Positions 1-64,000 of a stretch of DNA of 64,000 nucleotides are shown piece by piece. A program made the translations under genes and the position numbers. The stretch spans positions 6,572,001 to 6,636,000 of the forward strand of contig CM102289.1 in NCBI GenBank assembly GCA_046563655.1, in the 5' to 3' direction. The notes under the pieces were generated by a model. The model searched no databases, was not told the DNA's origin, and saw only the letters and a program-made list of their open reading frames with translations. The stretch comes from Yuukianura sp. NJ FZ-2021. Its lineage: Eukaryota. How positions within the stretch are numbered: the first letter of the stretch is position 1; every line of letters starts with the position of its first letter.

Positions 1-1109
1 CTTTTTCATCTCGTTCGTCCAAGGCAGTTTTAACTTCTTGATAAGGACAACCTCGAACACAATTTAGTGGTAAGGGAGGTGTCGGAATTGGAATTCTTCT
101 CGAATTGAATAGTATCTGTTTCTGTAGTTTAATAGTTTACTGTTAAAGCCTACTAAACTGTCATGATAATAGTATATGAACTTTAAACTCATTTTGTTCG
201 GCAGGGTTCGACGCATAAATAAAACCGGTTTCAAGGCGTGCTACGCTACATTCAACAATGAACCAGGAGAAGTTTGTCCCCCGGGTTAGTTTCGCCTTCG
301 CCTCTGACAATGTTCTACTGGTCATATTTACAAATAAGATGCTACTAGTATTCGAGCTACTTTCAATTCAAATTATAGTTAGAATCCTGTTTGACCACAA
401 TTTCCAGATTACCATGTCTTCAGACGGGATGGTTTAAGTCTGAGAGACCAGCTCGAACACGAGGAGGTTTTTAGCTGACCATGACGTCGTAAATGTGCGA
501 ACTCACGTCAATGGAAACGAGCTTTTCGTTGGTGACCTTTGTGACAAACAACATTTGACGTTTGTTGTTTGTATTGTATTTCACGAAAACTTAACTTTTT
601 ACAATAGGCTGCAAGATTGTCTAATTTTTGGAATAAACTGGTTTCTAATTTTTATTAGCCCTGTCGAAAACAATTTGGAATCATCTAGGATGCCGGTGAC
701 ATTCTTTTGTCAATTATCATCAAGACACAGTTTGCCCAGAAGAAAAAACTGAAACAAAAATCATTCTTTTAGTCACATGAATTCCAAACTGCTTTTTCCA
801 AGTCAAACAAATCCATTTTCAATATAAAATGGAGGATTTACGACGCCACGTTGATACTATAACCAAGCGCGTTTGTGAACCGTAACTTCCCGTCCTAATA
901 TTTCCACGACAGAGTTTAACGTCGTCAACTTTCATTCATCACAACTAAAATTGCACAACTTCCTTGTGATGGTGACGACGGCAATGAAAACATTAACCAG
1001 TTAAGATCAAAATTGTAATTTCATTTGAAAAAGTTACGATTTCCTTATTCCTATTGAATAAAACCAATTAATTTTCCGCGGTTGTCCTAATTTCTTAGGT
1101 CGTGATTAT

Positions 1110-1422
1110 GGTCCCATGACTTTTCTGCGTATGAATTGCTTCGAAGTGAATTGCTACGAATCCAATTCTCCAAAAATAGTTTTATATGGTAACTTAACCT
1201 AGCCTATTTTTATAATCAATTATTTTTAAAACAAGACTAGCTAATAATAATTAAAAATATAGTTAGCCTAACCAAATCTGCCTTACGATTTAACCTAATC
1301 TATTTACTCTAAACACCTTAATCTAAACTAATTCAATTTCGGGGCAATGTACTTTTTGGAGCCATTGGATTCGTAGCAATTCATGCTTCGGAGCATTTGA
1401 TTCGACGTAATGGCGTGACACC
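1110..1422. mobile_element. Non-autonomous foldback element / MITE with long imperfect terminal inverted repeats
   Basis: The left arm (gaattgcttcgaagtgaattgctacgaatccaattctccaaaaa) is the near reverse complement of the right arm (tttttggagccattggattcgtagcaattcatgcttcggagcatttg). A weaker ungapped match extends out to ~1110 and ~1422. The AT-rich interior has degenerate taacct/aacctaa motifs and no ORF. Confidence 0.75.
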
Positions 1423-4400
1423 CTTGACTATACTAGATACACCGCATTTTCTATGACCCAATTTTTTTTTATGAAAACGGGAAAACACTTACTACGTTTT
1501 GCGAAACGTGAGCGCTGCGTATTTCCTTTGTCATCAATAATAAGTATCAATCGATCTAGTCATTTCTTGTCACGAGTTTTCCCGGGAAAGTTCCAATTTT
1601 AGTAACAAAAATCAAAACGACGCATTTTCTTTTTCCATACACACTTTCACGTCTGTGTCATTTTTTTCCTACCGACGTCAATTACAATGAATGAGTCAGG
1701 TCAGGTTCGGAAATCCTCAGGCTTAATTTTTCCATTTTAAGGTTCATATTTCTCCGTATTTGCTTTGTTTTAATAACTTTTGTCCACAGGGGCCACGAAA
1801 TGTTTTCGTATTTTGCGACTCAGTTTTGAGATCACTCGGTGCCCTTTATTGCATGATGCAATGACGGCTCGTTTGTCGTTAACGGAAGTGGATGTGGTAA
1901 GGAGCGCGCGTTTTCGCAAGCGGAATTTCCCAATGTTTTGGAGAAAATCGGCGGAGAAAGGGCATGTGATGTTTCAATGGGAAACAAAGCTACATACACC
2001 GCTTTCTCTGTCAAATCTATCAGTCGCTTCAAGACTTTCTTCCTGGAAGGACACAATAACCAAAGTACTTAAGCTCAGCATCCAGCATCATCATCAACTT
2101 TGCTGATAATAACGCCAATTCATAAAGGAAAGGAGCGTGTGGGAATGTCAACTGATCGTAACTTGTCAAAGTACAGGTCATCTCAGCAATTTCCGCCGCA
2201 ACTTATAGCAACAGGTACGCTTTTTTGAATTTTTTTCTACTGCTTAAGTAAAAAATTATGTCATGCTTATCGGCTTCTGCTGGGAATTTAGGAGATTTTG
2301 TTCCAAAAAGCTTGGAGCATAAATTAATTCTTGAAAAATTGAAAAATATTCCGCTCGTTTTTCTAGAAGCTTAATTTTTGTAGATAAGTATTCAACTCAA
2401 TGCATGCTAATGAATTAATTTTAATTAAAAATTCATGATTACACGCGACGCGTTTTCTACTATGACGTGTTCGTCAAAGTTACAAGCAAAATGGCTAATT
2501 CAATTTGAAGTGAATTGGAACACGAGTGTTGGGTTCTGATAAAGAAGAAAGTGAAACTGAAACGTAGATCCAACATTCCAGAATCAATTTCAACTAATTT
2601 GTGTACAGCAAAGGCTGGACCAATTTCGGTTGGAGACTTTCACTTTTCAAACTTTTTGGAAAGTTTTCATTGAATGTTGAACAAACAAATAATAGTGTCG
2701 CTTTGTTACGCTCTTCGCAGATTGGGGCAAATTGATTCAGTGAAACTAATGTTTGTGAACTTTGGTGACAACTCTGTATATTAAGTACATTGACATAAAC
2801 GTGTAACTGCGGTGACATGAACATGCCAAAAGTTTTTCATTTCCACGGATTTCAAAATTTCTGCGGAGAAAGTTTTCTGCTAATGAACCCCACTCTTTCC
2901 TTTTGACCGATCAAAGTGGTTTTCATCTCTCTCGGTTTATTCTTTTTTTTTTGAAAACGCTTTTTGAAAGACGTCATCAAATTTTCGAAAATCACCACTA
3001 ATTTTCCATTTTATATAAAACGTTGTCTTTTACTGGCCTCCATAATTTTACGCCCTGAAGCTTGCCGTTTCTGTAACTAAAATCAACTTTGTTCAAAAAT
3101 GTAACAAAAAAAAAGTTGACTCATTAGAGCAATTTCGAAAACGGAGAATTTGACATTTGAAAAATTACCCTTTTTAGTTCTTTTTTAAAAATAATGTTTT
3201 TTCCTTTTTGTAATTTTCCAAGACAGTTTTGGTGTGGTGCATTTTCCTTGTACGATTTATAACATTACACAGAAATGAGATGTGTAAGGTCAAGTTTTTT
3301 TTTTTGGTAACTCACCTTGCCGTGAGCGGAAGAAGCAAATTTATTGACGCTTAACAGTTTCTTTTGTCATAAAACTTTTTTTTGTCAAGTTCCAAAAACT
3401 TTTCCTTTTTAAATTAAAATTTCACGGTTTTAGTAGGATATTTACGACGCGTAGTAAGGGTTGACGTTGACAGAAATTTTTTCTTGTCATTCTCAATTTT
3501 TTTTGCTGTGATTTTTTGGTGATTTTTTGTAATTTTTGGACCAATTACTAAAAGTAACAGGACGTGAGTAGTGCATTTTCCTTTGGAATCATTTGCATTA
3601 TTACTAAGTTTGTAAAATTTATAACTGAAGGTAATTTGCAATTAATGTATCTTTTGTTGTGTATCTTTGTGTTATGCATTGACTACAGTCCTCACATCGT
3701 CAATGTCAGTCAACTCAAGGCTCTCTTATTTCAATGAAATCACAGCAACGTTCAATTTGGCAGTTCTTGGAAGGTGTTGTTGTTTTGAGTAGGTTTTAAA
3801 CAAGGAGTTTGACATTACATATATAAAATCAATATATGTAGGTAACACGAATTTTTAAAATATTCCAAAAGTTTATCACCTAACGGTTTGGAAAATATGG
3901 TTACGGTAGGCTAGAAAGTAGTTACAAAAATTATGGTGTTATTGATTGACCTATTTTGTCACTGTCAAAAACAGTGCATTTTATGCATTGGGTTCAGGGA
4001 TGAACTGCTACTCAAGATCAGTTTCCTTTTTGCACATCCTAACAACTCCATAAATCAAACCTGTTTTCATTGACAAAACTTGCAGAAATGGATTATACAC
4101 TAATTTTTGTAACGTCAATTTTTCGCGCCAAATCTTCTGTCAAGACAAAGCTGACACTACCGCAAGACCTTAGCTAAACTTATGGAGCCAAACTTAAGTA
4201 CTTAAACTTACGTAACGTGACACACCTAATGAAACAACATGACATTGCGTTTATCAACTAAAACAAAGCATAGCTTGCAAATATTTTCATCGATTTTTAA
4301 TGAATTATATAGATTTTAGTAAGTTTTTTATGAAGTGTTTTCACAAGCTGACAGACAGACAGAACAACGTTTATACAGTAGCTCCACTGCTTTTGCTCTA

Positions 4401-4895
4401 CTAACCCCTACATTTTGATCAGAAATCGTGTTGAGTTGATTAATCACTTACGTAATTAAGAGGATAATTTAAATGAGGATGAGCCATATAATGAATTATT
4501 TAAAGCCAAGAATTCACCTTGGAACAGGAAATGACTCTTACTTTCAACAAACGAATATTAATTCCCTCGCATGAAGTCTTCCTACTGCCTCAATTTCGTG
4601 GAACTGAATAGAGGAACTAAAATAGAAAAGGGGTTTGGGGGTACGGTGTACCTCAGAAAGGCTTGAAGGCTTTTGCCCTGCCTAATTGTAGATACCAAGA
4701 GATTCTTTTTGCAAATGGGAATGGTTGCGAATATTGTGCAAATTGCGAATTTGAATCTGCGATGCTCATCTCATTATTCTCTTCAGTCTCTTTGTTGACA
4801 GCTGCCGTGGAACTTACCTACTCCAAATATTTCTGAAACTTTTCGATTAATTTTTTAATTTTTGGGAATTTCTTACAGTGATTTACTAAAACAAA

Positions 4896-7800
4896 ATGAA
4901 GGCGCAATCATATAATTTGGAAATTCAAATGAACGTAAGGTCCATTTTTTGTATTTTTTTTTAAATTATTCTATGCTATAGTTTCAACTTTTTTTGAATT
5001 TTGAATTTAGGGACAACACAACAAGGCGTACCAAAATGAAGACAATACAGTGGATCTGGAGAAAGCACATCAAGGAAACGGAACGCTAGCAGCAAAGGTA
5101 AGTTTCAAAAACAGAAAATTAGGTGAAAAAAAGTTTCTGTTGTTTTTGAAAAAGTGAAAGTGGAATTTTCGGAATTCTTTAGGCTCCAGATGAATCTGAT
5201 GGAATTGGGCGAGACACATGGGACAAGCCAATTGAGTTTCTCTTGTCCTGCATTGCCATGAGTGTTGGCCTAGGGAATGTTTGGCGTTTTCCATTCACTG
5301 CATATGAGAATGGCGGAGGTAATAGCCTTTAATTATTTGTTGGGACACAGGTTGCAAAAAATACTAGCAAAAAAAGTTTGCAAACAAATACCGCAGATTT
5401 TTACAACAAAGGGAGAGTGACTAACTCTGTTTTGCTCCTTCCAATATTTTTTTGGGCTAATTTTAAACTCTAAAGTGAAGCGAATTCGCAAATTTCAAAA
5501 ATCCTTGTTGCTAAATTTCCTGTAAACATATTTGTCATTTTCGTTGTAAATGCTTTTCCAGGTGCGTTTCTAATACCTTACCTCATTGTTCTCTTCTTCA
5601 TTGGTAAACCGCTGTACTTCTTGGAAATGTCTATGGGACAGGTATAAAATGATTAACACCTCATTTGAGTAAGATGGACTATGTAGAATTATGATTTAAG
5701 TGTGAAATGGAATTTTAAAAACTAATCATTGTTTGCAGTTTTCATCTTCGGGTCAAGTCAAAGTATGGGCTATGGCACCAATTTTTAAAGGTTTGTTTTA
5801 AAAATTTGTTCAGTTTTGTTATTTCGAACCCGAACATCTTTTTTTTTCTGAGCATATCAGAATGTTCAAAAATGTGGAAATTTTTTACGCAACAGTGGAT
5901 GTACAGTGGAAATTTTTGCAATGTTTTCCCAAGGCCATTTAACAACTGCGTGTCCTAAAAAATTATCATAATATAATTCTCAGAAAATTGTGAAGTTTCC
6001 GGCTAAATTGGAGATTTTTTTTGTGTTGCAAATAGCCATAAAGTATGAATGTCAACAATTAAACTGCATCTTTGTTCTTACGTTAACATTTTTCTGCGTA
6101 TTTTATGATCATAGTAATTGTAACAAAAAATTTGGTTTTAATTTTAGGTGTGGGATACGGTAGCATGTTGGGAACAGGTATGACCAATGCAGAAATATAT
6201 TTTAAAGATATGTTTTGTATACTTTTTGTAATTATATTTTTGTATTTTAGCTTGTGTTGTCAGCTATTACGGTAAGCCAGAAGCTGGTTTGAAATGAATT
6301 GTCAAAAAATATTAATTATTGAGTATTAAATAAATTATACATGGTTTAATTAACTTTTTAGTTTCGCTGATGGCCATAACCGTTTACTACTTTGTGGCAT
6401 CTTTTTCAACTACTCTGCCATGGTCAGAGTGTGACAATTCATGGGGCGACGGAGGACTCTGTAATGGCACACTGGTCAACACAAATCGCACAACCAAGAC
6501 AGTTTCGGAACTTTACTTTGAGTAAGTCCATTCAAACTATCATAAGTGAAAGTGAAAAATGAACCGAAAGTTACCGTAAAACTTCAGGAAATGAGAAAAG
6601 CCCTCATTCCTGTTTTGAAATCTAAAGTAAGCACGTTCCAATTTTTGGCTTTGTTTGTGTTAGGAATGAAGTGTTTCCTCAGTATGCCACTATAGACAAT
6701 GGAATTGGATTTCCGCATTGGAACTTGTCTATTTGTCTGGTTGTGTCATGGGGTCTGATCTTCCTGTCTCTGGTCAAAGGAGTCCAGAGTTCTGGAAAAG
6801 TGGCATATTTTACAGCCTTGTTTCCGTATGTTGTCCTGTTTGTCCTTCTGGGTCGTGGAGTAACGCTCAATGGTTCCTGGAAAGGAATCTACAAGTTCAT
6901 TGTTCCCGAGTGGAACAAAATTCTGGAACCTGAAGTAAGATCATTTGGCAATTCATAATTAAAAAAAATCAGAAAGTTAATTGAAAAGTAAAAATAAATT
7001 TAAAACTTTTTAATGAATTCAGGTTTGGTACGCCGCAGTGTAAGTACACAAATACACTTCATTTGGATACTGCGATGTTTGTTTTCAAAAAAACTGAATT
7101 TTTTTTTCTAATATTTTTTTTACATGTTTAGCGGGCAGTGCTTTTTTTCGCTATCAACTGGATTTGGACCAATCATTATGTTCGCATCATACAATCCATT
7201 CAGGCACAACGTTTACAAGTATGAAACAATAATTAATTTGACTATATTATTTGAATTTCATATTTTATTAAAATGATTTACACAATATACGTTGATGTTC
7301 TTTAGAGACGCTTTGATCATCTCCTTGTTGGATACTTTTACAAGTCTGTTGGCCGGGTTTACAATATTTGCAATCCTGGGAAATCTGGCTACACAATCTG
7401 GACTCGAAGTTGAAGATGTCGTAAAGAGTGGACCAGGATTGGCTTTCATAAGTTATCCAGGTTAATTACAACTAACATATTTAAATATCATTTAAGTATC
7501 AATATTTTAATAACTTAATTGAATTTTTCCAATTTCAGACGCAATTGCAAAATTTGACTGGGTTCCACAGGTAAAGTTTTTTTAAACAGTTTTTTTAGTC
7601 TTAAATAAAGCGACATTTGTGTAGGTACTAATACTTTTCACATTTAAAATTTAACATAATTTTTTTCACCTCTCACTATGTTTTAGCTTTTCGCAGTTCT
7701 ATTCTTTTTGATGTTGTTTACTCTTGGAGTTGGCTCAGCCACATCTCTGACTGGAGGCATCATAACCATCATCTGTGTAAGCAACATTTCTGTCACACTA

Positions 7801-8695
7801 AGTAATTACCAATTCAATTTAATTGATTAAAGTTAGTTAATCAATGTTTGTGTTTAGGACCAATGGCCACATATCAAAAGGTGGCAAATCACAGCAGTTG
7901 TGTGTGTCGTGGGATTGTTTGTGGGGCTTGTCTATGTTACTCCCGGAGGTCAATTCATGCTGACATTGGTTGACTACTTTGGAGCAAATTTTGTCATTTA
8001 CGTTATGGCTACTTTGGAGGTAAAAGATTGAGGAATTCAAAATTTTAAAAAGTTGTTATAACTTTTTTCCTTTTTATTACAAGGTAATTGGCGTCGCCTG
8101 GTGCTATGGACTGAACAAATTGTAAGTTTTAGGAAAAACAAAAAAAAATCAACTTGCAAGTTTCAAAATTTTGATTGAATTTTTTTGGTTAAGTATCCGA
8201 GACATAGAGTTTATGCTGGACATTCGACTTGGATTTTACTGGAAGTTTTGTTGGGGATTTTTCGTACCTGTGGGTCTCATTGTCATTCTCATGTACAGTC
8301 TCATTACCTCCAAACAAATTCACCACAATGGAACAAGTTTTCCACCTGGAGCAATTGGTTAGCTTTCGAAAAAAAAAAAAACAATACCAAAAATATGGTT
8401 TTTAAAATTTCAAAAAAAAATTTTAGCGGCTGGTTGGACGTTATCCGCGATTGCCATTGCTCTCATTCCATTATGTGCAATCCATGCCATTCAAACCAGA
8501 AAGACAAAAGGCATTGTGGGGGTAATAAGCCAACGAAGCAAATTTTAAAGAACGTTTTCAAAATAGTTTTTAAACCACTTTTTAAATATTTTGTAATAGA
8601 AATTTAAGGAAGCTCTTCTACCTTCATCAAGTTGGGGACCAAAACACCCACAACTACGGAAGGAATGGATTCAATTTACCAGCAATCAAAACTGA
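4896..8695 (+). CDS. SLC6 sodium-dependent nutrient amino-acid transporter (NAT-like), about 19 coding exons
   Basis: Spliced translation gives [106 protein letters not shown] and C-terminal WGPK. ATG at 4896, TGA at 8693-8695, GT-AG introns. Confidence 0.93.
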
Positions 8696-9695
8696 CTGAC
8701 AAAGAATCAAAATTTATTTTTAAGTTACGGATCATAATTTTCTAGATGTTTAAAATTTTTGAAGAAAAGTACCTCTTAAATATACTTAACCTAAAAGTAT
8801 TAATTTAACATTCCAGTTACCACACCTTAACAAAATAAAGTAAGATTCCAAGTTACTGAAAGCCAGAATACAAGTTTGTGCAAAATGACGCTGGCGATAA
8901 TGCTTATTTCACAACCATCTCACTTGAAAAGCACGTGAATTCGTATAATGTCAAGTTTTAAAAAGAAAAACACGTTTTAGACAAAATTGTTGGGAAAATA
9001 TTGGGAAATTGTTGGGAGACAAAACTGTTAGAAAAATCTTAGAAATTTTTAGACGTAAGCAATTTAGACGGTACAAATAACCCGAAATTTTTGACTTGAA
9101 ATCAAAAGTTTCGAAATTTGAAAGGTTTCTGGCAATAACCTTAGAGAAACTTTCTCGCAAAAGTCAAAGGTAATAACACTTCAAAGTAAAAACGAACTCT
9201 CATTAAAGAGTACTTAAACCGATTTTTGTATATTCATATTAATTGAATTTAAATTTAATTAAATTGTTGGTTACAATAAAAAACGGAATTTTACTAACCA
9301 CAATAAGATACGGAAGAAGGAAGATTCAAATTGACCATGGGGAAAATTTTTTTTAAATAAAATTCCGGGAGGAAAAACTTTAAAACGCAAAAGGAAAAAG
9401 TGCATCTTTAATCTAACACTTGTTATAAGAAATTAGGATTCAACAGGATAGTTTCCTAAAGTTCTGGAAAAGAAAATTCTCTGAAAGGAAATGAAAATGT
9501 CACACTTCCGGCGCTGGTTGGATACAAAAACGAGCGAATTATGAAATTTGGAAGTTAGTTTTAAAATATTTTTTAAGCTTTCGTTCCAACCACGTACAGT
9601 CAACACGGTTCAAAGTGAGTTAAAAATTGAGTTCAAAATAAAAAAAAGAGCTAACTTTTTCTAACTGAGTTTGTTCTTTTTTTTTTTTTGTCTAG

Positions 9696-10094
9696 ATGAT
9701 ACGACTGGTCGTTTCAATTGGTTTGGTTCTTGCCATTGCTACTGTTTCTGTCCATTCCGAATGCAACTTCAGAAAGAATCAAAACCTTCCCAAGGGCTAC
9801 TCATGCTATGTGTTGGCGGGATATTTGATTTTCCAAAATGACGGAAATCTGGTTATCCACGACAACTTTGGGAACGTCCTCTGGGCTTCTCACACGCAAG
9901 GTCGAGGTCACCGAGCCCAGTTCCAGGGTGACGGAAACTTTGTGATTTACGATGGAAATGGCGGAGTGGCTTTCGCAACTGGAACAAACGGATCAGGTAG
10001 GCGCATGGTTTATCAGGATGATGGAAATTTAGTCATCTACGACAATAACAATCAAGCCGTGTGGGCTTCCGGCACTGAAATCAACCGAAAGTAA
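9696..10094 (+). CDS. Secreted bulb-type (GNA / monocot mannose-binding, B-type) lectin
   Basis: 132 aa with a hydrophobic signal peptide and three QxDxNxVx(Y/H) motifs (QNDGNLVIH, QGDGNFVIY, QDDGNLVIY) plus WAS motifs. The coding region is intronless. A probable 5'-UTR intron (gtgagt near 9615) ends with a polypyrimidine tract and AG directly before the ATG. Confidence 0.9.
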   Translation: MIRLVVSIGLVLAIATVSVHSECNFRKNQNLPKGYSCYVLAGYLIFQNDGNLVIHDNFGNVLWASHTQGRGHRAQFQGDGNFVIYDGNGGVAFATGTNGSGRRMVYQDDGNLVIYDNNNQAVWASGTEINRK

Positions 10095-10684
10095 CTTTGA
10101 AAGAAGCATCAGAAATCTTCTGCCTTGTTCAAAAAGTTTGAATTGGATTCTACTGTTCAAATTCAATTTTTCTTTGAAATGTGAAACTGTTGACTTATTG
10201 TGATTTACCAAACCGAGTAATAAAAACTAAAGTAATGCATTGAGAACGTCACTTTTCTTCAACTGAAACGTTTAAGGTGATAAAATTTTAAATTCTAAAA
10301 AGTTCACATACTTTTACAACCCGATGTTGGTAATTTTAATATTAAAAAGTTTGTTGCTTAAAAATGAAAGTTTTGTTGTTAGTTCATTTTTTTTAAATTG
10401 CCGAAAAAACTATTAGTCTAACTGGCAGAATAAGGATGTGGTTTTTAGATTGTTGGAATGAAAAGTTAATTGAAGTCAATTCAAAACTAACTGTTTTGGA
10501 AGTGAAGTGAGTGACGCACTTAAGAACTTTGCCTATGCCTTAATTGCAACTTTCGCTGGATTACTAATCAATTGATAGGTTTTACTAATTTACATTTTTA
10601 GCAAAGTTAAACCATGACTTTGTCCTTTGTACCCTGGGATAAGACAAATACATTTCTAACAGTGTTGAGTCAGTGGAGAAAATT

Positions 10685-12509
10685 ATGCGTCTTTTTGGTC
10701 TCTCCAATTTGGATGCTCTTTTGAGCCTCCTTCTTGTGGAATTAGTAAGGACTTTTCAGTTGAAATTAAAAAAAAAGATTTAGTTTAAAGAAATGTTTTT
10801 CTATTTTCGTAATTTTTTTTTGTTAGACATGGTGGGGACTGGTGTTTTTTGGACAATTCCTATGGTACTTGTTCATAAAAGTTGGAGTATACGTGGAAAC
10901 TACTGTGGAAGTTGGAAATGCTACCAATTTTGACGCTGAAAAATTGCATAATGCAGAAGGGGATGTTTTCGTTACGCACATTTTGCCAAACTATTTGAGA
11001 AATCCGGAAATATTGGGTAAAACTTTGCTTATGGTTTATATCAAATAATATAAAGAAATTTATATATTATAGAAATGATTGCAATTTTTTTAGACAAAGA
11101 ATGGGAAGAGTTAATACTTCTGTTGATTTTCGGAGCTTTGCTTTTTCTTCGATTGAAAGCACCATTTCTACTTTTAGTGACGGTGCTAAAGAACAAGGTC
11201 AGTTATTTTTTGAAAAATTGAAATTTTTGAATTTTGACGTAAAGTTTTTTTCAAATTTTAAATTTTAACACAGGTCAATGAGCATTGTCAACTACTGCGC
11301 ATTTGGTACTGGATGACCGTTCTGCTGGACATATTGCTTGTTGTCTATGTTCTATTTCTAGCTGGAATGTCAGGCGGCCTAGGTCAAATTTTGGAAACTG
11401 CTGTCGACAGAGTTGTGCTTTTTGTCATTTTTCGATTGATTTTTTGGAGTGTCGCCAAAACTGTTGTCGCCGAATTGTCTGTCAAGGAAAGTTCGCTCTT
11501 TCCAGTTGTAGGGCCGAAAGGTGTCTTCTTATACCTTGCATCAAATGTCAAAAATGCAATTGGAATGCTTCTAACCTGGGAAATTGTAAAGAAATATTCA
11601 AACCTCAAATTTTGTTTTGAAGTTTCTAAAATTTTCAAAATATTTTCAGCTTATCAATTCCTTGCATCTTCTGTCATCAGTTATCTTCTACCTTCATAGC
11701 ACGCTTCCAGAGGACATAGGATTGTTTACATATTACTGGGCAGGTACGAAATGTAGTTTTACATTAGAAAAAAAACAAGGTTCGTTGACGTTAATTTTCT
11801 ATAAACATTTGAAGAAAACTCATTTTTCTTCGTAAAGGGACCTTGGAAAAAAAAACTTTAATTTAGCAACATGTTTTTTAGAAAATTCGAAAAATTTTAG
11901 GATTTTTTTTAAACTTTTAGTTTTGCTACCGAACCCACACACATCTTCGACTGGATTTGCGAGTTATGGATTTTATTTCGGATGGATTTGTTTCGGATTG
12001 ATGGTACATATGGTTCTGATCGTTCTTCCAAGTTTACAACTTGCAGCAGTGAGCAAGGTATGTTCCAAATGTACAGCATGAACCACGATTTTTCATGACA
12101 CAGTTTTACGAATTTTTATGATTCTGAATTTTTGAAAAAAAGTTTTGTTTTATGATAGGATAAAAGAGGACTGCTGAAAGTTTTGATCGTACTGTACATA
12201 CTGTTTGGATTGGGTGGCTACGTTGCATACAACGTTTTCATCTTCATGGATATTTTTGATTTTGTTCTGAAGATGGCAAATGAACAACCCGAAATGGCTG
12301 TTACCTACTTCACAGCATTTGGTGCTTCGATTCTGATGGAATTTGGACAAATTTTGCTACGGTTGTTCTTGATTGAATTCTTGATGCAGTTTGTATTGCA
12401 TGAACCTGAGGTTGATGACGATGGCACTGAAGCTGGAAAAGAACGTAAAGCCATACTTCAACCATTTCTGGGAAAAGAACTTGTTCCAGAAGAAGGTGAC
12501 ACTGAATAA
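10685..12509 (+). CDS. Uncharacterised polytopic membrane protein (~8 TM), 7 exons
   Basis: GT-AG exons join in frame from MRLFGLSNLDALLSLLLVEL through TWWGLVFFGQ, DKEWEELILLLIFG, VNEHCQLLRIWYW, LINSLHLL and GFYFGWICFG to DKRGLLKVLIVLY...EEGDTE*. There are eight long hydrophobic segments and an acidic tail. The start codon is uncertain. Confidence 0.7.
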
Positions 12510-14214
12510 TAACGCAGTACTTGTCATTTGTGCCGTCGCAACTCATCAAACTGTTTCGAAAAAATTTATGTTTTCGCACTGCCCCAAAAACATAAAATGT
12601 ATTGCTAATTCAACAATGTGACAGTCATTTAAATAAAATAAAATTAGTACCTTAATTTTAGAACTTTAGCTTACTTTAATTTGGAACAAAATGACGTCCA
12701 GGAATTTTAAATTAAACCAGAATGCTTAGCGTTCGTGCTGGGGCGTCGCGCCAAAAAAGTTCCGCCGTGTTATTTAAAACTTTGACGTTTCGTCCGACCA
12801 CTTCTTAAGATCAAAGCAGCCAATCTAACCTTTGACCTCAACCCATGGTTACATTTCATGCGCTACATTCGAAAATAGGTGTTTTATTTAACGACCATTT
12901 ATCAAAGAAGATCCCCTTGAAATGACTGAATAAGTCTTAAAATGTGAAAAAAAAACAATGTAATTAATTTTGAAAGATTTCAAAAAAAAAGTTGAAAGGT
13001 TACATCTTACATGTTGTAACAATTAATTTGTGGTAACAAGTTAGATGCGAACTATAAGTTTCATTTCCATAAGGAAGGGTTTGGCGTTTTCTGCAGCGCG
13101 GGAGATTCCTTCGTTTGAAAAAATCAAATGATATGACTGATGTATACCAGCTAAACCACTTGTGTCTTTTCAAGGGGCGCCAATGCGTCCAGGGATTTTT
13201 ACTTTTCAGTGTACATTTTAATTAATTGTTAATTAAGTTTAATTTAAAAATAATGCCTGGTATTGTGATTTTGATTTTCCTTTACAAAAACAACGTAAAA
13301 ATGTTTGTGAAAAAAAAAACAGCTAAATTTGTAACGTTTTACAGAAGTCAGCTTAGTAATTCCTCACAAACCTTAAGTCAAATTGGTAAGTGTGGGGTGT
13401 AAAATCTGCAGCTTTTACACCATTTCTAGAGCGGAAATTCTCAACGTTGAAAATTGACGCAGATAAATCGCCTTTAGCGGTTCAATTGTACAATCATATG
13501 ATTCAACTCGAGTGGATATTAGACTATTTGATTTATATCTATCAGATTTACCACCCTACACCAAATAAAACAGTAAAATATCAGGAATGTTATTAGCGTG
13601 ACAGGATAATCGTGGGCTAGATAGTTGTGATGAAAAAATAAGCGATTGGTAAGTCAAATTAAATTCTCAAAGTAAAAAAAAAGTATTGTCACTACAATTT
13701 TTTTTAGCGGCTGCTAACAAAATAGAAGCCGATAGAAAAATGACATTTCGAACTCGATAACAAATATTAGTTACATACATAATGTAATACATAATGGGGA
13801 CGGGACGTTGACCTTTTATTCATACAACTCAAAGCGCACCGCTGAAACGAACCTCTGCTTCTCAGACATCAGAGAAGAAAATTTGTTTACAAATTTATCA
13901 ATTCAGTAATTTCCATTTGCTTGTTTTGATTGTTTTGTGGGTTACTACTCTAGTTTGTCTAGTTTCGTTTCGACGTTGGCCTTTCAAAATCAAATCTTAA
14001 ATGAAACAACTTCATAAATAATTCAAACGCTTCTTCAATTTGACGTTCATACGGTAAGTTATTTGTGGCATTTTTCCATTTGAATTGAGACAGAGTATCA
14101 AACCGACGTTTCAAATGAGAAATTAGATCTGTGTCTAAACGTAAACTGCTACGGTATTGATTAGGGTAATTCCTTGTTTATTTTTATTAGTGGCGTTGTC
14201 TTCCTGGATACACG

Positions 14215-17184
14215 ATGGCGGACCCCAGCAAAGCGTCAGGTCGTACTGCGTCGAAGATGAGCATTTATCGTTGCAAATATTGTGGCAGTACATTCGTTAA
14301 GGCTGATGAACTCATTGCTCACAAACGGGAGAATCACCTCGCGGAAATAATTGCAGCGAAGAGAAGGGAGGCGATGCAGTCACATTCACGTTGCGAAAGT
14401 AATGAAACCGGACATAGTAAAGTCATACCAAAACCAACGTGTACGCCACCGGCAAAATCATCATCAATTTTCGTTTCTGAGTTAGTGCACTTTAAATTGA
14501 TTAATGTGGAAAAGGAACGTTTCTTATTGAAATGTCTGTTTTTAGGAGCACAACTATTTTGGAGTCAAACATTGACGAACATCAGAAGGAAACGAACATT
14601 TTGGATGCAGCGAATAATATGAACGAAGTCAAAAATTTGGATGACAAGGAACAAGAATTTCAACCTGTCATTTCCATTGGATCTGTGAAAACCATCAGCA
14701 CTGTTGGCGAAGAATTCGTTTGTCCGATTTGCAATTCTGCATTCAACTATGATTATCAGTTGATCCAGCATATGAGCGTACATGAAAACGAAAGCGCTGG
14801 GAAAATCGGACCTACCGAGCAGTCCCGTACTAAAACCGGCGCCTTTACAATGGAATTGGACATGGAACCTAAGGAGGAAAAAACGCTCGGGACTACAGAG
14901 CCAGAACGTAACCAGAAAGCTGAACTTCCAGTGCTTCCGCCATGTTACGTTGTGGTAACTCGTCTTATCGTTGTTGACAAGGAACCACCTACCGCTTCCA
15001 ATTCTACAAGTAACAAGGCGCCAGGTCCTATTCGCCGTCACCTAAGTCATTTTGGTCGCAGAACATTTAAATGCAAATATTGCCATAAAAGATTTCAACG
15101 CGTTGGATTGCTCAATCTACACATCAAGGCGGTTCACCATGGAATACCTGCCCCTTCAGAACCGGAGTCTAGTTCAGAATCTCACCAACATTTCGCCAGT
15201 ACCAGTAAGCTCACTCAACTAGATTCGCTACCCCCAGTCGGAGCTGCAACGGGAAGTCAACCTACGAATCTACGTAGTCCGAAACATCATCCTACGTTAC
15301 CATACGTCACAGATTATTCCTTCGGCAAAGCCTGGCATAAATGTACCAGTCCTGGATGTAGTTATGCCACCAAGGACAGAACTTGTATTGAGAGCCACTC
15401 GCGTCATCATATTGAGAGACTACCATTTCAGTGTACATTATGCAATGCAACATTCACTACAAAGTTTGGAAGAAGTTTACATGTGAACAATAGCCACAGT
15501 ATAACTGCTGACGCTAAAATTAGTAATCAGTCCAGCCAACAAAAATTTTCATCAATTTCGACGAAACCCAAGATTAAGATGGCTTTCAACCTTCAGATTG
15601 CCGCAAAGGCTAAGCGGTTAGAAAAATATCGAAGACAGGCAATTCCGGATGGCTTACCACACCCTTGTGTCGAATGCTCGATCGATTTCGATACAAGTCG
15701 AGCATTAGCTTATCATCGCCGAATTAAACATTATAAGCAGGTCAAGTGTAACTACTGCCCATATAAAGCCTTTAGAGGCAATGTGAACATGCACATGCAG
15801 CGGCTTCATAGTAACAAACACGGAACTGATAACGAATGTCAGTACTGCGGTAAGTATTTCCATTCTACAAAGCAACTCTCGCATCACCTCTCGCTGTCTT
15901 CAAATATTTTTTTTTTAAACTCTTTGTGGTTTAACTGTTTAAGGAGCCCGATGTTCGTCATTTGGAGTCTTGAAAAAACATATTGCGTCGGTGCATGAAA
16001 AACCGACCGGAGTTGCACAACCGGAACGAAGGGAAATAAAAGTTCAGAAACGGAAACCGTGGCCAACGGTTCCTATTCAAGAAGAGAAGAGAAATATTCC
16101 GGATGGTCCAAAAAGTCGAAGAATGTACGACTGTAGCCATTGTCCCTATGTGTCCTACAACACCGGAGGTATAAGGCGACATGTCAGAAACGCTCATACG
16201 GTGCAGCGGCGTTTCAAATGTGAACACTGCTCAGCGTCATACGACGCTCCTCATTATTTGGAGATGCACAAGGTACTTCATTCGCAAAATTCGACTCGGG
16301 AAGCGTCGCCAGGGCCAAAGATTGTGTCAGTTACGTCTGTGTCAACGAGTTCCACGAGTAGCACTAGCAGCGTAATCGATGGTTCGACCAATGTCAAGTC
16401 ACTTGTTCGTTCCACCCGACCCACAAAAAGCATGGCTGAAGATAGTGACTTTGATGATGACGACATGGACGTCGAACGAGGCCGTGTGAATATTGCAAAG
16501 AGTAGCAAACCCAAACGTTTTAAGTGTAAGATTTGTGGTCTCGGGTATCCTATGAGTGGCAACTTGTCTCGTCACAAGAAATGTGAAATTCATCTCTACA
16601 ACGAAAACATTTACCGACGCATGAACGGCCTACCGCTACTGAAAAATGCGCCGTCTTTAAGTTCACTACGAGTCAAGAAAGTCCTCTGCAGCATTTGCAA
16701 GATGGTTTTTCAAACATGGGGAACTGTCGATGCACACAAACTGAAAAATCATGGAATTCGGACGAAGACCGAAAAACCTAAGCAAGTAATTCCAACACCA
16801 AGACCAGTATCCAGTGTTACAGCAATTGTTCAATCTCAACCACGATTGTTGGATAAAACAATTGACGAAGTCGCTTCTCAAGGAGCTGGAACTGACATCA
16901 AATGGTCGTCTTCCGACAAAAGCCAAGTAGAGAAAGAGACTGACAATTATAGTGCAAGTGATGGGTAATCAACATTTAAATTACTGAAACAATTTTTATG
17001 ATTTATGAGATTATTGATTGTTAAATTCAATTTCAGTTCCATTTGGGGCAAAGTTTCAAATTCATCGGCTGAAAAAACTGAACTCATGGATACTTCCAGT
17101 TCGCCGGAGGGCAAAAAGGCTGTTTCTGTTACGCAACAAAATAAATCTGGACTTAAGATAACTACCGTAAGGTATGGAAACTAA
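14215..17184 (+). CDS. Multi-C2H2 zinc-finger protein (4 coding exons)
   Basis: Many CxxC-x12-H-x3/4-H fingers (YRCKYCGSTF, FVCPICNSAF, FKCKYCHKRF, FQCTLCNATF, YDCSHCPY, FKCEHCSASY). Introns at about 14480-14547, 15850-15943 and 16964-17036. Stop TAA at 17182-17184. Confidence 0.88.
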
Positions 17185-17542
17185 GAATAAGTCTTCAGCC
17201 TGTTATGCAGGATTTTAGAATATCTAAGTTATGCTTTGACTCTTTGTAACTATACTCAAGACTGTAAAAGTTATGATGTAAATAATTAATTTAATTTTAG
17301 CCCAATTGTTGATGAAATGACTTGTGACATCAATGAGTTTTTGCTTAGGATTTTCAAACTGCTTCCAAAATGTTAAGTTCATAGGATTTTTAAGCATAAG
17401 GCGTATTGTCGGGATGAAATGTATTGATAAGTTTAACGTTGACAAGAGCATGAACAAAAACAAGCTTCTCTTTATTATAAACAATGAGTTGAACATTATT
17501 TAGATTAATTATATGTGAATCCCAATTAATCAATATTTTTTA

Positions 17543-20024
17543 TTAAATTCGCCAATGTTTTCTGATCACTTCACTTCCAAGTTCTCCCAGCATTCTTACC
17601 GTAACGTCATTTGTATTCAAGTCTTCAATTTTAAATAGCGAGCCATCAATTACCCTCAGGCGTCTCACACCCAGTACCCTACATCACATTTTTTTAAAGA
17701 AACGTATTGAATTAAAATAATTTAATAAATACATTTGTATTAGTTATTTTAAGTTACCTAAAGTGTGAATCGACAACTGCATTTGGATCGCTTGAATCTT
17801 TTCCCAACGGAGCAGTTCCACAATACTTGTACGCCGTAATTGTGGAATGACGGGCCAAACATTCGTAGTACGCGTCACTCTTGAACGGAAAAACTTCACA
17901 CCCTGGATAAGGCACGGGAAATAATCTCCCGCCAATCTCTCGAAATGCCTTTGTTTGCTCAACCAATTTCACCGAAAATTTAACACCTAAAACGGAATAT
18001 GAAAATTTTAAGAAAAATCCCAATGCTTAATAAAAAAAAATGTATTCCCAACCTTCCACTAGCGTTTTCACGTCGCGTGGATCCTGAAGATAGCGCGGAT
18101 TAATAATCAGCGGACTCCGTGGATTTGCGTCTCGCAGTCGAACGTATCCGACGCCTCGGGCTCTGTTCATCGTAACCAATTGAAAAAATCCGTCACCATG
18201 CCCCACGGCCTTGTGCAAGTATCGTATTGAAGCGGCGTTATAATTAAAACAGTGTGCAAACACGCTGAGGCCATTGTGCGTCGGAGAAATTCCGAGAACG
18301 TAGGTGTGAATATCCGGGTAGTATCCGTTTTCGGTACGTTTTGAATCTTTGCTATTAATGACCCATGTAGCTTCAGTCTAATTTCAGATTAAAACAAAAT
18401 TTTGACAAAAAAAAATCCAAAATATGAATATTTTTTTTAGCATTACAAGTTGGACGTACCCCACCGGACCCTACGAAGCCCTTCCCCGTTGTCAACCAAG
18501 TCGTCAACGAACTGACGTTGACGTCTCTGTTTATGTCAAATCCGTAGCCAGGAGACACCATGAATGGACCCACGGCGGCTCCATACTTGTCTTGCAGGTT
18601 GAGTCCCACTGGCAGATTTACCAAAACTGGAATCTGAAAAAAAGGAGAAATTCGGAATGTTTTTCAAAATTTTCGCACGCAGCATCTTTTGAAATTTCAC
18701 CCCATGAGTCCTTAGGTGTTCCCTTGGCCCAATTCCGGACAACATAAGGATCTTGGGAGTAGAAAGTGCACCGGCAGCCAAAATAATTTCTTTGGTTGCT
18801 CTTGCAAAGAATGGAAGTCCGTGTCGTTCATATTCTACACCATAAGCTTCATTTCCATTTCGAAAATGAAGTTTTGTAACAAAAGAGAATTTTCGAACAA
18901 CTAAATTTGGACGGATATGAACAATGTTTTTGAGGGAACTGTGGTAGGCGTCTGCGCGGCGTCCAAAATCTTGGTAAAATTCAATCGGTGCAAATCCTAA
19001 ATATCACAAACCAAAAATTTTAAAAAGTTGTGTTTAATTTCTTCATTGTTTTGAAATTTAATTTTGTTTTTGAAAATATTTACCTTCCACATTAGGCGAA
19101 TTTGAATTCGGGTCACGAACTTTGTACCCGAGCTCCATTCCTGCTCGGAGTAAATTATCAGTAAATGCTGTCATTGTCTGAGATTCGACTCCCATTTGAC
19201 CTTGATTTCCATGTTGTCCTTAATAAAAAAAAATTCAGAGTAGAATCTGCAATTTTTGAAAAAGAATCAATATTTACAAAATTTTGAACTAACTGGGATC
19301 AAACAATCCTCTGTAATTTTCCACTTTTCTGTAATATCTCAAAATATTTTGCATTCGCCACATTGGATTTCCAGTTCGAGCTGCAATTTTATCAAATCCT
19401 TGAACGTTACCACGAATGTTGATCATTCCATGTATTGCTGAAGAACCGCCAAGAGTTTTTCCGGCAGGCCAGTACGAAACCTAAAAATTTTGAAAATTTG
19501 TTGAAATTAAGAATCATTAAGAATCCATTCTTGAAAATTTTGTTCAACTTAATATTTACGTTGTAGTTAAGCCCAAAAGCGGCATGACTTTGTGGTACTG
19601 TACGATGAGCCCAATCAATAGATTTTTGATTGTTCAGTGCATAAGCTAGTGTAGGAATGCTTTGCAATTGTGTTGGAACGCCTCCAGCGTCTAGCAGTAA
19701 CACTGATACGCCGGGATTTTCGGACAACCGATTTGCCAAAACACAGCCCGCCGAACCTCCTCCAACTTAAAATAAAAAAAATTTAAGCTATTTTTATTTA
19801 TTTTCTTTTTCAAAATTTGAGAAAAATTGTTTAATCATTTTACCAATAATGAAATCAAAAACTTGTTGTAGCGGTTGAGACGCAATTGTTTCTGCGTCTT
19901 TGTCTCTATCAAGTGAAACCTCGACGTGTAGTAGCGAATCTAAAAAGTTTGCTGCAAAAGTCAAAATTGGCACAAGTACACTCGCAGTAAACAATGCATC
20001 TTTTAAGTACAAAGGAACCAGCAT
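17543..20024 (-). CDS. GMC oxidoreductase (glucose dehydrogenase-like), atypical active site
   Basis: FDFIIVGGGSAGCVLANRLSE Rossmann motif, GKTLGGSS, EIILAAGALSTPKILMLSGIGP, VGLNLQD, AVVDSHFRVLGVRRLRVIDGS. Multi-exon with GT-AG introns and stop at 17543-17545. Confidence 0.9.
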
Positions 20025-20398
20025 TTTAGTAAACTTGCTGAGTTAAAAAACAATTCTAGTGAACTTGATTTTATTTTTCAACCTGGTAAATTTGAAATGT
20101 CAATTTGAACTGACCAAAAACAAGAGAATGAAAGCTTCTCTTTTTGTGAAACGAAAGAGAAACCAAAAGACCTTGAAATTTTTTGAAACTGTCCTAAATC
20201 TCCGATTTCAGACGTTTATTCTCTCTACTTTCACTTTTTCAAAAATTATTAGTTTAAAGATCATACTACTGAAGGAAATTTTCAACAGTTTTGGTTTATT
20301 CTGTTCCGGGGTTTTGTTGTGCATTTCTTATTTTATTTTTCAATTCGGAGATTCTATAAAACTACATTAACACAAAGTGCATTAACACGCTTGTGTGT

Positions 20399-20680
20399 TT
20401 AGGTAGTGTCTTGACCTTGAGGTGCAGTGCTTGCTCTGACAAAGTTCACAAATTCGTCGATACTAACTCGTCGCTCTTTGATCGTATCCGCTTCATGTAC
20501 AGAACCAACAGAACCCGGCGACGCTGTGACCTTGACCGACGTTTCGACCTTGACGGACGGGTCATGAACCAGAATCATCTTCATGATCTCCTCGTATTGC
20601 GTTTGAGAAAGAAATCCATCTTCGGCCAAATCTGCACGACGCGGCGTACTCACCGGCAAAGTCTGCCGTATCATGCACCT
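20399..20680 (-). pseudogene. 5'-truncated, frameshifted paralog of the EF-hand gene at 30075-30557
   Basis: HDTADFAGEYA [frameshift] RADLAEDGFLSQTQYEEIMKMILVHDP...EADTIKERRVSIDEFVNFV aligns with HETDKFAREYATRADLDGDGFIDETDYVELMNMMRVHDP...EADKDKDGKVSITEAVNWI. The N-terminal half is missing, the Ca-binding loops are degenerate and small local duplications are present. Confidence 0.75.
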
Positions 20681-20704
20681 TCCTGTTATAAATTATATTA
20701 ACAT

Positions 20705-22609
20705 TTAAAACCTGACGACTTCCGTAGAGCGAGAGAATGCGCCGTTAAGAGTGCAGTAATATTTCATCAGCTCCAATCCAAACCCAACTACAGAGACAAC
20801 AATACAAATTGCAAAAAGCTGAAAGCATACAAGAATATTTGGACCAAGTTCAACTGGAACAAAATCCGACGATTTTTGATGACGAAGGGACCTAGTTTGA
20901 ACAAATTCTTGTAATTTTGAGTAAAATTTAAACAAGCCATTTGACGCCATTGTTTGCAGATATTGTGCTATCAGTTCTGATCTTTGTCCGGAAGGTTGCC
21001 AAGCAATCAACCCCTCAAACAGCATCTCTTTAACAAAATTACAAGTTATGTTGTATCTTTTGACTTTGTCCAAATCTGTTTGAAGTAAATCCACGTCTCT
21101 CAGAACAGCACATTGGTTTGCCAGTGACGCCATTTGTTCAAGATCGTACATGCGTGACGGACACTTTTTATACAACAGTGGGTCCGACACGTTGATTCCT
21201 TTCTTCTCAATGGTAGCACGTATGTGTGCATCTAAAAATCTGCGCTCGCGTTGAATGCTGAATCCTTTTGCAATAAGCTTCGCATTCGTTTGGATTTGTT
21301 GTTCTGAAGGCGGAATAGTTACTTCGCTGCTAGTTACCGCCTCGTAAATATTGCTTATATAAAAGTAAACAAAAAAGTATAATGTAAACAAAAAAGCAAA
21401 GTAACGCTTATTCGTAGTTGGTGACTGCCGTAGAACCAGTCCAACCAGGAACAAGAAATCCACTCTGTTTATATTTACAGCATTCCTGACAAATAAAAAC
21501 AAAAACCTATGACAATTTCTAAGATGAAATTATCAATTTATGTAAATATTTTGTAAAAGTTAGAACATTTATAATAATAATACCAATACACGCAATTTAA
21601 TACATTTGGCACAATTTTTGAACTTACCGCAATTTGACTTGCGTTGAAAGTGCGTACAAGGCCAGCAATCCAATTACAATGCAGAACCAGGTAGGAATGT
21701 CAAAGGTGTCAAGGAATACATCCAACACGGGAACTAAAATACTCGGATTAGTTTCACAGTAAAGTAAATAATTTTGTAATGGTTTTTCGATTACAAAATA
21801 GGAAAAATTATATCTTGACCTATTAACATGGTTTCCAAGCCAATAGTATCCATTGGCTGTACTGAAATCTAAACTTCCATTGAATAGCAATTTTTTGAAG
21901 TGCAGAATAGGGAGTTTTGGAAAGCATGATTTACCAATATGATCTACCGGATACAAAACATACCGTAGGTATTCCCTGGGAATCGCACAATTGTGATTCC
22001 TCTCATCCTCTGTGTCTCCTGGAAGTACTTTTTCTTCCACATTCTTTAAATCCACATCACTTCTCATGTGCGAATGCTTATAAATTAGAAAAATATGCGC
22101 CCTAGAAATAGTTTTCAAATTTTGGTGGTAAAGCACTGATTCTGAACTAAATAGTGCAAAAGTTGCAGAAGTTATAGAACACGGATGGCAAAACACGCCC
22201 CACTCAACAACACTTTTTGTGCTGGAATTGTACGTAATAAAAACAACTTTTAGAGCAAAGTCATTGAAGTTGAAACCTGTGAACTTCAGCGTGGGCAGTA
22301 GATAGTTTTGAGTTTCATGAAAATTTTGAATATTTTGAATAATGAACATTACAATATATGGAGACTCGTAGATGGCCGAATTGACTGCATTATCAACTAG
22401 GTTTGAAAAGTTGGCATTTTGATAGATGTAGTACTCACAATGTTCATAACGACCAATCGATATTGGGTAGACAAATGTTTTCCAAATATGAGAAAAGACA
22501 AAACTGTTTTCACCGATAGCGGCATAATTTTCTACAGTTTGTATTGTTTCAGAAGTTAACTCATCTGTGTTGCCGAAATTGTCGAAAATGAAATTTACAG
22601 AGCATCCTT
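20705..22609 (-). pseudogene. Divergent ionotropic-receptor-like gene, copy A (start codon and signal peptide deleted)
   Basis: Close paralog of 27411-29410. Homology stops at KGCSVNF (about 22609) and joins directly to sequence matching the upstream flank of copy D (aaaatttctgg...). The first in-frame ATG is at 22349. The rest of the frame is open. Confidence 0.7.
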
Positions 22610-22974
22610 TAAAATTTCTGGTTACGAAAATATAATCTTCTTTTGCCAGAAGCTGCTTATGACACTGTTTCGCTGAGTTATCGTTTTTGTCAGACTCAAT
22701 TTAAAATTCTGGACTAGAAAACAACAAAATTCAAGTTTCTGGAGAAAGCTACTTTTTTTTGCAATGTTTCTTTTTTAACGAGACGAGACTACCTTTTGTA
22801 TTAAATGTTTATTGCCAACAATCAGAATCCTATTAACAGGGTGATTTGAAAAAAAAACAATGCAGATTTTGAATAACATATAAATACGTGCAGCATTAGA
22901 AACTTCTACATAGCTTGTGATTTCAAAATTTTCGAAACTTGAAAGCTTCTGAAGAAATGTTATATTCTGAACAA

Positions 22975-23320
22975 GGTATGATACCCGCTTGTGAAAGCGG
23001 GGCTAGCTTTTGTGGTAGTGTATACGAACACACATAGAAAAACGTATCACTTTTGGGAACCCGTTACCCGTTTGAGATACATTAGTATCATTTATTTTCA
23101 TGAAGGTCCATAATCATGAAATACGACCTCTGAAGTGTTGCCCGTCGGAACGTCAAACTGGATTCAGCATTTTTCACGCGGCGGGTTGCTTGTGCCGAAC
23201 GACGAAACATTCCAAAGCATAGTGAATTGTGAATCTGTCTTTTCCGAATTTATGAAGAACAATCCACTGCTGGAAAATGTCACAAACCAATGCAAACACT
23301 ACCTGTAGTATTCTATTTAC
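22975..23320 (+). mobile_element. Degenerate P-element/THAP9-type transposase C-terminal fragment
   Basis: 23123-23308 translates TTSEVLPVGTSNWIQHFSRGGLLVPNDETFQSIVNCESVFSEF, matching the WI-x3-SRGGL-x2-P...E-x2-F motif of P-element transposase C-termini. An upstream frame-broken GLAFVVVY...RKTY resembles the L-x-Y-x-AGY segment. The stretch has no counterpart in the other array units. Confidence 0.6.
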
Positions 23321-24820
23321 CTTGAAAGCATACAAGAATATTTGGACTAAGCTCAACAGAGGCAAAATCCGATGATTTTTGATGCCGAAGGGACCTAGTT
23401 TGTGCAAAATCGTGTAATTTTAAGTAAAATATAAACAGACCACTTGAGGACATTCTTTGTAGATACTGTGCTATTAGTTCTGATCTGTGACCATAAGGTT
23501 CCCAAACAATTAAACCTTCAAACAGCATCTCCTTTACAAAATTGCAACTTAGTGTTTGATTATTCGTTTTAACGGAGTTTAAATCAGTTTGAAGTGTATC
23601 CACATCTCTCAGAACTGCACATTCGTTTGCAACTGCCATTTGCTTAATTCCGTCCACGTATTGCGGACAATTTTTATGTATAAGTGAATCTGATAAATTG
23701 ATTCTTTTTTGTTCAATTGTGGCACGTATTTGTGCATCTAAGAATATGGGGTACTTCGGAATACTGAAGCCTTTCGCTATAAGTTTTGCATTTGATTGTA
23801 TTTGTTGTTCTGATGGTGGAATTGTTACTTCGCTGCTAGTTACTCCCTCGTAAATATTGCTTATATAAAAGTATACAAAGAAATATAATGTAAACAAAAG
23901 AGCAAAGTAACGCTTGTTTGTAACTGGTGGTTGCCGTAGAATGAGTCCAGTCAGGAATAGAAAATCAACTGTGTTCATATTTACCGAATTTCTAAAAAAC
24001 AACATTTAAAAAAATAATAATTAAATTAACATTAATATTTAAATTATTCATAAAAATTCTTATGATAGTAGTTTATATAATCTTATCGGAATTCTACAAA
24101 ACTTGAATACACCGCTACGCAATGGAGCTTGAATTTTACCGCAATTTAGTAAGCTTACCGAAACGGTTTACCTTACCGCAATTTGACTTGCGTTGAAAGA
24201 ACGTATAATCCTAGCAATCCAATCACAATGCCCATCCATGTTTGTAGGTCAAATGTGTCAAAAAATACGTCCAACACGGGTACTAAAATACTCGGATTAG
24301 TTTCGCAGTAAGGCAAATAATTCTGTAATGGTTTCTCGATTATAAAATAAGAGAAATTTTGTCTTGACCTATTAATTTTGTTTCCAAGCCAATAGTGTCC
24401 TCTGGAAATAATAAACATCCGACTCCCGTTGAATAGCATATTTTGAAGATGCAGAATCGCGTATTCTGGAATACATGTTCTACCATCCTCATCAAGTGGA
24501 TCACGTCGTAGGTATGCTCTAGGAATTTCACAATTATGACATGCGTCATCAAAAGTTTTTCCTGGACGGACTTTTTCTTCCACGTTTTTTAAGTCCACGT
24601 CCGTTCTCATGTGCAGATACTTATAAATTTTGAAAATATATGATCTAGAAATAATTTTCAAATTCCGGCGGTAAAGGCTTGATTCTGGACCGGAAACTGC
24701 AAATATTCCAAAAGTTGTAGAACATGGATGACAAAAAACACCCCAGTCAACGACACTTCTTGTTCTGGAATCATACGTAATAAAAACTATTTTTAAGACA
24801 AAGTAGTTAAACGGGAAACC
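23313..24820 (-). pseudogene. Divergent ionotropic-receptor-like gene, copy B (5' and 3' truncated)
   Basis: Paralog of 24987-27038. The N-terminal ~130 codons are deleted, and the junction at about 24820 joins intergenic sequence like that at ~27255. The reading frame ends NILVCFQGK* before the last TM helix, where the transposase relic begins. Confidence 0.7.
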
Positions 24821-24986
24821 TTTACGTACACAGAATAAAATAGTCACAAATGCAAATTTTGAAAAATGTCTATGACATGCAGGTAGCTTTTTTTTAGAAA
24901 GAAAATCAACAAAGTACCATCAAATACTCAAGAGTCAAGACTACTAACATATGCATACGGACTACTTAGATTATTGGACAAGTAGG

Positions 24987-27038
24987 TTATTGCTGCCTTT
25001 TAACATTTAAAACGACAACTTCCGTGGAGTGTGAGCATGCGCAGTTAACTTTGCAGCAATATTTTATCAGTTCACATCCAAACCCAACTACAGAGACGAC
25101 GATACAAATTGCGTAAAGTTGAAAGCATACAAGAATATTTGGACCAAGTTCAACAGGGACAAAATCCGATGATTTTTGATGCCGAAGGGACCTGGTTTGA
25201 ACAAAATCGTGTAATTTTAAGTAAAATTTAAACAGACCATTTGAGGCCATTGTTTGTAGATACTGAGCTATTAGTTCTGATCTATGCCCGTAAGGTTCCC
25301 AAACAATCAAACCTTCAAATAGCATTTCCTTTACAAAATTGCAACTTATTGTTTGATTATTTTTTTTAACAAAGTCCAGAAACGTTTGAAGTGTATCCAC
25401 GTCTGTGAGAACTGCACATTCGTTTGCAACCGGCATTTGGTCGATTCCGTCCACGACTGACGGGCAGTTTTTATGGGTATGCGGATGTGATAAATTGATT
25501 CCTTTTTGCTCAATGGTGGCACGTACTTGTGCGTCTAAGAATTTGTCATCCTCCAGAATACTGAAGCCTTTTGCTATAAGTTCAGCATTTGATTGTATTT
25601 GCTGTTCTGATGGTGGAATTGTTACTTCGCTGCTAGTTACTCCCTCATAAATATTACTTATATAAAAGTATACAAAGAAATATAACGTAAACAAAATAGC
25701 AAAGTAAGGCTTGTTTGTAACTGGTGATTGCCGTAGAATGAGTCGGGTCAGGAATAGAAAATCCACTCTGTTCATATTTACCGCATTGCTAAAAAAAATT
25801 AAACAGAAGTAATAATTAAATTCATATTAACATTAATATTAAAATTATTCAGAAAAAAATCCTACAATAGTAGTTTATATAAGCTTCAAAAAGTCGTCAC
25901 AGAATTCTACAAAATTTTAACACCAAGCTACACGAAGGAAGTTGAATTTTACCGCATGTTACTAAGCTAACCGAAACGTTTAACCTTACCACAATTTTAC
26001 TTGCGTTGAGACAACATATAGTGCTATCAATCCAAGCACAATGCTCAACCATGTAGAAAGGTCAAAAGTGTCAAAGAATACGTCCAACACTGGTACCAAA
26101 ATACTCGGATTCGTTTCGCAATAAATAAAATAATTTTGTAATGGTTTTTCAATTATAAAATATGAAAAATTATTTCTTAATCTGTTAACTTTTTTTCCAA
26201 GCCAATAGTGTTCACTCGATCTGGTAAACATACGACTCCCGTTGAATAACATATTCTGAAGATGTAGAATTGCGTATTCTGGAAAACATGTTCTACCATA
26301 GTTATCAAGTGGATTATTCTGTAGGTACACCCTAGGAACTCCACAGTTATGCCATATGTCATCCCATGTATTTGCTGGAGCTGGACGGACCTTTTCTTCC
26401 ATGTTTTTTAAGTCAACGCCCGTTCTCATGTGCATATACTTATAAATTTTGAAAATATTTGATCTCGATATAATTTTCAAATTTCGGCGGTAAATACTTG
26501 ATTCTGCACCTGAAACTGTAAATACTCCAGAACTTGTAGTACACGGATGGCAAAAGACGCCCCAGTCAATAACACTTCTTGTTCTGGGATCGTAGGTAAT
26601 AAAAACGATTTTTAACGCAAAGTAGTTAAACCGAAAACCTCTACCATATCGTCGCGGGATAACATAATTTTGAGTGTCTTGAAAAAGTTGAATGTTTTGA
26701 ACAACGAACATGACAATATATGGAGACTCGTAGATGAACGAATTGAATGCATTATCAACTAGGTTAAAAAAGTAAGGATTTTGGTATATGTAGTACTCGC
26801 AATGTTCGTAACGACCAATCGATATTGGGTAGACAAAAGTTTTCCAAATTTGAGAAAAGACAAAACTGTTTTGACCAAAACTGGAGTACTTTTGTACAGT
26901 TTCTATTATTTCAGAGCTTAACTCATTTGGGTTGCCCAAATTGTCGAAAATGAAATTGACAGAGCATCCTTTGTCCAATGGTGGGAAAATGAGATCTGCA
27001 TTAACACTGAAGAACAGGAACAAGAACTGCAACAGCAT
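24987..27038 (-). CDS. Divergent ionotropic receptor (IR/iGluR-like) membrane protein, copy C, 2 exons
   Basis: Signal peptide, extracellular domain, pre-M1 VFFDTFDLSTW plus TM1, pore-like LILRQ, M3-like FYISNIYEGVTSSEVTIP, an S2-like region and M4 ELGPNILVCFQLYAICIVVSVVGFGCEL. One GT-AG intron at about 25790-25988. Confidence 0.75.
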
Positions 27039-27410
27039 GACGAAAAATGTTTTATGAAAATGTAACCTGAGTAGTAGTGCGCGTTTGTATTAAATTGAAG
27101 CAAAATTTCTGGCTTCGGAAATAGTTTATTGCGAGAACGATGAAACTACTTTGTTTTAAGGTATGGTCTGTCTTGTCACAGTCAATTTAAAATTCCGGAA
27201 CAAAAAACAGCAAAATTCAAGTCTCTAGAGAAATCAAGTTTACAAAATTGTAGCCTTACGTACACAAAACAAAATAGCCACCAATGCAAATTTTGAAAAA
27301 TTTATAGGACATGCAGCCGCTTTTTTAGAAAGAAAATCAACAAAATACCATCAAAGGGCAAGAGTACTTTAGATTAGTAGGTTATGACTACCTTATATTA
27401 ATATTAACAT

Positions 27411-29410
27411 TTAAAACTTGACGACTTCCGTGGAGCGTGAGCATTCGCAATTAACTTTGCAGTAATGCTTTATCAGTTCACATCCAAACCCAATTATGGA
27501 AACAACGATACAAATTGCGAAAAGTTGAAAGCATACAAGAATATTTGGACCAAGTTCCACTGGAACAAACTCAAGTGATTTTTGATGCCGTAGGGAACTA
27601 GTTTGAACAAAATCTTGTAATATTAAGTAAAATTTAAACAGACCATTTGATGACATTGTTTGTAGATATTGAGCTATTAGTTGTGAACGTTGACCGGAGG
27701 GTTGCCAAGCAATCAATCCTTCAAACAACATCTCTTTAACAAAATTACAAGTTATGTTGTGTCTTTTGACATAGTCCAAATCTTTTTGAAGTGAGTCCAC
27801 GTCTCTCAGAACGGCACATTGGTTTGCCAGTGATGCCACTTCTTCAAGATCGTTCATGCGTGACGGACACTTTTTATGCAACAGGGGATCCGACACGTTG
27901 ATTCCTTTCTTCTCAATGGTGGCACGTACGTGTGCATCTAAAAATCTGCGCTCGCGTTGAATGCTGAATCCTTTTGCAATAAGCTTTGCATTCGTTTGAA
28001 TTTGTTGTTCTGAAGGCGGAATAGTTACTTCGCTGCTAGTTACTCCCTCGTAAATAGTGCTTATGTAAAAGTAAACAAAAAAGTATATTATAAACAAAAG
28101 AGCAAAGTAACGTTTATTTGAAGCTGGTGGTTGGCGGAGTGCCAGTCCTACAAGGAACAAGAAGTCCACTGTGTTCATACTAACAGCATTCCTGACAAAT
28201 AAAAATAAAATCATGTGCACATGTAGTTAGTTACATGGAATGATTAATTGATGAGAATATTTAGTAAAAATTTGTTTTATTTTAGAACATTTATAATAAA
28301 AAACACCAATAGATTAATATCAGAATAAGATTAATACATTTAGCGCAATTTTTGAACTTACCGCAATTTGACTTGCGTCGAAAGAGCGTACAGACTCAAC
28401 AACCCAATCACGATACCCAACCACGTTGGAATGTCAAAGGTGTCAAAGAATACGTCCAACACGGGTACTAAAATACTCGGATTAGTTTCGCAGTAAAGAA
28501 AGTAATTTCTTAATGATTTTTCGATTATAAAATAAGAGAAGTTTTCTCTTGACCTGTTTACTGGATTTCCAAGCCAATACCTTCCATTGGCCTCACTGAA
28601 CGCTAAACTCCCATTGAATATCAAATTTTGGAGATGCAGAATAGGGAGTTTTGGAAAACATCTTTTACCACGGTTACGTACTGGATACAAAACGTACCTT
28701 AGGTATTCCCTAGGAACTGCACAATTGTGATTCAACTCGGCATCTGTCTTTACTGGAACGACTTTTTCATCCAGATTCTTTAAGTCAACATCAGTTCTCA
28801 TATGCACATGCTTATAAGTTTTGAAAATAAATGATCTAGAAATAATTTTTAAATTTTGGCGGTACAGCTCTGATTCTGGTCCAAAAAGTGCAAATGTTCC
28901 AGAAGTTGTAGAACACGGATGACAAAAGACGCCCCAGTCAACAACACTTTTCGTGCTGGAATTGTACGTAATAAAAACAACTTTTAGAGCGAAGTCATTA
29001 AAGTCGAAACCTGCGTCGTTCAGTGTAGGCATTATATAATTTCGAGTTTTTTGAAACTGTTGAATATTTTGAATAATGAATATTACAATGTATGGAGACT
29101 CGTAGATTACCGAATTGACTGCGTTCGCAACTAGGTTTAAAAAGTTAGGATTTTGGTAGATGTAATACTCACAGTGTTCATAGCGACCAATGGATATTGG
29201 GTAGACAAAAATTTTGGAAATTTCAGAAAACACAAAACTGTTTTCGCCGATAGCGGCGTACGCTTCTACAGTTTGTATTGCTTCAGAAGTTAACTCATCT
29301 GTGGTGCCTAAATTGTCGAAAATGAAATTTACAGAGCATCCTTTGTCGAATGGTGGAAAAATGAGCTTTGCGTTAACACTCTGGAACAAGAACAAAAACT
29401 GCAACAACAT
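27411..29410 (-). CDS. Divergent ionotropic receptor (IR/iGluR-like) membrane protein, copy D, 2 exons
   Basis: Same architecture as copy C (MLLQFLFLFQSVNA signal; FFDTFDIPTW; LALRQ; YISTIYEGVTSSEVTIP; FQLFAICIVVSIIGFGCEL) with the intron at the same position. Confidence 0.75.
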
Positions 29411-30074
29411 GGCGAAGGTTCACTTTTTTTTTTCTAAAAATCTGATTTAAGAAGTAACGCGCGTGAGCATAACGTCTCAAATAAAATTTCTGGTTTTGAA
29501 AATATAATCTTCTTTTACCAGAAACTGCTTATGAACTGTTTCGCTGAGTTATCGTTTTTGCCAGACTCAATTTAAAATTCTGGAATAGAAAACAACAAAA
29601 TTCAAGTCTCTGGACAAATCAATATTACCTAATAGTAGCCTCAAATACAAAAAAAAAATAGTCACGAATATAAATTTTGGAAAATATCTAGGACAAGCAA
29701 ACAAAAATAAAATGAAAAAAAAAGAAATGAAACAAAAAGCAACAAAATCAACAAACCACATGCAAATACATACTCTTGAGTTTGAATGTCCTGTCCAATA
29801 ACCTTCAATGCTATTTTAATTTTTTTTTTGCAGTGTTTCTTTTTTAACGAGACGAGCCAAACTTTTGTATTAAATGTTTATTGCCAAAAATCAGAATCCT
29901 ATTAACAGAATCAGAAGTAGGTTGATTTGAAACAAAAAAAAAGCACTGGAGATTTTGAATAACGCATAAATACGTTCAACATTAGAAACTTCTACATAGC
30001 GTGTGATTTCAAAATTTTCGAAACTTGAAAGCTTTTGAAGAAATGTCAGATTCTGAATACGCTGCTGTGGTGTT

Positions 30075-30557
30075 CTAACGTGATGACTCTGCTGAGGTAT
30101 TTTGTTGAATCCAATTCACTGCCTCAGTTATACTGACTTTCCCATCCTTGTCCTTGTCAGCTTCAGCAAGAAAGTTTGGAAATGGTTTGTCTTGAAGCAA
30201 GGGATCATGAACTCTCATCATGTTCATCAGTTCAACGTAATCCGTTTCATCAATAAATCCATCTCCGTCCAAATCAGCACGAGTCGCGTATTCTCTTGCG
30301 AATTTATCAGTTTCATGCAACTGACTTGCTTGAGAAATGAAGTCTTCCATTGTCACAATTCCACCATTTTTCTCCCACCAAGTTTGGTAAGCCACAACTT
30401 GTTCCGGTGTTCTTGGATATTCCATTTTCTGGATCAGTTCTGGAATGTCACTCGAACGCACCCAACCTCCCGGTTTGTATGTCGGTAAGCTTCGGAAAAT
30501 GTCTTTCAGACTTTCCAACTCCTCTGCTGTGTACGGTTTTGTAAAATCGCGTGGCAT
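30075..30557 (-). CDS. EF-hand calcium-binding protein (calmodulin-sized), intronless
   Basis: 160 aa. The C-terminal loops DLDGDGFIDETD and DKDKDGKVSITE are canonical-looking, while the N-terminal pair is degenerate. Confidence 0.85.
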   Translation of the reverse strand: MPRDFTKPYTAEELESLKDIFRSLPTYKPGGWVRSSDIPELIQKMEYPRTPEQVVAYQTWWEKNGGIVTMEDFISQASQLHETDKFAREYATRADLDGDGFIDETDYVELMNMMRVHDPLLQDKPFPNFLAEADKDKDGKVSITEAVNWIQQNTSAESSR

Positions 30558-31820
30558 TTTTCTTCAGCAAAACTCAGAACTGAAAACTTTAGGAAATTCT
30601 TTCACAAATTTTTTAACCCTTTGATGTAGTAATTTGGGGTAGACTGGTAATTGAATTTATTTAACTTTCGTCTTTTATAAGTGCGACTCACGTTTTTTTT
30701 TTAAAAAAGTTTCATAATTCCTCACAAACCATTCAAAAATTATGAACGTACAGCACATAAATCATAATTTTTATCCTCCTGTCTTTCAGACAAATTACTT
30801 TCTTTTGCTTTTTCTTACTCTTTTGTACTGCAAGGCAAGGCGAGTGGAACAAAACACCTTGTATACTACTAACCATTAGACGTAATGCTGAATGCCAATT
30901 CCCCAATTTACTAGTTTTTTCTACTTTTGTTAACCTTCAACCGTTGAAACAAAAAAGTTAGGTAGACTTTGTCTGGAAACATTCGATTATCAATCAAAAA
31001 CTATTTGCTTATGTCTGTTTCATATTCAAAACTAATACTTCACTCAAAATCTAAATAATTTTGAAGTCTTCACAAACCAGTGTTTGAAAAAACAGGAACA
31101 CATCAAGTAGCATTACTAATTTATGAATCACATTGAACAACGTTTTTGGAACAATACACGCTCCAGTACCAGTTGATAACGCATTTAGAAAGTTTCGATT
31201 TAGTTAAACAAAGTTTAACTCGCGTTAAAATCTGATTTTGAAATCATTGGAAAAGCAATAAATCATAAAAAGTTCTAATTGTTGAAAATAATTCAAAAGC
31301 GATACGATTCATTGAGGGCCAAAAAAAAATTTAGTATTCACAAAAGAGGTAAATGTTTTCAAGGTCATTTCAACACGAACCGTCAATTTAAACACTTCAC
31401 AAAAAATCCACTTTCCAATTCTGGCAATCATCATGATTGCTCAAATCCTCGAATTGTCCTGTTGTCCAGTGCGTAGAAGAAAGACATGATAAATGCCACT
31501 CATGGTGATAACTAAACGTTAAAAGTCGGCTGTGTCACGGGATTTGAAGTTTTTTGTTTACTTAAATATAATTATAGTTTGAGATAACTAAAAAATAGTA
31601 TTGGGTCGACCTTGATTTCACATACGAACAACAGGTTTTTATATATACGATTTATTTTGTCAAGTACTTTCATACGACTTCGTTTCTGCAGAACAATCAA
31701 CACTTCTGCTTCCATATATTTCCGAGGTCATAAAAGATTCGGCGTCATTCAGATAGAGTTTTAAACTGAACGTTCGGCCTAGTAGCTTGTGACAGTAAAA
31801 CATTGTTCTAAAACTTCAAA

Positions 31821-33316
31821 ATGGAAGCCCTACCGCCAATTTCCAAAGAATTTTTAGAAGAAGCTCTCAACAAAAAAATTGAATCTTTTACAATGAAACC
31901 TGGAACGAACGTAGGCGACAACTACATGAGTGTACTCTACTCTTTTGAGGTCGAAGTTCAAAAAGAAGGAGACAACAACAACAAGAGTGAAACGCTTCAT
32001 CTACTTTCAAAATGCTATCCGGCCCATCCCGCACGCCAAACGTTTTTAAATACTTCAAATGTCTTTTGGAACGAACTTTCAATCTACAAGGTTTTGATTC
32101 CTGAATTTGAGTCTTTCGCTAACAAATTCGGTTTGGGAGACAAAAAGTTATTTCCGCCACTCATTGGAGGAAAGGCGATTGATTTCGAGGAGTTGAAAAG
32201 TAATTTCAAAAAACTGCTTCAACCATAATAAATTTTGCATTATACTAACCTTGAAAAATATTCGCTTTTTTAGGACTTGGCGATAAAACATACGATGGCA
32301 AAGTTTTCGAGTCTTTTGATCTCTACATTATGATGACGGATATTCGCAAGACTTGGGGATTTCGTATGGCGGACCGTCGTAAAGGACTAAATTTTGACGA
32401 AATGAAGCTCGTCATCAGTGCACAGGCTAAGCTTCACGCTTTGTCTTGGGGGTACAAGCAGTTGAACAACTCGAAAACGCTCTCAGACAAATTCGATTTT
32501 CTGGAATTTCGATTTACGGATGAAGACAAAGTGATGTGGGGTAATCTGATGGAGGCAAATATTCAATTGGCTGCGGATACAGTTGAAGGCGTAGTTGGAA
32601 AAGATTCAATTGTCGGCGCTCAAATTCAAAAAGTTAAGAAGAACGTATCAGACATAATGGAAATCGCTTTTACAAATAATGCAACAGAACAAAAATTTTA
32701 TGACTCCCATCGTCTTCCACCAACTGAAAAGATAAACGAAGGTAAATATTTCAAAATAACACAAAACCTGAATGTTTTCTAAAAAAATTGTTTGTTTCCA
32801 GAACCGTGGCGAGTTTTATTACACGGCGATTGCTGGACAAACAACTTACTGTTTCGGTACGACGAGAAAACGGGCAAACCGCTGGAAGTAATTCTTGTCG
32901 ACCTGCAGATGATGCGCGAACATTGTCCAACAATGGATTTGGCTTACCTCTGCTACTGCAGTACAACAACTGAATTCAGAAGGGAACATTTGAACAGCAT
33001 TTTAGAACTTTACCACGACCAGTTCGCAAGCCACTGTCAGAAAATGGGCGTACCAGCTTTACCGGGTTTTAGTCTGGAAGAACTCAAACGACGGTTTCAT
33101 CGAGCAAAAGTTTTGGGATTTTTTATGGCCACTATGGGGCTTCCAATCATGTTGAAAGATGCTAAAGACATCGTTGATATGGAAACAATTGAAGCCACTG
33201 ACCTTGCCGACATGTTTGAAAATTTTATATCAGTCAAGGAAAATAACACAAATGATTTGTATACGCGCAGGATGGTAGCAACGGCGTTGGAGTTACATGA
33301 AGATGGAGTTTTGTGA
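31821..33316 (+). CDS. Ecdysteroid kinase-like (EcKL / CHK kinase-like) protein, 3 exons
   Basis: GTNVGDNYMS, MTDIRKTWGFRMADRRKGL, AKLHALS, Brenner motif LLHGDCWTNNLLFRY, VDLQ and DLAY. Introns at about 32200-32273 and 32742-32801. Confidence 0.9.
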
Positions 33317-33716
33317 ATGAAATTTATTAGTGCACATAATTTTAGCACACATGGATATTTTCTTTGCGCTAAAATGCCAAAAATTGTCAGTATTTTCCTG
33401 ATTTGTTTGTTTTTGACAATTTGTTTAAATTTTACTGATCATTGAAAAACGGTATATAAGAAAAATAAAAAATTAACCTCTTTAGGCTGTGAAAAATAAA
33501 ATTTGAATACTATTTCTCGTGGCAATTCAAATCTTTATGTTTTTAACACCACTGTAGAATGTTACTAACCTAGTCGTAACATTGAAGTGACGATAAAGCA
33601 CCAGGAAGTAGTACACCACATACAACCTTCCACTTTTTAGCACATAAAACGCCCTTCCCTTCTATCAGTTGATTTCAGTTGTGAATGTGATTAGTACCAG
33701 TTGGGAGGTGTTAACT

Positions 33717-35240
33717 ATGGAAGGTTTACCATCCGTTTCTAAAGACTTCTTAGAAAAAATTTTGAACAGAAAAGTAAAATCTTTTGAAATCAAGTTAGGA
33801 AGTGCCGTTGGTGACAATTACATGAGCGCCATTTATTCTCTAGAAGTAAACGTTTACAACACAAACAGCGAAAATAGTGAAACTTTGTACTTAATTTCAA
33901 AGTGTTATCCAAATAATCCCACTCGACAAAAACATTTAAACAAAACCAATATTTTCTGGGTTGAACTCTCAGTGTACAAAATTCTATTGCCAGAATTAGG
34001 TGCATTGTCTAATAAAATTGGAGAGGATGATCGTAAACTGTTTCCACCATTCATTGCCGGAAATGCAATCGATTTTGACAATTCGCGCCGTAAAGAAATG
34101 AAAATTTTAATAGGATGTTAAATTCAGGCGTAGGATTAGTATATAAAATATTTTTGTAATTTTCAGAACTTTATGATCCATCCGCAGAAGAAAAAATATT
34201 TGATCCCTTTGACATCTTCATTTTGATGGAAGATATTCGGAAGAGTTCGGGATTCCGAATGTTGGATCGCCGGAAGGGGCTGGATTTTGATGAAGTGAAA
34301 CTTGTTGTCATTGCGCAAGCAAAACTTCATGCTCTTTCATGGGCGTACAAACAGATGAATAATTTGAAATCCATGGTTGACAAATTCGATTTTGTGAAAA
34401 TTCAACGTGACACTGAAAATTTTGAAATGTGGGTACGTCTTTTAGAGGAAAACGTTCTTCAAGCGGCAGACACTGTAGAAATTGTGCTGGGTCAAGGGTC
34501 AACGCTTGGCGGTCAAATTCGAAAAGTCAAGGACCATGTACGTGACATAATGCGTTTTGCATACGCCGAGTCTTTTCCAGAACATAAACTTTACGACTCT
34601 CATCGAGTTAAACCTGCCGTCGGAGAAATGGACGAAGGTTGAACAATTCAATTTCAAAACAATTATCTTAAAAAATTAATTTGAAGCTAATTTTTCTATT
34701 TTTTTTTCTGTTTTAATTTTTTTTAACACAGAACCTTGGAGAGTGCTGCTACATGCTGATTCTTGGACAAACAACTTACTATTTCGATATGACGAAACTA
34801 CTTCACAAGCCACAGAAGTAGTTATTGTTGACTTACAGATGATGCGAGAGCATTGCCCGACACTTGACCTAGTTTACCTTATGTACAGCAGCACAACTCC
34901 ACAATTCAGAAAAACACACTTGAACTCAATGTTGAAAATATACCATGACCAGTTTATATCCTACTGCAAAAGACTTGGCGTTCCTACACTACCAAATTTT
35001 ACTTTGGAAGAACTTACAAGAAGGATTCAGCGTGCCAAAATGTCGGGATTTTTGTTCGCTGTAACTTTTCTTCCAATTACGCTTAAAAACTCTGAGGATA
35101 TGATTGACGTTGAGAAAATTGAAGGAACCGAAGCTGCCGACCTTTTTGTAAATTTCAAAACAGACGGCGGTACAAACAATTTGTTCGTCCAAAGAATGCT
35201 AGAGACTGCGTTAGAATTACAGGCGGAAGGTGTTTTGTAA
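33717..35240 (+). CDS. Ecdysteroid kinase-like (EcKL) protein, tandem paralog, 3 exons
   Basis: GSAVGDNYMS, MEDIRKSSGFRMLDRRKGL, AKLHALS, LLHADSWTNNLLFRY and VDLQ. Intron positions match the upstream paralog. Confidence 0.88.
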
Positions 35241-35788
35241 ATGCTGTTCTTACATCAATAAATTTTTGTTTTTCAAACTCAAGTTCACAAAAAATTTCTA
35301 CGTACTACTTTTTTCTATTTTTTTTTTTCGAAAAGCCATCCACGTTGTCATAATTAAAATGTATAAAATTACTTTGAATTTGGAAATTTTGTACTCGTCG
35401 TATCATTTTGAGCGCTTGGGAAACCCGAAAGCGCTGGAATAATTGATTTTAAAGTGAATCACTGGAAAAGTCCACAAAGAGTGTTAAAATTTAAAATAAA
35501 ATGCTTCATTTGAAGATTTCTAATAACTTTTTGATCACTAAAAATCTGTGCTTTTTTTTTTTGCTAAACTCAGGATACAGTTGTTTCAACTTGACATTGC
35601 AATTGAGGTCATGATTCCATCTGGTTTAGTTTGGAATATTGAAATACCCAAAGTTATTTAAAACACCTTGGAAATACCTAATGATATTGGATAAAATGCG
35701 CAAAATAGAGAGATAAAGAGTCTTGATTTCTGGATAAAACAAACTGAGCGTAGAATACCTAAACACATTTGTCAATAATTGTAACAAC

Positions 35789-37985
35789 ATGAAATCCGTA
35801 ACAGGAGCATTTGTTGTAGCCTTGTTGACTACTTTTGCAGCAGCGGCGACTGCAGCAGATCCCTTAGACGGGTAATTATTTACAAATTATGAGTTAGATT
35901 TTGTTAAAACTGTGGAATAACACATTTTTTTACAACTCGCTCAGATTCAAAGTCCTTAGTGTGACTGCCTACACGCCAAAGCAGTTTGAGTTACTCAAAA
36001 GTCTTGTGGATCATGATGACTTTGACTTTTGGACACTCCCAACGTACAAAGGGGTCACCGACATCATGGTTAGCCCTCAACGGGTGAAGGAATTGACCAA
36101 TCTATTTGCAACCAGGAGCATGAAATGGAGCGTTAAAATTCGTGACGTTGGAGCGTAAGTGCAAATTTTTAAAAACCAAAATATTGTTTTTTTAAAAGAA
36201 AATTCAAATTCGTTTTGTTTTGGAAACAGGATTGTGGCTGAACAGAAAAAGGCCAACGACGCTGCACTTTTGAAAGCCAATGGTGAAATGACATGGGACG
36301 CTTATCAGCGATACGAACAGGCATGACAGGCACTTCAAAATTTCAATTGTTTGTAAATTCCGAAAATGTTATTATTGGCTTAAAATTTCCAGATTGAAGA
36401 GTGGTTCAACACCATAAGTTCACACGAGTTGGTGACCTTGACTGTCATTGGACAAAGTTATGAAGGCCGTAACTTGTACCAGGTCAAGGTATCCACTGGA
36501 GCCCTTGGAAATGGTGACCTGAAACCAGCAATTTTCATTGACGCTCACTTGCATGCCCGTGAATGGGTGTCTGGTGCTTCTGCTACTTGGATTATCAACG
36601 AGGTCATCACGAACTCTCACCTCTACACTAACTTGTTGGACAAATATGACTTATTTGTCGTAGCAGAAGCAAATCCTGATGGGTACGAATATTCCCATGG
36701 TATTGGCAACAGAATGTGGCGCAAAACTCGAAGCATCAATCCAGAAAACAAGGACTGTCCTGGAACTGATCCCAACAGAAATTTTGCGTTTCATTTCGGT
36801 AATGAACCACGATTGACAAAATTTAACGTTACAGCAACATTTTGAAGAGGTTGCAAAAAATTGACTTTGCTCTGAAACGTTTGAATTATAGGAGGAGAGA
36901 ACACATCAGATCGCCCATGCTCTGATCAGTACAGTAAGCGAAACTACTTTTCTCAAATCAAGATTTTTACCTCAAACTCGAAAAAGTTTAGTTTTGCTAA
37001 AGTTTCAAAACGTTTTTAGAGGGGTCATCAGCTTTTTCTGAACCTGAAACTGCAGCGATTCGAGATGCCATCAAGAATTTACAAGCTGAACGAAATGTTC
37101 ATGCGTACTATACGATTCATTCCTACGGCCAAGTAAATCAACCACCCTTTATAACCATTTCACACCTTGCAAATATTTAGTTGTGTTAATTTTTATGATC
37201 AACTGCACCACAGTTGTAATTGAATTGTCGTATTCTTGATTTGTTTTAGTATTGGCTGCTATCATGGGGTTATGCGGAACAAACCTATCCTGATGACTTT
37301 CCGGAGCTGGTAAGTTTCAAAATTTTTGGAAACAACAACTTCAATTAAATCCACAATTGTAAAATTCTTTCTTTCTTTTATAGAAAGAAAAATTTAAAAT
37401 TTTGATTCTTTTATAGCTGAGTTGGGGTCAAGAGAGTGTTGGAGCTATTAAAAGCGTCCATGGAAAGAGATACGAAGCTGATCAAGGAGCAGATTTACTT
37501 TGTATGCGACCAATTTTGTCAAAGTTGAATAGATTGACAAAATAATTTAGTTAATATGAATTAATCTATTGCATTTAGATGCTGTTGGTGGCGCTAGTGA
37601 TGACTGGGCTAAGAACGAGGGAGTCAAATACGTTGTGTGTTTGGAAATTAGAGACCAGGGCCAATACGGTAAAACATAAAATTGAATTCAATTATTGCAG
37701 AGAATTTCATTTTAATAGCAAAGTTAAGTATTTTAAATGATTTTCTAATTTTGAATGATTTTCTAAACATAATTTGCACAAATAGGTTTTCTCCTTCCAC
37801 CAGAACAAATTATCCCAACTGCTCAAGGTTAGTAACCAGATTTCACAGAAAGTGATGTAGTTCTGAATGAATTTTTAGTTTTCGAAAATAAGCACTGAAG
37901 TTTAAAAAAAAAACTTTCGATGTTTTTAGAAATCTGGGCCGGGATCCAAGTCGTTGCGCAACCTCAATATGATCCAAGACCATAA
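35789..37985 (+). CDS. M14 zinc metallocarboxypeptidase (carboxypeptidase B-like) preproenzyme
   Basis: Signal peptide, propeptide (DFW...DIMVSP), HAREW, NPDGYEYS, RMWRKTR, DPNRNF, FSEPET, TIHSYGQ, YAVGGASDDWA (Asp in the specificity position) and LEIRD. Multi-exon with stop at 37983-37985. Confidence 0.92.
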
Positions 37986-38478
37986 AAAGTAAATTTTATT
38001 AAAAAAAAAATTAATGCTTTCGAGAAAATTTTATTAAAAAAAATTAATAAATCGCGGTTAACTTTGATGCTGTACGTTGAAACAGTATTGAAATCGCCAC
38101 TCTGCAAAACGCTGTGTTGTGGATATGACCACAAAAAATCTATGCTTTTTGGGCACCTTGCAGATTTCAAAATTTGTCATTTTTGTGTTTCAAAAATTTT
38201 TTTTTCGTTTTTTTTTAACTGAATTACAAGTTCGAGGCATTCACAAAGAAAAACACATCCTGAAGTCATATGTCATGTGGTTTGGCTTATGAACTCCTTA
38301 GTTGGTGTACACAATTCCAATGACTTAGCTTTTTCTAAGGTTACCTTAAAACATCATAATTTAATTCAAAATTTTTCGATGGCGCATGTTTCAAAATTTG
38401 GAACAAATTCGGGAAATTTTTTTCAATTTGTTATAGAACGGCAGTGCATTTTGGTTAAATTATGCTTTGATGGAATTT

Positions 38479-40353
38479 TTAGTGTAGAAAAATTGGAAGT
38501 GAAACATCCGTTTTGAAATATTCTTCCGGATCCCACTTTCTTTTTGTATCGACGAGTTTTCCCTTGTTTTGTTTATAATTTCTACCCACAAGTTCCAATT
38601 TGTCATAATCCAAATCTTCAAAATTTTGATAACTTTCTCCAGAATCCCAAAACTTCGTAGAATTTCGAAACTGACGGACCCAATGAACGCCCTTAAGTCT
38701 TCCTTCCTTCTTCACCGTTCCTTCGTATCTGTAACTCACGTTGAAAGTTGCATTTCGATGAACGTATGAATTTTCATTCCTCGCATGGCTTCGAATTGCT
38801 CCAGTTTCAGTTGTTACTTGGACCAAAATATGTGGAGCCATGTTGACAATTTCGTCTTTGAGTTTGAGTAATTCGGCGTTGGTGAGAAGGCGGTTGACAA
38901 ACATCGACTTCAACTTGAAGAATCGCTTGGCAGCGTTTTCCTTGGTCATCAACTTCATGTAGGAATGGAGTTCCTCCTCTGTTGGCATTTCACCCTTGAT
39001 TAATTTCTTTTTTAGCATGTACGATGGTTTTCCGTCGATGAGGCGCGGATATTCGATTGGAGCGTAGCCAGTGGTACTGACGAATTCAAAATAATTTGGA
39101 TTTGTAGTGGTAATGTCATTGGTTTCAGCAAAAGTTGATTTTACGGTGGTTAAAAAGTCTTCATCTGATTTTGGCTGTAAAACTGGATCTTGAATGTGGA
39201 GCAATTGAATTGTAATTCCTTTGAGAAGGGCCGGGTACTGCTTGTTATATGAATCTGAAATTTTTTAAGATTTTGGTAAAAAAAAAAGCAAAATGAAAGC
39301 AAATTTCATATTTCCAATTACCGCTTGTAATGAACAGAGTCCTAGAACTTGTTGGATTGTTTTCTTCTGACCAAGTATGGAACTTTTGAAATGCTTCGAA
39401 CGCTTCCACGAACTTTTTGAGCGGGTATCGTACCGTTACAAAGGTCAATTTCAAATCCGCGGCTTTAATGATTTTCAATTTTAGTTCAGTGATGAGTCCA
39501 ACCAGTCCAGGGCCCATGCCTCTCACGGCCCACCATAAGTCCGGTGGGTTGTTCGGTCCCACTTCGTGTTTATTTCCAAAAGAATCGATGAGGTCAAAGT
39601 TCAAAATATTGTCCACTGTTAGGCCATAGAGGGCACTGAAGGGCCCTTGGCCTCCACCAATAGCATTTCCCGCAAGTCCAGCAGTTAGGTGGTGGGACAT
39701 CGGTAGTCCATAACCTCCGTTTTTCCACAAGTAGGAATGAATAGATCCGACAAGCTGAAAAGATCAGAAATCAAATGCTGGAATCTGGGCATGCGCACTT
39801 GACCAAAACTAAAAACTTGACTTACAGCTCCCGGTTCAACAGCTACTACTGGGCCAGTACTTGTTTGTTCAATTCGTATCTTGTTCATTTGTCGAAAGTC
39901 CAGAACAACCGAATCCGGTTTGCCCCATGAAATAGATTCAAAGGACAGGCCACCACTGTTCGGAACCAATGGCTGACTCGCTTTCTTTCCACATATGACA
40001 GCAGTCGAAACGTCTCGCGCAGACGTAGGAACAAGAATGGCTGCAGGATCCACTGGCTCCTTCTTTCCGATTATGCGCAGATTCCAAGCATTATTCAAAT
40101 CCTGAAATGCTTCGTCTTCTGGAAGCACCAACTTGTTTATGCGAAACTTGGATGCGTCGTCAGCCAAACACTTTTTGAATTCTTGGAAGTGAAAACTGCT
40201 AAGCTGGGTCTTAACAGTATCCTTCACCCATGTCATTGGTTTTTTAACGAGATTATTGTAGGCCGTACTTGGAGAAAACCAGCTACCGTCAACGTCCCAT
40301 GGTGAAAATGCTGCAAGTAGCAAAAAACAAAAAGCGAGTTTCCAAAATTTCAT
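38479..40353 (-). CDS. Secreted FAD-linked oxidoreductase of the BBE/VAO (FAD_binding_4 + BBE) family, 3 exons
   Basis: Signal peptide; PAAILVPTSARDVSTAV, SGGxSFE, VLDFRQMN, VEPGA, GGGQGPFSALYGLTVDNI and DLWWAVRG; C-terminal YQNFED...LVDTKRKWDPEEYF. Two GT-AG introns. Confidence 0.88.
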
Positions 40354-41176
40354 GTTGAGTTAAAATTTTAGAAGAATCGAAAACGGAACTGAGCCAATTT
40401 TGAATCAATCACCTAACTGAAATAGCCATATTTGTAACTGCTCTTTCTAACTGTAATTAACCACAAGCCTCAATCAAACAAGTTCGTAATCAATTTCTCA
40501 CTTTGCGAATTAACCACAAAAACTATCGGAGTGAGCTTCACAAGTCAATTGACTTTTGGTCTTATGAGACCTGCAACAATCTTAAACTATGAAGCGCGTT
40601 AAGTACATCCATCTTAGTTTCTAATTAACACGGAATTACTCTGATGAAAGGTTTACCGAACACCGCACAAAAAAAAAAAATACACCACATGCATTCAGGT
40701 TAACAAACTTCGTTTATCTTCGACAATAACCAAAAAGTTTCTAAACCGTTTAGCGTTTGAGTCGTTTCCTCACATTTAGATTACTATAACGGATTACTAC
40801 TAGAACTGTAAGAATGGATTTCTTTAGATACGCGATTCATTGTTACCTTAGAATGCTTCTACTCCGTTGACATGAACTTTGACAGTGCCAACTTAGAAAC
40901 AAAAATAATCCTGAAGTAATCTATACTTTTAAGGTTGATGCGTAAAGTAGTAGGTTACCTTTTTTGTACTAGAACCAGGTCAAATGAGGTCAAAAGGCTT
41001 TTTATGTTGTGAAGGATAGGATTTGAGCAATTCAAAGTCTTAACAACAAGGATCTACTGTCATTTGTCGCTTGGTGTTTATCCGAATTGGACCACAGACG
41101 CTGTCCCAGGTTCAACTACCAGCCGAAAATCAAAAATAAGAATTGGAAACTGAGCCGAGATTGGCCAAATTGAAGA

Positions 41177-42047
41177 ATGGGTAAGCCTAAGCTTGCCAAA
41201 ATTTTTGATAGTTGATATAATTGTAAAAAACGTAAAACTTTAATGTGGCTTAACTTGGCAGTATTTTGCGGTGGAAGCGACAATTGCGAAGCGTGTCACC
41301 TGAACGTTCCTGATTGTGGATGGGACTTCGAAACTGGAAAATGCGTTCAAACATTGGAACCAACAACGTTCTTATGTCCTGGTCAAACGACGTTACCATC
41401 CGTAGTTGACGGCGGGCCAACACTGAAGATAATTGCTGGATTTATTACGGAACCAATATCGGTCAGTACAAGTAACGTAGCTTCGGAAAATGACTACGAG
41501 TGGGCCCCAATTGCTGTATTGGTCACAGGCTTAGTCTTGGGTAACCATCTCAAACATTCTTTTACATAAACCGTTGGTAAAACACTATCCAACATATCAA
41601 TATTGTAGCTTGCGTGATCCTAATATTGCTGACGGGGTTTGTACTTGTCCGCAAGTACTGGGGCATCTTCGGCTGGACATGGTGGCCTACACACTGCGGA
41701 GAGGAGCGCCCGCGTGAACGTGTGCGTGGTCGTGCTAGGCGACCAGCTGATCCACAAGTACTGAATCGTCGCAGAAACGTTGGTAAGAAATTAAAGGTTA
41801 ACAAATTCACTGTCCTTACACTAATTCCGAAATTATGTCTATTTTAGACCACATTCTTACACCGCCGCAGTGGTACGAAACCCCACCACCTTCCCTGCCT
41901 CCGCAGCCCCTGGAAGTGATTGCCCTCTCGGATTTAGAGAGTGGTGGGCTACAGAATGTTCGCGCAGACGTACATGAAGCAACGAATGTTCAACGTCGCG
42001 GCAGCCGACCACAACAAACCACGCAGTCCATTAGCCAAGAAGATTGA
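41177..42047 (+). CDS. Small single-pass membrane protein with a PSI-like Cys-rich ectodomain
   Basis: Spliced exons give CGGSDNCEACHLNVPDCGWDFETGKC...C, a Thr-rich stalk, a TM (IAVLVTGLVLACVILILLTGFVLV) and an Arg-rich then Pro-rich tail. The start is uncertain and no clear signal peptide was found. Confidence 0.6.
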
Positions 42048-42447
42048 CTTCTCATGCTGAACACTTTGACACCTTCAGAACGAAAAGTACATTCCAATAA
42101 CCGGATTCTGTCCAAATGAGTTTCAAATTCGCAACAAAATTAATTGAATTTTGATTTTACCTTTTTTTTTATTTGAAACAGATTTTCTGTTGTCAAAAAT
42201 AACTTCAATTTTTAAATTTTTTACATGTTTTGTATAATAATGTTTCGTTTTACTTTCTATCTTAATTTTAAAACAACGGCTGACTTACGACGAACATACT
42301 TTTGAAACAACACTTGTACGTGCTGTAGATATATAATTTTTTTTTACAAAGTAAGTAAATTCATTACGAGGTTGGCAATTCTACACCTTATCCAGAAGTA
42401 ATTATAAATTGTAGGTTAAAAACACAGGAGTGCTGTGATTGTATTAA

Positions 42448-43718
42448 CTAATCAGAATCTGAATCGGAGTCGGAGCTGTATGAACCAAGTAGTGCTAGCC
42501 CAGTATTGGCAGGTTCAGTACCACCTTGCGACGAAGTTGTGGATGGTTTCGCAACTTCCTTGGACTGAACTACTGGTTGTTTTGGCTTGACAGCCACAAG
42601 CCCTTTCTGGGAGACACCAAGCGTACCAATACTAAACGACTTACTACTTTTCGCAGTATCTGATGATACTTGTTTGTCTGTTGAGGTTGTCATAATATCC
42701 GTGGGTTTCTTGAAATCGGGTATGACGTTACTTTTCTTGGCCGGTGGTTTCTCTTCGTCGCTGGAACTGTCATCTTCAATTCGTCTTATGGTTGTAGGAT
42801 CCTTTTGAAATACAGACCTATAAATAAAAATACATTTGTTTATATAATGGAATTGGGTTAGCTCCTAGCTCGGTTATGTGCAATGATTGAATGACGCTTC
42901 GATTCTTACTTGATGAACTCCTCGTCTTCTTCTTCCTGCTTCTTCAATTCCAGTTCAGCTGAGTCCGGTTTCGGAGCAACCTCCTTCAGCAAGTTTTCGT
43001 AGTCTGGTGTAAAATGGCGCTGATTCAGTTCCTTGAGCTCCTCCAATGCTTCCAGCACCGCCATTTCATTCCGTGAAGCCTGTGTCCTCTTCTCCAATAC
43101 CTTCATCGGATTGGTCGCATCGTCTTCTGCCTCCGCTTTGGCTTCTCGCTCTGCTTGTTCCTCGGCTAGCTTCAACGCCATGAAGTTACGAGTTGCTCCA
43201 GCTTCAATAATGTAATCAGTGGATACTGGATCTGTTTTGAAACAGATTTCAGCAATACATCTTGTACACTGCAAACGAATCACAAAAGTTTCACGTCAAC
43301 ACAAACGCTACAAGTCACCTGCCTATTCACTAAAGTTAGACTTTAACGTACCTTGATATAGAATCGGTAAATTCGTAGTCCAAGATAGTCCTCGTTCTCC
43401 ACGTCTTCCTTTCTAGCATTGAATTTCTTTCCTTTGTAGATGTACTCTCCACATGTATTACAACGCATGTTACAAGGTGCCATAAGCCGAACAGTGAATT
43501 GTCGATTTTTTCCCTGCCGAGCTCTTTTCAATTTCGAAGGATCAAAATCCGGTGGATAGTATTTCTACAAAAAGACGTCAGAAATCGTAATATTAACCAA
43601 GAGCTGCAAACTATGTACATAGTAAATCATTTAATCAGGTGAATGAATATTAATTGAAACTGAAACTAAAGTATATAATTATAAAGTAACTTACATTCAA
43701 CACTTTTCGTTCAGACAT
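42448..43718 (-). CDS. YJU2: Splicing factor YJU2 (CCDC94), 4 exons
   Basis: [19 protein letters not shown]...[29 protein letters not shown]...[26 protein letters not shown]...EAGATRNF...[10 protein letters not shown], ending [17 protein letters not shown]. Confidence 0.95.
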
Positions 43719-45274
43719 CTTTCCAACGAAGTATCACTCGTCCTGTGCACTTTTAATTTTGGATTGGATTCAATATTCAAGGCAACACTTCTACCGATTA
43801 ATTTATGTTCTTGTTCATCTAATCGAATCGAATGGTCGGAGATGAATCGATGAATGACGAAGAAGAAGACGATATCATATGATAAAAAAATCGAAATTAC
43901 ATATTATTCGGTCCTTCTAAATTTTTCAATTACCCAACTGTGCACCCATGCCGTTGTTGGGCAAATCTAAAAATCGTTTTTACTTCAGTCTTTTATTAAA
44001 ACGTTATTTAATTTATATGTTAAAACGTTGTATATATTTATATTTATACCTTTAGAGTTTAGTTTATTAATTTAAGAAAAGTATATTAATATGAAAAAAC
44101 AAACTATTTTTTATTACTTTCTACTGTTTGAGGTAACATACTGCGTAAAATATCCAAACTGAGCATTTTAAGGTGACATGTTGGGAAATTTTTGTTGAAG
44201 CTTATAAAGTCAAGTCACTAAAGTTGGTTGCGTCACAGGCTGTTTAAAGTCGTATCAAAAGCGGGGAACCTCAACTAATTTTGAAAACGTATTTTGCTCT
44301 ACGCCAAATAGCTGAGTCCGACCGTGTTCGTTGTTCCTGTTTTCAATTTGATTTGGACGGAGCAACAAGTGACAAAGGTGAAAGTGATCCAATTTTGGTT
44401 AAAAAGGCGTCGAAGGACACAAGAGAAAGTTGATTGCCTTCCTCGCTCATCTTCTCTTCCGCCTTTCGAAATTCAATTTCCCTCCACTTCGCATTCTGTC
44501 TCTGCTTTCAGCCGCCATGATTTTGTGGACGAAAATTCGGTTTTGTCAAATTCAATTATTTTCCCATTTGGTCTTCCGGAACAGAAATGTTGTTTTGCAG
44601 TGAAACAGAAAACCCAATTTTCGGACAATTTTGGCGTAGCAATCTAGTGCGACTTGACCTTCGGAGTGTCCGCATGACCTCGTGTCCTGCAACTAAATGG
44701 AACGGAATTATATTTTTGTTTGTTCAAAAACAAGGATCTGTGCATTACAAAAACAAATAATGGTTTGAATCAATTTTTTTTTGTTCAATTTACAATAATT
44801 TACATTTCCGGAAAGTATGAAAAAAATTTGACTTTGAAAATTTGGAAAATCTAAGTTTGACTTCCACTTCTTAACAAACTTCCCAGAACCTTTCAACTCT
44901 TTAAATGCATTTCCGTTTCAGGTTCTTAATTTGAACTGAAGCAGCAACCAAGCGAGGATTTTAAATAGAATTTAATAAATCAAATTTAAAACACAAAGTT
45001 GCAGGATGTCAAATTTTAAAAATAATGAGACGCCTGTGAAAGTTATTGCTTTCACTCAAAGTAATTTCCACTTGTTTAAAAAATTTTGCCAAGAAAATTT
45101 CAACTCAATCACTTACAAGTCATTTAGCCGAATTAAAAACACATCTGATTTTTTTTCACTAACTTAATTTATTGTTCATAGAATTTAACGACTATCGGCA
45201 TAGAAGTTTATATTGAAAGCGTCAAACAATCCGCCTTTTTAACTTTGTGGTCATGTCTCTCTTTTTCAACAATT

Positions 45275-46132
45275 TTAACCAGACGTTCTTAAATTTGAAA
45301 ACTGGAATATTATCTTTTGAAACCATTTCAGTTCTAACAATCCAATCAGAAGAGGCGCAAGTAACGAAGTGTATCGTCCTTTCCGCCATGTAACTGCTCC
45401 ATTTCCAACGTTGCATTTGTCAGTTTGACAGCATGTGTTACAAACATATCTAAACGCAAAGTAAAATTCTATTACACATTAATATTGTTTCACGCGAAAA
45501 GATTTAAAGAATTAATATTACAATCTTGTTCTTTCGCCCATGATGACGCAACCTGGTTCACATTTTGCCGCGCAACTCCTTTTCATTCCGAATGTTTTCA
45601 TAGGCCAAGTTTGGTTCTCATCCGTCAATGTAAACGAAAATCTGCGAACCTTTTAAATTGTAAATCAAATAACAAGTTTAAATATATCCGTGTTTAGTAG
45701 ATCAACCATTATTACATAACGTTAAAAATCTAACGTACATATATACCACATTTACATCACCTTACCAAGCAGTAAGTAGAATTTTGGTCGCATGGTTCAG
45801 GATAACCGAAGACTCCATTGTCATTTTCTGTCAAATTTTGGCAATTTGTTTCTGTTTCCGAGTGACAAACGTGACAGTAAAGTGATTCGACGGATTTCGG
45901 TTGTTTCGCTGTTTCAATCATCTTGTCAGTTATTGGATTGCTTGGACTACACTCAGGAACTTCAATAATCAAACACATATGAATTTATAAATATATTTTT
46001 CATTTCAATTTATGTCAATTTAAATGCAAAAGAGTTCAAGCAATAGAAACGTTGAACCTTACCAAGAAGCATAAAGTTTACTACGACGATTGAGAACATA
46101 GACAGAAAGTGATACGCCGATGACGTACACAT
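45275..46132 (-). CDS. Ly6/uPAR (three-finger, quiver-like) protein, probably GPI-anchored, 4 exons
   Basis: Signal-like exon 1, LYCHVC...NC...PCDQNSTYC, RSCAAKCEPGCVIMGERTRLYVCNTCCQTDKCN (terminal CCxxDxCN motif) and a hydrophobic C-terminus. Confidence 0.85.
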
Positions 46133-48746
46133 TGTCGAACTAAACAAGATAAATTTAAGGATGCTATTACACTTCTCTCGTTGAACTTGAGGCTAATCGT
46201 ATTCTAACTATATTTTGGATAACGTTTAACTCTAGTTTTGAATCAAGCTCCAAGTATAACACAAGACAATGCGTCAGTCCCTCCTGGAACTTTCTCCACT
46301 TGCACTTTCACATTTCAAAATTTTCTTTTTTGGCGCCGGGAAACAGCAGTTGTTGTCGGAGAAATCAATACCTAGCCCACTTTCTCCGAATGTTCCTACT
46401 TCCGCTAAAACGGACTTCCAACACTAGTTAAACCAAAGTTCACAGCTACCAAACATGGAAAACGGCAAAAAATTAAAACCGCGCTGTAAAAATATGTACC
46501 TTCAGTTGACAAGGTCGAAATAATAATAATTTGCCACGGTCACGAACCTTTTGGGCCATTAAAACTTCGCACCCACATTTAGCATTACTTATTTCTTATT
46601 TCTATTTGCAAAGCAGTTTGTGGTAATTACGGTCTGCGCTGCGGTGGAAAGCCTAATTGAATTTAAATGAAGTACTCTGATAAAAACGGGTAAAAACTCA
46701 AACAAACAATCACACACGAACGACGCAAAAAGTTTCCGTTTGACTTGCGCAGGAAGGTTACGAGTTAAAAAAAAAATTATTTTCTGACGCTGTAGCCGGA
46801 AGGAATGAGTCCAAAAATTTTATTTTACTTTTAAAAACTGAAATACTAACATGTTTTAAATGAGCAAATAGTTTTGTTGCTTTCTCACTGTTAGAATCTT
46901 ATATAAATTTTTCTTTTGTAAATTGTTAAAACGGAATTTTTGGGGAAAAGGAAATACTCAAAAGATCTGAAGTAGCTCAACAACTTTCTCCGTTTCATTT
47001 CTATTGTGCTGCGGCCAAGCATAACTTTGTAGATTGGAAAACAAAGAAGTCGTCTTTGTTCCACAGATTTCTTGGTTTCAACAAGTACTGCTGCATTTTG
47101 TTTCTCTTTCTTTTTCAAAGGGAGAAATCTGACGAAAAAAGTCGTTCTGCTTCTTTCTGGAAGAAGTGAAGCAAAAACTCAGAAAAAAAAATCCTTTTGG
47201 TGAAATTTGTTTCCTCCACTGCTAATTTCCCATGGGTCACCTTTGTGACCTCTCAACTTTCCGTATTGAGATGATTGAATCTAGAAAAATCTAAAAATAA
47301 CGGAATTATGAAACTAAATACAACACTCACCAACTTCAATTTCCTAAAAGAAGGTACAAAATATGTACTATTATCACAAATTATTCCCATTTTGAAACTA
47401 GAGAGTGATAAAAATCAAACTATTCAACAAAAATCTTATAAATAAAATTGAAAAAGTACAATGGCCGGATACCAAGAAAAAATTGAATTGGAATAGGCGC
47501 CATAATTTGAAATGATAAAAGTAAATTGTAATGGAACGCTTGCTTGACTTTGCCAAATTGTCAAATTACCGCCATTGAGAATGCAAAGAAGAAACGCTGT
47601 TTCCTCGCATAAGGTGAAAGTCACTTCTCGAAACCCATTTTCCATTTATTCCATTTCAATAAATTTTCTCTTCGAAATTTCCTTGCGTCGCATTCTCAGT
47701 TTTCCTCGAAAAAATCAAAACGAGGAGCCTTTGGCGGTTGACGCTTTTCAGTAATAACCGAGAAGTGACTGCTTCAGTCATTTTCTTCTGCTTTGTAAGC
47801 TTTCCTTCTTTAGCTTAGTAAGAATCCATTAACTTCTTCCTTTTGAATCATCGACTAACTTTTTGTGTGATGACGCTATGGGGACACTTTATTTGGCCTG
47901 CTGGATTTGACAATTGAAAAATGGGCTTTTTTGAAAATCTGGCAGTAAAGTGGAGAGTGCCGCACAAAGTGAACCGGATTTCCGCTTTTTAAAAAAAATT
48001 GTGCTTTCCTTTTCATCACTTTCCACTCTGTGGGATTTGTAATTTGAAAATGGCGGGAGAAAAAGCTTTCAAGAGCGCTGAGGTCTCAATCTAGGAGAGG
48101 TCAAGAGGTCATCCTATTGTCATATTAGAGTATATTGACACATTCTTTTGGGTTTTCAAACTATGGCGGGTTGATTAGTGGTTTACGTAGTAGTTTGGTG
48201 AAGTAAGCTCTCCTGGATGGTTGGATTTTGGGATGGAGGACTTGGCTTTTGAATTCAAGTTTACCTAACTCTTCTATCGGAGATCCTAAAGTTGCCTCCA
48301 TAACTGAATCCTTTCTTCTTCCCGCCTGTGTGTCCCGTGTGACACTTTTTCGATTTTTGTTTGCTGCCAAGGTTCAGTGGGTTTGGCTTTCACCAGAGTG
48401 CAAAGAGAAAGCACTTGGGCTGATGCCCATCCATGACTCTAATTGTGTTTGCTGATTACAGTTGACTGGGAATGATTAAAATCATGCAATTAAAATCCAC
48501 CAATAACGTTAGCAGATTGGGATCAACCTAACCTAAGTATTTTCATCCTCCCTCACCGCCTAACATAACTGCGAATTCTTAAAATGTGACGTTTTAAACG
48601 TTTGTTAATTCCTAAACCCGAACTTTACTTTTTAACATGAAAAGTAATTTGTCAAGAAAGAAATTCCAGCTCAGCTTTAACGATTCAAATAATACTGCCA
48701 GTTACAAACTAACCGTAATAAATACAACTAGAAGTGAAAAGAATTA

Positions 48747-49535
48747 CAGTGGAATTTCCAAATAAGGGACAGGAGCTCCTCCTCTTTTTCACTTTCATAT
48801 CATAACTTTGTTGTTTGATGAGATAGCGCAGATCTAAAACCTGATTTTCATCAAATTCTGAGACAAAAAAAAATTCGAAAAAAAAAATTTCAAAAAAATT
48901 TTTTTTTGTGAAATTTTGATTTCCGAGAAAATTTTTTTTGCTTTTTGGTATCAGGGGTCAATAGAGAGTTTACACAAAAATTTTCAAAATTATCCGAATT
49001 TTTCCACTAAAGGAAAATTTTACCCAACTGCGCACAATCTGCGCTACTGCGCACAAACTGCGCAACTGCGCACAATCTGCGCAACTGCGCACAATCTGCG
49101 CTACTGCGCACAATCTGCGCTACTGCGCACAAACTGCGCTACTGCGCACAAACTGCGCTACTGCGCACAATCTGCGCTACTGCGCACAAACTGCGCTACT
49201 GCGCACAAACTGCGCTACTGCGCACAATCTGCGCTACTGCGCACAAACTGCGCTACTGCGCACAATCTGCGCTACTGCGCACAAACTGCACACAAACACA
49301 ATATTGATACATATATAGATATCACATATAATTAGCAATAATATATGAATATTATTTATATATTATTATTAATTATATAATTTAAACGTCGAAACAGGAA
49401 ATTTTCATTAGAATGGTTTTCCTAGCCTTAAATTCCATATAACTGACCGTTTACCAGAAATCTTACGGTACTGGGGGAGGAGCCTACTTCCAATCCTCCA
49501 ATCGTGATTTTTTCCCTTATTGGGAAAAGTCACAG
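48747..49535. mobile_element. Tc1/mariner-like non-autonomous element (MITE) with internal minisatellite
   Basis: The left end TA|cagtggaatttccaaataaggga matches the reverse complement of the right end (ctgtgacttttcccaataaggga) at 18 of 23 positions. An inner gctcctcc/ggaggagc inverted pair is also present. There is no transposase. Confidence 0.6.
49028..49293. repeat. 19-bp tandem repeat CTGCGCACAAWCTGCGCWA, 13 full copies plus 1 degenerate
   Basis: Directly visible 19-bp periodicity with variation at only two W positions. Confidence 0.97.
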
Positions 49536-50324
49536 TTAAAGTTATAACACGTTTTGCTAATCAATATTGAGTTTAAGTACAGAACAATTTGTGAAGTTAG
49601 TAGAAGGATTTTAGTGCTGAGTGAAAGTTTGCTGGTCACAAATCCAAAAAAGTTTAGCAAAGTATTAACTTTAATCAGGATTGTTAATTATAGAACAACT
49701 TTGTAAGTAAGATAAATGAGTTTTAGTGTGATTAAAATCAGAGTTAAGAAATTGCCTTTTATTCTGTTTTCCTCACCACTGGAGCATCGTCTGAGGAAGA
49801 CCGCATGGCAAAGACTTTCTCTTCCTCTAACCTAAGCAGTAGGTTTCCCAAGCCAACAACTTTGTGTGTGATTCCTCGGTTCGTTTCCAAGTTCCGCTTC
49901 AGTTTCCTTCCGAAGCCCACGTCGAGCTGAACAAATTCCGTACTTTCTCTGGTCGTATTTCAAATTCCCTTGCAGTCTTGGACAATAAACTAAAGAAGAC
50001 ATTTGGAACCGGGTTGGAAGAAAAAGCTCAAATGGCTTTTAGCCTAGTTCAGGCTTAGATCCTATCCTCCAAAGTCATTTGGACGTAATTCAAGCTTTCA
50101 GTTTGTGTGTCAGTTGAGTAGAGTCTGAACGAAGCTGAGGCGTGTGACTTTGAGTTGAAAGAGAAAGTGAAGAAAGGCGCTAATTAGTTCATTTTCTCCT
50201 TGACATGTGTCTTTCTCTAATGAATAAGCCCTATCTCCATTGTCATCTTCATCGTCTCAAGTGAATTTAAGCTTAACCTGTAGTGCTCGAGCACGTCAGA
50301 TCCAGGCAGCAACGCACAAGAAAA

Positions 50325-53300
50325 ATGGCATGCATGGTAAGAATTGCCATTTTTAGTTATAAAGTAGCAGTTTTCTACTCATTGTCTGCCTCTTTTTGGA
50401 AGGCGGTTTTATATTTGAAAGAATTTCTGTAGCTAACACATAAATTGTCAATTGTTCAAAATTTTGGAGAAAGTGTTTTTGAAAAACTAAACTTTTCCCT
50501 AAGCGTCGGAATAGAAGCGAAAAAGAGAACGAACAAGAACCACCTTCTAAAAAGAGACAAACTATAATTTAACTAATTTCTAACACTGTACGTTGCTTTT
50601 GCTCGATTTTGTGAAAGACAAAAGTTTCATTAGTACAATTTTTTTAATTTTTCAAAAATCATCTTCGACATGTTTTTGGGTCACAGTATTTGTTGTTTCT
50701 GACATTCCGTTGTTGGGAGAAAAATTTTTAGTGGTGTTTCGGAGTGGATTGTCTTCGGATTTCTGTGTTTGAGTGGATCGTTTTAATCAAAATTTTTCAA
50801 ATTTTTTTGTGGGTTGAATGGAAACAATTTTATTAAGAGAATGGGGTTTGGTTTTTCCCTTGTGGTCCATTACACTCTGTCAGTCAACCATTGAAGCCAT
50901 AACACTAACAATTTTGTTTTCTGAAAAAATACTGAACCGAAATGCGTTTTTATGTTATTGCGTAAAATGTGATTTGAAGAATCAATTTTCCCGGTAATAA
51001 AAGTGGGGGGATTTCCTTATTTGGTCTTCAGGCATGCAAATGCTTTACAAGGTTTATGGAATCCATTTTCCCTTTTTGCTGTGTACACACGCCAGGATGC
51101 AATTTTCAAGTTTATTTGCTAACTTTTTGCCTTATTTTGGAAAAGGAAAGAACAAAAATAGTACAGTTACAAAAACATCTCAACTCAAGCTGGCCAAAAA
51201 AAAAATGAGTGAAGCCGATTTTTTTTTGTTCGAATTACTGCTTATTTTTTGGAAAAGCAGTATTTTTCAAAGAAAGTTGAAACCGTGCTTTACTTTTGTT
51301 ACATTTTGTACTCTAGTAGATTAGATTTTACCAGTTGAAAAAACGAAACAAGGAAGCGTTAATAAACTCTTCGCCACCACAACAACAAATGTACTCAAAA
51401 ACCTCAAGCGCTTCCCACTTTTCAGCCACTTTGCAAACTTTTCAAAAGTGAGTTTCCCATCTGCGGCTTTTCTTTTAAACAAATCCCAAAATTGTACTTT
51501 TGGTTATGCAAAAAAAAGTTCGTTAACCTATTAAAAGCTTCACCCAAAGTGGAACGTTCTTTGGAATTTACTGAAAAGTTGAAAAAGTTCCAAAAAAAAG
51601 TTTTAAAATTAAAGAAGGCACAAAAATGTAAAGTATATTAAAACTTTAAATAATTTTGGAAACTTTATATTAAAAAATGATCACGCGGGAAACTTGAAGT
51701 AGGAAATTCATTTGCTTCCAGCGCTATTGCCTCCAGGGTCATGTCTAGTTCCATTTTCTAAACAAAATTCAAACAAGAGTGAGCATTTTGAAAATGTAAT
51801 AACAGCAGAGACTGTTTTCCGTTGCACGCGCTACCAGATTCCAATTTCCTTTCAGTAGAAAGAAGAACAACCCGAGTGAAAGTACGAACCACCTCATTTT
51901 GAAATGAGGGAAGACAAAGAGTGATTTCAGATTCTAATGAAATGGAGAATCTCAAAGCTGCTAGACACGAAAGAAGGTTAATTAAGCACAAATGAGGGAT
52001 TGTTACTATCTCTACTGAAACAAGCAAAATATTGAACGGTTTAGAATACGTTTAGAACAAGAACAAACTCAAAATCCAACGTGAGAGAAACAGAGGATTA
52101 GGGAAATTTTAATTGGAAAGTACTGGAGGGACCTGATTTTATTTTATTTTGGACATTTAGACCTGTGTTTGTGTTGAAACGCGAAGAGCATTCTAAAAAT
52201 TCTAAAATTTTAAATTGAAACATCTAGAAAACGTATTCCTAACAATTCCATGGTCCCTTTTTAATTTGACAATTTTTGGCTCATATTATTTTATCCGTTT
52301 TTTTGAGTGATTTGGTTTTGAAATTTTAGTGGTCGTTATTTTTGAAAAGTTGTGCCGAGTCTAACAGTCTCTATTGTGTATAGACATTGAAATGAAATTT
52401 GGTCAAAGAAATGGAGGATTTCAGAAGAACTTAAGCTTTAAAGCTTTTAGGTTTTAGTGGGATCCGTGGATCTAAAAAGTAACACGGTTCCCGCATTTCA
52501 CTTTTTGAAGTTTTTTTTTCTGTTTTCTTCGAAAAACGAAGTCCAACAAATCCTGTGGGTTTGGACAAAAGGATTTGGGAAACACGAAATACATTTTTGA
52601 AAAAAGTTTTGGCGTAATTGGCTTGTCAATTTTGATTGAGCTTGAAAAGTAGTAACTCCAAGACGCATCTGTGCTCTTAAGTTTACGAAATTGTGTAGTG
52701 ACCTCAGAAGATTTCCGTTTTTTATATGACCTCAGACCTTCTTTTAGTATGTGTCAGACATCCGAAAATAAAATTGTTTCCGATTTCGGTTTTTTCCGTG
52801 ACAAGTGAATGTACCGAACGTGACAAGCGACATGACAGAGACCTCACGTCTGTTCATTCCTTTTGAAAATTGGGTTGGATTGAGTACGAACGAACATGAG
52901 AAAAAGATTTGGAATTTCTTTGGTTGTGCTGGAAATGAAGAAAGTCCTTTGCGCAATTTTCTTGACATTGAGAAACCTGTCGCTTACTTCGGGCAAAGTG
53001 AAGGCAAAGAAGTGCTTTAAGTCCTTTTCAGATCAAATTAGATGCCGCTACGACGAAGATGAGGATGAGGCAAGCGCTTTTTCAACTGTACGAAGGCTGG
53101 ATACAGTTACAAAGTCAGATGATGGCAAGGCGTGGCGGCAAAAATGGAAAAGAGAAAGTTAAGCTTTTCTTCATTTCAGCTTTTCTGTCGTTTTCAATTT
53201 GATTAAACCTATTGGAGTGTAGTATTTTTAAGCTGGTCTTTTATCAATATAAGTTTTTGAAACAAAAAAATCGTTGCCGTTGTTGAAGTTTAAAGTTACT

Positions 53301-56300
53301 TTCCTCAAAATTCATTTTCAGGCTCTGATAATTTAAACGCCGATTTCTGTAAAATTATTACCTGCCTAAGTTAGTTAGCAGAAACTATCTCCATTTTCCC
53401 ATTAAACCCGAATAACGAAAATTCAAATCAGTCTATGAATAATCCATAGAAAAGTTGAAATGAAGTAGAACATAGGAAAAGGAGGAAAATTCAAACTCTC
53501 ATTTTAATCAGTTCATTACATTTGGTTTGAAAAGGGATTTTGAATTTAACGGGAACTCAAATTTCCATTTTTAGAATTCAGTGCGAACACGAATAAAGCC
53601 CTTTTTCATTTTATTTGATTAGAACTTCTAGTTCTCAAGAGACAAGATTCAGCCTACTGAAATTTTGAAATTAGACATCGCAGTTACTATTTTTAAGACA
53701 CGAAATTTTCAATTTTGAATTTAAAAATTTAGTTAAGAAACCGTGAATGTTGAAAGCCAAATTCCATTTAGTATTCAACAGGTTGGTGAATTTCTAAAAT
53801 TTTCACTCGCAAACGAAGCAATGCAACTTTTTGTTTTTTGAAATGCTTTGCATTTACCTAAACGTAGAACCTGGTTTTAAAGTTTTAGTTCAATTTTTAG
53901 AAAGCAATTTCAAGGTCAAAGTGAGGTTTTGATTGCCAAAAAGGAATCGGCGCTTAGGAAGGGATTCGATTTCAATTTGCGAATGTCATCAGATAGGAGA
54001 TACGACGTACAAAATGTTGTTTGCTCTTACAGCGCATCGTCATTTTCCTCCTTACAAAATAGTTCTAGTAAAAGCTCTTTTTCTGCGAGCACGTTCAATC
54101 TATCATTTTCAATGTAAATTTTGTTCGCGAGCAAATTTGAAAGGAAGAAGACATTTTTCTATATCTTTCACCAGCCAGAGCAACCGAAAGCTCCATTATC
54201 CTTTTTCTGCATCATTTACTACAAGAATTGAAGACGAAAATTTTTTTGATCTTCCGTAGCAGTTTTTTGTCACTTTGTTCATGGCAGTGGTTCTTAAGCA
54301 TTTTCGACAAGGACAAAGTGCACTGCATTGAAATCAGAATTCATCCACCGTGCACTGTCAAAACGCGAAAGCTTCAATTTTTCAAAAGAAAAATAATGCA
54401 TACTTTTTGTGAGTACTTGAAACCAATTTGATGCCTTTGATACATTGACCTTAGACAATGTTAAATCCAAGGTAAAATTTCCACAGTCTAGAACCTTAAA
54501 TCCAAAATTCAGAAAAAAAAAGAATTTAGCTTTAGAATTTTTTTCGACGTTCATTTTTTTTAGCAATGCTTTCACTTTCATCAGTTTTCATTCTGCTTAT
54601 TGCTCAATTATTGTCATCTTCTGCAATAAATCTTCCCTTTTGCCAATTTCTTATTTGTTTCTCCATTTGTCATTTTTTCACTTTGTCTCAAAGTGTTCAC
54701 TTTCCCACGATAAGTCGAAAGTAGCTGATAGACTACACCTATTTCACTGCGAATGACATGAGAGGACCAACATTTTGACAAATTTTTTGTTTGACCTTCT
54801 GGAAGTATACGCTGCAACAAATTCCGGCTTACTTTTAAAGTCCAAAAAATGAAATTTCAAATTTGGAAAAAATCTTTTCACTTTGAGCTTATACTTTCGG
54901 CAACGAGTTTCCTAAAAAAAAGCTTCTTTTGAACCCGGAATCCGAACATCAGAACCACGAGAGTCTTCTTTTCAATATTTTCTTTTTTCGTTCGTTGGTT
55001 CCATGGAGTTCAAAGGACAAACTAAGCCTTTCTTTTCATTGAATGGCATGTAGGTCAGGACAACAAAGAATAATAATAATACATACTACAACACACGTAT
55101 AAGGAAGTAATATAGAATTCCAAATTTTGGTAGGAAATTGTGTCTTTTCATCTCCACTATCAGGATTCAAAGGAAAAACGTAGTTCAAAGAAAACTTGAA
55201 ATAATTATCCTCATTTCTGTTAACAACGTTTTGCATCCAAGTTGATAAATTTTAATGAGAAAGCCATATCTAATCTAATGATGAGAGTAAGAAAAATAAG
55301 TTTCAAATGCTTGTTGAGTATTCAACTACATTCGGATTTTGTTTCTTTCTCTTCACAAATAAGTCACCAAAGATTCACAAAAATTTAAAAAGAAACAAGC
55401 TCTTCAAAGGTTTAGGTCCAATTCTGTAAACATTTTAGCCAAAGAAGAAAGCTATTTTAGGTTAAACGTGATTTTTAACTACGTTTTTGATTTAGCTTTC
55501 TAAAGATTCAATTTAACTTTTGCCTTTGAAATCAAATAAGCTCAGTTTTACTGATACTACGCTATGTTTGGAGCATTACGTAAAGCGTTAGGTTCGTGTT
55601 GCTTTAGCTAAAAGAAAAAGAAAAAAGTACTTTAGTTTACTTTTCCATAAAATTTCCACTGTGGCATTTGAATGCTTTCACTCGATTTTGTCTCTTTGGC
55701 TTACTTCCGAATTCTGTCTGTGGATTTTGCAGGCGAGTGAAAGCAGTTCATCTTCCCCGGGAGCTGTGGGTTCTTCAAGTAGTAAAAAGAGAAGCAGCCT
55801 CCCTGGACCAATGGGATCCCTCAATCTGTACACGACGCATCAACAACGTCGCCTGTCAGAGCGGGGGCTCATGGTCTACCGACCAAGTAAGCCGGACATT
55901 GACTTGATTGGTGATTTCATTAACCCTAACAAGAAATCAATGGGCTCATCCACTTCAACTACTGCCCAACAACAGTCATTTTCTGTAGCAACATCTTCAA
56001 GTCCACCTAAGGGGTCCTTCATCTCCACTCCTAACATGCTCCCAACAATCACTTCGCCCAATAGGAGTCCACCGGGAGACTTTGTTCCAGGACAAGGGTC
56101 TGCCAGAATCTTTAGTCGTGGTTCCCTTGGAAACGTTAATGGCCCACTTCCACAGACATCGCCGTCATCCAGTGTTCGAAGTCTTGGGGGACCCCCTGCA
56201 AACACCGGAACGATTTCCGGAACTGCTTTGGCATCTCCGACAGGCAGTATGGCGACTACGGGTTGCCGGAAAGTTCGGATTCGGATTCAAAAAAGCCCGG

Positions 56301-59300
56301 GAGGAAAAGAAAACAAATATGTGGAGATGCAGACGGTAAGATCAATGGCTGGTTGACAGTTACTTCCTCCGAGAATTCAAAGAGTAATTCATCTAATTGG
56401 GCTTCACATGATGGAGAATAGGTTGAAAGTAAGCAGGGATTATAAGGTTTTAGGTTGGATTTGGCACTGCTGCCAAAATCTGATAAATTGAAATGGCCAA
56501 AATCGAAGCACACGCCATTACATCAGAAAAAAGACATAAGCAAAAAACACATCAGCACAAAATGTGTTTGTACTGCTTATGTTTTTCTTGCTGATGTGAA
56601 TACATCAGCACAAAACGGATCAGTCACAAAGACATAAGCAATACAAACACATCAGCAATGAAAATACATCAACTGAAACACATAAGCAGTACAATTACTC
56701 AGCAATGAAATTACATCAGCAGATCAGTAATGTGTTTTCAGCTGATGTGTTGTCATTGCTGCTGATGCGTTTGCGCTGATTCTTATGATTTTTTTTTGCT
56801 GATGTATTTTCTGCTTATGTCTTTATTTTCGATGTAATGGGATGGACACGGCCGAAATATCTCTTTGTGTGCTAAAATTCAAAGTTTGGACTTGGCGCGA
56901 AACAGAAGACACAAGAGGATTTTCAATTCAATTTCCCAGACATGTCATATCTTCCTCTCCTTGCCGGAAACTTTCAGGATTTTGAAAGTTCAACTCCTCA
57001 CAGGAACTTTGAATCCTCTCCACCGGCATTTCAGTTTTCTAAAGATTACTTTTGTATTGTTTCAACTTCTTCAACGGTAACGAGTAACCATTTGAACTTT
57101 GAAACGTCAATTTTGAAACTCGTGGGGAATGTGGGAGCGTCAGAGATGATCAAAACTTTCATTTCCGTTGGCACTTCATGTCGTAAGCAGTAGTACTGTA
57201 CAAATAATGTACAAGCTACTGTTGTAATAGTTAGCCCCAGGTGGAATTTTCAAATTTATGTTTCTATTTTGCAAATGTTTCAGTGCTTAGCAAAAACATA
57301 ATAAAATTGGTACTTTCCTAGAACATAAGTAATTTCAGACTATGAAAGAGGATGTTTCGTTGGCTTGGGGCACTTACGAAGCAGCGGAAACGGGACTTGG
57401 CTGCAGCGGAAGTTTTAAAACTGAAAAAACGGCGCTGAAATTAAACTTTCGAAGAGACCGTAGTTTCGTAAAGGTCATTGTAAGGTTAATGTCTTTACAA
57501 AAGTTTGGTATGAGATCATATTGAGCATTAAAAAACTTAAAAAAGGTAAAACTAAGCCTAAAAAGTAAGCTTTTGAAAAGTAAAAGGAAAGTTTTTGAAA
57601 CTTGGCGCCTTACTTAACCTAACTTAAAAGAAGAAGCAAAGAAAGTTTGATCAATATAGGAAGAAAGTAATTACACAAAAATGTTCTGAACAAGAATTTA
57701 TGTTCAAAAGGAGTAGCACAGCGTACCTGACAGAAAACTTTTCTTTAGGTTAGGATAAAAACATTCCTGTAACCCGGTTTCACCTGCTTTTCTTAAGTTG
57801 TAACTACTGTAACCATCGTAACTACAGTAACCACCATATAGTTACATATTGTAAAACCACCTTAGGTACATCCCTGTTACACCCGAAGCTTCTTTTTACA
57901 AAAGACTTTGAGAATTTCCTTATTAGTTTTTGTTGCGTGCCAACGGAGAAAGTTACCTGGTGAAAGGAGCTCTTTTCTTTTCAGAAAAATGACGAAAGAG
58001 ACTTGAAAAGTTTTTTCGGCAGGAGCTTTTGAATTCTTAGGCTCTACATATAAAGACGTCGTCGTATGAATGTTCATGAAAAAGGAAATGAAAAGAAAAT
58101 GTGCCGGCTAGGCAATGAAGAGTGAAAGTATTATAGACTTTCCTCTACACTTCCTCATGAATATCGGATCATACCGTACAAGCCACGGAAAATGCGAGTG
58201 CCCAAGACTGATAGTGTATATCCAACTAAAATTGCATTTTAAGTGGATTTGAACTAAACCGCTCTTTTCACATCACTTCCACTTCAAATTTACATGCTAA
58301 GAGAGTCTTTCATTGTTTCTTTTTTTAAGAACTGCCTTCAACCTATTTATGAAAGTCAATTTTATTTTCTACTCTTGTAGATTCAAACTGGTGGTCCAGC
58401 GAATCGTTCTGCGTCAATTTCACTTGACCGTGACGCAGGAGACATGCTCCTGCACTATCCAATGTTTGACACGCGTCGTTTTTCTGACTCTGCGACTTTG
58501 ATTTCAACCCCACCCAAAATCAGTATTAGTCTGACGGCGGATGGAGCTGATGCGGGTATCATCTGTTCTACTGGTGACCTCCGGGCTCTAAAATGTCTAA
58601 CGTCTTCAGCCCAAGAGATTCGATTTTACAGCAATTCTGGAAACGGAGATTCGTCAATGTCTCGCGGAGATGGAGGAACTCGATCAACTACACCTGACCC
58701 ATACGGTAACAAAAAAAAATCAATTTGAAAAAAAAAGTTACAGAAACTTTTAACAAAACGAATTTGAATCACTCAACAAGGTCACTTCGTGTTAGGTTAT
58801 ACAAATTTTTAGGAATTAATTAGGAATTAGGAATACAAATTTTGAATGGTTCGTTCCCATTTTAGTTCGTTTTTTAACAACCTTGTACCTAATTGGTTTC
58901 GATTTCTTGGAAATTCAACAAAAAGTAACTAACAAGCTTGTCATCCCAAATTTGATTGCAAATTACAAATTTTCAAAAAAGGAAAAAGTTTTGAAAAACT
59001 TCAGATTAATCACAACGAAGATGAAATATGTTCCGGGTGTAGCATCATTAACGTTTTTCTACGCCGTGTTTTTAAAACTTTGCACAAAGCAACACCATGC
59101 AAAAAATGGATGAACTGAAGCGACTTCAAAATTTTTTGAACATGCAGCTGAACTTTCTCAAAAATTACAACTGACGCATTGTCAAACAAATCATGTTTGG
59201 CAACTTTCACAATTTCACAGTTAAATTGTTTAGTTTACAAAAAAAAGTAAAAGTTGCCGTAAAACGACGACGTTTTCCATTTGTTTCGGAAGGTGAATTT

Positions 59301-62300
59301 CGTCAACTTTTGATCTTTTTTACACAAAAAAATTTAACTTTATGTTTTGATAACAAAATTTGTAAACAACGTCGGTACTGTTTTATGTACCTTTGATCTT
59401 CTAAAGTCGTTTTTGAATGAAAATTTGTTGATCCTCTCAAAAGCTGATTATAAAATTTACTAACAGAGAATTATTAAAAATGACGTCAACGTTGATTTAA
59501 AAACGCAAGCTGTTAGTTTTTCAAAAGTGAACTTGCCAGGGGAATTTACAATTTTCGTGTTTGAGCCTTCAAAAGTGGGTTCCTTGCCAAAGGGATAATG
59601 TTATTGATTCAACTATCGACACAGTGATGATGATCAAAAGGCTTTTTTTGCCTAGAAGGTTCTGTTTACCTCAATTTCAACCTATAATTTATTTACTTTC
59701 AACCCCAAACAGAAAATTCATTTTCAATTTCCCAGCACCACAACAAAAGGCAGATCGTCTGATACCTCATCTTGTTTGTAATCAAAAAAGCGACTGGAGT
59801 GATGTGTTACATCAGTTGAGCATATATTTGCATTGGGTTATCCGTGTGCTGTCAATGACGCAGAACGGGAGTAGAAGTTACAACGAATGGAGTCGAAAGT
59901 CAATTTATTTTTTCCCGCGTCTCACCTCTCCTTCCGTCTTCCGTGAAAGTCTTTTTTATTCCATTCACCTGCTGCCGCTTGATGCTTGTCTTATTTTTCT
60001 CGGAACAAATGAAAACCCGGGTGAAAAAAGTCAAGTATCTTTCTTTTGTACGTCAGCAACATCCGCTACTTTTTCTGCTGTTTCCCGTCTAACTGTGACG
60101 TTGTTTTTAATTTTTACATTTCTTTTGTTAGCATAAACTCACTTTTTTCCAATCTACTAGAAATAACACACTAAAAATCAAAATCTTGCACGATCCACTT
60201 ATTAGATCACAAATGAATGCAGGAATTAAGCGACAAATCTTAAACTGATTGTCAAATTTTTTGAACTTTTTTATACAGAGTTGAAAACAAAGGTGAAAAG
60301 TGCGTAATAACAAGGAAAAATTCAATTTCAATATTTCGAAAATTGAATTTTTTCCAGAATTGTCTTTATTTTGAATTTCACCACCTACGCGGTTTGAAAA
60401 GTCAACGGTGATAATTTTGGCGCCAAATTCAAACCGTAGTGTTTTCTACAGCTCAAACAGTTTCTGTTTGAAGTATGATTATCTACACTACCCATCCGTT
60501 TGAAGTTCATATCTTCCGGGTGTGACTCGTGCCAAAATGAAAGACAAGATGAAGCTTTTCAAATTGGAAAGATTTTGAGTAACACAGCATCTTTTAGGAT
60601 TTTGAGAGACGTAAAAGCAGAAGACGTGTTTTCAATTACTATAGGGAAAGTCCAGCGACATGGAAAATTATTTATTAGAATTTCTCATCATTTCTATTAG
60701 TTGAGTATTGAGTAAACTAATTGATGTTGTTTCTTCCACTAGGAAATCGATCCAGATCATTTGATGCAACCTCTACAGTAGTAACTTCAAGGCGAAAAGG
60801 GATTGGAACGTCGTGGTTCAATCGACGTCATGTGCCCATCTCCGCTAAGCTTCCGATGCCACTCAGGTCACCTTCCGTGCCAAATTCTCCCGGCCCGACA
60901 CAACTCACACTCAAAGCACCTATACTCACAGTCACCAATGAAACATGTAATAACGTCATATCTTAACATTTGTTATGTCAAAAGTCAAAGGTCGAGTCGC
61001 ATCCTGTCTGTAGTTTTTAGTTGTTAAAGGTCAAAGTAATTTACTACTCTGTTCGTAAAACTTTTCAAGTTGAAATACGTCAACGAACTGTAAATGGAAA
61101 TTCAATTTCCCAAAACTTCAAACTATTCCTTTGGCTGTTTCATATTTATGTAGCTCCAGAACTTTTAGTACACTATGCATAATTTAGAAAAGTTGAGTCA
61201 GGCCTTGCGCATGAGCAGTGTTGAAACACTTGTTGCCAACTGAAACTGTTGCACCAAAAATAAGTTTTAAAGTTTGATGAATTGCGGTTGAGGCTTACTA
61301 GGAAAATCTCGGCTTGCGTCTACTAAAAAACTTTGTTGTGAGATGCGACGACCCAGCGGAAGAAGCTGATTGTACTAGACAGAAAGTTTAAAGGGAAAGT
61401 TGGCTAGTAAACAGAAAGCTTTTGTCAGAGAAGTAAAGTTTCTCATTTGGAGTTTTTTTTTCGAGGTCATGGGCTCCGCGTCTGCCCAAAACGATTGGAC
61501 AGGATTCGAAAGTTTTTTTCTTTCTTGACTGCCAATTACCATTAAAAAATCGATGCAAATTCTTTAAAAATAAAACTTTTTCTCTGATCCCTCATAAAGA
61601 TTTTCCATTTTTTTGTGGGAGAAAGTGTATTTTTTAGACTGTAAATTAACAAGCTGCAATTTCAACGCCGAATGAATAAACAAGGTTTATTTTTATGTTA
61701 GTTGAAGCTTGAGGTTTACCAAGTTGGTCCTTCAAGTGAAACGTAGGAGAAAGTTCAAAAGCCTATTTTTTGTAATTTGTGAACTTGTAGAAAGTACGTG
61801 TACCTGGAAAACTCATTTAGGCCAAAATCCTTCTCATTTTCTTCAATTTTTTTAAGACTTTTTTTTACTTCGTCTTTAACCCCACTCTACCGTCAGAATA
61901 ATCTCATCAAATGAAAGGAAAAAGCAAACTCAGGTATTACGTGGTGAAAGCCAATTTTTGTTAAAGAAAAACTCTACTTTCCCTCTCGGAGGAATAAAAA
62001 TCAAATTTTGCGTCTCTCTTATTTCCTGTAGTTCATTAATTTTCAAACTATCGCGCCATACTACGGACAATAAAAGGAAAGAAAAAATTTCATTATACTG
62101 AAGCCTGAAAAGCTGGAAGTTCAAATTAATGATAAAAGCAGCGGATCAGTGTTTTGAATTTTGTGAATTTTCAAACTCAGATCAAATGAAGCAGTTTAGA
62201 AATTTTGTTTGAACGAAAAGTAGGAACATAGTTAATGAAGAATTTGAGCGCGGAATTTTGAACTCATAAAAGCCACTCCACGAAGCTCATAAATTTGGCA

Positions 62301-63807
62301 TTAACTTTCATTGTCTCCCGCTGTTCCACTATGCCCCATGTGGATTTCATGGCTCACAGCATCGCAGTAACTCCAAAATGCACTTTCTTAGCAAAATGTG
62401 TTTTCTAAGACTTTTTGAGCACGCGGCACACAAAAGCGTGCTCCGCGTACAATTTGTGCAAACTATGCACAAGGGTGTGACAGTGACACTTGACTTTTTG
62501 TTAGAATCTCGGGGGTGTCGAAACGTTTAATGAAGTTGGTTTGAGTTTCGTAGCTACTCTACTTTCAGACGCTTTATTATTAGTTCTGTATTGCTTTATA
62601 TATTCATTTAACAAGTTATATTAATTATACTTTAGCTGGCCAAAGCGAGCTTATTGAAGTTCCGTCACCACCATCGTTGACGCCGACATCTGGTGACATT
62701 TCAGATGACAAAACAAAGGTACGTCAAAAGCTTCCGTCTGCCATTTTCATCATTAAGTTAGCCAAATTCATTTCAAATTTTCCACTTTCTCTGACTTTCA
62801 TTTTCTCCCTCGATGGTTAAAGGCCTACAAGAAAAAAAATGACACACGTACACGAACACGACTCCTTGCAGCTTTTTCAGAACTCAGGATAACATCTTTA
62901 GATGTATTCAGCAGCAATTTGAAAATTTTATACACTTCTGTACATGCCTTCAGGTTTCATCAAATCTTAGACGGGTTTCCTTTAATTACTACCTTGGAGG
63001 CTTACTATTCCACTGGAAATGTCACATCTTTGCCAGAAATTAAACTTTTAAGGTCTTCAAACCCATTAAAATGCTGGAGGAACTTTAAGCCACTTAACTT
63101 TCTAAAATCTCTCCATCTCGCATCCTCAATTAAACTTCATCAAATTCTACTAACCAAACTTAAACTTTGTTAAAAGTCTGTCCAACTTTAGTTTGACTTT
63201 GCAGAACAGCCGGTGAGAAACTTTCTCCAATTCCCACCAAAGTTCTTACGAACTTTTGACTTTGACTTACAGAGACGCTCCGAGCTAAATCTTGTTAAAA
63301 TTTCACATTTCCTCAACTAGGGAATGAAATTTCGGCCTGATTTAAATAAAATTATTTACCTACTCCAAAAACTTTTGCTGATTGATGGTTGACCTTTGAC
63401 CTTAACACTGTCATCCGCGAATTGCGTCAAAAGTTAACTCTTTTACTTTGCTATAAACAACATTCCAGTCGAGAAGGGAAATCGAACAAGAAACAACAAA
63501 TTTTGATGTGTTTACACAACAAGTTTAAAAAGTCACTTTCACAGCGTGTGCATAGCTTACAAAAAAAAACATATATTGGAACTGTCTTTGAATTTTTTTT
63601 CAAACGTTTTTGAAAACCTCTTTCAACTTTCACTTTTTTTTTTTACACAAAGGTAACCTGGGACCAAAGTGGTTTCCAAATAGATGCGGCCGTCCTTGGT
63701 TCAGTAATTGAAAATCATTTAAGAAAAACTGATATGCGCAGACGCGCAACAGTGTCCACGCTTTACGAACCAATGGGATACGAAGAGTGTTTTCAATCTC
63801 CAGCAAG
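50325..63807 (+). CDS. Large-intron gene encoding a Ser/Thr/Pro-rich protein of unknown function; 3' end outside the window
   Basis: Phase-compatible GT-AG exons at 50325-50336 (MACM, tentative), 55733-56335, 58381-58705, 60743-60946, 62636-62718 and 63653-63807. They encode RRLSE, RRFSDS, RSRSFD and VTWDQSGFQIDAAVLGSVIENHL. Confidence 0.65.
56511..56850. mobile_element. Intronic foldback element / MITE with internal acatcagca/acataagca subrepeats
   Basis: The left arm ccattacatcagaaaaaagacataagcaaaaaacacatcagca matches the reverse complement of the right arm (ccattacatcgaaaataaagacataagcagaaaatacatcagca). Short subrepeats occur in both orientations inside. Confidence 0.8.
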
Positions 63808-64000
63808 GTAACAAAAATTGAAATTTAAAACAAAATTTCGAGTAATAAGCCCATTTTCGTGATGAAATTTCAATCGTTTCGCTATTACTTGTGAATCCAG
63901 TTCAAAATAACTAGGCAGTTCTTCTATCTTTTAAGAGACAACGAGACAGAAAGTGAATAATGATAATTTTATCTCACATTTTTAAAAATTGGACTTTTCT

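Follow-up and report, generated by a model that had tools for sequence, protein, structure and literature searches.

A predicted secreted BBE-like protein of Yuukianura sp. with neither of the covalent FAD anchor residues

An intact gene for a BBE-like protein of the AA7 type, in which both residues that bind FAD covalently in this family have been replaced, was found on the minus strand of the 64,000-nucleotide stretch of Yuukianura sp. NJ FZ-2021 DNA analyzed here (the window). The oxygen pocket has changed along with the two anchors, an orthologue in a second species shares the loss, and the gene nests among bicovalent arthropod enzymes. The protein probably holds its flavin loosely, or is no longer an oxidase. 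We infer FAD binding, a lower redox potential, poor oxygen reactivity and catalysis, and the best of several candidate readings, put forward tentatively, is a secreted dehydrogenase-type protein with a predicted non-covalent FAD.

Three minus-strand exons (40353-39826, 39754-39322 and 39254-38479) join into a frame of 578 residues with zero internal stops. They are separated, as the initial annotation had proposed, by two spliceosomal introns, intron 1 of 71 nt (39755..39825, phase 0) and intron 2 of 67 nt (39255..39321, phase 1), both GT-AG and predicted from the reading frame and homology. Exon 1 (39826..40353, minus strand, residues 1-176) encodes a predicted signal peptide, an N-terminal extension and the first half of the FAD-binding domain. 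The predicted signal peptide, of about 23 residues (40285..40353), was assigned by hydropathy only, residues from about 3 to 18 being hydrophobic; in the alignment, the orthologue likewise begins with a hydrophobic segment and shares the VDG junction. The extension that follows (about 30 residues, 40186..40284) is moderately amphipathic, is common to the orthologue and is missing in sciarid relatives with complete N-termini. Residues 129-144 (39922..39969), which we take from established knowledge of the VAO fold to be the FAD phosphate-binding loop, include the first replaced anchor and are identical to the orthologue at 16 of 16 positions. Exon 2 (39322..39754) carries the oxygen-reactivity motif, at residues 194-213 (39644..39703), and the remaining FAD-binding core, and exon 3 (38479..39254) the substrate-binding domain and the C-terminal BBE motif, through the stop codon.

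The domain assignment was obtained from Pfam and from structure. FAD_binding_4 was detected on exon 1 (E 3.4e-08, 33.7 bits against a cut-off of 26.4) and extends into exon 2 (E 7.1e-05, under the cut-off by itself), and the BBE domain was detected at the C-terminal end in exon 3 (E 5.6e-06, 26.7 bits against a cut-off of 20.6). The VAO fold was seen in a model of the first 332 residues of the orthologue (locus L031), which matched BBE-like structures with a probability of 1.00. The model of the orthologue's first-exon product had a pLDDT of 89 and the fold of a BBE domain, and its best match was PpBBE1 (E 4.6e-20).

The initial annotation had claimed that the two covalent anchors were lost, and had read a leucine codon at 39946-39948 in the FAD motif. 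That codon is CTG, and Leu136 occupies the 8-alpha histidine site: SGGLSF aligned without gaps with SGGHSY of chitooligosaccharide oxidase (6Y0R), so that Leu136 stands opposite the histidine of GGH, and the same gap-free pairing was obtained with glucooligosaccharide oxidase. PMSHHLTAG aligned, also without gaps, with PAGNCPTVG of PpBBE1, which puts His198 (39689-39691) at the C6 cysteine. The 8-alpha-N1-histidyl anchor is thus replaced by leucine in the window protein and in its orthologue, and the 6-S-cysteinyl anchor by His198 and by glutamine, respectively. The only cysteines of the window protein are at residues 9, 62 and 121, none of them near either site. Anchors kept at shifted positions, which had been named as a check on the claim, were ruled out by the gap-free alignments and the lack of a spare cysteine; the loss therefore stands, and the orthologue with the same loss strengthens it. 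The exon-1 frame, when read on through intron 1, yields RCPTT right before a stop. A frameshift or mis-splicing that hides the cysteine was also considered and rejected, since RCPTT is off-register, the spliced frame is gap-free against the clade and the orthologue without this intron confirms it; the resemblance is put down to chance.

Both anchors were present in 178 of the 238 aligned relatives, with the histidine only in 43, the cysteine only in three, neither in six and eight that could not be scored. The six with neither anchor are the window gene, its orthologue, two proteins of Leptotrombidium deliense and two others whose alignment is less sure. The proteins of this mite (P0178 and P0181) have Gly/Ala and Asn/Leu at the anchors and group together, apart from the window gene, as an independent double anchor loss. 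Another protein, P0233 (ENA, 265 aa), is 49% identical to the orthologous protein P0001 and has a serine at the histidine anchor with the cysteine kept, a predicted mono-cysteinyl form and a separate, further change of tether.

The orthologue (P0001, encoded at L031) is 63% identical to the window protein over exon 2. The two gene neighborhoods agree: on the L031 contig, just like in the window, carboxypeptidase genes stand tail-to-tail with the flavoprotein gene, and another gene found at both loci lies upstream of it. Its spliced product of 582 aa is encoded without intron 1, and a 92-nt GC-AG intron is found at the site of intron 2. The two genes are 56% identical over 566 codons, with a pN of 0.29 and a pS of 0.79 (saturated), and the leucine at the histidine site is encoded by CTC in L031 and CTG in the window. 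Since a syntenic orthologue shares this leucine across saturated synonymous divergence, the anchor loss is old and maintained, under purifying selection. The histidine at the cysteine position is not conserved between the two species. Word-based protein searches, HMMER against 50% representatives and a metagenome scan, all of limited sensitivity, gave no orthologue other than P0001/L031; the scan detected this one locus among 88 candidate stretches, and the ESM Atlas returned generic FAD_binding_4 clusters only. Elsewhere on the L031 contig, two tandem carboxypeptidase genes (9459-13712) match the window gene at about 35900-37800. A pRiA4b ORF-3-like domain (15313-16008, minus strand; PF07929, E 5.5e-20), from a plasmid-named family, lies on this arthropod-type contig and is possibly another foreign gene.

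The tested flanks of the flavoprotein gene in the window are of animal type, with a zinc carboxypeptidase, an EcKL kinase, Yju2, a GMC oxidoreductase and an EF-hand protein. Fungal contamination was ruled out by a contig of more than 6.6 Mb, by the carboxypeptidase, EcKL kinase and Yju2 neighbors, and by a local GC content at the gene like that of its flanks. Additionally, three other features of the window were recorded: some four related genes for membrane proteins arrayed in tandem at 20700-29420 (minus strand), receptor-like by eye and with no Pfam hit in the one exon scanned; at least two tandem ecdysteroid-kinase-like genes at 32255-35240 (plus strand; PF02958 on the one exon scanned); and, at 48862-49335, an open frame in which a unit of about 19 codons recurs, which points to a tandem DNA repeat.

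The genome (98.7 Mb, 22 contigs) contains at least 30 related loci, with 33 matches to exon 1. Both the histidine and the cysteine are kept in 27 of the 27 modelled paralogues (L002-L028), some of these models being approximate; L029 and L030, outside the 27, have the histidine as well. The named close relatives are from Folsomia candida and sciarid flies. In a 24-row tree (LG+G4) the window gene and its orthologue formed a pair (100/100) within an eight-row clade (98/97) whose other six rows are bicovalent. Fifteen rows (14 arthropod or own-lineage, one unnamed) grouped at 95/96, and the node that unites them with Entomophthora and two Conidiobolus proteins has 97/94; a topology constrained to keep the seven named fungal rows in one group was rejected, though weakly (AU p 0.042). 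A quick mixture-model tree of 46 rows agreed in shape at lower support values (92 and 90; 97 for the clade nesting), with two unnamed rows between fungi and arthropods, and the genes of this genome grouped with Folsomia. This grouping and the neighboring genes point to a soil arthropod, probably a springtail, as the host. These trees, in which long branches meet in places, were built without named Dikarya, oomycetes or AA7 clade II; an organism name was available for only 12 of the 30 proteins looked up, and the labels 'plantlike' and 'dikaryalike' are guesses. The branch of the window gene is longer than that of its orthologue (0.46 vs 0.31).

The initial annotation had suggested a horizontally acquired gene, to be examined in a tree. 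For the family this fits the grouping of the arthropod proteins with Entomophthorales, and an early-diverging fungus is the more probable source of the transfer, with Entomophthorales as a lead to the donor. As a separate event for the window gene the suggestion did not hold, given at least 30 paralogues and a nesting among bicovalent arthropod enzymes; for the same reasons the anchors were lost inside the animal lineage, after duplication. AA7 is described as the main auxiliary-activity class among the transferred genes of F. candida (PMC5490193), and the occurrence of the family in springtails, sciarids and a mite recalls the pattern reported for arthropod terpene synthases (PMC11665903). 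Substituted tethering residues and oxygen pocket, as in AA7 clade II, were found, with the same positions changed as in 6YJI. Descent from that clade was not supported, since the window gene nests among the bicovalent arthropod proteins (98/97 and 97) in trees that hold no named clade II sequences. A Folsomia candida protein of 1474 aa (P0210) was also noted, with two complete tandem BBE-like units; the N-terminal stretch before them, about 370 residues long, gave no Pfam hit.

In the oxygen-reactivity motif, Ser196 replaces the gate glycine, His198 the C6 cysteine, Ala201 the gate valine and Asn206 the re-face histidine, and the orthologue has Val, Gln, Ala and Asp at the same four positions. 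Neither copy thus retains the gate glycine, gate valine or re-face histidine of the oxidase pocket. All 22 other rows of the close clade have the gate glycine, the cysteine and the gate valine, and 20 of 21 have the 8-alpha histidine. At three positions on the flavin face the two species have different residues (Ser/Val, His/Gln, Asn/Asp), a pattern that fits relaxation. The nucleotide-binding glycines, Asp152, Arg254, Asn531 and the stacking Phe138 are kept in both copies, and residues 131-144 are identical at 14 of 14 positions, vs 9-13 of 14 in 20 other pairs (48-66% overall identity). The position of the PpBBE1 catalytic Tyr461 is occupied by Phe532 (38620..38622) and by tyrosine in the orthologue, and the clade-typical Glu470 is glutamine in the orthologue, so no candidate base is common to both copies. 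The tyrosine is absent from 11 of the 27 bicovalent paralogues (L002-L028) and the gate glycine from 10; active sites therefore vary widely in this genome, and neither loss is diagnostic here.

Under the preferred reading, a duplication inside the large family of oxidases that soil arthropods derive from fungi would have given rise to this BBE-like protein, and both covalent FAD bonds and the oxygen pocket would then have been lost. FAD would most likely still be bound, non-covalently and at a lower redox potential. A small extracellular substrate would be oxidized and its electrons passed to a quinone or protein acceptor instead of oxygen, the result being a dehydrogenase with hardly any peroxide production, or none. 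We favor a loosely held FAD, the exclusion of oxygen and another acceptor because the pocket changes match those of dehydrogenases, the phosphate loop is identical in the two species and plant galactonolactone dehydrogenase offers a precedent; a syntenic, intact orthologue with the same leucine, whose modelled first-exon product has the BBE fold, also argues for it. A glycine at the first gate is reported to admit oxygen and an alanine to deny it (PMC4898691), and PDB entry 4PZF (G164A) is titled 'reticuline dehydrogenase'. Histidine-to-small and glycine-to-valine changes are described as marks of the dehydrogenase FgCelDH7C (PMC8035211), whose sequence reads PHVRGAHVGVTGSSIGGG, with valine at the gate and serine for the re-face histidine. 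Leucine for the histidine, with an active non-covalent FAD, is reported in the galactonolactone dehydrogenase, of the same superfamily (PMC11505616). By contrast, several observations weigh against this reading. Y461F is reported to leave 0.5% activity in PpBBE1 (PMC6001459), and the window protein has phenylalanine there. The double mutant of ChitO was barely expressed and alditol oxidase H46A bound no FAD (both second-hand in PMC4148704), and the second gate is an alanine, smaller than the oxidase valine, vs the leucine of plant dehydrogenases (PMC4898691). The FAD core is 66% identical between the orthologues, vs 69-87% in seven of seven bicovalent pairs (54-61% overall), pairs that are mostly paralogues and confound the comparison, and of 49 family-conserved columns 39 are retained in each copy (the median being about 92%), which places both within the lowest 6% of 185 rows. 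The anchor-less lineage is also sampled in two species only.

Part of this evidence would also suit a redox-dead protein, a secreted binder or scavenger that uses the substrate pocket and in which FAD is structural or absent. This comes a close second, as a possible but rather doubtful account. It would explain why five flavin-face residues, which vary little or not at all across the close clade, were replaced together, why no base is shared, why the FAD core is relatively relaxed beside a substrate domain relatively well kept (54% identical), and why the window copy has the longer branch. It sits poorly with a 16-residue phosphate loop that is identical despite saturated synonymous divergence, with the joint loss of cysteine and re-face histidine reported in the flavin-containing AtBBE-like 28 (PMC4898691), and with a tyrosine that varies so often among the bicovalent paralogues.

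A non-redox enzyme, an isomerase or cyclase on the BBE scaffold whose chemistry does not need the flavin, is less probable again. No acidic residue is shared at the mapped active-site positions (Glu470 vs Gln), the mapping of this domain being uncertain, and no biosynthetic genes were found among the flanks tested (carboxypeptidase, PSI-repeat protein, Yju2). Set against this are runs of the substrate domain that are identical in the two species, e.g., residues 381-391, and the fungal AspoA, described as lacking the cysteine, tolerating H158A and using a glutamate as general acid (PMC8752850). A binder or a non-redox enzyme is plausible because of the changes at Tyr and Glu470, the relaxed core, the mutant precedents and the flavin-free catalysis of AspoA.

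That the protein is an ordinary peroxide-making oxidase, differing only by a non-covalent FAD, is improbable. Ala201 leaves the second gate open, the gate glycine is also missing from some paralogues, and high activity is described for AA7 oxidases of oomycetes whose pocket is apolar and lacks the re-face histidine (PMC11992081); nevertheless, Ser/Val at the first gate and the loss of the histidine match the dehydrogenase pattern, and loss of the cysteinyl bond by itself is reported to cut oxidase activity about 20-fold in two enzymes (PMC8035211). A decaying duplicate or a sequencing artefact would be consistent with the longer branch and the fewer conserved columns of the window copy, and is very improbable in view of the open frames and predicted signal peptides that both species have, the intron site common to them, a pN far under the saturated pS, and different codons for the shared leucine. 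Finally, the suggestion of the initial annotation that a histidine exactly at the cysteine position makes a new bond to FAD C6 is close to excluded, because the orthologue has glutamine and the corresponding His174 of AtBBE-like 28 (a gap-free match of 37 residues to His198) is described as unbonded in the crystal (PMC4898691); the same cysteine-to-histidine change is also reported in oomycete AA7 clades III/IV (PMC12537922).

The transfer is mostly known; what is new is the double anchor loss together with the remodelling of the oxygen pocket. AA7 clade II sequences without the histidine, the cysteine or both have already been noted (PMC8035211), and mono-cysteinyl oxidases have already been characterized (PMC11992081). 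The literature search, which left most subscription papers outside its scope, found neither a characterized natural BBE-like protein that lacks both anchors nor any account of this anchor-less arthropod lineage. The reasons for double FAD bonding have been studied mostly with alanine mutants, and a double mutant of one fungal enzyme is cited as barely expressed (PMC4148704, second-hand). Here two species keep a natural double loss in an intact gene, alongside bicovalent sister genes with about 43% identity in the core, which makes the holding of FAD without bonds, its potential and its use of oxygen directly testable; the gene also illustrates how an animal has remodelled a family acquired by transfer. 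The full scenario, in which a peroxide-making oxidase taken from arthropod-infecting Entomophthorales expanded and gave rise to a fully non-covalent, oxygen-blind secreted dehydrogenase, with tether loss recurring in a mite, is speculative and rather unlikely as a whole. If true, an active BBE-like enzyme lacking both FAD bonds would exist in nature, a form predicted in AA7 clade II and uncharacterized in the literature searched.

Compared with known systems, the nearest proteins are those of Folsomia candida (XP_021961662 and XP_021959913), Pseudolycoriella hygida and Bradysia coprophila and the paralogues L002-L008, which belong to the same clade (98/97), are secreted and have the same NSGG and RGxGPG motifs. 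L002-L008 and P0002 are 43-48% identical to the window protein over exon 2. The Folsomia and sciarid proteins and L002-L008, all uncharacterized and named by similarity only, differ from it in keeping the histidine, cysteine, gate glycine and valine. The best structural match to the orthologue model was PpBBE1, the cellobiose oxidase of Physcomitrella (6EO4/6EO5; PMC6001459), with a TM of 0.69-0.70 and 29% identity. PpBBE1 is bicovalent, and none of its residues H111, C172, V175, D396, Q424 and Y461 is kept in the window protein, the mapping of D396 and Q424 being uncertain.

FgCelDH7C, an AA7 clade II cello-oligosaccharide dehydrogenase (6YJI; PMC8035211), has lost the cysteine, the gate glycine and the re-face histidine, as here, but is an ascomycete enzyme that keeps the histidyl bond. 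We infer convergence from its place outside the close relatives, this protein not being included in the trees. AtBBE-like 28 (5D79; PMC4898691) also has a histidine for the C6 cysteine and an amide for the re-face histidine, but keeps the 8-alpha histidyl bond, the gate glycine and the valine, and is a slow oxidase. The plant L-galactonolactone dehydrogenase (PMC11505616) shares the VAO fold, a leucine for the flavinylating histidine, a non-covalent FAD and a non-glycine gate, and is a strict dehydrogenase. By contrast, it belongs to the aldonolactone oxidoreductase family, is mitochondrial and was never bicovalent. AspoA (PMC8752850) is likewise a BBE-like protein with reduced covalent tethering, and differs in that it keeps the histidine and acts as a flavin-independent isomerase in a fungal biosynthetic cluster.
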